From Planctomycetota bacterium (lineage in GTDB: Bacteria; Planctomycetota; GCA-002687715; CAIWVZ01), in assembly GCA_044222185.1 (NCBI GenBank), contig JBGANV010000002.1, positions 576,001-640,000 on the forward strand: 64,000 nucleotides of DNA, in the 5' to 3' direction. The position numbers and the translations under genes are program-made. Below the pieces are notes generated by a model. The model was not told the origin of the DNA. It saw nothing but the letters and a program-made list of their open reading frames with translations, and did no database searches. How positions within the stretch are numbered: the first letter of the stretch is position 1; each line of letters starts with the position of its first letter. Of this stretch, positions 1 through 64,000 are shown one piece after another.

Positions 1-117
1 AGCGCGGCGGCGGCGGCGCTCGCCCTGCTGGTGAGCCGTCCCGCTCCGCTCGTGACGCTCGTCTGTGTCGCGCCGGTCGCCGTGGTGTTGAGCGCCGTCG
101 CGCGCCGCCCCCCGTGA
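1..117 (+). CDS. 3' end of a membrane protein (partial)
   Basis: Frame 1 is open from base 1 to TGA at 115-117 and encodes a hydrophobic stretch (ALALLV...VAVVLSAVARRPP*). Confidence 0.5.
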   Translation, partial: SAAAAALALLVSRPAPLVTLVCVAPVAVVLSAVARRPP

Positions 118-175
118 GTTCGCCGCGACCCCGGGGCTCGTCACCGGGACGACGCGCGCTCACAATGCTCGCCTG

Positions 176-1930
176 ATGACGCCGCGGCCCTCCAGTCTCC
201 TCACCTCCGCTGCCATCGCCCTGCTCATGGCTGGCGTCGGCGCGCGCTTCCTGCTCGGTGACGACCTGAACCCGCTCGTCGAATCGTTCGCGACGGCGCT
301 GATGCTCCTGGGCGGTGGCCTGGCGCTCCTGTGCGGCGTGATGGAAGGGCGGGCGCCTGCGCCCATCCTGGTCGTTCTCGTCGTCGTGCTGATGCTGCCG
401 GCAGCGTCACCGATGGAGAGCTTCACGATCAAGCGCGCCGCGGACGTGCTGGCTGCGACGGTCGCGGGTTTGGCGCTCATGGACCTCGTGAGCGTTCGTC
501 GGATGGGCAACCAGGTTCGACGAGTCCTCGTCGCTGCGGCCATCGCGTTGAGCTGGTTCGGTATCGCGCAGTCGGCGTGGCTGAACGCGTCGGCGGAGGC
601 CGCGGCGCGCGCGGTGGGACACGCGCTCACGAAGACCGAGCGGGGCGAGGCGTTCCTCCACTCCTGGCGTGCCGCCGCCACGTTCACGTCGGCGAACCAC
701 TTCGCCGGGTTCCTCCTGCTCGTGGCTCCCGCCGTCGTGGGTGCGTGGTTGAGGGGGCGCCGGCGTGCGGCGGCGTCGATCGCGGCAATTTCGTGCGTCG
801 CGGCATTCGCATGCGCCGGATCCGCCGGTGGCGCGGGCGCCCTTGCGATCGGCGGTTGCGTGGCGACATGGCGGATGAGTCCGCCCGGGACGAACTCGCG
901 CCGACGTTGGCGGATCGCGAGCGCTGGGGTTGCATTGGTCGGCCTCGGAATCGTCATCCTCGCGTCGGCCCACGTGGGCGGCGGCAAACTCGCCACGCTC
1001 GCAGAGAGGCTCGATTACCACCGCCTGGCGCTGCGCGTCCTCGCGGAGCACGTGCCGTTTGGGTGCGGGCTGGAGGCGACCCGCACGTGGATGTCCAGCG
1101 CCCACCGCGCAGGTGAGGCGTTCAGCCGATCCCCGCACGACTGGTGGCTGCAGGGACTGGTCGAGTGCGGCATCGTGTTCTTCGGCGTGGCCGCGATCCT
1201 CGTCCGGGTCGTTTGGCGTTCGCTGCAGGCGCCCCAGACCGAGCCGGTCGGGGACGGCGATCCGCCCTCGCGAGTCGTCGCCTGGGGACTGCTCGGAGGG
1301 GTGCTGCTGTCGGCGGCGCTGGCTCCGTTCGTCACATTCCTTCCTGCGACGGCGGGAATCGCTCAGGCAGTCGATGCCGGTGTCACACTCGCCGTGCTCG
1401 CAGGCGCGTGGTGCCTTGCGGGGGGCGTGGCGACGGACTCGCCGGGCTTTCGGTCGGGTCTGCGCGTCGGGCTCGCGGCGTTCCTCGTCCACGGGTTCCT
1501 GGATTCGGACCTCCTTCAGCCCGGGGTGATGATCACGCTGGCGCTCGTTCTTTCCGCCGTTCGCGGCCCCGCATCGCAGGACGTCGCACGCACGAGCGGG
1601 CGCGTCGCGACGATCGGGCTTGGCCTGGCGGCAATCCTCGCCGCGGTGCCCATCGTGCAGCTGGGCGCCGGGCGTCAACTGGTAGCGGACGTGGTCATCG
1701 AGGGGCCGCAGACCGAGATCACCTCCGATCACCTGGACCAGCTGTTTCGTGCCCCGCTCGGCCCCATTCCGGATTTGCGGGCCGCAGCGGCGGTGTGGCC
1801 TGACGATCCGACGAGCGCTCAGGCGATCGCGATGGCGCAGCGGATCGCTGATTCCTGGTCGCGCGGCATCCGCCGGCGCCCCGACGCGCGCGCGTTGATC
1901 GACCGGTTGGAGCGCCTGAAGGCGCGTTGA
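176..1930 (+). CDS. O-antigen ligase / Wzy_C family membrane protein
   Basis: Many TM segments; motifs ATFTSANHFAGFL, ERLDY..., PFGCG and HDWWLQGLVECG are typical of O-antigen ligase-like proteins. Confidence 0.8.
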   Translation: MTPRPSSLLTSAAIALLMAGVGARFLLGDDLNPLVESFATALMLLGGGLALLCGVMEGRAPAPILVVLVVVLMLPAASPMESFTIKRAADVLAATVAGLALMDLVSVRRMGNQVRRVLVAAAIALSWFGIAQSAWLNASAEAAARAVGHALTKTERGEAFLHSWRAAATFTSANHFAGFLLLVAPAVVGAWLRGRRRAAASIAAISCVAAFACAGSAGGAGALAIGGCVATWRMSPPGTNSRRRWRIASAGVALVGLGIVILASAHVGGGKLATLAERLDYHRLALRVLAEHVPFGCGLEATRTWMSSAHRAGEAFSRSPHDWWLQGLVECGIVFFGVAAILVRVVWRSLQAPQTEPVGDGDPPSRVVAWGLLGGVLLSAALAPFVTFLPATAGIAQAVDAGVTLAVLAGAWCLAGGVATDSPGFRSGLRVGLAAFLVHGFLDSDLLQPGVMITLALVLSAVRGPASQDVARTSGRVATIGLGLAAILAAVPIVQLGAGRQLVADVVIEGPQTEITSDHLDQLFRAPLGPIPDLRAAAAVWPDDPTSAQAIAMAQRIADSWSRGIRRRPDARALIDRLERLKAR

Positions 1931-1992
1931 GGTCCCTTCGATTCTCGGCGTTGCTGGCCGGTATACTCCCCGTCCCAACACGAGGGTTGAAC

Positions 1993-3447
1993 ATGCGAAC
2001 GCGACTCGTCGGGCTCGGTTGTGCATTCATGATGGCTCTCTCCGTGTCGGTGGCGGCTCAACAGAGCGTGCCCTTCACGCGCAGCGGAGATGTCCTCGTC
2101 GTCGACACGGTCGGTGATCGCATCGTCCGTCTACAGGACCTGGATTTGGACGGCGCTTTCACGAGCCCGGGCGAGTCGACCGTGTTCTTCCAGAGCGGCA
2201 CGAACGGGATCACGGTCACGAACGTGAACGCCATCGCCACGGCGGAGGACGGCACGGTCTACCTGTCGGATCCGACGGCGCATCTCGTGGTGCGCCTGAA
2301 GGACGTCGACGGCGACGGGGCGGCCATGGCAGCGAACGAAAGCCAGGTGTTCTTCAGCGCCGCCAACGGGTCGGGCATCTTCCTCGCGCTGAACTGGGCG
2401 TTGGCATGTTCGACGGACGGCTTCGTCTACGTCGCGCAGGCGAACAACGCGACCGGCGGCTTCGACTCCGTCATGCGTCTGCGCGACCTCAACAACGACG
2501 GCGATGCGGAAGATGCAGGCGAAGCGGTCGACTATGCGCGGTTCGCCGTCGGTGGTGCGGTTGCCGACTCCGTTCCCTCGGGCCTCGCCATCGGCAACGA
2601 CGGAACCCTCTACTACGTCAACAACGGAACGAGCGGAGCCGTCGCCAAGGGCGTCTATCGCATGCACGACGACGTGATCCCCAACGGCGTGTGCACCGAT
2701 CCGGGTGAAGTGTCGATCTTCTTCACACCGACGGCCGTCCCGAGCGTCACGTCGCAGTACTGGTCCCTCACGACCGACCGAAGCGGCAACTTCTTCCTGC
2801 ACGACACGGGCGCCGAGCGCATCATCAAGTTCAACGACCTGAACGCGGACCTGGTGATCCAGAACGCGTCCGAGTCCCTGATCTACTACTCGGTGCCGAG
2901 TGCGTCGAACATGTGGGGCTCGGCGCTCGCGTCCGACGGCACGCTGTTCGTCTGCGAAGATCAGTCACCGGACCGGGTGTACGCGTTGCGTGACCTCGAT
3001 CAGAACGGCGACTGCCTCGGCGTGAACGAGAAGACCGACGCGTTCACGTTCCCGACGTCGGGCACGAGCGCGATCTACTCGCCGCGGGCGATCACCACGA
3101 TGAAGGGGCCCGGGTTGCGCATGAATCCGTTGCCGATCCAGATCGGCAACAACGCCACCCTGACGATGGAGGGAACGGCCGGCGAAGCGATGAACGTCTA
3201 CATGTCGCTGGGGACGCTCAACCTGCCCGTCCCGCCGTTCGGAACCCTCGGCATCGACGTGTTCACGCCGGGCCTCTACCTGGAGTTCGTCCCGCTGTTC
3301 CCCACGAGCCCGCCGGGCTCCGACGCCCTCACGCTGGGCATCCCATCGGATCCGAACCTCCTCGCGCTCACGGTGTACCTGCAAGCGATCGGCGGCGCGC
3401 CGAGCCGGCTGCTGTTGTCGAACACGCTCACGGTGACGTTCCAGTAG
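1993..3447 (+). CDS. secreted beta-propeller protein with repeated DxDxDG-type motifs and a C-terminal module
   Basis: Signal peptide MRTRLVG...VAAQ from ATG 1993; ~60-aa repeats each with RLxDL(D/N)xDG; C-terminal IPSDPNL..YLQA..LSNTL module. Confidence 0.75.
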   Translation: MRTRLVGLGCAFMMALSVSVAAQQSVPFTRSGDVLVVDTVGDRIVRLQDLDLDGAFTSPGESTVFFQSGTNGITVTNVNAIATAEDGTVYLSDPTAHLVVRLKDVDGDGAAMAANESQVFFSAANGSGIFLALNWALACSTDGFVYVAQANNATGGFDSVMRLRDLNNDGDAEDAGEAVDYARFAVGGAVADSVPSGLAIGNDGTLYYVNNGTSGAVAKGVYRMHDDVIPNGVCTDPGEVSIFFTPTAVPSVTSQYWSLTTDRSGNFFLHDTGAERIIKFNDLNADLVIQNASESLIYYSVPSASNMWGSALASDGTLFVCEDQSPDRVYALRDLDQNGDCLGVNEKTDAFTFPTSGTSAIYSPRAITTMKGPGLRMNPLPIQIGNNATLTMEGTAGEAMNVYMSLGTLNLPVPPFGTLGIDVFTPGLYLEFVPLFPTSPPGSDALTLGIPSDPNLLALTVYLQAIGGAPSRLLLSNTLTVTFQ

Positions 3448-3536
3448 TCGAGCCGCAGCGGTAGGGCCGGGGGCCGTGGTCGAGCTTCGGTGCGCCGCGG
3501 CGACGTGGCGTGCCCGCCTGGCTGGTGCGCCGCGGC

Positions 3537-4127
3537 TCAGAGGCGTTCGTTCAGCACTCCGTCGATGTCCTCGGTTCCGCTGCACGAAACGACCAGGTTC
3601 CGCCGCACCCAAACCGCGCACTCCTCCCGTGCCAGTCGATCGAGCGTCGCGCGCGCGGTCGCTTCGTCGACCAGCGCCAGCAGAACATCGCGGAGAACCG
3701 CCTCGGCATTCGACCAGGCCAGGTAGGAGAGCCGGAGGAACCAGCCATCGTCGTGCGCCATCGCCATGAAGTGATTGCCCACTGAAACCATGGCAGGCGC
3801 GGCTTCGGGTTGCCCGTGCTTCGCGAACCGACGAAGCCTGGCGACGTCCTCCGGGCTGAACTCCGATGGCGTTGCACCGGGCGCGAAGTCGACCCAGGCG
3901 AAGTCGCCGAAGCCGTAGATGTCGCATGCGGCGAGCTCCGGCATCCGATCCGCTGGAACGAAACGCAGGCGGCTCGGGCGCGCGACGACGGGATTACCAA
4001 AGCGGCTGCGCAGGAGGACGACTCCGCCACGCGCTGCGAGAGCCGGACGAAAGTCGCGGAACTCGATTCCCGACGCAACGAGGGTTCGTTCGGCCGGTCG
4101 GTTCCACAGGTACAGGTAGTTCCTCAT
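3537..4127 (-). CDS. hypothetical protein
   Basis: Globular-looking ORF from ATG 4127 (MRNYLYLW); aromatic/acidic motifs GIEFRDF, DIYGFGDFAWVDF, MAHDDGWF. Confidence 0.7.
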   Translation of the reverse strand: MRNYLYLWNRPAERTLVASGIEFRDFRPALAARGGVVLLRSRFGNPVVARPSRLRFVPADRMPELAACDIYGFGDFAWVDFAPGATPSEFSPEDVARLRRFAKHGQPEAAPAMVSVGNHFMAMAHDDGWFLRLSYLAWSNAEAVLRDVLLALVDEATARATLDRLAREECAVWVRRNLVVSCSGTEDIDGVLNERL

Positions 4128-4269
4128 TGCCGCGTCGGCGAATCCATCGAGAGGGCAGGCGGAGATCACCCGGCGCCCGAGGTCGAGGCGCGGGTCGTTG
4201 CGGGCGACGAGGCATCATCGACCAGTCCTGTCGCGGCGTCAACGAGGGGGACGCGCTCGAGCTCACACC

Positions 4270-6540
4270 TCAGCCGATCTTCGCGGCCCAGCTCTCCAGT
4301 CGTTCCCGGATGGTCGCGCTGACGACGGGCGGGGAGAGGGTCCTGCGCACGTCGTCGGCTGCCTTGCGACCGCGGGCCCGGGCGCCGGCATGGTCGTCTC
4401 GCACTTCGAGCATGAGGCGACGCAGGTGCACGACGTCCGGTTCTGCCCACCGATGACCGGCGAACGTGGGGACTTCGCGCACTCCCTGCGGTGGCACGGG
4501 CACGAGCCGGTAATCGATCAGGTATGCGTTCGTCGCGTCCATGAAATCGACCTGGCCGCTCCAGTTGGTGCCGATCGTCGGAAGTCCGACGGCCATGGCT
4601 TCCGCGAACGGCCGCCCGAACCCTTCGCCTCGCGTGGGAAGCACGAACGCATTCACCGAGCGATAGAGCGCCGGAAGTTCGGCCTCGGCGAGGCGTCCGA
4701 CGAATTGCACGTCCGGGAGCGATCGCCCGCGGCGGCCGAAACGTGTCAGCGCCTCACGCACGATCTTCTTCACGGCGTCGAGCGGCATTCCGTTCGACAA
4801 CTGGAGCTTCAGCACGAGCGACACGTCCTGGGATCCGCTGAAGGCCTCCGCATAGGCACGAAGGAGGACGTCCCACCCCTTGCGCAGGTGCCAGTCGAAC
4901 ACCGACAGGAACGTGAATCGGTCCGACGGGATCGCGGGGAGCCGTGGGCCCTCCGGCGAATAGCCCGCGAAGTCGAGAGTCCCGGGAATCACGAACAGTT
5001 TGTGTCGGTCGACCCCCGCGCGTGTGAAGGACTCGACGTTGTGGCTGCACGGCACCCAGATCTCGTCCATGCGGTTGCAGGGATCGACCCAGCCCGCTGG
5101 GATCTGGTCGGTCTCGAACATCGTGCGGCCGATGGCGACGGCATGCCCCGCTTCGCGACGGAAATGCGACGGGAACATGTGCTGAACGCTCACGTGACGC
5201 GATGGCGTCGGGATGTGGCAGAGGCGATGGAAGAGCACGCGATCCTCGAGATCGAGGGTCGCCGCTCGCTGACTCCACACGTGAGGGACGACCCGGCACT
5301 CGAATCCCTCATCGGCCACGAGACTGCGGAGAAATCCCCGCGCCTCCGACGCGTACCCGCTCTGGTCGAACACCGGCGCGCGCCATGCGACGAGGGACGA
5401 GCGCCCCCCAGCACGTGGGCGCGTGATCGCCGGGTGGCAGCTCTCCGCGGCGACGAGTCGATGGGCGACGACGTCTCTCAGGCGTTGCACGGTCCAGTGC
5501 TTCGCGACCTCCGCACGCGCGACCGCCACGCGCCTGGCGCAGAGCCCGGGGTCGGCGACGACTCGCCGCATCTGCGCGCGGAGCGAATCGACCGACGGAA
5601 TGGCCCAGCGAGCACCGACGAGCAGTTCGTGCTCCGGAACGTCCTCGTTCCGGATCGTCTCCAGTCCCTCGATATCGACGAGAAACGCGTTCCGGTCGCC
5701 CAGGTACTCGAGCATCCCGCCGAAGCGCGTGGCGATCACCGGCAACCCCATGGCGAACGCGTCGAAGGCGGCCATGCCGATGGCTTCGCAGCGAGACGGG
5801 ATCACGAAGGCGTTGCTTTGCGCGTGGAGGTCGGCGAGGCCGGCGTCATCCAGCAACTCGTCGACGACGACGATCTCGGGAATCCTCTCCGGATCGTGTC
5901 CGAGTGCGACGATCATCCGCGCGATCTCCTCGATGGCAGCGGGCGGCGGAGTCTCCAGGCGATCGTCGGGTGGGGGCGTGCGCAGGACCAAGGCGACGTC
6001 GTCGTTCGGCTTGAACTCGGAGAGGTACGCCGAGAGCAGGAGATCCAAGCCGCGGCGCTTGTTCAGCTCCGTGACGGCCAGGAATCGAAACGACTTGGCC
6101 GTCTGGAGCGGATAGGTCTGGCCGGGAATCGCCGGTCGGAGGAGTGTGGGCGCCAGCGGCTGCACGACGGAGATCCTCGCGCGGTCGACGCCCGAGCGAG
6201 CGAAGGTCTCACGGTTGAAGCGGCTCGGGACCCACACGGCTTCCATGGAGTTCAGCCACGAAACCCAGGTCTTGGGAATGCGATCGGCAGGGAACTGCGT
6301 CCATGCCACGTGCATGAGGTGGCCAGGCGCCTGCGAGCGGAGGATCTCGTACAGATCGTGTCCGTCGCGGCACTGCGGCATGTGCGAGTGCAAGAGCACG
6401 TCGCGCCGCACGTCCTGCCGCGAGCTCAGTCGCAGCATCTGGTTGACGACCTGGCGTGGCAGGTCGAAGCGGACGTTAAGCTGCGATCCGTCGCTCCGGG
6501 GGATCGCTACGACCGTTCGCTCAATCTCCGTAACGGTCAT
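4270..6540 (-). CDS. tandem GT4 (GT-B) glycosyltransferase; first domain lacks its N-terminal elements
   Basis: Two GT4 units (WVPSRFN...PSRCEAIGMAAFDAFAMG and WVPCSHN...PTRGEGFGRPFAEAMAVG). Probably the continuation of 6521..7120 across a frameshift. Confidence 0.85.
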   Translation of the reverse strand: MTVTEIERTVVAIPRSDGSQLNVRFDLPRQVVNQMLRLSSRQDVRRDVLLHSHMPQCRDGHDLYEILRSQAPGHLMHVAWTQFPADRIPKTWVSWLNSMEAVWVPSRFNRETFARSGVDRARISVVQPLAPTLLRPAIPGQTYPLQTAKSFRFLAVTELNKRRGLDLLLSAYLSEFKPNDDVALVLRTPPPDDRLETPPPAAIEEIARMIVALGHDPERIPEIVVVDELLDDAGLADLHAQSNAFVIPSRCEAIGMAAFDAFAMGLPVIATRFGGMLEYLGDRNAFLVDIEGLETIRNEDVPEHELLVGARWAIPSVDSLRAQMRRVVADPGLCARRVAVARAEVAKHWTVQRLRDVVAHRLVAAESCHPAITRPRAGGRSSLVAWRAPVFDQSGYASEARGFLRSLVADEGFECRVVPHVWSQRAATLDLEDRVLFHRLCHIPTPSRHVSVQHMFPSHFRREAGHAVAIGRTMFETDQIPAGWVDPCNRMDEIWVPCSHNVESFTRAGVDRHKLFVIPGTLDFAGYSPEGPRLPAIPSDRFTFLSVFDWHLRKGWDVLLRAYAEAFSGSQDVSLVLKLQLSNGMPLDAVKKIVREALTRFGRRGRSLPDVQFVGRLAEAELPALYRSVNAFVLPTRGEGFGRPFAEAMAVGLPTIGTNWSGQVDFMDATNAYLIDYRLVPVPPQGVREVPTFAGHRWAEPDVVHLRRLMLEVRDDHAGARARGRKAADDVRRTLSPPVVSATIRERLESWAAKIG

Positions 6541-7120
6541 CGAGGATCTCGAAGGTCGGGTGGACTCGAACCTTCATCCCGGCCTCGTCCAGCGCGAGGA
6601 CGACGGCCCGTCCGAGGCTTCCGGAGGGGCGGTTGTGGAGGAACGGACCGTGCCACGAGAGGTCGGCAATCGGGGCCGACGCGTCCGTGACCGGAGTCGC
6701 GACTGCTCCGAATGGGATGTCTCCACGAAGCGCCACGCCTTCGAGGCGTGACGGGTCGTCGTGCGACGGCTCCAGCATGACGATCTCGAAGCCGAGCTCG
6801 CCGAGGATCTGGGCGAACTGCGGCGCCACGGACTCGGGTCCGCACCCGAGCCGTCCCGTGCATGCACCCACGTCGGCGCGCGTGCGGAACTCGAGCAGGC
6901 CACCACTGTCGAGGACGCGTCGCCACTCGGTGAATGCGGGTACGGCGAGGGGCCACTGAGACGGTGCCGGGACGTCGTCGACCTCGAGCGCCATCGTGGA
7001 CTCGTCCTGCCACGGCAGGCGGGTCACGTCGAACGTCTCCCGATCGGCGTCGTTCGTCGTCGAGGTCAGGCGGGAAATCAGAACCGACCTGTCACCGTGC
7101 TGCGTCACGTCGAACCTCAT
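6521..7120 (-). CDS. methyltransferase-like fragment plus the N-terminal start of a GT4 domain
   Basis: DVTRLPWQDES...EWRRVLDSGGLL resembles the class I SAM-MTase core (degenerate); the C-terminal WHGPFLHNRPSGSLGRAVVLAL parallels WRAPVFDQSGYASEARGFLRSL of the downstream GT4. Confidence 0.6.
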   Translation of the reverse strand: MRFDVTQHGDRSVLISRLTSTTNDADRETFDVTRLPWQDESTMALEVDDVPAPSQWPLAVPAFTEWRRVLDSGGLLEFRTRADVGACTGRLGCGPESVAPQFAQILGELGFEIVMLEPSHDDPSRLEGVALRGDIPFGAVATPVTDASAPIADLSWHGPFLHNRPSGSLGRAVVLALDEAGMKVRVHPTFEILDDRYGD

Positions 7121-7159
7121 CGCGACCTCGTTCCTATCTGCGCCCGCGCGGGGCGATGC

Positions 7160-8326
<1,167 letters not shown>

Positions 8327-9004
8327 CTATCGCAGCCGCAGCACCCGTCCGACGATCGAGACGACCTCGACGTAGGCGTTGCCCCAGGCGTTCCAGCGGA
8401 AGAAATGCGTGGCGCGGCCGGGGTCTCCGATGAACGGGCGGAGGACCCACGCGAGCTGGATCGCGACGAACACGTAGAGCACGAGCCAGACGTTCCGTGC
8501 GAGTCGATGTCGTGGATCGATGCGGACCAGCTCGCGGTAATGCCGTGCGAGCGTGAACTGCCCGGCCAGCGCCGCGACGAGGAACGCGAAGCCGTTCAGC
8601 GTGGTCGCGAAGGGGTAGTCGTCCGTCGACGCGTAGCCCGTCAGCGTCACGGGTGCCAGCGCGGCGAGCGTGAGAGCGACCGTCGCTTGAGCCGCGAGGA
8701 CACCCCGACATGCCGCCGCGAAGTCGCTTCGCAGGCCGAGCACGGTGTTGATCACGTAGAAGTTCGGCAGGCAGATCAGCGTCGAGACGCCGATCAGCAT
8801 GGGAACCTTCACCGACGAATAGACGACCTGGAGCCAGCGCAGGCCGAACGTGCCCATGGCGGCACCGTAGACGAGACCGGCGGCACAAGTGATCGAGGCC
8901 AAATGGGCGATGGGAGCTCGGCCCACCCCCGGAGCGAAGGACCCGGTCGCTCGGAGCAGTGCGTCGACGACGCGGCCGACGCGGACGAGCGGCGCCGCGG
9001 TCAT
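8327..9004 (-). CDS. uncharacterised 5-TM membrane protein (Yip1-like fold possible)
   Basis: ATG 9004 overlaps the upstream stop (ATGA); motifs KVPMLIG..CLPNFY and QLAWVLRPFIG; paralogue of 9001..9780. Confidence 0.75.
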   Translation of the reverse strand: MTAAPLVRVGRVVDALLRATGSFAPGVGRAPIAHLASITCAAGLVYGAAMGTFGLRWLQVVYSSVKVPMLIGVSTLICLPNFYVINTVLGLRSDFAAACRGVLAAQATVALTLAALAPVTLTGYASTDDYPFATTLNGFAFLVAALAGQFTLARHYRELVRIDPRHRLARNVWLVLYVFVAIQLAWVLRPFIGDPGRATHFFRWNAWGNAYVEVVSIVGRVLRLR

Positions 9005-9780
9005 TGGAAGAGGTGACGGAGCGCGCTCAGTACGGCCGCGAAGAAGTTCGACTGACGAGCGCGGAACCACTCGAACGGGAGCCCCGGAGCGCCGACGAAC
9101 GGCCGAAGGACCCACGCCATCTGCGCGCCGACGATGCCGAAGAGGATCGCCCAGACGCGGAAGACGAGGCCCGCGGGATCGGCGGGTGATGCCACCGGGG
9201 GTCGCGGCGCGGGTGGATGGGTCGCGATCGCCTCGTCCACTGGCGGCGGAGGCGTGGGCGCGGGCCGCGGGGGGCGCGCCGGAGCGAAGACGACCCTCAA
9301 CGCCTTGCGCAGGAAGGAGATTCCGATGAGCCCCGCAGTCCCGAAGAACACGACGTTCAGCACGATCATGAACGCGTAACTCGTGGTCGAGAGCGTGAAG
9401 AACCCCGTGATCGGACCGAAGCTCGCCAGGACGGCGAGGTTGATCGCGACGGCCGCGAGCAAGAGCCGCAAGGTGCTCGACGCAAACAGCCGCGAACGCG
9501 TGAGTGCCGAGAAGACGTAGAGGGATGGGAACGTGACGGCGAGCGTGAGCAGGAAGAGCAGTGGGACCTTCAGCGTCGTCGCCACGATCTGCATCGCGCT
9601 GCCTGGACCTCCGCGCATCAGCGTGAAGAGGCCCATGAACGCGCCATACAGGCCGCCGAGGATCAGACCGGTCGTGGCGAGCGTTCGGATCGGTACGCGA
9701 AGATTTCCGCTCTCCAGCTCTTCGCGTTCCGTGAAACCGCCTCGAAGGAGACGGTCGATGTCTGCGATGAACTTCCGCAT
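9001..9780 (-). CDS. uncharacterised membrane protein, paralogue of 8327..9004
   Basis: GGAGG RBS before ATG 9780; KVPLLFLLT..FPSLY and QMAWVLRPFVG. Confidence 0.8.
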   Translation of the reverse strand: MRKFIADIDRLLRGGFTEREELESGNLRVPIRTLATTGLILGGLYGAFMGLFTLMRGGPGSAMQIVATTLKVPLLFLLTLAVTFPSLYVFSALTRSRLFASSTLRLLLAAVAINLAVLASFGPITGFFTLSTTSYAFMIVLNVVFFGTAGLIGISFLRKALRVVFAPARPPRPAPTPPPPVDEAIATHPPAPRPPVASPADPAGLVFRVWAILFGIVGAQMAWVLRPFVGAPGLPFEWFRARQSNFFAAVLSALRHLFQ

Positions 9781-10001
9781 GAGGACCTCCTGAAACGAGG
9801 GCACGAAGCGAGTTGGAGAACGCGACCTCTGACAGCGGCGTAACGCCATCGCGGATTCCGGTGCCGTCCGTTCGAGATCGAGTCGCCGGCGACTCAGCGA
9901 TCGATGGAGCAAAGGGCGTGGGATGCGAGCTGAGCCCCGTGTTTCCCGCGTGTTCCTGGCGTAGCGCGACGGCGTGATCGGCATCGTGTAGAACGTCGCC
10001 C

Positions 10002-12572
10002 ATGAACGACGCCAAGACACTCGACCTTCCGGAGAAGGCTGGTTGGGCTCAGCCGCGGAAATTCCTCGAGGTGAGCGGCCGGCGTGCGGCGCTCCTCGGT
10101 CACGAGAACGGGTCGTTCGAATGCTGGATGTGGCCCGTGAAGGTCTGCCACGACCTTTCGCTGCGGTTCCAGCTGGCATCGGGCGGAAGCGCGCTCGCGG
10201 GGCGCGACCTCGTATCGCACGTATCCGTGCGACCGGACCGCGTGGTTCTGACTTATGTCCACGAGGCGTTCACGGTCCGTCAGACCTTGTTCGCCGCACT
10301 CGATCATCGACTGATCGCCATGCTCATCGACGTGGATTCGCCACGTGACCTGGTGGTGCAAGTGACGTTCGCACCCGACATGCGCCCGATGTGGCCGGCC
10401 GGATTCGGCGGGCAGATCGCCACGCAGGATGCCGTGACGGGAGCGACGTTCCTCACCGAGGAACTGGGGAGGTTCGGCGTGCTGTTGGGTTCACCGGGGG
10501 CCCCGCGCGTCTCCATCGGCGCGGATCACGCGTTGCCCCGCGATCCCGTCACGATCCCGCTGACCTGGAGGGCGACGGACTCGGAGCCGCTCATCTTCCT
10601 GATCGCCGGCGCCGAGGTCGTCCCAGACCAGCTTCCCGCCTCGGCCGAAGTCGGGGAGCACGGGGCCGCGACGGGGCTGTCGCGCATCGACAAGGTGCGC
10701 GAGCACGCGCGAGCCGCGTACCGCGACGGCTCGACGAACTGGTCGGTCCGGCTCGCGGAGGTGCGCTCCCACTGGCGCCGGTTCCTCGATCGGACGACCC
10801 TCCTCCAGACGTCGGATCCTGCGGTGGACGATGCCTTCTTGTGGGCAAAGATCGCCATCGAGAAGTCGTGGGTCGAGGTTGACGGACTCGGCCGCAGCCT
10901 CGTCGCGGGGCTCGCACCCAGTGCCGGAAGCGATCGGCCCGGGTTCGGGTGGTTCTTCGACGGCGACGCGCTCTGCGCGGCTCGCGCCATGGCTGCCTAC
11001 GGCGACACGGAGGGACAGCTGCGCGTCCTGGGTGCCGCCGCGTCGCGCCAGCGCTCCGACGGCAAGCTGATGCACGAGCTGACGCTCTCGTCGCGCCTGT
11101 GCAACTGGCTCGAGGACTATCCGTACGCGTACTACAAGGCGCCGAACTCGCCCGACTTCGTCGCGGCCCTGGAGCTGTGCCTGCGCCACAACGGCGACCG
11201 ACCCACTCTCGAGCGGTTGTTCACGAATGCGAAGCGCGCGGTCCAGTGGTGCCACGCGTGCCTCGACCAGAACGGATTGATGACGAATCGGAAGGCCGGG
11301 CTCGCCGCCGTCGAAGCCGGATCGCTCGTGGGGGTCATCCGCTCCGAGGTCTACCTCCACGGCATGTACTTGAGCGCCTTGCGAGCGCTGGAGCGCCTCG
11401 CGGGATGGATCGGCGAGAAGGACGTCGCGCACTGGGCCACGACGAACCTCGCGCACGCGACTTCCGCGTTCGAATCGTTCTGGTCCGAGAAGGCCGGCCG
11501 GTATGGCTTCGCGCTCCTCACCGACGGGAAGTGGTTCGACGACCTGAATGCCTATCTCGCCGAGCCACTCGCCGCGGGGCACGGTGAAACGGCGCGCGCA
11601 CATGCCAGCGTCCAGGGGTTGAACGACCCCGCACTCTGCAGCGACTGGGGCGTGCGGATGTTCGCGCGGACCTCGGCGATCTACGACCCGGCCAACTACA
11701 ACACCGGCAGCGTATTCCCGTACCTGACCAACTTCGTGATCCTTGCGCACTACCGCCACGGACTGACGGCGGCCGGCTGGCAGATCTACAGGTCCCAGGT
11801 GGCGCTGAGCGACTTCTCCGGTCGCGGGTTCGTCCCCGAGCACCTGATCGGTGATCGCTGCACGGCGCCCGAACGGGGCGTCCCGCACCAGGTGTTCTCG
11901 TCCACGACGATCGTGCAGGGCGCGATCTTCGGCATCCTCGGCATCGAGGCGGATGCATTCGAGGGCGTCCTCCGCATCCGGCCGGCGCTCCCGCCGCACT
12001 GGCGGCGCGCGACGGTGACGCACATGCGCGTCGGGCCGACACTCCTGGATCTCCGGGTCGAGCGTGATCGAGGCGGCGACGGCACCACGTACCACGTGTG
12101 GGCGTTCATCCGCGAAGGCCCGAGCCTCGCGCTCGACATCACGCTGTCGTGCCCGCCGCTCACGCAGCTCGGCTCCGCGGTCGTCAACCGCAGGGACGTA
12201 CCGTCGGCCGCCGTGCGCCCTGCCGGCGGTTCGGTGGCGATCGAGGTGGGAAGACACGCGATCCTGCGCGAACTCGCCTGCACGGTCGTCGTGCGCGAGG
12301 GACCCCAGCTCTTGCTGGAGGCACCCGAGCTGCGCGAAGGCGCGCGTAGTCGATCCGTCCGCCTCACGCGAACGGAGATCATCGGCGCGACGTCCGTCCG
12401 GTGGACCTTGCAGGGGCTCTCGGGCTCGACGGCGCGCGCGCGCCTTTTCGCCGACCGCGAGATGCAGGTGCAGGGCGCGGCGGTCGAGGCTCGCGGCGAG
12501 GCCCACCTCGACTTCCCGGCCGGCGACGGCGACAGTTTCGTGTCGCACGTGGTCGAAGTGACGGTTGGTTAG
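10002..12572 (+). CDS. amylo-alpha-1,6-glucosidase / glycogen-debranching-like (alpha/alpha)6 glycoside hydrolase
   Basis: LVAG...RPGFGWFFDGDA, DGKLMHE, WGVRM...YDPANYNTGSVFP, PHQVFSS. Confidence 0.8.
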   Translation: MNDAKTLDLPEKAGWAQPRKFLEVSGRRAALLGHENGSFECWMWPVKVCHDLSLRFQLASGGSALAGRDLVSHVSVRPDRVVLTYVHEAFTVRQTLFAALDHRLIAMLIDVDSPRDLVVQVTFAPDMRPMWPAGFGGQIATQDAVTGATFLTEELGRFGVLLGSPGAPRVSIGADHALPRDPVTIPLTWRATDSEPLIFLIAGAEVVPDQLPASAEVGEHGAATGLSRIDKVREHARAAYRDGSTNWSVRLAEVRSHWRRFLDRTTLLQTSDPAVDDAFLWAKIAIEKSWVEVDGLGRSLVAGLAPSAGSDRPGFGWFFDGDALCAARAMAAYGDTEGQLRVLGAAASRQRSDGKLMHELTLSSRLCNWLEDYPYAYYKAPNSPDFVAALELCLRHNGDRPTLERLFTNAKRAVQWCHACLDQNGLMTNRKAGLAAVEAGSLVGVIRSEVYLHGMYLSALRALERLAGWIGEKDVAHWATTNLAHATSAFESFWSEKAGRYGFALLTDGKWFDDLNAYLAEPLAAGHGETARAHASVQGLNDPALCSDWGVRMFARTSAIYDPANYNTGSVFPYLTNFVILAHYRHGLTAAGWQIYRSQVALSDFSGRGFVPEHLIGDRCTAPERGVPHQVFSSTTIVQGAIFGILGIEADAFEGVLRIRPALPPHWRRATVTHMRVGPTLLDLRVERDRGGDGTTYHVWAFIREGPSLALDITLSCPPLTQLGSAVVNRRDVPSAAVRPAGGSVAIEVGRHAILRELACTVVVREGPQLLLEAPELREGARSRSVRLTRTEIIGATSVRWTLQGLSGSTARARLFADREMQVQGAAVEARGEAHLDFPAGDGDSFVSHVVEVTVG

Positions 12573-12582
12573 AACCCTCGCC

Positions 12583-14787
12583 ATGACATCGCCTCACGAA
12601 ATCCGGATGAACCCTTGCGCGTGCGTCATTCCCATCGGCGCCAAGCCCGCCGTCGGCCCGGGCATCGGCCGTCTGCAGTGGTTCCGCATGCGCCCGCCCG
12701 TCTCGGACGTGACGGTGATCACCGTGCGTCCGATCCTGGACGATGGGACCGAGCCGGCCGCTTCGTTGGTGCTCGCGACGTCGCCGGACAAGGAGCCCAT
12801 GAGCCACGCACCGGACGGATTCCCTCCCGTCGCCTTCGAGGCGGATGGAGGCGTCGTTCGAGGCCAGGTCGCCTTGCCGGAAGGCTCGTCGTTCTACGGG
12901 ACCGGCGAGGTGACGGGGCCGCTCCTTCGAACGGGTCGCGCGACGATGCTGTGGAACACGGACGCCTGGGGCTACGCCGAGACGATGCCGGTGATGTATC
13001 AGTCGCACCCGTACGTACTCGGGGTCCTGCCTGACGGACGCGCCGTGGGCGTTCTCGCCGACACGATCCGCCGGGGGTGCGTGGTGTGCGCGCCGAATGG
13101 CGTCGAACTCCAGTTCGAAGAGGATCCGTACGACGTCCACGTCATCCTCGGGGAATCCCCGCTTGCCGTGTCCGAGGCGCTGTCCGCGTTGATCGGGCGC
13201 ATCCGGCTGCCGCCGCTCTACGCGCTCGGGTACCACCAGTGCCGCTGGTCCTACATGACCGCGGACGAAGTGCGCGACGTCGCCCGCAACTTCCGCGAGC
13301 GGAAGATCCCCTGCGACGTCATCTGGTTCGACATCGACTACATGGATGGCTACCGGTGCTTCACGTGGGATCCGGCCCGATTCGCCGACCCCCGCGGGCT
13401 GACCGACGAACTCCACCGATCCAACTTCCGTTCCATCGTCATGCTCGACCCGGGCCTCGCGGTCGGAGACGACCCGATCACGCGCTCCGGGCTCGACGGC
13501 GAGCATTTCGTGATCGACGCCAAGGGGCGGCCGTTCCAGGGGCGTGTCTGGCCTGGCATCTGCCACTTCCCGGATTTCACGCGCCCCGAGACCCGCCTGT
13601 GGTGGGGGACCATGGTCGGCGAGTTTGCCGACCGACATGGGATCGACGGCGTGTGGAACGACATGAACGAGCCCTCCGTGTTCGGGGTGCCGACGAAGAC
13701 CATGCCCGAGGACGTGCAGCACCGCGGCGCTGGCGGTGGTCCGCACAAGAAATTCCACAACGCGTACGGGATGTTCATGGCGCAGGCGTCCCACGAGGGG
13801 CTCGCCGCGGCACGGCCCGATCGGCGGCCGTTCGTGCTCACGCGATCGAATCACATCGCGGGTTCGCGGTTCGCGGCGACCTGGACCGGTGACAACCAGG
13901 CGCTCTGGGAAGACCTGCGTTGGTCGATCACGATGACTCTGAACCTGGGACTGTCGGGCCAGCCCTTCTCCGGCCCCGACATCGGTGGCTTCGCCGGCAA
14001 TCCGACGCCCGAGCTGTTCACGCGCTGGTTCGAACTCGGGGCCTACCTCCCGTTCTGCCGAGGGCACGGCCACAAGCACGACTGCCGGAAGGAGCCGTGG
14101 TCGTTCGGGCCCGAGGCGGAGGCGCACGTGCGCGCCGCGCTCGAGCGCCGCATGCGGCTCATGCCCTACCTCTACACGTTGTTCCGCAGCGCCGAGGTGC
14201 ACGGGCATCCCATCGTCCGACCGCTGTTCTTCGCGGACCCGCGGGACGCGGCGCTGCGCGCGATCGAGGACTGCTTCCTCCTCGGGGGTGACCTTCTCGT
14301 CGCCCCGGTGACCGAGCCCGGCCAGACCACGAAGCACGTCACCTTCCCCGGAGTCGGCTGGTATTTGTTCCCGAGCGGCGGCCCCATGCTGCTCGATCGG
14401 AAGATGAACGTGTCCGCTCCGCTGGGCTCGACACCCGTCTTCGCCCGTGCGGGCTCCATCGTCCCCGAGGGTCCCCTGCGCGAGTTCACCATGCCGTCGC
14501 TTCACGAGCCCATCACGCTCCACGTCTTCCTAGACGCCAAGGGGCGCGCCACCGGCCGGCTCTACGAAGACGACGGCGAATCCAACGCGCACCTGCGGGG
14601 TGAGTTCCGGGATACGCACTACGTAGCGCAACTGGACGGACGAAAGTTCACGCTGACGGCTTCGCGCACGGGGAAGGCCCCGGCTCCCTCGCGACGCCGC
14701 ACCGTCATCGTCCACGCCGCCAACGGCACGGTCGCGCGGCACGAGGATGACGACGGCGCGCGCACCGAGATCACGATCGAGGCGTGA
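12583..14787 (+). CDS. GH31 alpha-glucosidase
   Basis: LGYHQCRWSY, IWFDIDYMDG, GVWNDMNEP (nucleophile), WTGDN (acid/base), GPDIGGF, LYEDDG. Confidence 0.95.
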   Translation: MTSPHEIRMNPCACVIPIGAKPAVGPGIGRLQWFRMRPPVSDVTVITVRPILDDGTEPAASLVLATSPDKEPMSHAPDGFPPVAFEADGGVVRGQVALPEGSSFYGTGEVTGPLLRTGRATMLWNTDAWGYAETMPVMYQSHPYVLGVLPDGRAVGVLADTIRRGCVVCAPNGVELQFEEDPYDVHVILGESPLAVSEALSALIGRIRLPPLYALGYHQCRWSYMTADEVRDVARNFRERKIPCDVIWFDIDYMDGYRCFTWDPARFADPRGLTDELHRSNFRSIVMLDPGLAVGDDPITRSGLDGEHFVIDAKGRPFQGRVWPGICHFPDFTRPETRLWWGTMVGEFADRHGIDGVWNDMNEPSVFGVPTKTMPEDVQHRGAGGGPHKKFHNAYGMFMAQASHEGLAAARPDRRPFVLTRSNHIAGSRFAATWTGDNQALWEDLRWSITMTLNLGLSGQPFSGPDIGGFAGNPTPELFTRWFELGAYLPFCRGHGHKHDCRKEPWSFGPEAEAHVRAALERRMRLMPYLYTLFRSAEVHGHPIVRPLFFADPRDAALRAIEDCFLLGGDLLVAPVTEPGQTTKHVTFPGVGWYLFPSGGPMLLDRKMNVSAPLGSTPVFARAGSIVPEGPLREFTMPSLHEPITLHVFLDAKGRATGRLYEDDGESNAHLRGEFRDTHYVAQLDGRKFTLTASRTGKAPAPSRRRTVIVHAANGTVARHEDDDGARTEITIEA

Positions 14788-14892
14788 AGATCCGCGCGGC
14801 TTCGGCCGCCACCAGGGACTGGCGCGGCCGGCGGACGTGCAATTCGCCCGCATCGTCGCGGCAGCGCGGTCGCGGCGCCGGACACGATCGGT

Positions 14893-15912
14893 TCACTGCA
14901 CACGCCAGCGGGCGTTGCGCAGCTTGCCGAAGGAGAGGCCGATCTCGGTCCAGGTGAGTCGCTCGAAGGAGAAGTTCCGCTGCGTCGCGCGCACGTGGGG
15001 ATGGAGCGTTTCCGCCAGTGCGCGGAAGAGTCCCTTCTCCTCGAGTTCGTCGAGCAGCGACTGGTAGTCGAGAAACACGTCGCGCACGAGGTGCTTGGCC
15101 AGGGCCTTCACCGAGAGCGCGGCCGCGGCGCCGGTGCCGATGACGAACTTCCCACCCTTGGCGGCGGCCTGCACGGCGAGCCCCGTGATGACCTCGAACA
15201 CGGACTGTCCCGTGTCCTTCGCCAGGCTCTCCACGCCCTCGGCCAGCTTGTCGATCTGCGCGACGTCGAAGATCGCGGTCTTCGATGCGGACGCCAGCTC
15301 GGCCCGGATCTCGGCGAGTTGGGCGCGCATGTCCTCGATGCGCAGCGGCGGCAGGTCCACGGCGTCACCCGCGCGATCGGAGAGATTCGCGAGCGCGCTG
15401 AAGAGGAGATCGACGTTGTCGACCCTCGAACCCGGTTTGACGAGGCCGGCGTTCTTCAGGTCTTCGATGACGTCGTGAACGACCGTGCGGGCGCCGTCGG
15501 CGATGTCTTTCGTTGCGAGCAGGATCCACAGCGGACTCGCATGGAGCGTGGCGATGCAGAGGTTGTCGATGACGCTGCCGACGCCGAGGCGCGCCACCAT
15601 GGTTCCCGTCATCGCTTGCGACGCCGGGAATCGGCGGGCGCCTCCCAGGTCGTCGGTCAGGATCCGCATGTAGCGCAGGACGACCGTGCGGTAGATCCGG
15701 CTCTCGCGGACGGGCCTGGGCAGCAGCCGCGCGGCCGCGAGCCCGATCATCCCCACGAATCCCGCAGTGCTGCGTGCGATCCGCTCGGGGAGCGACGCGA
15801 CGTAGAGGAAGTAGTTCCACACGGTGGCTGGGCGGACCTTCACCGACCCGGAAGGCGTGAGCTGGATCGGATCCGTCGTGAGCGTGGGTGATGTGGCGGG
15901 TTCTTCGGTCAC
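14893..15912 (-). CDS. hypothetical alpha-helical protein
   Basis: Long ORF with host-like codon usage, last gene of the minus-strand operon with def; SLPER and ASPLWILLA motifs. Confidence 0.7.
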   Translation of the reverse strand: MTEEPATSPTLTTDPIQLTPSGSVKVRPATVWNYFLYVASLPERIARSTAGFVGMIGLAAARLLPRPVRESRIYRTVVLRYMRILTDDLGGARRFPASQAMTGTMVARLGVGSVIDNLCIATLHASPLWILLATKDIADGARTVVHDVIEDLKNAGLVKPGSRVDNVDLLFSALANLSDRAGDAVDLPPLRIEDMRAQLAEIRAELASASKTAIFDVAQIDKLAEGVESLAKDTGQSVFEVITGLAVQAAAKGGKFVIGTGAAAALSVKALAKHLVRDVFLDYQSLLDELEEKGLFRALAETLHPHVRATQRNFSFERLTWTEIGLSFGKLRNARWRVQ

Positions 15913-15942
15913 GGCTGTCGATCTGCTTCGCGCTGGAAGGGG

Positions 15943-16485
15943 TCAGCCCTTCGAGCGCTTGGCGCGGTACTTCAGGTGTTCGCGCAGGAAGCCGAGGGTT
16001 TTGATGTCGGTCAGTCGATCGATGTAGATGACGCCGTCCAGATGGTCGCACTCGTGCTGGGCGACGGCGGCCGCGAACCCGAGCAGGACCTCGTCCATGG
16101 GCTTGCCCTCGCGGTCCAACCCCTGGAGGCGGATCTTCGCGCAACGGGTGACTTCGCCCCGCAGGTCGGGAACGGACAGGCAGCCCTCGAAGTGAGTGAG
16201 GGTCTCGTCCGTCAGGAACGTGATCTCGGGGTTGACGACGATTCGCAGGGAGTCCGGCGGGGCGTCGGGATTCTTCGGGTCTCGCGCCCACTCCATCATG
16301 ACGATGCGCTTGAGGACGCCCACTTGCGGAGCCGCCAGACCCACGCCTTCGTTCGCGTAGCAGGTGTCGATGAGGTCGTCGATGAACCGCTGCGTTGCGT
16401 GCGAGCGGATCTCCTTCTTCGTGATGGGTGCGGAGACCTTGCGAAGGGTCGGGTCACCGATGCGGAGTATGTCGAGAACGGCCAT
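15943..16485 (-). CDS. def: peptide deformylase
   Basis: GVGLAAPQVG, EGCLSVP, QHECDHLDG motifs; ATG at 16485. Confidence 0.96.
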   Translation of the reverse strand: MAVLDILRIGDPTLRKVSAPITKKEIRSHATQRFIDDLIDTCYANEGVGLAAPQVGVLKRIVMMEWARDPKNPDAPPDSLRIVVNPEITFLTDETLTHFEGCLSVPDLRGEVTRCAKIRLQGLDREGKPMDEVLLGFAAAVAQHECDHLDGVIYIDRLTDIKTLGFLREHLKYRAKRSKG

Positions 16486-16486
16486 G

Positions 16487-17497
16487 TCAGTCGGCGTCCA
16501 GGGCTCGTACGGTTTTCGTGAGTGATTCGTAGGTGTGCAGGTGGTTGTAGAGGCTGAAGGCCGGCCCGTGGGCCAGCCGCTCGGCTGCGGCACGGAACGG
16601 ATCGACGATCAGCCCACACCGGCCCACGTCGGTGACGAGGAGGCCTTCATCGTCGTCGTTGCGCCAGTTGCCGCCGAGCAGCTTGATGAGCGTCCGGCCG
16701 AAGTACGCACCTGCGGCGTGCGCGAACGCTTCGTTCGCCGGGTCGTCCAAATCGGTCGACTCGCCGGGCTCATCCAGGTCGGAGAACAGGAGCTCGAGGT
16801 CGAAGATGCTCTCGCGTGAGCCGTCGAGGGTCGTCCCGAACCCTTGGAAGCGGGACAGCAGATCGGTTTCCAGCCGCGTGACGAGGTCGCGCTGATCGGC
16901 CTCGACGAACGTGAACTCGTCGCCCGCCTCGTCGTAGCGCGCCGCGAACGTGAACGGCCCGACGAGGAACCGCTCGCCGGGCTCCTTCTCGTCCTCGGTG
17001 ACGAGCCGCCAGATCACCCGCCATGCATCCGCCATGGTGCGCTCGAGTTCGGCACGGTCCTTCGTCGCGAAGTAGCCCGATTCGTCGTCCACCGTCAGGT
17101 TGGGGACGAACGCCTCCCTCATGCCCCGCAACAGCTCGCACACTTCGACGTGAACGTCCGGGCCGGCGAACTGTGTCTTCACGAGCGTCTTCTCGCTCAG
17201 CACCGGGGAGGCCCCCGTGCTCGCATCCACGTAATCGTCGACGAGCACGCCGCCGGGGACCGTCACGAGGATCGGCAGGCGCTCGCAGGCGAAGTGGGGC
17301 ATCAGGATCAGGCCGCGGGTCGCCACCTGCTCCAAGGCCTCGTCCGATCCCCCCGAGCGCAGCGCAGCCTGGTGGAACTTCCGCTCCGACGGCCAGACCG
17401 ACCAGTCGAGGTCGCGGGCCTTCTCTTCGACCCACTTGAGGAACGGGTCGAGCCGCTCCGGCTCGACGCTCCCGCCCACTTCGATCGTGATCCCCAT
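16487..17497 (-). CDS. acidic hypothetical protein (C-terminal part DUF3806-like)
   Basis: N-terminal KTQFAG...VDDESGY; C-terminal GAYFGRTLI..LGGNW...DPF..AERL. Confidence 0.7.
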   Translation of the reverse strand: MGITIEVGGSVEPERLDPFLKWVEEKARDLDWSVWPSERKFHQAALRSGGSDEALEQVATRGLILMPHFACERLPILVTVPGGVLVDDYVDASTGASPVLSEKTLVKTQFAGPDVHVEVCELLRGMREAFVPNLTVDDESGYFATKDRAELERTMADAWRVIWRLVTEDEKEPGERFLVGPFTFAARYDEAGDEFTFVEADQRDLVTRLETDLLSRFQGFGTTLDGSRESIFDLELLFSDLDEPGESTDLDDPANEAFAHAAGAYFGRTLIKLLGGNWRNDDDEGLLVTDVGRCGLIVDPFRAAAERLAHGPAFSLYNHLHTYESLTKTVRALDAD

Positions 17498-17861
17498 GAG
17501 GCGAGGATCCTACGCAGCGGGCGTGTTCGTCCGAACGTTCGACGGATCGCCCGCGTCGCCTCATCTCGCGCCAGGCGCGACGGTTGAGGGCGGCGGCGGC
17601 GCGCTCGGTTCGTCGAGCCACGAATTCACGGGGATTTTTTGCGCCGTTTCTCGTCGCCACGCGGGCAATACCAGTGGGAAAAAAGGTGTTCTCAGGGCTC
17701 TTGATCGCGCCGGGGTTGTCAAGCCGCGGCGCGATCGCTTTTTGGGGACCCGTTTCCGGATGTGGGCCTTCGCGGGAGGCCCGTCCGCTGCCATGCGGCC
17801 CGCGTGCGCCTTTCGACAGCCATCGCCGTGGATACGATCGTGCCCTCGCGCGAGCGAACCC

Positions 17862-18554
17862 ATGGAACGGTCGAAACTTGGAGCAACCTTCCGCCGCCTG
17901 TACCAGCACACGGTCCGAGTGACCTGGACGGCGCTCCTGCGACTCTTCTTCGGCGCAGTGTTCGAGAACCCGCCGGATTGGAAGGCGCTCGGCCCGGTGA
18001 TCTTCGCTCCCAACCACACCTCCTACCTGGACCCGCTCTTCGTCCAGGCCGCGTCGCCCCGCCACTTGCGTTTCATGATGACGGAGACGATCTACCGGAT
18101 CCCCGCCATCTGCTGGTTCTTCAAGCTGTGGGATGCCATTCCCGTGCCCGACGGCGATGCGGTGAAGGTGGCCGCGATGAAGGACGCGCTCCGGGCGATC
18201 CGCAGTGGCGAGCCGCTCGTGATCTTCCCGGAGGGCGGCATCTCCCGAGACGGCTACCTGAAGTCCGGGAACCCGGGTGTCGTCAGCTTGATGGTGCGGG
18301 CGAAGGTGAAGGTCATCCCCGTGGCGATCCTCGGGGCGTACCAGATCCTCCCGTTCCGGGCGAACTTCCCCCGCGCAGGGCGCGTGAGGGTTCGGTTCGG
18401 CGAGCCGATCTCACCGCCGAGCGAGGATCTGGACCGCGAGGGCATTCGCAAGTTCGCCGCGACGATCATGGATGCGATCCACGCGCTCGGCGCCGCGCGC
18501 GAGGGTGAGCCGCTGCCCGCGATTCCGGCCGTCCCGGGTGCGTGCCCGGCCTGA
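17862..18554 (+). CDS. 1-acyl-sn-glycerol-3-phosphate acyltransferase (PlsC family)
   Basis: NHTSYLD (HX4D), IFPEGG, VIPVAI, VRFGEPI. Confidence 0.92.
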   Translation: MERSKLGATFRRLYQHTVRVTWTALLRLFFGAVFENPPDWKALGPVIFAPNHTSYLDPLFVQAASPRHLRFMMTETIYRIPAICWFFKLWDAIPVPDGDAVKVAAMKDALRAIRSGEPLVIFPEGGISRDGYLKSGNPGVVSLMVRAKVKVIPVAILGAYQILPFRANFPRAGRVRVRFGEPISPPSEDLDREGIRKFAATIMDAIHALGAAREGEPLPAIPAVPGACPA

Positions 18555-18562
18555 CGATCGCC

Positions 18563-19771
18563 TCACTTCACCGACGCGAAGAACTTGCGGATCCGATCCA
18601 AGCCCTTCTCGATGTTCGCACGCGAGCAGGTGTAGGTCAGGCGCAGGTTCGCCGGCGCACCGAACGAATCGCCGGGGATCGTCGCGACGAGTTCGTCCTC
18701 GAGCAGCGCTGCGGCGATGTCCGCGGCCGTGCGGAAGGTCCATTTGCCGCGGCCCTTGCCCAGGTAGGCGGAGACGTCGGGCATCACGTAGAACGCGCCC
18801 TTCGGCTCTGGGCAGCGCACACCTGGGATCGACGTCAGTCCCGCGTGGATGAGGTGACGGCGTGCGTCGAACTCGTCAACCATGGCGTGGTCGACGGCCT
18901 GCCCGCTCTTCAGCGCCGCGATCGCCGCGAGCTGCGTGATGGCGCTCGGGTGGCTGGTCGCCTGGCTCTGGAAGCGACCCATGGCGGTGATGATTTCCTT
19001 CGGTCCGCCGGCAAATCCGGCGCGCCACCCCGTCATGCAGTGCGACTTCGAGAGCCCGTTGATCACCACGACGCGGTCCTTCAGGTCCGGCGCCACGTGG
19101 AGAAGGCTGACGTACTTCGCACCGCCGTAGACGAGGTGCTGATAGATGTCGTCGGAGATCACCACGAGGTCGTGATCGCGCACGACTTGCGCCACCGCCT
19201 CCAGTGACTTGCGCGAGTACACGGCGCCCGTCGGGTTGTTCGGGCTGTTGATCAGGAGGCATCGCGACTTGGGCGTGATGGCCTTTCGGAGTTCGTCCGC
19301 ATCGACCTCGAAGCCCGTTTCGATCTTCGTGGGCACACCGACCGGGGTCGCCTCGACGGCGCGAACCATGTCCGGGTAGGAGTTCCAGTAGGGTGCCGGG
19401 AAGAGGACCTCGTCCCCCGGATTGCACACGGTGTAGAGCGTGTTGTAGATCGCGTGCTTCGCGCCGCTGCAGGCGATGACCTGGTCGGCCTCGAACGGGA
19501 AGCCGTCCTCCTTGAACTTGTTGGAGATCAGCCTCCGCAGATCCAGCAGTCCCATGGCGTGCGTGTACTTGCCGCGGCCGTCGCGGATCGCCTGGTAGGC
19601 GGCGTCCTTCACGTACTGGGGGACGTCGAAGTCGGGCTCGCCGGCGGCAAAGGCGACGACGTCGAGACCTTGCGCCCGCATCTCTGCGGCCTTGCTCGTG
19701 ATCTCGAGAGTGAGGGAATTCCCGACGAGGCCAACGCGACGGCTGGTGAGACTACGCGCGGTGTGGGACAC
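18563..19771 (-). CDS. PLP-dependent class I/II aminotransferase (aspartate aminotransferase type)
   Basis: AGEPDF, NSPNNPTG, SDDIY, NGLSKSHCMTGWRAG; GTG 19771 preceded by AGGAG. Confidence 0.93.
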   Translation of the reverse strand: MSHTARSLTSRRVGLVGNSLTLEITSKAAEMRAQGLDVVAFAAGEPDFDVPQYVKDAAYQAIRDGRGKYTHAMGLLDLRRLISNKFKEDGFPFEADQVIACSGAKHAIYNTLYTVCNPGDEVLFPAPYWNSYPDMVRAVEATPVGVPTKIETGFEVDADELRKAITPKSRCLLINSPNNPTGAVYSRKSLEAVAQVVRDHDLVVISDDIYQHLVYGGAKYVSLLHVAPDLKDRVVVINGLSKSHCMTGWRAGFAGGPKEIITAMGRFQSQATSHPSAITQLAAIAALKSGQAVDHAMVDEFDARRHLIHAGLTSIPGVRCPEPKGAFYVMPDVSAYLGKGRGKWTFRTAADIAAALLEDELVATIPGDSFGAPANLRLTYTCSRANIEKGLDRIRKFFASVK

Positions 19772-19925
19772 GATCGCGACTCCTGCTCTGGTGCGACTTT
19801 GGGACCACAAGCGTCCGTCGCAAGGAAGGCGGCAAGCTATCAGAGCGGCGGAGTGCCGGCAATCGAGGTGTGCTGCGGCGGCTGATCCGGCCCGCGCGAC
19901 CGGGATTCCGGGAGTGGCGGAGTCC

Positions 19926-22900
19926 TCACGGGAGGGCCGCGATGAGCTTCAGATAGCGCAGTTCCGTGCGGGCGGCGTCGTCTTGGATCGGCACCACGGG
20001 CAGCGCCGAGAAATCGAATCGGTCGCAGCGCGTCGGGTCCTCCAGGAACCAGACGAGCTTGTTGCGGAGGTCCTCCGCGCTGCCCAGGTAGAAATGGAGC
20101 CCCGTCTGACCTTCGAGTACGTACTCGGCGAGGCCTCCCTGATCCGACGCGATGACCGGCACCCGTGCGAGCGCCGCCTCGTGGACCGTGAGCGGGGCGT
20201 TCTCGTACCAGAGCGAAGGCACCACGAGCACGTCGATCTGCGCCAGGATCGACTGGACGTCGTGATTGGGGAAGTGCCCCATGAATTGCGTTCGCGGGTT
20301 CCGGTTCAGGCGCGTGATCAGATCCGTGTACTCGACGAAGGCGCGGAGGTCGCCCCAGATCCTGCACTCGGCCCGCGTGTCCTCCGCGAGGCTGTTCATG
20401 GCCTCGATCAGCACGTGGATGCCCTTGTGCTCGCCTATGGTCCCGATGAAGCCGAACCGGACGACCGGTCCGCGCGTCCGAGCCGGGACGTCGCTGAATC
20501 GCGACGTGTCCTGACCGTTGTCGGAGACGATGATCCGATCGCTCGGGATGAACCCCGCGTCGACCATCGTCTTCGCGAGGAAGTGGCTGGGCGAGACGAA
20601 GAGGTCCACGAACTTCGCCGCGTTGCGCCAGGCCTCGATCCGCGACGCAGCCGCGCTCACGTAGAGCTGCGGAGCGAGCTCACCCGCGGGAGTGGGCGGA
20701 GCGACGGGCGCGATTCCCGCATTCACGCGACGGACGACCTCTTGAAGACGGGGCTCGATCCGCGACGTCGCTCCGATGGCGTGCCGAGAGGGGACGTGGT
20801 GAAGATCCAGCGGGAAGTGGCGGATGCAGTCGGCGCACTTCTCGGGGATCGGCTCCAGGCACAGTTCGCCGTCGGCGCGACGGAGCGTCCCGTCCCGTGC
20901 GCACAGGAGCGAGTAGTCGTGGAGCGTGTAGACGATCGGCAGCTCGCGCGCGTGTGCGATCGCGAGGAAGTTGGCGGAGAAGTAGTGCAGGTGCTGGACG
21001 TGCACGAGATCGGGTTTCTCCTCGTCGAGGACGCGCTCGAAGATGGCGTCCATCCGGGGGCAGTCGTAGGTCTCCTCGAACGAGTCCCAGCGGTAGTTGT
21101 GCACGATCTCGTGGATTCGAATCCCATCGAACTCGCGCCGGAGGTGCTCGTACGGGTTCATGTCGTGATGGGCTTCGCAGGTGAGGATCACGACGTCGTG
21201 GCCGCGCGCGCGCATCTCGCGGGCGAGCAGGTAGGTGTACAGCTCCGTCCCCGCCACGTGCCGGGGGAGGAACTGATGCAACACGTAGAGGAGTTTCAGG
21301 CGACCGACGCGCGGTTGCGTCGCTCCGCCGCCCCACAGCGTCTTCTTCACGCGTGAGAGCAGCGACGGCTCGGGGCTCGCGCTCGACGAGAGGTCGACGG
21401 GCGGGCGCATCGAGGGATCGGAGGATTGCGGGACCGGGAGAGCGCGGACGATGTCCACGATGATGCCGTCACGGATGGCGAGCTGGCGCTGGTGTTCCGA
21501 TTCGAGTTCAGCCAGCTTCTGGTCGCGCGCGGCGGACTCGGCTCGCGCCGCGGCGAGCTGCGCGGCGGCCTCGTTGCGGACCTCGGCCTCGCGCGCCCGC
21601 GCCTCCGCTTGCAGCCGGGCTTCCGACTCGCGTGCCTCGGCTCGCAGGCGCGCCGCGCGTTCCTCGGCCTCGACGCGCCCCATCGCGAGGCGCGCCTCGG
21701 CGTCCGTGGAGATCCGAGCCGCGAGGGCGGCCGCTTCGGCGGCGTGTTTCTCCTCCCGCTCGGAGGCCGCCGCGACGAGGAGGTTGTACTCGAGATGCGC
21801 GTCGCCGAGGTCGCCGAGCAGCCGTCGGACGAGGGTCTCGGATTCGGTCAGCCGCGCGGTCAGGTCGGCCTGGCTCGTCGAGGATTCGCCGCGCAGGGCT
21901 CCGAGCGCTTCGTTCAGGCCGGCGATGACCTTGTCCTTCTCCACGTGGAAGCGCTGCATCTCCTCCATCGTCTGGGACGCGCGTTGGACGTCGGATGTGA
22001 GGTTGCGCACCTCGCCAGCGATGAAATCGAGCCTGCGCGTCCGCGCCTCGACCTGCAGCGACCGCCACCGTGCGCGACGTGAACGGAGGGTTGCGGGCGA
22101 TTTCGGCAGCGGAGACTGGAGCGCCAGCACTTCACGGTAGATGTCGACGATCGAGCGCGTGTGCGATTGGAAGCTCTTCAGGTTCGGGATGGCCTGCCGC
22201 CAGCGGCCGACCGTGGACGGGTCCCTGATCACCTGGGCGAGCACTCGGGCCAGGTCCCGGGCATTTTCGGGTTCGAAGGTGGCACCCGCGCGACCGATCC
22301 GCTCGCCGAGCGCCCCGCGCGAGGGAACGATCGCGGGCATCCCCATCTGGAACGCCTCGTCGAGCACGAACGAGTACGACTCGCTGCACCGCGTCGGGAT
22401 GATCGCCACGTCCATGCGCGTGTCCGGCAGGTCCGTGGGCGTGAAGAGCCCGTGCATCGTGACCGGTCCGCGGGCGACGAGTTCGTCGACGCGCGCCCTC
22501 TCGTCCGGATAGACGACGGGGCCGAAAACGTGGAAGTGGGCGCGCGCCTTCAACTCGCCGGGGAGTGATGCCACGGCTTCGAGGAGGATGTCGATGCCCT
22601 TCAGGAACGAGAGGTTTCCCCAATGGCCGAAGTGGATCAGTCCGTCGCTCGGCGCAGCCGATGCGGGCCGCAGGTCGGTGATGCTCCCGTGGGGGACGAC
22701 TCGCAGTGAGCCCGTCACGTCCGGGTGGTGCTTGTGGATCACGCTGCGGTGCGCGGCGGAAGGCACGATCACGCGGCGCGTGAGTCGGACCTCGTTGCGC
22801 AGGTCTTCGCGGAACAGCTCGAGCCCTTCGGCGTTCTCCGCGTCGTCGGCCTCGAACGCGCGGGGCGCGCAGTCGTGGCAGGACGCGGCGCCGGCGGGAC

Positions 22901-23336
22901 GGTCGCAAAGCGACCAGTTGCGGACGCGGAACGCGATGGGGCACGTGGTCCACAGGTCATGGAGCGTGCAGACGGTAGGGATGCCGCGATCGTGGAACAG
23001 CTCGACCAGGTGCCGCGTGAGTCGGATCCAGTGGTGGATGTGCACGAGTTCGGGCTTGAACCGCGCCACGATCTGGTCGACGAGGTGCTCGATCTCCGGT
23101 GCGTACGACTTGTCCCAGTTGTCGACGTAGAGGCTGCTGCGGTGCAGGCGGTGCACGGTGATGCCGGCATGATCGAATGTCTCGATCACATCCGTCGGTC
23201 GGCCTTCGTGGGTCCCCGTCAGCACCTCGACGTGATGGCGGAGCGTCCGCAGCTCCCGAACGAGACGGAAAACGTACGACTCCGTCCCGCCCGAGCACTC
23301 CGGCGGAAAACCATGAACGACCTGCAGCACTCTCAT
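19926..23336 (-). CDS. double GT4 glycosyltransferase with a long coiled-coil linker
   Basis: Two complete GT4 units (VHGFPPECSGGTE...ESYSFVLDEA; LHQFLPRHVAGTE...ENAPLTVHEA) separated by a ~200-aa A/E/R-rich helix. Confidence 0.9.
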   Translation of the reverse strand: MRVLQVVHGFPPECSGGTESYVFRLVRELRTLRHHVEVLTGTHEGRPTDVIETFDHAGITVHRLHRSSLYVDNWDKSYAPEIEHLVDQIVARFKPELVHIHHWIRLTRHLVELFHDRGIPTVCTLHDLWTTCPIAFRVRNWSLCDRPAGAASCHDCAPRAFEADDAENAEGLELFREDLRNEVRLTRRVIVPSAAHRSVIHKHHPDVTGSLRVVPHGSITDLRPASAAPSDGLIHFGHWGNLSFLKGIDILLEAVASLPGELKARAHFHVFGPVVYPDERARVDELVARGPVTMHGLFTPTDLPDTRMDVAIIPTRCSESYSFVLDEAFQMGMPAIVPSRGALGERIGRAGATFEPENARDLARVLAQVIRDPSTVGRWRQAIPNLKSFQSHTRSIVDIYREVLALQSPLPKSPATLRSRRARWRSLQVEARTRRLDFIAGEVRNLTSDVQRASQTMEEMQRFHVEKDKVIAGLNEALGALRGESSTSQADLTARLTESETLVRRLLGDLGDAHLEYNLLVAAASEREEKHAAEAAALAARISTDAEARLAMGRVEAEERAARLRAEARESEARLQAEARAREAEVRNEAAAQLAAARAESAARDQKLAELESEHQRQLAIRDGIIVDIVRALPVPQSSDPSMRPPVDLSSSASPEPSLLSRVKKTLWGGGATQPRVGRLKLLYVLHQFLPRHVAGTELYTYLLAREMRARGHDVVILTCEAHHDMNPYEHLRREFDGIRIHEIVHNYRWDSFEETYDCPRMDAIFERVLDEEKPDLVHVQHLHYFSANFLAIAHARELPIVYTLHDYSLLCARDGTLRRADGELCLEPIPEKCADCIRHFPLDLHHVPSRHAIGATSRIEPRLQEVVRRVNAGIAPVAPPTPAGELAPQLYVSAAASRIEAWRNAAKFVDLFVSPSHFLAKTMVDAGFIPSDRIIVSDNGQDTSRFSDVPARTRGPVVRFGFIGTIGEHKGIHVLIEAMNSLAEDTRAECRIWGDLRAFVEYTDLITRLNRNPRTQFMGHFPNHDVQSILAQIDVLVVPSLWYENAPLTVHEAALARVPVIASDQGGLAEYVLEGQTGLHFYLGSAEDLRNKLVWFLEDPTRCDRFDFSALPVVPIQDDAARTELRYLKLIAALP

Positions 23337-23398
23337 CGGGCCAGGATCCTGTCGTGAGGGCCGGAAGTGTAACGCATCGCTGCGTCCGTTCGCCGCCC

Positions 23399-23736
23399 GG
23401 AGCGCCAGGTTCCACCTGGCCGGACCGGCGGGGCTCCGCCCCGCCGCGAACGTCGTACGGCCTTGGTTCACGCCGGTGTGGCGAACGACGTGAGGTTGCC
23501 GATCGAGGCGGGTCCGGAGGCCCCGCCATCCGGCCGCGAAGATCGCGGCGGCGTGAGTTGGCCTGCGGGAGCGCCAGGTTCCACCTGGCCGGACCGGCGG
23601 GGCTCTGCCCCGCCGCGAACGTCGTACGGCGAAGGAGATCGCAACGCGCGTCGTACGGCGTTGGTTCACGCCGGTGTGACGAACGACGTGAGGTTGCCGA
23701 TCGAGGCGGGTCCGGAGGCCCCGCCATCCGGCCGCG
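23399..23736. repeat. intergenic direct repeat (140 bp and 169 bp copies) of REP-like multi-hairpin units
   Basis: Copies at 23399-23538 and 23568-23736 are near-identical; the second has a 29-bp insertion. Each starts with GGAGC plus the hairpin GCCAGG-TTCCA-CCTGGC. Confidence 0.9.
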
Positions 23737-23750
23737 GGGCGCGGCGGCGT

Positions 23751-26700
23751 CTACTTCGACCCGCTTCGCTTCGTCGTCGGGGCCGATTCGGGCTCGTTCG
23801 ACTTCCACGCCTTGCGGAAGACGATGCCGTCGCCGGCATATCGGGCTCGGGTGTTGCGGAAGAGAACGGTGAGATCGCCTTCCTTCTTCGCCGCCGGCAT
23901 CCCGACGCCGAGGAGGTTGATCGTCGTCTCCTCGCCGGGCAGCACGCCGTGTTCGAGGAACCGGTTCGTGACGTTCTTCTCGCGCTGGGTCTCGTGGAGC
24001 TTTCCGTCGGGGCCGATGAAGCGAACGCACAGCTCGACGGAGCCGGCGCACCAGCCGCCGTACCACGGTTGCGGTCCATCGTTGCGCAGCCGGAGGGACA
24101 TGGAGAACCAGTCACCGGGCTTGATGTACTCCGGCACCTTGTGGTCGAGCACCGTGAATTTGAGCTTGGACCCGTCGACGTCGCGCGGCCACGCCAGCTC
24201 TTCGCGCCGGCGCGCCACGAGCGACTTGTCCATGGGGATCGTCGCGAGCTTCTCGATCTCGTCGAGGACGCTGCGGGCCTTGGCGACGACGGCGGCGGCA
24301 TCGGGTCCGGCCGCGGCGAAATGAAGCGCGCGCGCCATGCGGAAGCGGGCGCCGACGTTCTTCAGGGTGCCACGCGCGAGCGCCGACTCGTACTTCTCGA
24401 CGGCGGCGAGCCACTGGCCGTTCAGGAGCTTGTCGTCCGCCGCCATCTCGTCGTCCTGGGCGCTGAGGTTCTTGTCGAGATCGGCTGGCGTCATGACCAG
24501 CGCGAGCGCGGCGCGGGCCCGGTCGCGGATGTCCTCCTCCTCGTTGCGCGCGAGCCGCAGGAGGATGAGCTTGGCGTCCTCGGACTCGTCGTTGCGCATG
24601 GCGTCGACGATCGCGCGGTTGACCTCGGGATGGCGGTAAGGCTCTTCGAAGACGCGATCTCGCAGGATGCGCGTCGGCGGCGGAAGCTTGTCGTTGTGCG
24701 CCGCCTCGACCATCACGCGCATGCGCGGCAGGCTGAGGATCGTCTCCCGCAGCGGGCGCCCGAACTTCACGCTCATGAGGTCCATGTAGAACCAATCCAG
24801 CGCCTTCGGACTGCCGAGGCGAATCAGGCTCCACCCCACGTCGCTCTTGTTGGGGAGCTGGGGCGCATCGACGGCGGCTTCGAGAAGCTCCTTGCCCGCG
24901 TCGTCGCCGATGGCGGCGAGCGCCGTGCAGGCGAGCAGCGTGGACTCGCCGCCCTGCTTCAGTTGACGCTTGAACAGGTCGGCGAATCGTGGACTCTCGC
25001 GGCGGGCGAGGGCCGACAGCACGGCGATCTTCGTGAGGCCTTTCAGCTTGGGATAGACCTCGGCGAGTCGGTCGAATACCGCGTCCATCTGCTCCATGGA
25101 GATCGACGCCAGCGTCTTCGGTTGCAGCTCGCCGTAGGAGTTGAAGAGGTGCTGGTAGATCTGCTCGGCCGCGGGCCGCGCGACCTTCTGGTCGGGATCG
25201 GTGATCTTGCCCAGGAGCGATTCGATCTCGTCCTTCACGGGACGGCTCTCGGCCGCGGCCGTGCCGAAGTAGGTGTCGATGGTCTTGTCCCAGGCCTCGA
25301 GCCAGCCGCGGAGCGTGCCTTCGTCCGCCTCGCCGCGGCCGATCAGCGATTGTCGCTCGCGCGCGTCGCGGTCCAGGTCGTACAGCTCGAAGGTGTTCTC
25401 CTGCACGCGGTAGATGAGCTTCCGCCGGCCGAAGATCACCGCGCGGCGGTCCTTCACGTGCTGCTCGGAGCGGATTCCGAAGACCTCCGAGTAGACGATG
25501 CCGCCTTCCTTCTCGTCACTCCCGAACATGAGCGGAAGCAGCGAGCGCCCCAAGCGGCGGACGGGATCTTTCACCGCGAGCAACTCGGTCATCGTCGGCA
25601 CGAGATCCATGAGCGAGACGTTCGTCTTGACGCGATGGCCCTTGATGCCCGGGATCCGGATCAGCAGCGGAACGTGGATCTGCTCTTCGTAGACCGTGGT
25701 TCCGTGCGTCGTGAAGCCGTGTTCGTTGAACTCCTCGCCGTGGTCGGCGAACAGCACGATGATCGTGTCCTTCAGTCGATCCTGCGCCGCGAGCTCGTCG
25801 AGAATGCGGCCAGCCGCGTGGTCCGAGAACGCGACCTCGCTGTCGTACTCGTCGATGTTCTCCTTGCCGAAGTCGAATTCGGGATGGCGAACGTAAGGCG
25901 CGTGGGGATCGATGAGGTGCGACCAGAGGAAGAAGGGCTTCGCCTTGTCGGCCAGATGACCGCGCAGGACCTTGATCGTCGAGTCGGCGATGTAGGCCCC
26001 GTCCGGAGCGGCGTCCGTCTGATCGGGATTGAAGACGTCGAACCCGTCCTTCAGATTGAGGAAGAGTCGGATGTTCTGCAGGTCGTCGCGATCGAACGAC
26101 GTGACCGCGCATGGCATGAACCCGGCCGTCTTCACGAGGGCCGGGAACGAGTGCAGCGGGTGGTACTCGTACGGCCGGTTGTACTTCTTGCCGAACACGA
26201 GGCTGATGCGGGCGGCCAGCGACGTCAACGTGGCCGAGAACGCGTAGTTGCTGGTCGGATACGGCGTGTACGCATGCTCGAACACGAACGCGTCTTCCGC
26301 GATGCGATCGAGTGTGGGCGTCGTCTTGCGCGGATAGCCGAGGAACCCGCAGTGATCACCCCGCAGCGTGTCGATCGCGAGCCACAGCACGTTGAGCTTG
26401 CGCCGATTGGGCAGGCGTTGGTCCAGCTCCTTCGCGATGTTGGCGCGGTCGGCGACGTTCATCGCCGTGCCGCCGGAGAGTTGCGGCGCGAGCCGGTTGA
26501 CGAGATCCGTCACGTTGACGGCCTCCGCCACCTCGGGCCCCTTGCGCCCGGCGACGCGCATGAGCGGCGCCGCCAGATCGGTGAGCTGGGCGAATCCCTG
26601 CGGGCGATTCGCCACGGCCTGGGCCGCGCGGTCCCACCCCTTCTTGAGCGGACCGACCTTGCGGCCGTGGATCGCGAGTTCGATTCCACCGAATGCCAGC

Positions 26701-27341
26701 AGAACGAGGATCGCCGTCACGATCCAGCTTCGGCCCGGATCGACCCGCGTGCGCGTCAGCGCCACGTGCGCGGCGAACACCAGCAGAGCGAACGCGAGCC
26801 CCGCGAGTTGGAGGTGCACGTCCAGGTAGAGCCCCGAGTACTTCGTCGCGTTCTGATGCAGCACGGCGCAGGCCAGGCCGACGAGCGGCAGCGCCAGCCA
26901 GCGGCGCGCGTCCATCCGTGAGAGGACGAGAACCCCGAACGCCGTGGCGATCGGGGCCACGATGCGGAATCCCCACTCCAGCGCCGGCCGGTACGGCTTG
27001 TCGTGGATGCCGCCGCCGGAGAAGAGGCCCAGGTTCAGCCATTCGACGGCGACGGCGGCGAGGATCGCGAGCACCCACGCGGTCCCGCTCGCGCGCCAGC
27101 GCAAGCGCCCGAGCGCGGCGTCGATCACGGCGAGCGCGAGTGCGGCGACGAGTCCGATCGCCGTGATCTCACCGGCGATCTGGAGGACGTACGCGGAAAG
27201 CTCGGACCCGCCGCGCAGCGGCTGCCCCGGTCGGAACTTCAGTCCGATGAATCCGTCGAGCAGGCTGAACAGAAGTCCGCCGAGGAGGATCGGGGCGACG
27301 CACCGAAGCCCGCGTCGAGGCTCGTCGGCAAACAGCTTCAT
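23751..27341 (-). CDS. membrane-anchored sulfatase-like hydrolase/transferase with HEAT/TPR-like repeats and a C-terminal Ig-like domain
   Basis: N-terminal TM block; IDTLRGDH, HLIDPHAPY, ADHGEEF..HG motifs; ATGA-coupled to the upstream gene. Confidence 0.85.
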   Translation of the reverse strand: MKLFADEPRRGLRCVAPILLGGLLFSLLDGFIGLKFRPGQPLRGGSELSAYVLQIAGEITAIGLVAALALAVIDAALGRLRWRASGTAWVLAILAAVAVEWLNLGLFSGGGIHDKPYRPALEWGFRIVAPIATAFGVLVLSRMDARRWLALPLVGLACAVLHQNATKYSGLYLDVHLQLAGLAFALLVFAAHVALTRTRVDPGRSWIVTAILVLLAFGGIELAIHGRKVGPLKKGWDRAAQAVANRPQGFAQLTDLAAPLMRVAGRKGPEVAEAVNVTDLVNRLAPQLSGGTAMNVADRANIAKELDQRLPNRRKLNVLWLAIDTLRGDHCGFLGYPRKTTPTLDRIAEDAFVFEHAYTPYPTSNYAFSATLTSLAARISLVFGKKYNRPYEYHPLHSFPALVKTAGFMPCAVTSFDRDDLQNIRLFLNLKDGFDVFNPDQTDAAPDGAYIADSTIKVLRGHLADKAKPFFLWSHLIDPHAPYVRHPEFDFGKENIDEYDSEVAFSDHAAGRILDELAAQDRLKDTIIVLFADHGEEFNEHGFTTHGTTVYEEQIHVPLLIRIPGIKGHRVKTNVSLMDLVPTMTELLAVKDPVRRLGRSLLPLMFGSDEKEGGIVYSEVFGIRSEQHVKDRRAVIFGRRKLIYRVQENTFELYDLDRDARERQSLIGRGEADEGTLRGWLEAWDKTIDTYFGTAAAESRPVKDEIESLLGKITDPDQKVARPAAEQIYQHLFNSYGELQPKTLASISMEQMDAVFDRLAEVYPKLKGLTKIAVLSALARRESPRFADLFKRQLKQGGESTLLACTALAAIGDDAGKELLEAAVDAPQLPNKSDVGWSLIRLGSPKALDWFYMDLMSVKFGRPLRETILSLPRMRVMVEAAHNDKLPPPTRILRDRVFEEPYRHPEVNRAIVDAMRNDESEDAKLILLRLARNEEEDIRDRARAALALVMTPADLDKNLSAQDDEMAADDKLLNGQWLAAVEKYESALARGTLKNVGARFRMARALHFAAAGPDAAAVVAKARSVLDEIEKLATIPMDKSLVARRREELAWPRDVDGSKLKFTVLDHKVPEYIKPGDWFSMSLRLRNDGPQPWYGGWCAGSVELCVRFIGPDGKLHETQREKNVTNRFLEHGVLPGEETTINLLGVGMPAAKKEGDLTVLFRNTRARYAGDGIVFRKAWKSNEPESAPTTKRSGSK

Positions 27342-29392
27342 TTGGGTCTCGAGAGTCTGTCGACGGGGCACCGCCACATCTCGTGCGTGTCGTGGCCTCG
27401 GAGGATGTAGACGTACGTCTGGGCCTGGCCTTCGGCCTTCGGGTCGATGGACTTGGGGACGGACTCGACGACGATCCGATTCCCCTGAACCGAGGCCGAA
27501 TCGGGCAGGTCCACGAGTCGCTCGAACGTGCGCGTCGCGAGATCGAGCACGCCGAAATCCCGCGTGATCCCGCCGCGAACGATGAACGCGCTTCCCTTCG
27601 CCCCGTGCTTCATGGCGCAGGTGACCATTCCACCGTCCCACGAGATTGGGAACGGGAGCGTGGCGAACTTCGACCACGCGGATGTCGCCACGTCGAACTT
27701 CCAGACGGTCGCGTCGGGGATGGCGTAGACGTCCGTCCCGTCGGTGAACAACCCCGTGCCCACCTTGCCGACGGGCGTCGCCTCGTCGGGGAGCGGCGGT
27801 GCGACGGACCAGTTCTTCGTCGCGAGGTCGAACTTCCAGAACTCGCGAGTGCCGGCCCCACGCAGCGCCCAGAGCGACGTTCCCAACGCGACGAGCCGCG
27901 CCCCCTGGTCGACCTTCGCCGGTGCCGGCGCAAGCTCCTGGAACTTGCCGGACTCCAGCGTGATCACGCCGAAGAACGTGTCCTGGCCGGTGAAGTAGTA
28001 GATCCCGTCCTTGCCGGCGACGCCGGCAACGCCCGGCATGATCTTCTTGCCGAGCGGCGCGCCCGGGTAATCGGTCCACCGATCGCCGACGGCGTCGTAG
28101 CGGCGGATCTCCGCCTTGCGCATGACGAAGAACGACGGCGTGCCGCCGCCCGCCACCGCCGAATCCATCACGCCTTCGAGGCCGAGCGGTCCGGGGCGGC
28201 GTACGAGGCTCGACCCGTTCTGCTCGTGAAAGAGTTCCCACGGGCTGCTCACGTCCGCCGCGCGCGACGTGGCGCTGATCCGCTCGAGCTTGTCGAGGGG
28301 GATCCGCCACAGCGTGTTGCGCGGTCGCGGCAGGTAGACGTAGAGGAACTTGACGTCACCGACCTTCACGATGGCGGCGCGACTGCCCTCCACGGACGCC
28401 GGCTCGGGGAGGCGCGGCCGCAGGTAGTCGAACTTCTTCTTCGCGGGCTCGTAGACGCCGAGCGTCCGCGACGCCATGCCCTGGATCGCCCAGAGGAGGT
28501 GGGTCTCCGCATCGAAGGCGAAGCCGCCTCCGTCGCAGTTGGGGCGAAAGCCCATGGACGTCCACGTGCCCTTGCCCCAGCTTTGCGTCTTCGTGTCGAA
28601 GCGCTGCACGTGGTGATCGGGCCACGCGAAGATCGCGCCCGCGTCGCCCACGAGGAACCCCGTCGTGATGCCGCACGCCACGACCTTCACGTCGGGCAGT
28701 CCCACGTTCGTGAGCGTCGCCCACGCGTTCGTGGCCGGGTCGTACTTCCAGAACGTGAGCCGCTTCTTTCCCTGGAGCGCGTAGACCTTGCCACCCTCGA
28801 TCGCGAGGAAGCCTCCGCGGCCCACCGTGTCGGGCGCGCCCGCGACTTCCGCCACCTCGTCGGTCGCGAGCGAGTACTTCCAGAACCCACGGGATGAGCC
28901 GCGCAGGATGTAGATCACGTCCTGCGCCGCATCGAACGCCGCGGACGCACCCTCGCCGATCAAGGCCGGCATCTTCGCGTTGCGCGTCGACCAGCGGCTC
29001 GTCGCGGGATCGAACACGGCGATGCGCATGCCGTCGAAGAGCCAGAGCTTCTGATGAGCCTGGATCATGACGGCCGGTTCGGAGGGCGCCGGGTCCAGGC
29101 CCGCGATCGCCTCCCACGCCGTACCCGTCACGACGGGGACGTCGGTGCCGACGGGGAACCGCTCCGGGGGGAGATCCTGCGGTCTCGGCGCAGCGGGCGT
29201 CTTCGGGGCGGGCTTGCCGGCTGGCTTCGTCGTCGTCGAACCCTTCGGCGCGGGGGCCTCCTGCGTTGCTCCGGCAGGCGCCGGCTCCGGCGGCCCCGCG
29301 TCCTTGCCGCATCCTGCGGTCGCCAGCGCGACCACGAGCGCGACGCCGAGTTGCGCCGTCAGGCCACCGTGCGTGGGTCGCGCGTTCGACAT
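27338..29392 (-). CDS. Kelch-like beta-propeller lipoprotein
   Basis: Lipobox LATAG-C; Pro-rich linker; many FWKYD..T..W / G.IY blade repeats. Confidence 0.8.
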   Translation of the reverse strand: MSNARPTHGGLTAQLGVALVVALATAGCGKDAGPPEPAPAGATQEAPAPKGSTTTKPAGKPAPKTPAAPRPQDLPPERFPVGTDVPVVTGTAWEAIAGLDPAPSEPAVMIQAHQKLWLFDGMRIAVFDPATSRWSTRNAKMPALIGEGASAAFDAAQDVIYILRGSSRGFWKYSLATDEVAEVAGAPDTVGRGGFLAIEGGKVYALQGKKRLTFWKYDPATNAWATLTNVGLPDVKVVACGITTGFLVGDAGAIFAWPDHHVQRFDTKTQSWGKGTWTSMGFRPNCDGGGFAFDAETHLLWAIQGMASRTLGVYEPAKKKFDYLRPRLPEPASVEGSRAAIVKVGDVKFLYVYLPRPRNTLWRIPLDKLERISATSRAADVSSPWELFHEQNGSSLVRRPGPLGLEGVMDSAVAGGGTPSFFVMRKAEIRRYDAVGDRWTDYPGAPLGKKIMPGVAGVAGKDGIYYFTGQDTFFGVITLESGKFQELAPAPAKVDQGARLVALGTSLWALRGAGTREFWKFDLATKNWSVAPPLPDEATPVGKVGTGLFTDGTDVYAIPDATVWKFDVATSAWSKFATLPFPISWDGGMVTCAMKHGAKGSAFIVRGGITRDFGVLDLATRTFERLVDLPDSASVQGNRIVVESVPKSIDPKAEGQAQTYVYILRGHDTHEMWRCPVDRLSRPK

Positions 29393-29404
29393 GATTCCGA
29401 TGCT

Positions 29405-30883
29405 TCAGGCCTCGATCCGGGTGTCGGCCCGGGTCGTCCCGGTCCGCGTCGGGGTTCGCCACGTCCCGTCCAGCAACCGTTTGTAGATGGCAACCAGTTC
29501 CTCGGCGTTGTCCGCCACTGGCTTGATGCGCGGCGGGTTGCCGGCCAAGGTCGGCACCAGGGATCTATCGTTGGCGATCCGCAGCATCTTCCGCGCGAGA
29601 TCATCCTTGTCGCCGAGGCGGAAAGTCCAGCCGTAGTTGTTCGCCTGGGCGAACTCCAGCATCCCGCCCCGATCGGAGACGAGGATGGGCGTCCGGCTCA
29701 TGGCGGCTTCGTTGAGCGTGAGCGGTGCGTTCTCGAACCAGATCGACGGCAGGACGAGCACGTCGATGTTCTGGAGGACCTGGCTCACCTGCTTGTTGTC
29801 GAAGCGACCGTGGAACTTCACGTACGGGCAGTGTGACGACTTCGCCTTCTGCTCCTGGAAGTAGTCGCCGCTCCAGCGGTTGGGGGCGCCGTAGACGTGC
29901 AGTTCGATGTCGACCCGGCCGATCACCGCCTGCAGGAACGCATCCACGAGGACCTGCACGCCTTTCGTCTTGATCACCGACCCCATGAACCCGAAGCGAA
30001 GCCGCGGGCTCGGCGTCTTCGGAAGCTCCTGCACGTACGAGAAGTCCATCCCGTTCGCCGAGTGCATGATCTTGTCCGCGCCGACCCCGAACTTCTGGAC
30101 GAACTCGTCCCGAAGGAAGGCCGATGGCGTGATGAGAAGATCGCACTGGGCGAGCGCCGCCTGCATGTCGTGCCAGCGGTTGATGAACGGATTCGCGCTT
30201 TCCGGCGGTCGATGCGCGGCCGATGGAGCCACGAGGTTCCGGGCCGTCCGGGCGGCGGCGTACAGTGCGGCCCGCGGCCGTCGTCCCGCAACCCCCGGCG
30301 TCGCCGCGACTCGTTCACGGTAGAAGCGGTCGAAGACGTGCCGGACGCCCTTGGGCGACGCGCCATTCGACTGATCGTCGCCCGGGTCCTGCCAGCCGGC
30401 GCCGTAAACGCAGGGACCACACTTGCGGAAGTCGATGGGGTCGCAGATCTGGTAGTCCGTGTAGCACATGCGTTGACCCATGGGACACATGGCCCAGAAG
30501 TCATGCAACGTCATGAGCATCTTGATGCCGCGTTCACGGACAGCGGCTATACAGCCCATGCCCAATCCGACGAGGTGCTGGAAGTGGACGACGTCGGGTT
30601 TCACCTCGTCGAGGAACGCCTCGAAGATCTTGCGGACGTGATCGTCCTGGTAGGACCTGGTCAGCGGCGCCCATTCGAGATCGGCACAGTTGAAGAACCG
30701 GATCTTCAGGCCGTCGCGTTCTTCGTCGTGAATGCGATAGGTCTCGACCTTCGGGTCCTGGAGTCGGGCGAAGACGAAGACCTGGTGGTTGGCTGCCTGC
30801 GCGCGGGCGATGTTGTAGGTGTAGATCGCCGTGCCGGCGAGTTCGTACGGCGGCAGTTCGTGGGAGACGTGGACGATGCGCAT
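29405..30883 (-). CDS. GT4 glycosyltransferase (Cys4-insert type)
   Basis: HELPPYELAGT, TLHDFWAMC, PSIWFENAPLTLNEA. Confidence 0.92.
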   Translation of the reverse strand: MRIVHVSHELPPYELAGTAIYTYNIARAQAANHQVFVFARLQDPKVETYRIHDEERDGLKIRFFNCADLEWAPLTRSYQDDHVRKIFEAFLDEVKPDVVHFQHLVGLGMGCIAAVRERGIKMLMTLHDFWAMCPMGQRMCYTDYQICDPIDFRKCGPCVYGAGWQDPGDDQSNGASPKGVRHVFDRFYRERVAATPGVAGRRPRAALYAAARTARNLVAPSAAHRPPESANPFINRWHDMQAALAQCDLLITPSAFLRDEFVQKFGVGADKIMHSANGMDFSYVQELPKTPSPRLRFGFMGSVIKTKGVQVLVDAFLQAVIGRVDIELHVYGAPNRWSGDYFQEQKAKSSHCPYVKFHGRFDNKQVSQVLQNIDVLVLPSIWFENAPLTLNEAAMSRTPILVSDRGGMLEFAQANNYGWTFRLGDKDDLARKMLRIANDRSLVPTLAGNPPRIKPVADNAEELVAIYKRLLDGTWRTPTRTGTTRADTRIEA

Positions 30884-31078
30884 GGAGGTGCCGGCAAGGG
30901 TGGAGGTCGCGAGCGCGGGGGGTGCACCCGGAAGGCGCCTGTTTTATCGACCGTCTTGCGCCTGCGCCATCCGGTCGGCCGGAAGTCGACATATAATCGC
31001 GCACGAAGCGAGCGCATTTGGCCGCCTGACGTGGCGTACGAACCGACCGGATTCGAGAGGTCCCCTGGGAACGAACGG

Positions 31079-32839
31079 ATGAGAATCCTCTTTGCGTTGC
31101 ACACCTACCTGCCCGCAGGGCGAGGCGGGACGGAGATCCACGTTCATTCCCTGGCGCGGGTCCTGGCCCGCGAGCACGTGGTCCGGGTCGTCTGCCGGGA
31201 AGCAGATCCTCAGAAACCGGACGGGACCGTCACGCGCGACTCCATCGACGGGATCGACGTCGCGCGGATCAACTGCCGGTGGGACCACCCGCCGGAGTTC
31301 GAGTGGATCTACAAGAATCCGACGATCCACAGTCTCTTTGAGAAGGAGCTCGTCGAGTTCAAGCCTGACCTCGTCCACATCCACCACCTCACCGGCCTGT
31401 CGACGACCATCATCGAGACGATCAAGGCCGGCGGGCTCCCGCTGGTCTTCACGCTCCACGACTTCTGGACGATCTGCCCCCGCGGCCAGCGGATGACCAA
31501 GGAACTCACGATCTGCGACGACATCGATCGCAACATCTGCTTCCACTGCCTCACGGGGGTCTGGCCGGAGGTCTTCAGCAACCGCGACTCGCAACGCACC
31601 GTTCTCGACTCACGCGGACGACTTGCGCCGCAGAACCTGGCGGACTTCGACCGCCACATGGCCTACATCCTGGGACTGGTCGACGTGATGATCGCGCCGT
31701 CCTACTTCCACCGTGAGAGGATGCTCGACTTCCCGCTGCCGGGCGAGCGCATCGTGGCGCTGCCCCACGGGCTCGATCACAGCCCCTACCGCGGCGTGGT
31801 CCGCGCGGTCCGACCGGTGAAGCGGATCGGCTTCATCGGGTCCGTGATCCCGGTCAAGGGCTGCCACGTCCTCGTGGATGCGTTCAAGCGCCTTGCGCGG
31901 GCCGATCTCGAACTCCACATCCACGGGGAGGGGTTCCCGTTCCACGACGACCGCAACTACTTCGAGCGGCTGAAATCCCGGGTCATCGGCCAGCGGAACG
32001 TGTTCTTCCACGGGGCGTATCGGCCCTCCGAGCTGCCGCGGATCCTGGCGAACCTGGACATCCTCGTCGTGCCGTCGCTCTGGTGGGAGTCGTTCTGCCT
32101 GACGATTCGGGAGGGCATGCTCGCCGGGCTTCCCGTGATCGCGTCCGACCTGGGCGCCATGCGCGAGGCGCTGGATGGGGAACGCGATGGTCTGCTCTTC
32201 CACGCCGGCGACGCACAGGATCTGGCTGAACGACTCACCGACGTCATCCAGGACGATCATCTGCGCGAGCGGTTGTCGAACCGCGGATCGAACGTGAAGA
32301 CGATCGAACAGTATGCGGCGGAGATCCTGCCGTTGTATGAACGGGCCATGGCCGTGTCGGGAGAACGCGCGGGGACCTTGGTCGTCGCACCGCCGTCATT
32401 CCCCAAGCCGGTCATGCCCGCGGCCGACGCCGCGACGACGTCACCGGCGCCTGCGGCGAGGCCCGCACCGACACCGGCTCCGAAGTCCGTCGATCCGCCG
32501 GTCGCGAGTCCCCCGCCCACGCCGGAAAAGCCGGCGGCGCACCAACAGCCTCCGCCCCCCGCGCCGGCTCCACGCCTTCCGCGCGAGGGCGATCGACCCC
32601 ACCCCGCGCCGCCCCAGCGTCCAGCGTCGGCGCCGCCGCCCCGAGGTTCGGCACCGCCCCGTCCTCACGCTCCGCCCCCGCCACCCATGCCGTTCATTCC
32701 GCGGACGCCTCCGCCGGACACGGAAGACGCCCACGACGCGCCGCCCGCGGGTACGTCACCCACGTCCGCGCCGCGACGCAAGCAGCGCCGCAGTCGGCGT
32801 TCGCGCCGTAGTGCCGATCGCCGAAGCCCGGGTCGGTGA
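31079..32839 (+). CDS. GT4 glycosyltransferase with Pro-rich/Arg-rich C-terminal tail
   Basis: HTYLPAGRGGTE, TLHDFWTIC, PSLWWESFCLTIREG; ATG 31079. Confidence 0.92.
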   Translation: MRILFALHTYLPAGRGGTEIHVHSLARVLAREHVVRVVCREADPQKPDGTVTRDSIDGIDVARINCRWDHPPEFEWIYKNPTIHSLFEKELVEFKPDLVHIHHLTGLSTTIIETIKAGGLPLVFTLHDFWTICPRGQRMTKELTICDDIDRNICFHCLTGVWPEVFSNRDSQRTVLDSRGRLAPQNLADFDRHMAYILGLVDVMIAPSYFHRERMLDFPLPGERIVALPHGLDHSPYRGVVRAVRPVKRIGFIGSVIPVKGCHVLVDAFKRLARADLELHIHGEGFPFHDDRNYFERLKSRVIGQRNVFFHGAYRPSELPRILANLDILVVPSLWWESFCLTIREGMLAGLPVIASDLGAMREALDGERDGLLFHAGDAQDLAERLTDVIQDDHLRERLSNRGSNVKTIEQYAAEILPLYERAMAVSGERAGTLVVAPPSFPKPVMPAADAATTSPAPAARPAPTPAPKSVDPPVASPPPTPEKPAAHQQPPPPAPAPRLPREGDRPHPAPPQRPASAPPPRGSAPPRPHAPPPPPMPFIPRTPPPDTEDAHDAPPAGTSPTSAPRRKQRRSRRSRRSADRRSPGR

Positions 32840-32852
32840 TACCCTCTCCGCC

Positions 32853-33842
32853 GTGTTCCTGAGTGCCGGTTCCGATCGAAAGCCCGACGTCACGGTCTTC
32901 ATCCCGACCTGGAACGGCGGCGAACTGTTCGAAGAGGTCCTTCGCGAGATCACGGCGCAGGAGACGGACTTCGGCTTCGAGGTGCTGGCCATCGACAGCG
33001 GCTCCCGCGACCAGACCCTCGAGCGGCTCGCGCGCCATCGGGTTCGGGTGATCCAGATCCCGAACACCGAGTTCAACCACGGGCTCACGCGCAATCGCGC
33101 GGTGCAGGAGGCCCGAGGCGAGATCGTCGTGCTCACCGTGCAGGACGCGACCCCCGCCGATCGGACGTGGCTCGCGGCGATGGTGGAGCACTTTCGCGAC
33201 CCGCAGGTCGTCGGCGTCTACTGCCATCAGATCCCGCGGCCGGATTGCAGTCCATTCCTCCGCGAGCGGTTGAAGACCTGGGTCCCCGGCGGGGGAGCAC
33301 CGAGCGTGCGATCCGTGGAGTCGCCGGATGCGTTCTGGGCCCTTCACCCGACGGAGCGCTGGCTCCGCGCCGCGTTCGACAACGTCGCATCCGCCGTGCG
33401 GCGGTCGTTCGCGCTCGAACACCCGTTTCAGCGGCGCCAGTTCGGGGAGGACGTCACGTGGTGCAAGGGGGCGATCCTCGCGGGCGGCAAGGTCGTGATG
33501 GATCCACGGGTCGCCGTGATCCACTCGCACCAGAACTCGATCTGGTACGAGTTCAAACGCGCCTACCTGGATCACCAGAACATCAACGATCTGTTTGGAA
33601 CTCGCCTGGCACCCAAACTGCGCAACGTGTTCGAGTACACGGCGACGGCGACACGCCACCTTTGGAAGGTCGTGGCGGCCGATGACACGCTGACGCCGTC
33701 GGCGCGCCTGAAGTGGTGGTCGAAGGTGATCCCGTTCGCATTCACCCAGAACCTCGGGCAGTACCTCGGACCTCTGTCGAACGAGCATGGCCGGCGGGGG
33801 CCGTGGCGTCTGTGGGACCGCATCATGCGGCATCACGTCTGA
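32853..33842 (+). CDS. GT2 glycosyltransferase (rhamnosyltransferase-like)
   Basis: VFIPTWNGG, IDSGSRD, FNHGLTRN, LTVQDA, FGED, HSH. Start codon uncertain (GTG 32853). Confidence 0.88.
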   Translation: MFLSAGSDRKPDVTVFIPTWNGGELFEEVLREITAQETDFGFEVLAIDSGSRDQTLERLARHRVRVIQIPNTEFNHGLTRNRAVQEARGEIVVLTVQDATPADRTWLAAMVEHFRDPQVVGVYCHQIPRPDCSPFLRERLKTWVPGGGAPSVRSVESPDAFWALHPTERWLRAAFDNVASAVRRSFALEHPFQRRQFGEDVTWCKGAILAGGKVVMDPRVAVIHSHQNSIWYEFKRAYLDHQNINDLFGTRLAPKLRNVFEYTATATRHLWKVVAADDTLTPSARLKWWSKVIPFAFTQNLGQYLGPLSNEHGRRGPWRLWDRIMRHHV

Positions 33843-33853
33843 GGGTGGCTGCG

Positions 33854-34969
33854 ATGGACCGGAAACTGCGCATCGCGGTACTCAACCAGCGTGAGGGTGG
33901 CGGAGCGACGGCCGTCGCCCTCGATCTCGCCGCGCAGGCTCGCGAGGCGGGCCACGACGTCGCCTACCTGCCGGGGGCGGAGGCGCTCGACGACCAGGGT
34001 CTCGCGCGCGCCGTCGTCGCGTTTGCTCCGGATCTGGTGCACGCGCACTGCTTCTACAACGCCTGGTCGCCGGAGATCCTGCGATCGTTGTCGCGTTTCT
34101 ACCCCGTCGTGTTCACCGTCCACGACGTCTATCCGGCGAACCAGTACGGGACCGAATGCTGGGAATGCTCGCACAACCGCTTCTGCGTCTGGTGCCCGGC
34201 GTTGCCGGTCCCGAAGCGGCTCTACTCCGTCTACCGCGTGCGCAGCCGACTGAGACGCGATCGAGCCTGGAAGGGCCTGCGGGCGAACGTCGTCTTTCCG
34301 AGTCGATGGATCCGCGCGCGGCTGGCTCAGACCACGCTCGGGCGCCTGCCGGGTCAGGTCGTGCCCTATGGAGTCGACACGCAGCGCTTCGCTCCCGATC
34401 CGGGCGCCAAGGCCGCGCTGCGATGCGACACGCGTCCGGTGATCCTCACCGTCGGCAACATGTACAGCGCCGACGACGATCGGAAGGGATTCGCGGTCCT
34501 GTTTCGCGCCTTCGCCGAGGGCGTACGGTCCGTCGTTCCCGAGGCTCGGCTGGTGGTCCTCGGGAAGGTCCTCGGGTTCGATCCACCGGACGGGTGCGAG
34601 CTGCGCGGCGAGGCGTCGAGCGCTGACGTCGCGCTGTGGCACGCCGCGGCAGATGTTTTCGTGCTTCCATCGCTCGGCGACAACCTGCCGGTCGCGGTCC
34701 TCGAGGCCATGGCTTCCGGAGCCCCGGTGGTGGCGTCCGGCGTCGGGGGAATCCCCGAGGAGGTCGCCCACGAAACGACGGGATTGATCGTTCCGCCCCG
34801 TGATCCGGTCGCCCTGGCCGGCGCCATCGTTCGGCTCCTGCGTGAACCTGACTCCCGACGCAGGATGGGCGCCGCAGGTCGATCACGAGCCGAGGGTGAA
34901 TTCTCTCGCGCGCGGGCGTGGGACACTCACGCCAGGGTGTACGCTTCGGTCGCAGGAGCCCCACCGTGA
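33854..34969 (+). CDS. GT4 glycosyltransferase (WcaC-like)
   Basis: GGGA, TVHD, RKGF, PSLGDNLPVAVLEAMASG. Confidence 0.9.
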   Translation: MDRKLRIAVLNQREGGGATAVALDLAAQAREAGHDVAYLPGAEALDDQGLARAVVAFAPDLVHAHCFYNAWSPEILRSLSRFYPVVFTVHDVYPANQYGTECWECSHNRFCVWCPALPVPKRLYSVYRVRSRLRRDRAWKGLRANVVFPSRWIRARLAQTTLGRLPGQVVPYGVDTQRFAPDPGAKAALRCDTRPVILTVGNMYSADDDRKGFAVLFRAFAEGVRSVVPEARLVVLGKVLGFDPPDGCELRGEASSADVALWHAAADVFVLPSLGDNLPVAVLEAMASGAPVVASGVGGIPEEVAHETTGLIVPPRDPVALAGAIVRLLREPDSRRRMGAAGRSRAEGEFSRARAWDTHARVYASVAGAPP

Positions 34970-35994
34970 CCGTGCACCTCGGATATGTCATCGGCGCCGC
35001 AGACGAACTCACACTCGTTGGGATCGAAGTTCGGGCTCTGCAGGAGCTTGGCGGGCGCGTCACGCTGTTCGACGCAGCGCGGGCGCAGATCGCCAGCGAC
35101 CTCAAAGCCGCGGAGGTGAACTACCTCTTCGGCGATGCGGCGGCTGCCGAGGTGCTGATGGCGGTGTCCGCCGTCGTCGAGTTGCCGTTTTCCATCAGCT
35201 TGAACCCGCGCTCCGTGTCCGCGTTGATCACGGAGCCCGCGCGACTCGTGCGGATTGCCGAGGCCGCCCAGAGCGTCATCGTCGTCACGGAGCACGATCG
35301 CGAGCGGTTGTCCGCGGCACTTCCACCCGAGGCGTCGTCCCTCGAGACGAAGATCGTCCACGTGCCGTTCGGCGTCACCACGCCCACGGACGAGGAGATC
35401 GTCCCCATCGGCAGGCGCCAGGGGATCGCGGGCCTCGGTGGATTCGTGGGCCAGGAGGGCCGCGTCCTCGAACTGCAATGCCTCGCCGGTCTGCTGAAGG
35501 CCGGCGTGGACGCCACCATGGACGTGCTCGCGCCCGCCGACGAGTGGGGCTCGGTGCGAGAGCTCTGCGGGCGTCACGACATGACGCATCGCGTGACGCT
35601 CCACAGCCGGCCCGCCGAGATGGTGGCGCTCCTCGGACAGCGGCGGATCGGGCTCGTGCCCGGTTTCCCGGATGGGACGGCACCGTCGGTCGGGTTCCTG
35701 CGACCTGTGGGCCAGGCCCTTGCCGTGGGGACTCCGCTCGTGGCCGTGGGTTCGGCGTGGGTCTCCGATCTCGTGATGCACGGCGCCGAGGGCTACGTCG
35801 CGCCGCGCCATCACGCCGATGCCGAAGCCCTCGCGCCGGCCATGCGACGGCTGATGCGCGACGACGTGCTTTGGAATCGCTTCTCCGAAGCCGGCCGTCG
35901 CCGCGCGGCACAGCGCTTCGATCTGCACCGCCGGGCGGAGGTCCTCATGGGACTGTTCGGCGGCCGACCTCATTCCGACGCGGGCCTGCGCTGA
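34966..35994 (+). CDS. degenerate GT4-fold protein
   Basis: GTGA overlap with the upstream GT; C-terminal ALAVGTPLVA...DAEALAPAM GT-B signature, but the EX7E motif is absent. Confidence 0.7.
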   Translation: MTVHLGYVIGAADELTLVGIEVRALQELGGRVTLFDAARAQIASDLKAAEVNYLFGDAAAAEVLMAVSAVVELPFSISLNPRSVSALITEPARLVRIAEAAQSVIVVTEHDRERLSAALPPEASSLETKIVHVPFGVTTPTDEEIVPIGRRQGIAGLGGFVGQEGRVLELQCLAGLLKAGVDATMDVLAPADEWGSVRELCGRHDMTHRVTLHSRPAEMVALLGQRRIGLVPGFPDGTAPSVGFLRPVGQALAVGTPLVAVGSAWVSDLVMHGAEGYVAPRHHADAEALAPAMRRLMRDDVLWNRFSEAGRRRAAQRFDLHRRAEVLMGLFGGRPHSDAGLR

Positions 35995-36040
35995 CCGGGC
36001 GACCCGCCGCGCGGCGATGCGCGGCGGGTCCGCTGTCCGA

Positions 36041-39000
36041 TCAGAGCGTTTCGATTCGCGGCCAGCCGAGCTTGAACCCGCCTGGTGCCGTCGCGTCGAG
36101 GTAGGCCACCTGCATCGTGAACGTGACGTTCAACGGCGCCGAAGGCCTCACGAATCCGGGTAGCGTGAACTTCCCCGTCGGCGGATTCGTCAGCGGGTTG
36201 CTTCCCAGGATCGCCGCGGGGTTCGGCGGGCCGAACACCCCGATGCCGTCGAGGATCGGAAGCGTCGCTCCAGGAGTGCCGACGCCGAGCACGAGGTTCG
36301 CCGTGAGATCGGGCCAGTGGAAGACGGGCGCCGGAGCGGCGAAGTCGACGATCAGTGCGAACGGCGCTCCCACGGGCCCACCTTCGATCACCGCCGCGTA
36401 GGACTCGTTCGGCAGCGGGTCGAGGGGGTAGCGGATGACCGTTCCCACGTTGTTGCCGCCAGGGCCCACGGGCACGGCGAACGTGTTGGAGACGGCGAAG
36501 TGCCCGTTTTCGACGACCAACGCGACGGCGCCAGCGCCCCGAGTCTCGGGCACGCCAGGTCCGACCTGGCAGGTCAGGTGCGCCGAGTCGATGAACGTCG
36601 TGGGAAGCGTGGCGATGCCCGCATGGACCACGGACGACGGCAGGAACGCGAGTCCGGTGATCGACAGGGTGACGGGCGGCGAAGCGAGCGTCATCACGGG
36701 GAGCGTCGTCGGAGTCGCCGCCGTGATCCGCGGCGCCGTCACGTCGAACGACGACGCTGCCGACGTCCCGCCACCGGGGGCAGGCGCCGTCACCGTGATC
36801 GCGCCCGTTCCCGGAACGGCGAGCTGGCTGGCCGAGATCGTGACGACGAGGTGGAGCGAATTCACCATGAGCGTGGGGATCGGGGCTCCATTCCACCTGG
36901 CGACGGCGCCGGGGAAGACGGGAGTGGTTCCGTCCATGAAGATGTCCACGTTCGTCGCGGGGCCACCTGCGATCGTCCCCGACGGCGAGACCATCGCGAG
37001 GATCGGTACGGCCGCATTCACCGTGAACGTGGACGTGGACGAGATGCCGCCGCCCGGCGCGGGGTTCTGCACGCGGATCGAGTGGACGCCCGGAGATGCG
37101 AGGAGCGAGGCGGGAAGCGTCAACGTGATCGCCGTCGGCGTGACGGACGTCACGGCGAGGGACGTCGTGACGTCCCAACGCACGTCGCTGAACGCGTTGA
37201 ACCCCGAACCCGCGAGCGTGATGGTCGTCGCGCCCGCGTTCGCCAGGACGGACGTTGGCGTGACGCTCGTGAGCGACGGCGCCGGATTGGCGACGGGCGT
37301 GACGGAGACGGTCGCCGTCGTGCCGGACACCGTGAATCCCGTGCCGCGCCGAACGACGATGGCATGCCACCCGGCCTGGAGCGGAACGCTCGACTGCGTC
37401 CCGAAGCCCGCCGAGAGATCGGCCTGCGCCAGCGGTCGCCAGGCCGCGGACGCGCCCGGCCGGAAGAGGCTCCATGCGAAGCCGCTCGGCCCGGTGACGC
37501 CGAGGTCGTAGGGACCCGGAGTCGTGACGTTGAACTCGAACGTGTACACGGCGGGGAACGGCGAAAGGGTCGCGCTCGACGGCGTGCCCGGCGTCATCGT
37601 GATGACGTTCGACTCGTGCAGCGTGCCGCTCATGGACCCGAGGATGCCCGTGCCCTGGAGGATGCCGTTCGTGGGGGCGATCGTTCCGAGATGGCCGTTC
37701 GCGACGAGGACCGACGTCCCCGCGCCGACGAACGACTGCGCGGCGCCCATGGAGACGCCCCATCCGCCGGCGGTGATGCCGTTGCCCGAGTAGATGCCGA
37801 CGGCGTTCCAGCGCGACGCCGACGGAACCATGGAGAAGGTGTAGGCCGGGGAGTTCACGGCGACCGACGCGCCGGGACCGGCGAGCGTCAGGTGCGACGA
37901 CGACGCGAGCGCCGCCAGGCTGTACGGGAGATCGGTCGTCGACGGCGGCCCGTCATGGACGATGGCGATGGCGTAGGCGCCGGGCTGCAACGTGATCGTC
38001 GTCCCCGCGTCGCCGACGATGCCGCTCGCGATCGCCTGGTTGCGACCGATCCAACCCGCCGTCGTTCCCGGTGCGAAGATGAACCACTTCAGCGAGGGGT
38101 CGCCCGTGATGAGGAAGTCCTCGGTGAGAGGCACGAACGTGATCACTTCGTGCATCTTGATGACGTGACCCGCGGGCAGGGTCGTGACGACGAGGCCACC
38201 GTTTCCGAGCTGCACGGCCGGGGCGAACTCGATCGTTCCGGGGGCCGCGCCGCCCTGACGCACGGCGGTGCCGGTGGTCGGGAAGACGGCGCCGTTGTGG
38301 CCGTTGGCCACGCCAAACTCGGTGATCACCCCCTGGTTCACGCCGCCCGTCGAGCCCAGAAGCAGGCTCCAATCGTTCTGGCCAGCCAAGGCGACGCCAT
38401 TCCAGAACGATGCCGTGGGGGTGAGGACGAAATCCTGGAACTGACCCGCGATCGTCTGCGGTGTGTTGGCCGGCAGTGCGAGCGTCGTCCCCGTCGGAAC
38501 GACCGTCAGTGCGATGTTCGACGGCGTGACGGACGCCGCGTCACCGTCGCGATAGACGATGATGCAGTAGAACCCCGGACTGAGCGGGAACGTAGGCACG
38601 GTGCCGGTGTTGGCCGAACCGGCGGAGATCAGGCTCGTGGTGCGTTGCCACCACCCGGTGCCAGCGCCCGGGCTGTAGAGATGCCAGCTGAGCGACGGAT
38701 CGCCCGTCATCGTGATGTCGTAGTTGCCCGGGGTCGTCACCTGGAACTCGAAGGCGCGGAGGATGTCCCCGTTGGTCCAGGGTTGAACGGCCGTCTGACC
38801 GATCGTGATGGGCGTGGCGCTGCGGAACTGTGCGTGAGCCGTCGCCGAGCCGCTGAAGCGGTGCAGGCTTCCCGAGATCGGCGGCACCGTGCCCACGTGG
38901 CCGTTCGCGAGGAGGAAGTCACAGGTGTTGCCGCCGAACGCCGAGCCGACGTTCTCGCGGAAGATGTCCCAGTCGCTCTGCGACGAGACGCCCACGACGT

Positions 39001-40180
39001 TCCACTTCCCGGCGACGGGTGCGCAGCTGTAGATCGTGTCTGAGCACGTCACGAGCGGCGTGCCGCCATCCACGAGGAAGACGCCCGCGCAGCCACCGAC
39101 GGCGTTGATGGCAGACATGAGGGAGCCGTTGTTGAACGACGTCCCGCGGTTGCTCGTGAAGAAGGAGCAGGCGCCCGTGGTGTGGATGCCCGCGGTGAGG
39201 CTCGTCCCGTTGATGATCAGCGGGCCGCCCGAGGCTCCGTGGTCCGAATCGGCGTTGTGCAGGATGAGATGCGAGCCCACGGTCGGGAGACTCGCGCCGT
39301 CGGCCGACGTCTGCTGGACGTTGTTCCGCTCGGGCGTCGGTGACGTGTCGTTGCCGTACCCCGTCAGTCGCGCCGTGAAGAACTGGGGGATCGTCGGGAT
39401 GATGTCGAACCAGCCGTTGAACAACGCCATGTTCGTGCCCGCCGTGTTGGGATGAAGTCGTCCCACGGCCCAGTCGTCGCCATCGCCGCCCGCGTTGAAC
39501 TGCGTGACCGTATCGTCGCCGGGGAACTGGTCGAGGATGCCCGGGTGCAAGATCGATCCGCCAGGGGTCGACAGCGGCACGTTGATCTCGCCGACGACGC
39601 TCACGTTCGTGAGACCGTCGAAGCAGTGCCCTGCCGTGAGATAGGTGGCGTGATCGTTGATGAGCCACCCCGTGCAGATGAACGAGCCCTGGCTCGAGGC
39701 GATCATCAGCCGGCAGACGCGGTTGTCGAAACTCAACACGCGGTCATCCGAGCCGCAGACGTTCTCCGGGAGGAGCGGCGCCGCCTGCACCTGAGCCGAG
39801 TCGATCGAGACGGTTCCCTGCGAGTGCGCGCCCAATTCGAGGGCCACGTTCACTACGTTGCCGTTGAACCACCCTGTCGAGTTCCGCCATTCCTTGAGGC
39901 GGCGCTGATCGAGCCGGTGGACCTGCCCGTCGAGGGGGTTCATCACGACGATGGCGTCGTGCACGCCGGCCAGTTCGGCCGCATCGAAGTGGAGCCGGAG
40001 CGACGTCGCCCCGGGAACCTGGACGGTCTCGGTCCAAACGGTCGTCGGGGTTTCAGCCGCGTTCGAGCGGGCGCCGCTGGCGATCGAGATCGGCGCGACG
40101 AATGAGTTGACGACGGCCTGCCCGAGGAGCCCATGGCTCACGAGCAGCGCCGAAAGAACGAATCGAGTTCCGGTCTTCAT
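36041..40180 (-). CDS. large secreted trypsin-like serine protease with tandem repeats, IPT/TIG domains and a C-terminal module
   Basis: GGAGGTG RBS, signal peptide; catalytic motifs TAGHC, DDWAVGRL, GASGGP; three WN..ANGH repeats; PAPSLTSVTP...GSGF IPT repeats. Confidence 0.88.
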   Translation of the reverse strand: MKTGTRFVLSALLVSHGLLGQAVVNSFVAPISIASGARSNAAETPTTVWTETVQVPGATSLRLHFDAAELAGVHDAIVVMNPLDGQVHRLDQRRLKEWRNSTGWFNGNVVNVALELGAHSQGTVSIDSAQVQAAPLLPENVCGSDDRVLSFDNRVCRLMIASSQGSFICTGWLINDHATYLTAGHCFDGLTNVSVVGEINVPLSTPGGSILHPGILDQFPGDDTVTQFNAGGDGDDWAVGRLHPNTAGTNMALFNGWFDIIPTIPQFFTARLTGYGNDTSPTPERNNVQQTSADGASLPTVGSHLILHNADSDHGASGGPLIINGTSLTAGIHTTGACSFFTSNRGTSFNNGSLMSAINAVGGCAGVFLVDGGTPLVTCSDTIYSCAPVAGKWNVVGVSSQSDWDIFRENVGSAFGGNTCDFLLANGHVGTVPPISGSLHRFSGSATAHAQFRSATPITIGQTAVQPWTNGDILRAFEFQVTTPGNYDITMTGDPSLSWHLYSPGAGTGWWQRTTSLISAGSANTGTVPTFPLSPGFYCIIVYRDGDAASVTPSNIALTVVPTGTTLALPANTPQTIAGQFQDFVLTPTASFWNGVALAGQNDWSLLLGSTGGVNQGVITEFGVANGHNGAVFPTTGTAVRQGGAAPGTIEFAPAVQLGNGGLVVTTLPAGHVIKMHEVITFVPLTEDFLITGDPSLKWFIFAPGTTAGWIGRNQAIASGIVGDAGTTITLQPGAYAIAIVHDGPPSTTDLPYSLAALASSSHLTLAGPGASVAVNSPAYTFSMVPSASRWNAVGIYSGNGITAGGWGVSMGAAQSFVGAGTSVLVANGHLGTIAPTNGILQGTGILGSMSGTLHESNVITMTPGTPSSATLSPFPAVYTFEFNVTTPGPYDLGVTGPSGFAWSLFRPGASAAWRPLAQADLSAGFGTQSSVPLQAGWHAIVVRRGTGFTVSGTTATVSVTPVANPAPSLTSVTPTSVLANAGATTITLAGSGFNAFSDVRWDVTTSLAVTSVTPTAITLTLPASLLASPGVHSIRVQNPAPGGGISSTSTFTVNAAVPILAMVSPSGTIAGGPATNVDIFMDGTTPVFPGAVARWNGAPIPTLMVNSLHLVVTISASQLAVPGTGAITVTAPAPGGGTSAASSFDVTAPRITAATPTTLPVMTLASPPVTLSITGLAFLPSSVVHAGIATLPTTFIDSAHLTCQVGPGVPETRGAGAVALVVENGHFAVSNTFAVPVGPGGNNVGTVIRYPLDPLPNESYAAVIEGGPVGAPFALIVDFAAPAPVFHWPDLTANLVLGVGTPGATLPILDGIGVFGPPNPAAILGSNPLTNPPTGKFTLPGFVRPSAPLNVTFTMQVAYLDATAPGGFKLGWPRIETL

Positions 40181-40380
40181 GAGTTCACCTCCGCACGGGG
40201 TTCCCGTGCTCGATGAAGCAGGAACTGCAACGGGTGCGACCCGAGGACAGGCCTGTCTCGCGGATTCGGGTAAAGACGGAATCGAAAAGAGGTTAGGGGC
40301 CTGCGTAAGAGGTCTGCGCTTCCGCCGACGGCCGGCCAACGAGTTGAGTTTTTGCGCCGTCGGGGACGCGTTCACGGGCG

Positions 40381-41082
40381 ATGCCCCGTGGTCCTGCGGA
40401 CACTTGCCCGGCCGCCACGGGTCGACCTACGATCGCCGCCGTGACCCCCCCGCTGCCCGCAACCTCCTGGGACCCAGCCGCCACGTCGATCCACGTTCAA
40501 CGTGCGCATCGCGGCGAGATGGAGAGTCTTGCCTGGGTGATCTCGCGGTTCTCGCCGCTCCTGCGGCTGCAGGCGTCCTTCCGCGTGCGGGGACCGCTCG
40601 CACGGCTCTATGATCCGGAGGACGTCGTGGACGAGGTCTGGGTCCGATCGCTCCCGCACATCGCCACGCTCACTCCGCGCGATGGGCGTCTCACCCCCGT
40701 GCTGCTGCGCTTCCTCGGCACGACCCTGCTCCGGCTCGTCAACGAACTGATGCGCAAGCACGTTCGCGGAAAGCCGCGGCTGATGGAGCCGACGTCGGAC
40801 GTGTCCGAGCCGCTGAACCGTCTGCCAGCCGACGTGACCGAGGCCTCCGAGCGCGCGCGGCGCGGCGAAGTCGCGCTCGCGATCGATCGCGCCGTCACGT
40901 CGCTCTCGGAGAGCGCTCGCGAGGTGTTCGTGCTCCGCGGGATCGAGCAGTTCTCCAACCAGGAGGTTGCCCGGCGGCTCGGCGAGTCCGAGAAGGCCGT
41001 CAGCATGCGGTACTCGCGAGCGCTCGACGCACTCCGCGAGACGCTTCCCCAATCCCTCGTCGACGAGCTGGCCGAAGTCTGA
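40381..41082 (+). CDS. ECF sigma-70 factor
   Basis: Sigma2 DPEDVVDEVW; sigma4 REVFVLR..EQFSNQEVARRLG.SEKAVSMRYSRA. Start uncertain. Confidence 0.88.
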   Translation: MPRGPADTCPAATGRPTIAAVTPPLPATSWDPAATSIHVQRAHRGEMESLAWVISRFSPLLRLQASFRVRGPLARLYDPEDVVDEVWVRSLPHIATLTPRDGRLTPVLLRFLGTTLLRLVNELMRKHVRGKPRLMEPTSDVSEPLNRLPADVTEASERARRGEVALAIDRAVTSLSESAREVFVLRGIEQFSNQEVARRLGESEKAVSMRYSRALDALRETLPQSLVDELAEV

Positions 41083-41106
41083 CGCCCTTCGCGGGGCGCC
41101 CGCAGA

Positions 41107-43569
41107 TCACTCTTGATCCTTGATCATCCGCTCCGTCTCGCTCACCCAATCCGCCGACGGATAGGTCCAACCGGGGCGTTTCGAGCCGAGTTCGTGACCC
41201 CGTTTCAAGTGAACGAGTGCCTGGTCGAGCGCCCCCTCGGCCCTCAGCAGCAGGCCCAGGTTGCAGTGCGCTTCGGCGACTGACGGATCCCGAGCGAGAC
41301 AGGCCTCGTACGCGGCCTTCGCATCGGCGCGGCGACCGACGGTCTCCAGCGCGGTCGCGTGGGTGAATCGCAACGCCGCGGAGTCGGGAAGTGCGGCGAC
41401 GCCGCGCTCGCTTGCGGCGAGTGCATCGTCGTTCCGTCCCACCTGCGTGAGGATCGCGGCGTAGTCGGTCCAGAAGAGTGGCGACTTCGGGTCGAGTTCC
41501 GTCGCCTGTCGATAGGCATCGACGGCGTCGTCCGGTCGCTTCTGCAGGAGGAGGAGGTAGCCCAGCTCATGGCGCAGATCGCCCTTGTCAGGGCGCAGGG
41601 CGACCGCCTTGCGGAAGAGGGTCTCGGCCTCGTCGAGCCGCCCCTGGTTCGCCGTGATTCGACCCAGCAGGCTGAACGCCTGCGCGTCGTTGGGCCGCAA
41701 GGTCAGAAGCTTGCGGAAGGCTGCGGCGCCAGCCGGCGGGTCCACGTCCATGAGCGCGAGGCCGCTCCACCAATAGGTGTCTTCGTGATCTGGCCACAGT
41801 CGTTGGATCGCCTGCGCTGCCGCGCGTGCCGCAGCCTCATCGTGTGCGTGGCCGGCGACGTGGGCAGCCTCGAAGTGGTAGAGGGCGCGGGCGACCGGTG
41901 CGAGACGGACGGCCTGATCGAAGGCACGCTGAGCTTCGAGCCAGACCTTCGCGTCGTTCGTGCGGTGGCCGGTGAGCGCGAGGCGCGACCCCGCGAGGAA
42001 CCACCCGAGCGCATCGTCGGGCTGGGCCAGACCCGACACCAAGGCCGTGGCCTCGGCCTCGCGGCCGAGCGCGCGAAGCACGTCGGCCCGCAGGCGGAGG
42101 AGACCGGGCGTGCGAGCGGAGACCTCTCCGTGCAAGTCGAGAATGCGCAGGGCGTCGGCCGGATCGTTCAGGCGCAGTCTCGAGAGCGCTGCGCCTGCGA
42201 CGGCCTCGGCAGAGTCCTGGCGAAGCGCGAGGGCGCGCGAGAATGCGTCGACGGCCTTGCGTGGGTCACCTTCGGCGAGGTCGCCGAAACCCAGTTCGAG
42301 CTCGCGCTCGACGGCGCGCGCGAGCCTTGCAGCATCCTGGGCGCGAATGTCCGGCAGTCGGACGAGGACGTAGACGACGAGGCCCGTCACGGTCGGAACG
42401 CCGACCATCAGCAGGAGGGCGAGAGCCGCGACGGCAGGCCGGCGCCGGGCCCAGCGAGACAAGCGCGTGAGCGCCGTCGCCGGCCGGGCGCGGATCGGCT
42501 CGTGCATCCGCAGCCTTCGCAGGTCTTCCGCCAGGTCGGCGGCGGTCTGATAGCGGCGTGTCGGCTCCTTCGCCATCGCAGTCTCGACGACGACGGCGAG
42601 GTCCGATGGGATTCCGCGCGCGAGCCGCCGGGGCGGCGAAGGGTCCTCGTCGAGGATCGCGCGGTAGAGCCCCTCACGCGTGGGTGCCGTGAACGGGCGG
42701 CGGAGCGTCACGCACTCGTAGAGGATCACTCCGAGGGCGTAGACGTCCACGCGGCGGTCGATCCTCGCACGGTCACCCCGGATCTGCTCCGGTGCCATGA
42801 ATGCCGGTGTTCCCAGCACGTCGCCGCTCTGAGTCAGTCCACCGTGGCCCTGGTCTTCGACCGCGGCGAGGCCGAAGTCGAGCACGACCGGCGCTCCGGT
42901 CGCGTCGATCATGACGTTCCCGGGCTTCAGATCGCGGTGCACGATCCCGGCTGCGTGGGCCGTCTCCACCGCGCGCGCCACGGACTCGATGACCGCGATC
43001 ACGTGCGTGATCCACTCGCGCCGCACGTCGAGTGGTTCCGACGCCTCGGGAAGATCCGCGCCGAGACGCTCGCGCTCGGAGTCGATCGATTGGGCGAGCG
43101 TTTCGCCCTTCACGAGCCGCATGGCGATCCACGCAGCTCCGTTCTCGGAGCCCGCTCCGAACACCGTGCAGATTCCCGGATGATCCAGCCGCGACAGCAG
43201 ATCAGCCTCGCGGCGGAACCGCGCGATCGCGGCCGCATTCTCGAAGAGCTCTGCCGCGCGGAAGACCTTCAGCGCGACGTCGCGAGAAAGGCGTGTGTCC
43301 CGCGCCCGATACACGGTCGCCTGTCCGCCGCGGCCGATCATCTCGTCGAGCCGGTAGTGGCCCAGCGTCTGGGGAGACTCGGACGACGGTGCCGACTCCA
43401 ACGCCTCGGCGTATTCGCGGCGGAGCAACTCCTCGTGCCCGGGGAAGGCCTTCAGGTAGTCGTCGACGGGTCGAGGGCCGCCGGATTCCATGTCCGCTGA
43501 GAGCGCGAGGAGGAACTCGTGAATCGTCACGAGTTCCGCCGCGTCCGATTCGGGGTCAGAAGGCTGCAT
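41107..43569 (-). CDS. Ser/Thr protein kinase with TM helix and TPR repeats
   Basis: GRGGQATVY, VALK, HRDLKPGN, DFGLA, GTPAFMAPEQ; C-terminal TPRs. Confidence 0.95.
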   Translation of the reverse strand: MQPSDPESDAAELVTIHEFLLALSADMESGGPRPVDDYLKAFPGHEELLRREYAEALESAPSSESPQTLGHYRLDEMIGRGGQATVYRARDTRLSRDVALKVFRAAELFENAAAIARFRREADLLSRLDHPGICTVFGAGSENGAAWIAMRLVKGETLAQSIDSERERLGADLPEASEPLDVRREWITHVIAVIESVARAVETAHAAGIVHRDLKPGNVMIDATGAPVVLDFGLAAVEDQGHGGLTQSGDVLGTPAFMAPEQIRGDRARIDRRVDVYALGVILYECVTLRRPFTAPTREGLYRAILDEDPSPPRRLARGIPSDLAVVVETAMAKEPTRRYQTAADLAEDLRRLRMHEPIRARPATALTRLSRWARRRPAVAALALLLMVGVPTVTGLVVYVLVRLPDIRAQDAARLARAVERELELGFGDLAEGDPRKAVDAFSRALALRQDSAEAVAGAALSRLRLNDPADALRILDLHGEVSARTPGLLRLRADVLRALGREAEATALVSGLAQPDDALGWFLAGSRLALTGHRTNDAKVWLEAQRAFDQAVRLAPVARALYHFEAAHVAGHAHDEAAARAAAQAIQRLWPDHEDTYWWSGLALMDVDPPAGAAAFRKLLTLRPNDAQAFSLLGRITANQGRLDEAETLFRKAVALRPDKGDLRHELGYLLLLQKRPDDAVDAYRQATELDPKSPLFWTDYAAILTQVGRNDDALAASERGVAALPDSAALRFTHATALETVGRRADAKAAYEACLARDPSVAEAHCNLGLLLRAEGALDQALVHLKRGHELGSKRPGWTYPSADWVSETERMIKDQE

Positions 43570-43713
43570 CGACGGGAACTTCCAGAGCACACCGGCGCCG
43601 GAACGCAGACAACCTACTCGCAAACGGGGCGGTGAGCGATGCGTCGCGTCCGCTCGCTCAAAGGTATCCGGTCGGGATGGAATCCACGGCGAGACCGCTC
43701 CACCCGCGCGCCC

Positions 43714-46700
43714 TCACGGGGCCTCGACGAAGCGACGCACTTTGCCCCAGACCGCGGCCCACGCGGTCCGTTCCGCTTCGTCGAATGCCGCGAGTGCGCT
43801 TGCGTCGCGAACCGCCGCGAGCCGCGGATCGAGGAGGATGCGGCACCAGAAGCTCCGCACGTCCGCAGGAATCTGCGAGCCGTGGGCGAGGTCAGGCGCA
43901 TGCAGGTCGAGTGCTTTCGCGAGGAAGCCGCGCGCCGCGGTACGCATGGACGCGTCGCCACGCGTCGAAAGCCCGACGGCAGCACTCGCCGCAACGTACA
44001 GGGCACGGTCGCGAAGCTCGGTCGAGACCTGGGCGGTCGGCCTATCGAGCACCTGACGCGCCACCGCGAGCGCCGCCGGGAACCGACCGCATACGAGAGC
44101 CGTCCAGGCGACCTCGCACTGCGTGAGCGGTGCTGGGGGCAGGCTCCCGCCGGCATCGAGCGCGTCGGCGATTTCGAGGTAGTCGAGCATGCCGCGGTCT
44201 CGCGGCGCGGCGTCCGTGAATCGCGCCGTCGGTCGCGACGCCGACGCGGCGAGCTCGACAGCGCGCGTGTCCGCGTCCAGCGCTTCGTCGAGGCGGCCCA
44301 TGTGGCGGAACGCCTCGGCGACGGCGGCATGAGAGGACGGATCATCCGGGCGGAGCTCCACCGCGCGCCGTGCTGCGGCCAGAGCCTCCTCGGTGAGTCC
44401 GACCTGGAGGAGCGCCGACGCCAGCGCGGATGCGGCATCCGCGTCCTTGGGACGGGCCGACGCGTAGCTGCGGCAGATCTCCACGAGTTCGACCAGATCG
44501 CCTCGATGGGTGAGCAGGATGCGCAGGTTCCCGAATGCGGTCGCATCACCCGGCTGGAGGCGCAGGCATTGGCGAAGCGGCGCGCGGGCTTCATCGAGCC
44601 GATCTGCCCGGGAGTAGGCCGCCGCGAGGTTGGCGAACGCGAATCCGATGGTGGGATCCAGCCGCGTGGCGCGCGCGAGCATCTCGATCGCTTCGTCGAC
44701 GTGTCCTTGCTTCAGAAGGTCCGTTCCGATCGACGCATGCGCGAACGCGTGGTCCGGATCGATGGCGAGCGCCCGCCTCTGCGCCTCCAACGCGTTCGCC
44801 GCGTCGCCCGATCGACCGTAGGCGGTGCCCAGCCACGACCAGGCCTCCGCACTCGGGGGGGCCAGCTCGACCGCGTGCCCGTAGGCAGCGATCGCCGCCG
44901 GGACGTCTTCCGTGCGGAGACAGGCTCCGCCGTAGCTCATCCACGCTTTTCGATAGGTCGGCGCGAGCTCGGTCGCACGCCGGAACGTGGCCACGGCGCG
45001 CGCGGTCGCCCCGGCCTTCTCCAGCCCGGCCGCAAGGTTCAGGGCGTGCACGGCACTGGTGGGGCTCAACGTACAGGCCTCCTCGTACTCGCGGATCGCC
45101 TCGTCCATCGCACCCCGCTCGGCGAGGGCGTGAGCGAGATCGCTGTGCGTCGAGGCAGACCGCGACCCGAGCTCGAGCGCTTTTCGGAAGCTCGCTTCGG
45201 CCGTCGGTCGGTCGATGACCTGCGTCGCGAAGCCGCGCCAATGCCAGCTCGAGGGGGCCTTGGGCCAGAGCGTGATGAGTTTCTCTCCGACCTGCGCAGC
45301 GCGTTCGTGATCGTTGCAGTGGTAGGTCGCGTGCGCGAGGCCGGCGACGTAGATGTGTCGGGCGATGGGGGAGAGCCGATCCGCTCGCTCGATGAGTGCC
45401 AGCGCACGCGGAAACGCATCCTTCGCGCCGCCGTGACCCCGCTCGAGCTCGTGGATCCCCGCCAGGAAGCAGTCGATGGCATCCGCGGGCTGGGGCGTCT
45501 CCGTGACGATCCGCTCGGCATCGTCCCGTCGGCCGAGACGCTCGAGCGCGCCCGCGCGGAGGAAGCGCAGCGATGGGTGGTGCGCCTCGAATTGCGGGTG
45601 CGCATCGAGGACGCCGAGCGCATCGTGCTGCTTCCCCTCTGCCAGGTAGGACATCACGACGCCGGCGATCGCCTCGACGCAGTCGGCCTGTTCGTCCAGG
45701 GCGCGCTCGAAGCAGGCCCGGGCATCCGCGGCGCTCGCTTCGCCCAGCTCGAGGTAGCCGTCGGTGATCGCCGATTCGACGCGATCCCGACGCAAGGCCT
45801 GCTCGGCCTGCGTGATCTCGGGCATCTTCGTCGCGAGCAGTGCCCACAAGCCAGCGACGATGGGGACGAGCACGACGAGGGTCACCGCGAGCAGGGCCTT
45901 GGCGGGCTCCCGCTGGGACCAACGCACGATCCGGCCCACGGTCGAGAGGGGCTTCACGGACACGGGATGTCCTTCGATCACCGCGCGCAGGTCGGCGGCC
46001 AGGGCCGCGGCCGTCTGGTAGCGGCGCATCGGCTCCTTCTCGAGCGCCGTCTGGATCACGGCGGTGAGGTCGCGGTCGATGGCCGGGTTGAGCCGGTGCG
46101 GATCCGGCACCGGGTCCCGGAGGATCGAGTGGTAGAGCGCGTCGATCGTCGGCTCGTCGAACGGGCGGCGAAGGGTCAGGCACTCGAAGAGCGTCACGCC
46201 GAGCGCGTAGATGTCGGTTGCGGGGTCCGGCTCGCCGCGGTTGCCCGCCAGCGTCTCCGGCGCCAGGTAGGCAGGCGTGCCGCACACGTCACCCGTACGT
46301 GTGAGGGTCGGCAGCGCGCCGTCGACGTCGCGCGCCAGGCCGAAGTCGAGGATGACCGGCTCGCCCGTCGGGTCGATCATGATGTTCTGCGGCTTGACGT
46401 CGCGGTGGACGACGCCGCGCTCGTGTGCGTCGTGCAGCGCGGAGGCGACCGACCGCACGATCCGCAAACGCTCGACGATCTGGTCACGCCGCGAGGGAAC
46501 CTGCCCCGCCTCTCGTTCCCGACAGATCCGGCGGTGGAGCGTTTCGCCCTCGACGAAGCGCATGGCGATGAACGGGATCCCCCCGTCGATTCCCGCGCGC
46601 AGCACGGTGCAGATTCCCCGATGCTCGAGCCGCGACGCCACTTCGGCCTCGCGCTGAAACCTCGCGACGTCGGACGCGCCGGCCAGGTGCCGCGACAGGA

Positions 46701-47037
46701 GCAGCTTGAGGGCCACCCGGCGGTTCAGCGGTTCTTCGATCGCCTCGAACACCACGCCCATGCCGCCGCGCCCGATCTCGCGGACGATCCGGTATTCGGC
46801 GACGCGAGATGGGGCCGCGAGTGTCTGCACGAAAACCGGAACGGTCGGGGGCGTGGTCGCGTCGACGACGTGACGCTCGAGGAGCGCGACGGCCGGGAGG
46901 AGTGTGCGCAGCGCATCCGCATGTTCGGGATGACGCGAGACCCACGTCGCGACGTCAGGCCGCAACCCTCTGCGACAGGCGTCGGCGAACGCGTCGACGA
47001 TCGCCTCCACGTCGTTCGGTCGTTCCGGCGCGGTCAT
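43714..47037 (-). CDS. Ser/Thr protein kinase with TM helix and TPR repeats
   Basis: GRGGMGVVF, HRDVKPQN, DFGLA, GTPAYLAPE; ATGA-coupled to ECF 47034..47687. Confidence 0.95.
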   Translation of the reverse strand: MTAPERPNDVEAIVDAFADACRRGLRPDVATWVSRHPEHADALRTLLPAVALLERHVVDATTPPTVPVFVQTLAAPSRVAEYRIVREIGRGGMGVVFEAIEEPLNRRVALKLLLSRHLAGASDVARFQREAEVASRLEHRGICTVLRAGIDGGIPFIAMRFVEGETLHRRICREREAGQVPSRRDQIVERLRIVRSVASALHDAHERGVVHRDVKPQNIMIDPTGEPVILDFGLARDVDGALPTLTRTGDVCGTPAYLAPETLAGNRGEPDPATDIYALGVTLFECLTLRRPFDEPTIDALYHSILRDPVPDPHRLNPAIDRDLTAVIQTALEKEPMRRYQTAAALAADLRAVIEGHPVSVKPLSTVGRIVRWSQREPAKALLAVTLVVLVPIVAGLWALLATKMPEITQAEQALRRDRVESAITDGYLELGEASAADARACFERALDEQADCVEAIAGVVMSYLAEGKQHDALGVLDAHPQFEAHHPSLRFLRAGALERLGRRDDAERIVTETPQPADAIDCFLAGIHELERGHGGAKDAFPRALALIERADRLSPIARHIYVAGLAHATYHCNDHERAAQVGEKLITLWPKAPSSWHWRGFATQVIDRPTAEASFRKALELGSRSASTHSDLAHALAERGAMDEAIREYEEACTLSPTSAVHALNLAAGLEKAGATARAVATFRRATELAPTYRKAWMSYGGACLRTEDVPAAIAAYGHAVELAPPSAEAWSWLGTAYGRSGDAANALEAQRRALAIDPDHAFAHASIGTDLLKQGHVDEAIEMLARATRLDPTIGFAFANLAAAYSRADRLDEARAPLRQCLRLQPGDATAFGNLRILLTHRGDLVELVEICRSYASARPKDADAASALASALLQVGLTEEALAAARRAVELRPDDPSSHAAVAEAFRHMGRLDEALDADTRAVELAASASRPTARFTDAAPRDRGMLDYLEIADALDAGGSLPPAPLTQCEVAWTALVCGRFPAALAVARQVLDRPTAQVSTELRDRALYVAASAAVGLSTRGDASMRTAARGFLAKALDLHAPDLAHGSQIPADVRSFWCRILLDPRLAAVRDASALAAFDEAERTAWAAVWGKVRRFVEAP

Positions 47038-47687
47038 CGTCGATCGGGTCCCGAGTCGCCGAGCGACGAGTCGATCATCCCTCGCAGGCGCGTCAGCGCT
47101 CGCAGGTAGCGCTTGCTCGCCGCCGAAGGCTCGAGTCCCAGTTCTCGCGCGACCTCCAGGTTCGACAGCTGCTCGAAGTGTCGCAGGCTGAGGACCTCCC
47201 GGTCCGCGGGTTCGAGCTGGGCGAGGGCGTGCTCGACGAGCATGCGACGCTCTGCCCGAACCGCTGCCTGCGTCGGGCTGGTCTGTTCGGCTGCGAACTG
47301 AGCCGCGAGGCAGTCGGCGGACGACGCGCCGTACAGCACTTCGCCATCCGTTTCTCGACGGACGTCGCGCAGATCGGCGCCGAGGTGGCGGCGGCACAGC
47401 TCCGCCATGTGCTGTGCCGTGAGGAATCGCAGCCACAGGAAGAAGGGCATTTCCCGTCGCTCCGTGTACCGGGGAAGACGGCGCGCCGCCTCGAGCGTCA
47501 CGTCCTGCAGGACGTCCGAGACGTCGACGCGAGTTCGCAACCTGCGATCGAGCCGCGCTTCGACCATTCGACGGAGGCGGTCCCGGTCGCGGTCGAGCAG
47601 AGCCGCAACCGCCTCCCCGTCGCCGTTCGCGGCGCGGTCGAGCAACGCCTTCGTGTGTGCTTGTTCTTCCGGCGGAGGTGATGTCAT
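47034..47687 (-). CDS. ECF sigma-70 factor, planctomycete kinase-associated type
   Basis: RLDRRLRTRVDVSDVLQD, FFLWLR, SPTQAA, DREVLSLRHFEQLSNLEVA..LG..AASKRYLRAL. Confidence 0.92.
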   Translation of the reverse strand: MTSPPPEEQAHTKALLDRAANGDGEAVAALLDRDRDRLRRMVEARLDRRLRTRVDVSDVLQDVTLEAARRLPRYTERREMPFFLWLRFLTAQHMAELCRRHLGADLRDVRRETDGEVLYGASSADCLAAQFAAEQTSPTQAAVRAERRMLVEHALAQLEPADREVLSLRHFEQLSNLEVARELGLEPSAASKRYLRALTRLRGMIDSSLGDSGPDRR

Positions 47688-47763
47688 CGGCAAGTGGCGC
47701 CCGCGGTTGCGCACCGTCGATCATCGGCGGCGTCCTGGAAAGGGTCAAGTCCGGCGGCCGGCT

Positions 47764-50700
47764 TCAGCGCCGCGTCGCGTGGTTTTCGCCGAACTTGGAT
47801 CGGGAGAGCACTCTGACGATTTCCGTGGCCGATTGGAGCGGCTGGCGCGCGAAGGACATGAGCGTTCCCCAGAAGCCGGCAGCGAAGTCCGCGGCAGGAA
47901 AGACGTTCCCCTGGGCGCGGCCGAGCAGGAACAGCTGTCCGCGCAACCACGCGGCGCGAATCGGCGCGTCGTCGCGGGACTCCCGGATGGCGAGCGCCTC
48001 GCGGAAGAGGGCCTCGGCTCGTTTTGAACGTCGCTCGCGCTGCAGCGCGAAGGCTTGCAGTTCCTTGCCCCACGCCACCAGGTCGTGATGCCGTCCGAGT
48101 GTCGCCTCGGCGATTCGCACGCGCTCCGCGAGTCCCTCGTCGTTCCCGGCGAGCTGGCCGGCGCCGAGCTCCGCGTCGGCGACCGCCAGGCGGCGTTCGA
48201 TGGCGCGCTCGTCGCCCTCGCCGAAACGCGCATCGATGGCGTCGCTCTCTTCGCGGAGGAGTGCGAGCAGGTCCGGGATGCGATCCTGTCGTGCATAGGC
48301 CAGTTCGAGAAGTCGCCGGAAGTTCGCCACGCGCGTCGCCGTCGGGGACTTTGCGCGCTCGGCATCGAAGCCCGCGCGGAGGACGCCGATCGCATCACCG
48401 GACCGATTCGACTGGAGAAGGCATGCGCCGTAGGCGAATGCGATTCCGATGGCCTCGGGGCTGCCCTGAGCTGCGGACGCTTCCCGCGCCGCCCAAAGCC
48501 GTGCGAGATGGGGCGCCGCCGCCTCTGGGCGACCGGCACCGACCTCCAGGCTTGCAAGCGAGTCGACCACGGCGATCGTTCGGAAGTCCGTGACGCCGAA
48601 CAGACGCTCGCGCATCGAGAGCGCCTCCGCGAACGACCGACGCGCCGACGCGGGATCACGTCGACGGACGTAGAGCGCGCCCAGCACGTTCAACGTCGTC
48701 GCGGTGTCGGGGTGGTCTGCGGGAAGCACCCTGCGTTCGAGCGCGAGCGCGGACTCGAGCATCTTCAGCGCGTCGTCCGATCGTCCCGAGCGTGCCAGGA
48801 GTCCTCCGAGGTTGTTCGCGATCGTGATCGACAGGGTGTGGTCTTTGCCGAGCTCCCGCTGCGCCTCGTCGAGGTTCCTGCGCAGGATCTGCTCGGCCTC
48901 CGCCAGCTTGCCACGGCGCTCGAGGATTCCGGCGAGTGTCGTCCACGCGGTCGCGCGGTTCACGAGAGGCACGTCGGGGCGGGCGTCACAGGTCTCGGCC
49001 GTTGCGCGCGACGCGCGCTCCGCAGCCTCGAAGTCGCCCTGGTCCTCGAGGACGAGGGCGAGGTTGTTGGAGAGGGCGAGAAGGCTCGCAGGCGTCGGGT
49101 CGGCCCGCCGTCGTTCCACCTCGAGCACGTGTTCGAGATGCTTCCGGGCAGCCGCGGAGTCCGTGGACATGATGGAGAGCGCGAGGAGGCACTCCGACTC
49201 GAGCGTGTCTGCGTGATCCGCGCCCAGCTCGGTCGTGCGGATCTCGAGGGCCTGTCTGGCCTGGGCGACGGAGTTCGCGTCGTCGTGCCAGCCCCAGAAG
49301 ACGTCCGCGAAGATGTGGCGCATCGTCGCCTCGAACAGCCGATCGTTGCCGAACGTCTGGGTCGGATCGGACGATGCCCGCACCATGAACTCCCGGATCG
49401 TCGGGTCCTTGCCCTTGGCGACGTCGGGCTGCGTCGAGGCGAACATGTCGACGATGAAGCGGACGATCATCGCCTGACGCCGTGACTCGGCCGCCGCCGC
49501 GGCTCGCGCGGCCGTCGCGGCGCGCTCGCGCTCCTCGGCGAGGGTGCGGGCCGCGATCGCTTCGATCGCCTGCCAGGAGGTGGCGGCGATTCCGAGCACG
49601 AGCGCGAGGAACACGGCCGCGACGCCGATCACGGCGCCGCGGTGACGTCGTGCGAACTTCGTGAGGAGATAGAGACGGCTTGGCGTTCGCGCGAGGATCG
49701 GCTCGTGGCGAAGGTGCCGGCGGATGTCGTGCGCGAGCGCGAAGGCGGATCCGTATCGGCGCTCCTTCTCCTTCGCGAGAGCCGTCGCGACGATGACGTC
49801 GACATCGCCGCCGAGTCGCCGATCGAAGGTCGAGACGCGGTCCGGCTCCTGGGACGAGATGAGGTGCGCCGCTTCCGGGAGGGGCTTGTCCGCGACGTCG
49901 ATCGGCAGGCGACCCGTGAGCATCTCGAACGCGATCGCTCCGAGCGCATACACGTCCGTGCGCGTGTCGACCTGCTCCGGCGCTCCGCTCACCTGTTCCG
50001 GGCTCATGTATGGCAGGGTGCCGACGAGCTGGCCGGTCCGAGTTTCGCAGCTCGTTGCCTCCTGATGGGCCGTGAGCCGGGCGACGCCGAAATCGAGGAT
50101 GCGAGGCTGACCTGAAGGATCGACGAGGATGTTCGCCGGCTTGAGGTCCCGGTGGATCACGCCGCGCTGGTGAGCGTGTTCGACGGCGTCGGCGATGGTT
50201 GCGATGAGCTCCAGGCGTCGTTCCGGCGAGGGCGCGTGCTCGCGCGCCCAGTCGAGCAGCGGCGCGCCCTCGACCAGTTCCATGGCGAGGAACGGCTGCG
50301 GCCCGACCGCGGTGGACAACGTACCTGTGGAGAAGATCCGGGCGATCCCTGGATGGCTCAGGCGTCCCAACGCTTCCGCTTCGTGATGGAAGCGACGGAG
50401 CGACTGGCGCGATCCGAGATGGGGCTTCAGCAGTTTCAGCGCGACGCGGCGTGGCGGGTGGTCGTGCTCGGCGAGATAGACGATGCCCATGCCTCCGGAG
50501 CCGAGCACGCCGACGATCCGGAACTCGCCCAGCGCCGACGGCACGACGGATTCGCTCGGCGACTCCTCGATCGTTGCCTCCAACGTCGCCCGGGGGACGA
50601 CGGGCGTTTCCAGGAAGCCGTCGGCTTCGCCGTCGGCAGCCAGGAGGTCGCGGACCTCGCCGGCGAGCGCGGCGTCGTCGCTCGCGACTCGGAGGAGGCG

Positions 50701-50778
50701 CATCTCGCGCTCGGACGCGGGGGCATCGATCAACTCGAGGAACAGTTTGCGCGCGAGAGCGTGCCTGAGCTGGCTCAT
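47764..50778 (-). CDS. Ser/Thr protein kinase with TM helix and TPR_12-type repeats
   Basis: GSGGMGIVY, HRDLKPAN, DFGVA, GTLPYMSPEQ; LGxDHxxT TPR repeats; ATGA-coupled to ECF 50775..51335. Confidence 0.95.
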   Translation of the reverse strand: MSQLRHALARKLFLELIDAPASEREMRLLRVASDDAALAGEVRDLLAADGEADGFLETPVVPRATLEATIEESPSESVVPSALGEFRIVGVLGSGGMGIVYLAEHDHPPRRVALKLLKPHLGSRQSLRRFHHEAEALGRLSHPGIARIFSTGTLSTAVGPQPFLAMELVEGAPLLDWAREHAPSPERRLELIATIADAVEHAHQRGVIHRDLKPANILVDPSGQPRILDFGVARLTAHQEATSCETRTGQLVGTLPYMSPEQVSGAPEQVDTRTDVYALGAIAFEMLTGRLPIDVADKPLPEAAHLISSQEPDRVSTFDRRLGGDVDVIVATALAKEKERRYGSAFALAHDIRRHLRHEPILARTPSRLYLLTKFARRHRGAVIGVAAVFLALVLGIAATSWQAIEAIAARTLAEERERAATAARAAAAAESRRQAMIVRFIVDMFASTQPDVAKGKDPTIREFMVRASSDPTQTFGNDRLFEATMRHIFADVFWGWHDDANSVAQARQALEIRTTELGADHADTLESECLLALSIMSTDSAAARKHLEHVLEVERRRADPTPASLLALSNNLALVLEDQGDFEAAERASRATAETCDARPDVPLVNRATAWTTLAGILERRGKLAEAEQILRRNLDEAQRELGKDHTLSITIANNLGGLLARSGRSDDALKMLESALALERRVLPADHPDTATTLNVLGALYVRRRDPASARRSFAEALSMRERLFGVTDFRTIAVVDSLASLEVGAGRPEAAAPHLARLWAAREASAAQGSPEAIGIAFAYGACLLQSNRSGDAIGVLRAGFDAERAKSPTATRVANFRRLLELAYARQDRIPDLLALLREESDAIDARFGEGDERAIERRLAVADAELGAGQLAGNDEGLAERVRIAEATLGRHHDLVAWGKELQAFALQRERRSKRAEALFREALAIRESRDDAPIRAAWLRGQLFLLGRAQGNVFPAADFAAGFWGTLMSFARQPLQSATEIVRVLSRSKFGENHATRR

Positions 50779-51335
50779 GCGGTCGCTCCCAGCGTGAGGT
50801 TTCGGCGAAGCCAGGCGCGCGCCATCCGCCAGTCGCCCTTCACCGTGCGTTCGGAAACCCCGACGATGGCCGCCACTTCGGCGACCTCGAGGCCGCCGAA
50901 GAAACGCAATTCCACGATGCGGCATTGGCGCTCGTCGAGGACTCGCAGCCGGTCGAGAGCTTCGTTCAGCAGGAGTACGTCGACGGTGGCGGGCGCATCG
51001 GCGAGCGCCGCCGTGTGGAGAGTGACGGGCTTGCCGCCCGAGCCGCGCTTCTTGGCCTTCGCGTGGCGCGCGTGGTCGACCAGCAGCCGGCGGATGACGA
51101 TCGACGCGACGGCGAGGAAGTGCGTGCGGTCGTGATAGTTGGCGCGGCGCTGGTCGGAGAGCTTGAACCACGCTTCGTGTACGAGCGTCGTGGCGGAGAT
51201 GCCATCACTCCCGGCCGCCCTCCGGAGGACCGCGCGCGCGATCTCGCGCAGCTCGGCGTACAGCTCCGCGAGGAGGCGGTCTGTCGCAGGCGTGGTGGCT
51301 TCGACTCCAACGGTCGACGATCTCGCGACACGCAT
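50775..51335 (-). CDS. ECF sigma factor, ECF43/TIGR02999-like
   Basis: LYAELREIA, SATTLVHEAW, DRTHFLA, RRLLVDHAR..KRG, IVELRFFGGL, DWRMARAWL. Confidence 0.93.
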   Translation of the reverse strand: MRVARSSTVGVEATTPATDRLLAELYAELREIARAVLRRAAGSDGISATTLVHEAWFKLSDQRRANYHDRTHFLAVASIVIRRLLVDHARHAKAKKRGSGGKPVTLHTAALADAPATVDVLLLNEALDRLRVLDERQCRIVELRFFGGLEVAEVAAIVGVSERTVKGDWRMARAWLRRNLTLGATA

Positions 51336-51559
51336 CGGGATAGGGCTACCTTCGCGAACGGCAACGGGCGGATCCTACTCCGTAGCCCGTGGGTGGTTGC
51401 AAGCCGAACGCGCGGCGTGCGCGTTCACGCGCCGGCTGAGGATTCGCGTGAAGGTTGCCCCCGGCGACGACGGCTGACGCGTCTCTCTTGGTCCGATGGC
51501 CTGTATCCCGCCACGGGTTCCGCAGATGGAACCCGCGCCCGGCGCGGAAAGGAGATGAG

Positions 51560-54500
51560 ATGAGCGCTGCAATCGTCCGCTGGATCCTCTTCCTGACGAC
51601 ACTCATGACGGTGCCGTTCCTGCCCGCGAAAGACCCGATGGCGCCACCGCCGGCGCCGCCACCCCTCCGGATTCCGGCGACGCCGCCGCGCGTGTTCTGC
51701 TTCCGCGTGACCGACATCGAGCGGGTCCCGGGGACGACGAGTTCGTTCGTCTTCGAGTTCGAGGTCCTGAACTGGACCGGTGTTCCCGTTCACGGGCTGA
51801 TGATGGCCGTCACGACGGCGACCACGAAGGTGGGTGCGACGGGGTTCCCGAACATCTCCTGGACGACGATTCCCGCGTTGGACATCCCGGGCGTCGCGTT
51901 CGGCGGAGCGAGCATCGACTCGGACGGCCGCGGCGGCGCCGTGGGGCAACCTCCGGGCGCCAACGAGATCGGGGTCGGTGTATTCGATTCGCCCGCGATC
52001 CACAGTGGCCGTGGACGTGGGGACCTCGGCCCCGGCGTCGCGAGCAACGATTGGATCGCGACGCTCTCCACGCCGACGCTCGCAACCTGGGGAACGGCTG
52101 CAGTCGGCACGCCGGTTCCGCCGCGCGACGTCATGACCGCCATGATCGGAGGCGATCTGCGAAACTGCTGGGAAGCCACGAACGCCGTCGCGCGCCTGGT
52201 ACCGGGTGCGCGTCTCACGGCGGTCACCGGGCCGGCCGTTCCCGTGAACCCGAGCGTCTTCGGCTGCGGCGGCCGACCTCCGTTCGTCGACGGCGTCGAC
52301 GCGCTGGGCGATCTCTCCGCCGACGGTGGACCTGGCGTCATGCCCAATCCGATCCCAGCCGGCACGGGGAACGCACTCGATGGGTTCACCCTCACCATCG
52401 ACGACTTCGACGAGGGCGAGACGCTCTCGTTCAACTGGTTCCTGCTCGACGCGTCGGGGACGCCGATCGGATCGCCACCGACGGGGATCAGCGTTGCTGG
52501 TTGCGTGGGTGCGAGCTGTGGCGGCCCACTCCCCGCTCCGCTGACGTGCTGCGGGCTCCAGGGCAACGGCAACCCGATGGGCTACGGAACGTTCACACTC
52601 GAGCGCCTTCCGCCGGCGATTCCGATCCCGCCCGGGGCGGATCCGGCACTGTTTGGGATGGCCGGCGTCACCCAAACCCCCTACGAGTTCTACGACGGTG
52701 TGTTCGCGTTGCCGAATCCGACGCAGTTCGCTGCGGAGTTCGGATCCGGTCTCACGGGGCCGTTCATGAACGCGAGTGACAACCTGTTCGGCGTGATCCC
52801 CAACACCGCGCCGTACTGCGCCGTGGTGCCGGCGAACGGCGGTGTCGCCGATCCGGGCTTCGATGGCCAGGTGGGCGGCCCGACGCTTGCACCGCCCTGG
52901 TCCGCCTTCACGGGCCCCAACATTCCGAACGCGGCGACGATCGAGACGCGAACGAGCAGCGACGGCGCCGGCTTCCCGAGAGCGGGCCGGAACTGGCTTC
53001 GGATGGTGTCGTCCGGGTTGACGTTCGCGGCGCAGCCCAGCGGGTTCTCCTGCGGCTTCCAACAAGGAACCGTGACCGAAGTCCGTCAGACGCTCGTGAT
53101 CCCCCAGCTTTCGAGCAACGCCGTCATGAGCTTCGCGTGGACGTGGCAATCGGGCGAGGCGCCGCAGAACGGCACGTTCGACGACTTCGCCACCATCGAC
53201 CTCGTCGACGTGACGTTCTCCTCCTGCCCGCAGCACGTGCAGAACCTCCTGTTCGTCGATTCGAACGCGAGCCTGTCGCTCACGAACATCCCCGGTTCGG
53301 CCGTGCCGCCCGCCGGTGTGATCGTGCCGTTCGTCAACACCGGCACGAAGTGGGAAGTGGCTCCCGTGGGCCCGAAGCGCGCACTCGTGCCGATTCCCGC
53401 GTCCCTCAGCGGACGCACGCTCGAGCTTCGCATCGTCTGCGGAAATGCGGGCGCGGCGATCAACAACGTCTCCGTGTTGAAGGTCGACGAGATCTACCTC
53501 CTCGACGCGGTTGCGTGCGCCCAGCCCAACACTCCGTTCGCCGGGTTCGCCTTCGCCGGCGGCTCGGGGTGCGCGCCCACGACGGTCCAGCCCGGCTTCC
53601 GCAGCTACGCACCGGGGGAGACCATGGTGGCCACGTGCTTCGGCAACGCCAACGCGCCGTTCATGTTGATCGCGGGGTCGGCCGTCTCTCACGGTTCCGT
53701 GATCGCTCCGTTCGGTGTGTTGAACTTGAGTCCGGCGCTTTCGCTGATGCCGATCGTCGACGGAATCGGCAGCGGCGCTCCTCCCGGTTCGCTCGGCAAC
53801 ACGGGAAGCCTCGGCGTGCAGTCCGTGAACTTCACGATGCCGGCGCTTCCGACGGGGCCCTTCGCGGGGTTCCAGGCGGTCGTGACCGACCCGGGCTCTT
53901 CATCGGGATTCACTCTGACCGCGGCCACGCACATCAACGTCGAGAACGGGATCCCTTCCAACTTCGTCGGCACGACGATCGTCTCCATTCCCGGGAACGG
54001 TTCCGTGTTCGTTCCGTTCGGCTCGGGCTTCACGTTCCCGTACTACGGCGTGGCGCGGACCGGCGTCTTCGTGAACGAGAACGGCACGCTCTCGTTCGGG
54101 GCGGCCTTGCCGACGGCTGTGGAGTCGGTCGCGGCGCTCACCAGCGCGCCGGCGAAGATCGCCGTGATGTGGGATGACTACGACACCTCGGTCGCCGGGC
54201 AGATCGCCTACGCGCAAACCCCCACGACGTTCACGGTGTCTTGGACGAACGTGCGGCAGACCGGAGCGGCATCGACGGACTCGAGCACGTTCGGCGTGAT
54301 CCTCGAAAGCAACGGATCGATTCGCATGGCTTGGGGGCGCGTGGACTCGTCCGACGGCATCATCGGAATCTCCAACGGCGCGCCGACGCCGCCGGCCAAG
54401 TCGTTCACGTGGTTCTCCCAACTCGGGACGATCACGGGAGCGGCAGGGCAGGCGCTCTACGAGCAGTGGCCGCAGCCCGGGTCGGGATTCTGCCCGCCAG

Positions 54501-54571
54501 CCGGCGGCACGATCGTGATCCGCCCGATCCGACCGGGCGCCGTCGCCGGCGCGAGCGGGTATCGACTGTGA
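51560..54571 (+). CDS. large secreted multidomain protein (internal copy of shared module; C-terminal NIDO-like domain)
   Basis: AGGAG RBS and signal peptide; C-terminal GFTFPYYG...VNENGTLSFG...IAVMWDD. Confidence 0.8.
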   Translation: MSAAIVRWILFLTTLMTVPFLPAKDPMAPPPAPPPLRIPATPPRVFCFRVTDIERVPGTTSSFVFEFEVLNWTGVPVHGLMMAVTTATTKVGATGFPNISWTTIPALDIPGVAFGGASIDSDGRGGAVGQPPGANEIGVGVFDSPAIHSGRGRGDLGPGVASNDWIATLSTPTLATWGTAAVGTPVPPRDVMTAMIGGDLRNCWEATNAVARLVPGARLTAVTGPAVPVNPSVFGCGGRPPFVDGVDALGDLSADGGPGVMPNPIPAGTGNALDGFTLTIDDFDEGETLSFNWFLLDASGTPIGSPPTGISVAGCVGASCGGPLPAPLTCCGLQGNGNPMGYGTFTLERLPPAIPIPPGADPALFGMAGVTQTPYEFYDGVFALPNPTQFAAEFGSGLTGPFMNASDNLFGVIPNTAPYCAVVPANGGVADPGFDGQVGGPTLAPPWSAFTGPNIPNAATIETRTSSDGAGFPRAGRNWLRMVSSGLTFAAQPSGFSCGFQQGTVTEVRQTLVIPQLSSNAVMSFAWTWQSGEAPQNGTFDDFATIDLVDVTFSSCPQHVQNLLFVDSNASLSLTNIPGSAVPPAGVIVPFVNTGTKWEVAPVGPKRALVPIPASLSGRTLELRIVCGNAGAAINNVSVLKVDEIYLLDAVACAQPNTPFAGFAFAGGSGCAPTTVQPGFRSYAPGETMVATCFGNANAPFMLIAGSAVSHGSVIAPFGVLNLSPALSLMPIVDGIGSGAPPGSLGNTGSLGVQSVNFTMPALPTGPFAGFQAVVTDPGSSSGFTLTAATHINVENGIPSNFVGTTIVSIPGNGSVFVPFGSGFTFPYYGVARTGVFVNENGTLSFGAALPTAVESVAALTSAPAKIAVMWDDYDTSVAGQIAYAQTPTTFTVSWTNVRQTGAASTDSSTFGVILESNGSIRMAWGRVDSSDGIIGISNGAPTPPAKSFTWFSQLGTITGAAGQALYEQWPQPGSGFCPPAGGTIVIRPIRPGAVAGASGYRL

Positions 54572-54824
54572 GATCGGACCGTGGGATCGACGATCCCGAC
54601 GACGGCGAGGGGCCCGGCAGAGGGCCCCTCGGCGGCAGCGTTGCTGGGACGGCCGTTTCCAGGCCCCCGGCGTCGCGTCGCCGATCCTGACCGACTCGGC
54701 ACCGCGATGGCTCGCCCTGCGGTGCTTCCCTCTCGACCGGACCCACGGTCCATTCTGAATGTCGCCCGATGACGAATGATGGGCGCCTCCATTGCGTTGT
54801 CATTGCTTCAGGAGGTTTCCATCC

Positions 54825-55850
54825 ATGCGACGTTTCATCGCTCTCACCGTGCTCGTGTCGTTCCTCTCCGGCGGCCTCGTGGCCCAAGACCAGAAGGCCG
54901 AGCTCACCAAGCTGCGCGCCGAGGCGCGGGAGCTCTTCGAGGCGAAGAAGTGGCCCGAGGCCGAGAAGGTCCTCGCCGAGATCCTGAAGATCGACGGCAA
55001 GAACGGAACGACGTGGAGCAACTACGGCTATGCGCTCCACAGCCAGAACAAACTCGATGAGGCTTTGAAGGCCCACGAGAAAGCGGCCGAGTTCGGCAAG
55101 CCGCGCGAGAAGGCGACGGCGACCTACAACATCGCCTGCGTCTACGCGCTGAAGAAGGACAGCAACAAGGCGTTCGAGTACCTGGAGAAGGCCGTCGCTG
55201 CCGGCTTCAACAACGTCGATCAGATCGAAGGCGATTCGGACCTGACGTCGCTCCACGAGGATCCCCGGTACAAGAAGCTCCTGGCGGCCGCGGCCGAGGC
55301 CGGGAAGAACGCGGGCGGTGGGGACGAAGTGATGCTCTTCAACCAGTCGAGTGACCGGAAGAGCACGCGTGCGGCCATGTTCTCGAACACGGGCGGCAAG
55401 GGCGAGATCCACGTGTCGTGGGGCCCGGTCGAGTGGAAGGACGAGTACGAGGCGCACATCAAGTCGGAGAAGGTGACGGGCAAGCGCTGGCGCCTGGGCG
55501 CGGACTTCTGGACGACGCTCGACACGAACCTTCCCATGACCTTCGGCAAGACGACCGTCGCGCCGGGCTATTACTACCTGACGGTCGAGAAGAGGGCCGA
55601 CGGCCAGTTCGTCCTGAACATCCTGGACCCGGTCGAGGTGCGGAAGTCCATGCTCGATGCGTTCCAATCCGGCGTGACGAAGGGCGGCATGGAAGTGACG
55701 CTCACGCACGACGCTGGCGAGGTCGCGAAGAGCCTGACGATGAGCATGGCGATCGACGAGTCGGACAAGACGAAGGGGACCTACACGGTTCGCTTCGGCG
55801 CCCACAAGCTCTCGGCGGCGTTCACCACGTCCGCGCCCGCCAAACAGTGA
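54825..55850 (+). CDS. secreted TPR + DUF2911-like protein
   Basis: GGAGG RBS, signal peptide, YNIACVYAL..KAFEYLEKAV..GF TPR; WRLGAD..TT and PGYYYL motifs. Confidence 0.8.
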   Translation: MRRFIALTVLVSFLSGGLVAQDQKAELTKLRAEARELFEAKKWPEAEKVLAEILKIDGKNGTTWSNYGYALHSQNKLDEALKAHEKAAEFGKPREKATATYNIACVYALKKDSNKAFEYLEKAVAAGFNNVDQIEGDSDLTSLHEDPRYKKLLAAAAEAGKNAGGGDEVMLFNQSSDRKSTRAAMFSNTGGKGEIHVSWGPVEWKDEYEAHIKSEKVTGKRWRLGADFWTTLDTNLPMTFGKTTVAPGYYYLTVEKRADGQFVLNILDPVEVRKSMLDAFQSGVTKGGMEVTLTHDAGEVAKSLTMSMAIDESDKTKGTYTVRFGAHKLSAAFTTSAPAKQ

Positions 55851-55942
55851 GTTTGGCCCGCGATTCATGGGGAAACCGGCCCGTGCGTGGACGCCGTGCG
55901 CGGTGACCGTCGCACCGGGCTTTTGTTCATCGCCTCGGGGCC

Positions 55943-55948
55943 TATAAT
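55943..55948 (+). promoter_or_regulatory. candidate sigma70 -10 box for tRNA-Leu
   Basis: Perfect TATAAT ~35 nt upstream of the tRNA in a very GC-rich context; no clean -35 box. Confidence 0.4.
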
Positions 55949-55982
55949 GCCGGCCCACTTCGTTCGCGGAGTGGGTTCGCAC

Positions 55983-56068
55983 GCCGAGGTGGCGGAATTG
56001 GCAGACGCACCAGCTTGAGGTGCTGGCCCCCGTAACTGGGGATGCAGGTTCAAGTCCTGTCCTCGGCA
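55983..56068 (+). tRNA. tRNA-Leu (anticodon GAG)
   Basis: Acceptor GCCGAGG/CCTCGGC+A, anticodon arm CCAGC-TTGAGGT-GCTGG, long variable arm, GTTCAAG T-loop; CCA not directly encoded. Confidence 0.96.
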
Positions 56069-56077
56069 CTCCAAATC

Positions 56078-56118
56078 GAAACACGGCCCGGTCTCGCGAC
56101 CGGGCCGTGTTTCTTTTT
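56078..56118 (+). terminator. rho-independent terminator
   Basis: 16-bp perfect stem GAAACACGGCCCGGTC-TCGC-GACCGGGCCGTGTTTC followed by TTTTT. Confidence 0.88.
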
Positions 56119-56222
56119 GCCCCCACCGCCGCGGAGTCCGCATGCGCTCGGATCTCACGCGGGTCCGTGCACGCCGAATTCCGGGCTCGGTGGGCTCTGA
56201 GGACCTATGATCGCCGGCAGTC

Positions 56223-58066
56223 TTGGCGTCAGCGATCCACAGTTCACAGGCGGAGTCTCCTCGAGGTGGGAAGGGGACCGGCGGAGCTGCCGGTTCGGTT
56301 TCCGATGGGGACTCGATCCCTCCGATTCGGTGGAACGATCGCCGGCTGCGGTGGCTGCTGGCGGCGACGGTCGTGCTCGCGATCGTCCGTCATGTGCCCT
56401 TCTGGGATCGACCGTGGGACCGTGGGGTCGCCGATGGCAACTCGTCGTTCTACTACGGCGAGCCGGTCCGGGTTTGGAATCGCCTGGGGTTCCGGCACGT
56501 GCTCGGGATGCCATTCCTTGGAGTCCTTCCGACGCGTCCCGTCATCGGCGTTCTGTATGCCCACCATCCTCCGGGCTTCGCGTGGACGACGGGCGTGGGG
56601 ATCCGGCTGCTGGGTTTCAGCGAGCGGAGCTTCCGACAGATTCCCGCGGCGTTCTGTGCGGTGTCGGGCGCGGTGCTCGTCGTGCTGCTCGCGCGACGCG
56701 GCGGGCTGAGGGTGGCGACCGTCGCTGCGGTGCTCTGGCTCTCGGTGCCCATGACGTTCATCTATGGCGCCATGTGCAATCCTGAAGCGGCGACGTGTTG
56801 TTTCGTGCTGATCACCGTGCTGCTTCACGTCGAACTTCGACATCGGCGCGCGTTCGCGTACGTCCCCGTTCTGCTCGCACACGTCGTCGCGACGTGGATG
56901 GATTGGGAGGGACACTTCACGGTGCCGGCCCTGCTCGTGTACGAGTGTCTTCGCCCGCGCGGCGACAGGCGCATCGGCCGGGTCGTCGCTCTTGGCGTCA
57001 TGGGCCTGATCGCGGCCGCAGCGGTGTTCGCAGTTCACGGATTCTGGGCGGACGTGGCTTTCGACGCGAAGGAGGCGTTGGTCGCGGGCCGGAGCTTCAC
57101 GCCACGCTTCGACCTTGCGATGACCGGTTCCTACGTGCTCAGCGGGGTGAAGAACGCGCTTTGGACCGTGCGCGGATTGGGTGAGATTCGCAGCACTCTG
57201 GCCCCGGCTGCGTGGGCGCTGAACCAGGGCGCCACCGTGCTGGAGATGCACACGATCCCCGTGATCCTCGCTGCGGTCGCGGGCGTGCTGTGTCGCGTGG
57301 TGTCGCGTGGTGTCGCGTGGTGTCGCGTGGTGTCGCGTGGTGTCGCGTGGTGTCGCGTGGTGTCGCGTGGTGTCGCGTGGTGTCGCGTGGTGTCGCGTGG
57401 TGTCGCGTGGTGTCGCGTGGTGTCGCGTGGTGTCGCGTGGTGTCGCGTGGTGAGACCGCGAACGACGCGCTTTCCCTCGGGCTCGCACTGACGATTCCCG
57501 GTGTACTGAACGTCCTGCTGTTCCGCGATCACGCAGTCGGGCACGAGTTCTGGACCTACTACGCCACGCCGGGCATCGTCGTCCTTGCAGCCGTCGCCGC
57601 TTGCCGGCTTCCGAGGACGCCCCTGCTGCTGATCGGTTTCCTCGCGTTGACGATCGTCCTCGCCACGCTCCAGGTTCACCGTCGGTTCGAGGCCTGGCAG
57701 ACGACCGAGTATCGCGACGTCGCCGCGGAGATCGACGCACTCGTCGGCGAAGACGACTCCTTTCTCGTCTGCGACGGTCGATTCCGGCGCGTCACGTACT
57801 ACATGAAGCACCGGCTGATCGCGGGCGACTTCGCGGTCAAGGACCTGATGGACATCCGCGGACTGAAGCTCGCCGGACGGATCCCGAATCCTCTCGTCTT
57901 CGTCGTCACGCCGGCGACGCCTCCGCCCGAGATCCCGGCATTCGAAGCTCAGCTCGCCGCCTTCGGTACGGTCGAGCGCGTCGACCCTGACGTCGTCGCG
58001 GCCCGACTTCCGGTGACCGCCACGATCATCTGCCCAGGGCCGATCTGGCTCGTCCGCAGTCGATAG
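56223..58066 (+). pseudogene. GT-C (ArnT/PMT-like) membrane glycosyltransferase, frameshifted within a tandem repeat
   Basis: 5' ORF (YAHHPPG, SERSFR, many TMs) and 3' ORF (LFRDHAVGHEFW, TMs) lie in different frames and meet in the 10-bp repeat tract. Start uncertain. Confidence 0.8.
57291..57450. repeat. perfect tandem repeat (TGTCGCGTGG) x16
   Basis: Directly counted 16 identical 10-bp units. Confidence 0.97.
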
Positions 58067-58082
58067 GCGGCACCGCGGCGCC

Positions 58083-58325
58083 TCACATCTTGCTGTGCGA
58101 GCCGTCGCAGAATGGCTTGTTGCCCGACTTGCGGCAGCCGCACCAGGCGACCGTCTTGGCCTCCTTCAGTTCGGTCCGCATGGGCGCGAACCCGGTTCCT
58201 TTGTGGGAGCCGTCGCAGAACGGTTGGGTCTTCGACGTCCCGCACGAGCACCAGGCGTAGGTCCCCGGCTGCTCGCCCTTCACGTAAGGCATCTTCTGCG
58301 TGCACTTCGGCAGTTCATTGGTCAT
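58083..58325 (-). CDS. CDGSH iron-sulfur protein (two CDGSH motifs, MiNT-like)
   Basis: [17 protein letters not shown] and [17 protein letters not shown]; GAAGGTG RBS. Confidence 0.93.
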
Positions 58326-58440
58326 CGCATCACCTTCTTCATCTGAGATCGGGTCCGTGGCGCGCCCGTTTGGAGCGCCACAGGCCGCTTCTATACTCGA
58401 CCGCTTCGTCCGCGAGAAGGCGGGAAGCGCCGAGGTCATC

Positions 58441-59832
<1,392 letters not shown>

Positions 59833-59992
59833 CCCGGGCGACCCGCCCGACGCCGCAGCGGCGCCACGACGTGAGAACGCGCGGGCGGGGGGGCGAGAAC
59901 GTGAGAACGTAAGAATGCGTGGGGCGGCGGCACGCCGCGCCGCCGCACGTCGCGCCGCATCGCATCCCGCCACGCCGAAACGACGCCGCCAC

Positions 59993-60279
59993 GGAGCGCC
60001 GCACGACCGCGAGCGAAGCGAGCGCGCGTGCGGCAGGATCGCCGGTCGTCTCGACCGGTCCGGCCGATGCGAGTTCGCGGGCGTGGCTTTCGAGGATCAT
60101 GCCGACGTTCGGGAACTCGCACCGGGCCGCGCGTTCGCGACGTGCGACGGAGTCGACGGTCGTCGGTGTCGGAATGATCATCGGATGTGCCGTGGCGGAT
60201 TGCCCTCGGCCGGCCCGGTCGAGACGACCGGCGATCCTGCCAGAGGCCCGGCGCTGCGCGCCGGGTCCTCTGGCGCTCC
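59993..60279. repeat. REPIN-like inverted doublet of GGAG-headed hairpins
   Basis: 36-bp inverted arms at 60032-60067 and 60206-60241 (1 mismatch), each capped outside by GGAGC plus an 8-bp-closed hairpin. Confidence 0.8.
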
Positions 60280-60282
60280 TCG

Positions 60283-60768
60283 CTACACGTCGCCGGGGAC
60301 GAGCGTCCAGCCGCCGAGGGAGAAACCAATGACCTGGGCACTGGAAGTCGAGGCGCCGATTTCCAACACGGAACCCGGGGCTACCACGATTGGGGGAGAG
60401 AAGTCGACACTGCTCGATCCGGCCCCGCTGGCGGCCAGGTTGATGCGTCTGGTGACGATCTGATTGTCTACGCGGACGGTGATCCGATCTGAACCCGGGA
60501 AGCCCCACGCGGGCGTGATCTGTGAGATTGCAGCCCCGGACGTTGGCGGGAACTGGAGGCGCACTCCGTAAGTCGGGTTTTCACCCGGAATGGTGAACAG
60601 CTGCGTCGCGCCTTCCCCATACGCCTGAAACCCCCGATTCAACGGCAGCTCTGCCAGCGTGATCGGACCCGTGCGCAGCGCACGCGGTGAGCCGAGCGCG
60701 GTGACGGCGAACGACGTGAGGACGAGGAACAACGCTGCGGACACCAAACCAATCGCGGCACTCTTCAT
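60283..60768 (-). CDS. hypothetical secreted/membrane-anchored protein
   Basis: AAGGAG RBS, N-terminal hydrophobic segment, beta-rich body. Confidence 0.7.
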   Translation of the reverse strand: MKSAAIGLVSAALFLVLTSFAVTALGSPRALRTGPITLAELPLNRGFQAYGEGATQLFTIPGENPTYGVRLQFPPTSGAAISQITPAWGFPGSDRITVRVDNQIVTRRINLAASGAGSSSVDFSPPIVVAPGSVLEIGASTSSAQVIGFSLGGWTLVPGDV

Positions 60769-60793
60769 GGGAGCGACTCCTTAGTCTTGAGAT

Positions 60794-62053
60794 TCAGTAG
60801 CCCAGCACGACGTGAAGCCCGTTCGTCGACGCGAGCCCGGTCGACTGAAGCACGAACGCCTGGAAGTCGGCGACGAGACACGCGAGCGACGGGTCATTCG
60901 CAATCGGCGTGCTGAACGTCCACGTGCCCGTCGCATCCGTCGTGATGACGTTGAACAGCGTCAGCGGCGGATTCTGGAGCACGAGTGAACATCCACCGGG
61001 CAGCACCACGGGCGGCGCCGCGTTGCCGGTGAAGAGAAAGCCGATCGCTCCTGGCGTCGAATTGGCCAACGTCACCGTGCCCGTCGTCCCGAGCAGCGGC
61101 AGCGTGGATGAGAGCGTCGGCGCCGGCGTTCCGCAGCTGACACCGAACGCCTGAGTCGCCGCCTGAACGGCCGTGACCAGCGTGAACGTCCCGCCCGGGC
61201 TGCCGCTCGCCGCCGCGACGTTGATCCGGTACACCTGGCCGGCCGTGGCGCCAACCGTCAGGCGCGAGCGGGTCCCGCAGCCATTGTCGTCGCACGCCAC
61301 GAGCACGAGGTTCGAGCACGGCCCGCTGAACACGCGCAAGACCGAATCGAAGCTGGCCGCGCCACCATCCGACGGGCACAGCGATACGAGCACGGACGCC
61401 GTGCACGTCGCCGTGTAGGTGTACCAGACGTCCTTTGCGACACCGCCGCACGGTGCCAGCGCGCCGCCCGACAGCGTGGCGTAGAGATTGGTGCCCGGCG
61501 TGGATCCGCTCGTGATCGGCGTCGCATCCGCGCACAGGTCATTCGCCGGGCGGATGTTCACCGTGTAGTCCTTCACGCTTCCCGATAGCGATGACCCGCA
61601 CGGGTAGTTCGGCGTCACGTTCGCCCGCAGCCGCAACCGCGTCGTCAGCGCCGACCCCGGCGGCGCCGTGATCGTGCCCGAGTACGTGCGCGTCGTTCCC
61701 GTTCCCGGATCGAGTGCGAGTGCCACGCCCTCGCTTGCGTCGATGAAGTCCCCGTCGCCGTTCCAGTCGACGTAGACCGAGACGAGGATCGGCAGCAGGA
61801 TGTTCGAGAACCAGTTGGACACGGTCACGCTGACCGGCTGCGGCACTCCCGTCGTCAGCGTGGCGAACTGCGCCGTTCGGTCCTCGTATCCGCCGCACGG
61901 ATACGAGTCGTTGATCGCCTCGAACGTGAAGTGACTCGCGAACTCACCTCCGCCGCACGGAAACGTGATCGACGCCGCGCAGTACTGGCCCGCGGCCTGG
62001 AGCGCGAGCACGGTGGACAGGAGCACCGAGAGCCCGAAGCGATGGAACCCCAT
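60794..62053 (-). CDS. secreted GEVED-domain protein with C-terminal module
   Basis: AAGGAGG RBS, signal peptide; YVDWNGDGDF..TRLRLR..GSVKDYTVNI (GEVED-like); PANDLCADA..DVWY domain; C-terminal module. Confidence 0.85.
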   Translation of the reverse strand: MGFHRFGLSVLLSTVLALQAAGQYCAASITFPCGGGEFASHFTFEAINDSYPCGGYEDRTAQFATLTTGVPQPVSVTVSNWFSNILLPILVSVYVDWNGDGDFIDASEGVALALDPGTGTTRTYSGTITAPPGSALTTRLRLRANVTPNYPCGSSLSGSVKDYTVNIRPANDLCADATPITSGSTPGTNLYATLSGGALAPCGGVAKDVWYTYTATCTASVLVSLCPSDGGAASFDSVLRVFSGPCSNLVLVACDDNGCGTRSRLTVGATAGQVYRINVAAASGSPGGTFTLVTAVQAATQAFGVSCGTPAPTLSSTLPLLGTTGTVTLANSTPGAIGFLFTGNAAPPVVLPGGCSLVLQNPPLTLFNVITTDATGTWTFSTPIANDPSLACLVADFQAFVLQSTGLASTNGLHVVLGY

Positions 62054-62145
62054 GACGACCTCCTTTGAGATCGCCGAGCATAAGGGCGACGGCCGCAGGG
62101 TCGTTTCGGAATCCGGTCGGCCGAGCTGCCGGCGTCGATGATGGC

Positions 62146-62255
62146 ATGAACATCGCAGGTGCGGTGGCGAGCGGACGTCGGTCGGAGCGGTCGGGACGAC
62201 TGGCGGTCCTGCCAGAGGCCCGGCGCTGCGCGCCGGGTCCTCTGGCGCTCCTCGC
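62146..62255. repeat. second copy of the REPIN right arm
   Basis: 62207-62255 is identical (49 bp) to 60235-60283; collinear diverged similarity extends to 62146/60174. Confidence 0.85.
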
Positions 62256-62273
62256 GGCGAAGCTTCGCGAGGA

Positions 62274-63572
62274 CTACGCCTTCTTGATCGAGTTCAGGAA
62301 CGTCTTGTACTCGGCCTCGGCCTTGGGAACGCGTTCGGACGGACCGATCAGGCGCGCGCGGATCATGCTCTTCCCGAACGGGAGGACCGCGATCCGGATT
62401 GCCTGATCGCCGTTCGTGAGCTCGTATGACGATCCCTTGCCGGCAGTGAAGGATGCCTTCCCGCCCTTCGCTTTCGGGTCCGTCTGCTTGAGCGTCTCCA
62501 CGAGGCTCTTGATGAAGTCGTCGGCGGAGGGATCGGCCGCTTCATCGACGCGAACGATCTCGATGATCACGTCATCCTTCTCGAGCCGGGAGTCGAGGAA
62601 CTGCTTGGGTCCGTCGGTGGCACCCAGGTCGATCCAGCAGGACGGCAGCTTGAATGCGATGGTGCCGTGCTCGAGTTGGCACTCGCGGAAGACGGGCTTG
62701 CGGGCCTTCAGGGCCGGGATTCCCTGGGCGATCGCCGACGTCGCCTTCGCCTCGAACTTCACTTCGCCGGAGAGCATTCCCGCGGCATCTCCGATTCCCT
62801 TGACGGTCGACGTGCCTGCAACGGCCGCGCTGACCGTCCGGTGAGCGACGGGGTCGATCTGGAGCGCCAACGTGCCCTTGTAGACGGCTCGGAACGTCAT
62901 GCCGGACTTCGTCACGTCCTGGATCGCGGTGAACATTCCCGACAGTGCGGCGTAGCCGGTCTTCTCGTCGACCTTGTCGAGCGTCACCTCATAGGAGTCG
63001 TCCGTCAGCGCGTCGTCCAGGCTCAGCAACGTCGTGACGAGCGACCGCGCCTTGACGCGAACCGTCTGTCCGACCGCGAGGCTCTCCGGCAGCCCGATCC
63101 GCAAGCCCGTTGCGGCGGATTGGGGGAGCTGCTCGTGAAGCGTCTTCTTCAGGACACGTCGCGGCGGATCGGCGACCACGTGAACGTCGTCCTTGGACTC
63201 CGTGTAGGTGAACGTCACGCCGGCGAGTGCGGGGTCGCGAATCGCGCCGTTCTTCGTGACCTGGAACTCGACGTACGTGCGCTTGTCGACGATCGGAAAC
63301 TCATCCAAGCTCCCGAGCTCGTCGAGCCAACGGGCGGATGTGCGTTCGTCCACCGTTTGCGTCGCCTCCGTCGAACCCCGCTTCATCTGGAGCTTGCCCT
63401 TCACGGTGTTCACGAGGTCGACGACGAAGGCCGCGGGCTTGTCGCCGTACCGAAGGTCATATGTGGTGGGCTGAGACGCCGGCTTCGACTCCTGGGCGAC
63501 TGCAAAGCAGCAGGTCACCAACGCAACCGAACTCGTCACGAACGTCGACCAAGGGGATGGACGCCAACTCAC
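62274..63572 (-). CDS. hypothetical secreted protein
   Basis: Signal-like N-terminus followed by QESKPASQP; beta-rich, host-like codon usage. Confidence 0.75.
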   Translation of the reverse strand: MSWRPSPWSTFVTSSVALVTCCFAVAQESKPASQPTTYDLRYGDKPAAFVVDLVNTVKGKLQMKRGSTEATQTVDERTSARWLDELGSLDEFPIVDKRTYVEFQVTKNGAIRDPALAGVTFTYTESKDDVHVVADPPRRVLKKTLHEQLPQSAATGLRIGLPESLAVGQTVRVKARSLVTTLLSLDDALTDDSYEVTLDKVDEKTGYAALSGMFTAIQDVTKSGMTFRAVYKGTLALQIDPVAHRTVSAAVAGTSTVKGIGDAAGMLSGEVKFEAKATSAIAQGIPALKARKPVFRECQLEHGTIAFKLPSCWIDLGATDGPKQFLDSRLEKDDVIIEIVRVDEAADPSADDFIKSLVETLKQTDPKAKGGKASFTAGKGSSYELTNGDQAIRIAVLPFGKSMIRARLIGPSERVPKAEAEYKTFLNSIKKA

Positions 63573-63662
63573 GATCGTCTCCAGAATGGGTTGCTCCGCG
63601 TGTCCGCTGGCGGCGAGTGTACCGAGCGCTTCGGTGAAACTGAGGGGCGCTGTCTCGGAATC

Positions 63663-64000
63663 TCAGGCACGCCGCGCGATGGCCGCGACGCGCTCCTCGA
63701 ACACGGCCAGCGTGGGCGCGCGCAGCAGTCCGACGCGGGACTCGTCGTCGATGGGAATGCCGACGGCCAGGCGTCGGTAGAGCTGCTTCATCTGCCCGAG
63801 CGTTCCCAGATCGGTTGCACCCTCGCGGAACATGCCATCGCGGTACGCCGCGTGGAAGCGAGCGAGATCGTCCGCGGTGACGACCGGCTCGGGCTCGCCG
63901 CGCGCCCGCGCCGCGAGCCGGGCGAAGATCCAGGGATCGCGGATGGCGCCCCGGCCGATCATCACGCCGTCGACGCCGCACTCCCTCAGCATGCGGTGCG
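63663..64000 (-). CDS. tRNA-dihydrouridine synthase family protein (3' part, partial)
   Basis: GVDGVMIGRGAIRDPWIF is the Dus-family motif; the ORF runs off the window end. Confidence 0.85.
   Translation of the reverse strand, partial: HRMLRECGVDGVMIGRGAIRDPWIFARLAARARGEPEPVVTADDLARFHAAYRDGMFREGATDLGTLGQMKQLYRRLAVGIPIDDESRVGLLRAPTLAVFEERVAAIARRA

Follow-up and report, generated by a model that had tools for sequence, protein, structure and literature searches.

A lineage-specific, mostly C-terminal Ig-like domain on exported proteins of a planctomycete branch is a candidate surface-sorting or anchoring module

Many unrelated signal-peptide proteins of Bacteroidota end in an Ig-like beta-sandwich, the type A C-terminal domain (CTD) of the secretion system known as type IX (T9SS). 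As described in the available portion of PMC11285876, T9SS tails are 67-108 aa long, strictly C-terminal, usually cleaved by PorU, and carry a conserved Lys in the last strand. Other terminal modules are confined to single lineages: the GC-type dockerin (NF041540) occurs on many exported proteins of Phycisphaerales, and the Solibacter C-terminal domain (TIGR03437) shows that a terminal domain without a known function can be restricted to one lineage. Dockerins are built of short calcium-loop/helix repeats, and PEP-CTERM tails of the exosortase system combine a PEP motif, a transmembrane helix and a basic tail. Here we describe a domain that likewise ends many unrelated exported proteins of one planctomycete branch, and that differs from each of these modules in sequence.

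The stretch of DNA analysed (the window) comprises 64,000 nucleotides at 68% GC and lies in a genome, referred to here as G000, of 7.08 Mb and 93.8% completeness. A sequence-only reading of the window had pointed out a recurring module in four otherwise different secreted proteins. All four segments, with the motifs quoted for them, are present where that reading placed them, and signal peptides were recognised on all four proteins by eye and by our own hydrophobicity rule, not by SignalP. The segments are two subtypes of one family. Subtype A comprises the C-terminal copy (114 aa; 3103..3444, plus strand) of a 484-aa beta-propeller-type exported protein (1993..3447, plus strand; database protein P0151), which has a weak DUF7133 match in Pfam under the cut-off, and the C-terminal copy (60797..61159, minus strand) of a 419-aa exported protein with a GEVED domain (60794..62053, minus strand). 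For the propeller copy the predicted fold is an Ig-like beta-sandwich to which an uncharged hairpin is added. Subtype B, which bears a DGIG insertion, is found at the C-terminus (36044..36463, minus strand) of a 1379-aa trypsin-like protease with IPT/TIG and choice-of-anchor Z repeats (36041..40180, minus strand) and within an exported 1003-aa protein without a Pfam family (51560..54571, plus strand; below, the 51560 protein), where the copy (53555..53950, plus strand) has the same predicted strand order as subtype A. This last copy is internal, as had been seen before: 206 further residues follow it, forming a module that recurs in about 30 other carriers. Directly behind the GEVED carrier lies the gene of a small exported 161-aa protein (60283-60768, minus strand), which could be assigned to no family; G000 holds two paralogs of it.

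Single-sequence phmmer searches did not connect the four segments to each other. Iterated HMMs, run over 72,359 six-frame ORFs without any reversed decoy passing, joined the propeller segment to GEVED and the protease segment to that of the 51560 protein, and at round 6 the HMM seeded with the latter reached the propeller (2e-9) and the protease (1e-13), not GEVED. Profile-profile comparison united the subtypes: in hhalign the 62-row subtype A alignment (A1) matched the independent 22-row subtype B alignment (A2) at 97%, with E 1.1e-10. Every reversed control for the 36 pairs of subfamilies stayed at or below 2.4%; among the true pairs some scored low (54% for the protease group with the propeller group, less than 8% for three others), and a trimmed profile of all C-terminal copies misses both B segments. 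Inside one genome the subtypes are about 20-27% identical. A divergent subtype ending in Q-x-W-Y-R-D (WYRD) aligned, as a 31-row profile, to subtype A at 94-97% and to T9SS-type tails at 0.4%; this profile supersedes a first one of 6 rows (3 distinct), which had shown no similarity to subtype A. The original alignment by eye is thus upheld through profiles as a single family, with the amendment that it splits into two subtypes and that single sequences do not link them. Nor did the absence of a recognised name change on searching, as no Pfam or NCBIfam model covers the 62 A or the 22 B members (best E 0.003, single members). The nearest clusters in the ESM Atlas are unnamed Planctomycetota proteins (0.95-0.96, just under the recognition threshold), and the best named match is CHRD at 0.82. 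A PDB sequence search returned designed Pizza repeats as its best match (E 0.006), which we took as chance, and neocarzinostatin-type Ig proteins at E 0.12-7.5.

The HMM search of the genome that had been proposed was run on 4,832 genes, called with our own codon model and not with a standard gene caller. A first union yielded 287 ORFs, 285 of them single-copy and 225 with the domain within 5 aa of the stop. Nine subfamily HMMs (E<=1e-3) found 349 genes and 0 decoys, or 351 genes together with the earlier union; three further tail clusters, comprising 81, 16 and 4 genes, match the subfamily profiles at about 95%, and another 15 genes come from the HMMs of these clusters, so that finally 467 of the 4,832 genes carry the domain. 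Carriers account for 300,069 of the 2,078,041 coding residues, or about 14%. The domain is present in 424 of 505 low-charge genes of at least 250 aa (84%), a fraction partly shaped by the low-charge pre-selection from which 101 of the added genes came; before these additions 277 of 447 genes with less than 8% K+R+E carried it, as did, in the 351-gene set, 0 of 1,646 genes with more than 16%. Where we speak of extracellular-type proteins, the term refers to composition and cargo type, not to localisation.

A signal-peptide-like start was recognised by our own heuristic in 190 of 269 C-terminal carriers vs 1,102 of 3,047 other genes; 41 of the 269 failed the rule, many visibly from mis-called starts. 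Genes with a Walker A motif carry the domain in 3 of 108 cases and kinase genes in 1 of 124, where the ORF has the look of two genes joined in a single frame. One 1,225-codon frame (G000:C14:150280-153957) begins with a Ser/Thr kinase and continues downstream into a carrier that has a signal-peptide-like stretch of its own; it may be a true fusion or the product of a lost stop. The cargo is diverse: 369 C-terminal carriers fall into 191 clusters, and Pfam cargo was assigned in 58 of the best 150 library matches (FG-GAP, Kelch, RCC1, trypsin, M10, astacin, Ig, laminin G and GEVED). Lipobox-like signals, by our own rule for low-charge genes, were found in 4 of 424 carriers vs 9 of 81 non-carriers (p=2e-5). 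Three cassettes of sigma-factor-like and Ser/Thr kinase genes adjoin carrier genes within the window (40372-51335; the ECF label is by eye), and genome-wide a carrier lies no more than two genes away from 78 of 125 kinase genes, compared with 1,117 of the 4,241 remaining genes; such cassettes are possibly regulators of surface-protein expression. A separate family of seven G000 genes (e.g., C2:1428-2933 and C14:50779-53719) encodes Cys-rich exported proteins of about 420 aa with a conserved C-terminus of their own, unrelated to the domain (hhalign 0.4%).

In the 351-gene set 286 copies are C-terminal and 65 are not, 37 of the latter lying at or near the N-terminus and 28 internally. N-terminal copies often precede Kelch-like propellers or a module of about 205 aa without a Pfam match, which we take to be NIDO-like. 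At least nine stand-alone proteins of 145-172 aa consist of a signal peptide and the domain alone; their genes are scattered and have no common neighbours. Four close paralogs of 157-170 aa with a signal peptide and one domain lie at unrelated loci (G000:C10:62928, C6:570841, C1:2248092 and C6:761498). Two exported proteins (G000:C1:1324421-1325803 and C6:335673-336992) consist solely of three tandem copies joined by Pro-rich linkers. In the 1.93 Mb (about 83%) analysed of a streamlined genome, G003, there are 43 carriers, 33 of them terminal, and the N-terminal and stand-alone forms are kept; N-terminal placement is conserved in four ortholog pairs between the two genomes. The segments accordingly share common profiles and a common predicted fold, match no Pfam or NCBIfam model, and are neither equally frequent in cytoplasmic-type proteins nor randomly placed.

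Beyond this genome, the A1 profile matched 25,611 protein clusters at 50% identity, mostly annotated as hypothetical. Among the best 150 of these clusters 24 come from G000, and of the other 126, 124 match within 5 aa of the end, a positional count obtained with a profile that was itself built from C-terminal copies. A survey of 251 Planctomycetota genomes, with at most 18 candidates scored per genome, gave at least 7 matches in 51, one or two in 6 and none in 194, and by family the presence of the domain is nearly all-or-none. For 50 of 67 genomes reached via named loci, at least 12 matches were found in 14 of 22 labelled as planctomycetes and in one of two without a label; none of the 26 labelled as other phyla reached this number, two of them having 1 and 3 matches. 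Of the 7 genomes in one family (f8), 6 show an expansion of the WYRD subtype, which none of 28 domain-free genomes contains. One locus (L169, genome G305) labelled Myxococcota encodes the planctomycete-type WYRD subtype along with 3 A1 matches, and may be mislabelled, contaminated or the result of transfer. The carriers may represent the 'Saltatorellus'/OM190-type branch. A full-text literature search, covering main texts and few subscription journals, returned nothing describing the domain; the terms 'secret', 'C-terminal' and 'S-layer' are absent from the accessible part of 10.1101/817700, as is 'C-terminal' from that of 10.64898/2026.10.26.761892.

The suggestion that the module is a candidate sorting or anchoring signal gains from these data, being lineage-specific and borne by unrelated exported proteins, and gains further from what relatives of the same cargo carry in its place. 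Self-matches set aside, the propeller cargo has 11 relatives: 7 have the domain at their end, 2 RTX repeats, 1 a PEP-CTERM tail (P0162; 24.2 bits, cut-off 20.7) and 1 a dockerin-like module (by eye). The GEVED protein has 7 partial relatives, and at their ends a T9SS tail was found in 4 and dockerin_GC in 1 (P0166). Across 67 FG-GAP loci the domain occurs in 10, nine labelled as planctomycetes and one unlabelled; loci from other taxa have T9SS/FlgD-like, dockerin-like or transmembrane tails (by eye). Since same-cargo relatives end in RTX, PEP-CTERM, T9SS or dockerin modules, the domain appears to fill a sorting or anchor slot. The GC-type dockerin, from the same phylum, takes this slot on related cargo (P0166), yet is unrelated in sequence, and the domain is all-beta. 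In one comparison of five genomes the two were reciprocal: a Phycisphaerales genome (G270) had 80 dockerin_GC matches and 1 domain match, while G000, G003 and G156 had no dockerin_GC.

The T9SS tail has GEVED and GBD_T9SS_assoc as cargo domains in common with this domain. The domain is longer (114-140 aa vs 67-108 aa), has no Lys in the last six residues of any of 62 members where the T9SS CTD has its conserved last-strand Lys, and is non-terminal in 65 of 351 copies where the CTD is strictly C-terminal, the T9SS features being those given in the available portion of PMC11285876. None of the 62 A or 22 B members matches TIGR04183 or PF18962, and the profile similarity between the domain and T9SS-type tails is at most 0.6%. 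T9SS tails were not found in G000 (0 matches) or G156, whereas three control genomes had 38-102, and SprA (PF14349) gave 0 matches in these two genomes and was positive in 3 of 3 controls. TIGR04189 had no match in G000, and its control was silent too. A PorV-like match in G000 was weak (25.5 bits, cut-off 90) and corresponds to a FadL barrel; three C25-family peptidase genes are present in G000, with no shared context seen. A T9SS is thus not supported by the sequence searches, a very divergent SprA homolog being conceivable.

As for PEP-CTERM, this domain is folded and lacks a transmembrane tail, although one propeller-cargo relative ends in PEP-CTERM. Exosortase (PF09721) gave 0 matches in G000 with a positive control, and no copy of the domain has the PEP motif, transmembrane helix and basic tail, of which one loose motif match occurs in 4,832 genes. 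Mutual exclusion of PEP-CTERM and the domain was rejected, as 17 of 46 domain-rich genomes have 1-4 PEP-CTERM matches. TIGR03437 matched 1 of 62 members at E 0.003; homology to it is unsupported, the 12 weak matches in G000 all lying under the cut-off, mostly within carrier genes and, where coordinates are comparable, upstream of the domain.

The structure prediction and comparison with T9SS and Ig folds that had been suggested gave a domain of about 115-140 residues, predicted to be an Ig-like antiparallel beta-sandwich. AlphaFold2 models of both subtypes are all-beta with the same strand order (pLDDT 93.6 for A and 80.4 for B). The best structural matches of both are macroglobulin domains of the alpha-2-macroglobulin/CD109/TEP1/complement group: A2ML1 (Z 11.2) and CD109 (Z 10.3) for subtype A, C5 (Z 8.6) and CD109 (Z 8.1) for subtype B, the two meeting in the same macroglobulin-type Ig domains such as CD109 556-747. 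At 6-17% identity these matches reflect a common Ig-type fold alone and carry no functional inference. The PorU C-terminal domain (6ZA2 1056-1156; limits A1054-Q1158 in the available portion of PMC11285876) matched subtype A at Z 9.0 (rmsd 2.6, 87 aligned), but many unrelated Ig and macroglobulin domains score to within about 1 Z unit of it, and the match is hence not specific among Ig folds. Lower matches include Ig-like domains of S-layer proteins (7ptp, Z 7.7; 8qox, Z 7.3). The top Foldseek matches, to the lipid-binding proteins GM2 activator and NPC2, were set aside at TM 0.34-0.44. The extra hairpin spans residues 38-51 of the model, and its tip reads PFG in several subtypes. It is 2.8% charged vs 6.7% for the whole domain and not enriched in bulky hydrophobics (36% vs 34% in the rest of the domain); most of the invariant residues (Gly, Pro and one Gln) look structural.

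A search for co-distributed machinery, also suggested beforehand, produced one co-occurring lipoprotein and no reader. The panel combined 46 domain-rich genomes, out of the 50 that there are besides G000, with the first 34 of the domain-free ones. G000 encodes 8 secretins and a gspD-E-F-pseudopilin operon, the core of which is kept in G003 (GspD-like ortholog 341 bits, cut-off 351; GspK-like 63.5 bits, cut-off 130). The eight secretin loci (e.g., G000:C1:1541589-1552520, C7:76435-90831 and C15:159358-168939) lie in type II or type IV pilus-like clusters, two of which have two secretins each. GspK-like genes were rejected as partners, being phylum-wide (38 of 46 domain-rich vs 32 of 34 domain-free genomes). 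A prepilin-like gene cluster (G000:C1:17281-25726; L216 in G003) includes a 1,682-aa member without an NCBIfam match, and ORFs of similar length matching the GspK model occur across the phylum. Rejected too was a FadL/PorV-like barrel beside an N-terminal carrier (G000:C1:1663341-1664714), present in 3 of 46 domain-rich vs 7 of 34 domain-free genomes. A heuristic barrel screen of G000 gave 11 candidates and no large barrel; by Pfam they are OprO/P porins, alginate-export barrels, a TonB receptor, LptD and FadL, plus one without a barrel family (TPR alone) and two without any family. Among co-oriented neighbours of carriers the recurring groups were sigma factors, kinases and glycosyltransferases only.

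The analysed part of G003 has 1,320 reciprocal matches to G000, and 292 exported-like non-carriers are among the matches listed; 15 of these orthologs were scanned against NCBIfam and one lipoprotein was profiled. This Ig/YVTN-propeller lipoprotein (G000:C1:1303878-1306556; ortholog L236:14581-17526 in G003) is conserved and low in charge, and its gene sits among housekeeping genes. A profile of the N-terminal 540 residues of the G003 ortholog gave matches at E<=2.1e-13 in 44 of the 46 domain-rich genomes, and in 7 of the 34 domain-free ones at 2.2e-10 or weaker; outside the order of G000 most matches cover about 165 residues. Related genes often stand in tandem in domain-rich genomes. We regard this co-occurrence as a lead only, as shared ancestry would look the same if the carriers form one clade.

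The reading that we tentatively favour, at a confidence a little short of even, is that the domain is an uncleaved docking module that holds exported proteins on the cell surface. Judging from the signal peptides, cargo would cross the inner membrane by Sec; a general pathway would then take it through the outer membrane, and the one that the genome encodes is type II secretion. The folded domain would then bind non-covalently to one common, putative site in the envelope, either an outer-membrane lipid or glycan contacted via the uncharged hairpin or a lipid-anchored scaffold protein. Because N-terminal, internal, tandem and stand-alone copies exist, uncleaved docking fits better than a processed signal of the T9SS or PEP-CTERM type; the proposed equivalence with those systems is supported in part, through the exchange of modules. 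Docking is also preferred over a cleaved signal because the domain is mostly missing from low-charge lipoproteins, proteins that come with an anchor already, although this is also expected if lipoproteins use another export route. An export signal fits as well, because most copies are C-terminal in G000 (286/351) and in the best matches elsewhere (124/126); it is possible, if rather unlikely, that the folded domain works at the outer membrane in the manner of a T9SS CTD, read by the type II system or another translocator. Its presence on 84% of extracellular-type proteins, mostly at the terminus, its exchange with RTX and T9SS export signals, and the secretins and gsp operon retained in G003 argue for such a role, and a position-tolerant folded signal would be compatible with the copy-position and lipoprotein data. 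The PorU CTD among the structural matches points the same way, but is no better a match than many Ig and macroglobulin domains, and the absence of profile similarity to T9SS-type tails, the failure to find SprA, and the FadL barrel and GspK-like matches that do not track the domain weigh against it, as do stand-alone and tandem-only proteins, which have no cargo to export.

Those same proteins would be plain tiles, and the cargo proteins decorated ones, if the domain self-assembled into a surface coat or lattice. This we consider improbable: the very low charge of the domain and the share of coding residues taken up by carriers are consistent with a coat, but a single interface is hard to square with subtypes that are 20-27% identical in one genome, the S-layer matches (7ptp, 8qox) have scores such as any Ig fold may reach, and the stand-alone genes are scattered without common neighbours. 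About equally small is the chance that the domain serves passively, as a stalk, a cap or a module for retention in the periplasm (binding peptidoglycan, for instance), having spread by shuffling and lacking a dedicated reader. The generic Ig fold with its mostly structural conservation, and a machinery search that found nothing dedicated, would suit it; single copies in 285 of 287 proteins are unlike spacer Ig domains, and the nearly all-or-none presence by family, the exchange with sorting modules and the cargo classes, typical of extracellular adhesins and proteases, speak against it.

By its family relations, size, position, cargo and range, this is a large, uncatalogued domain family with a strong, though putative, role. 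With a single profile, the likely surface proteome of a planctomycete branch that is mostly uncultured can be picked out, in this genome about 470 genes. Going beyond the docking module, the domain might, though this is doubtful, be the address label of an undescribed envelope system in one deep planctomycete branch, in which a dedicated reader, possibly the co-occurring Ig/propeller lipoprotein of about 900-1200 aa, exports or docks about one tenth of the proteome uncleaved; if true, this would be a functional counterpart of the T9SS built from unrelated parts. If a reader exists, it would define a new export or display route for two-membrane bacteria, and the domain would be the bait with which to find it.
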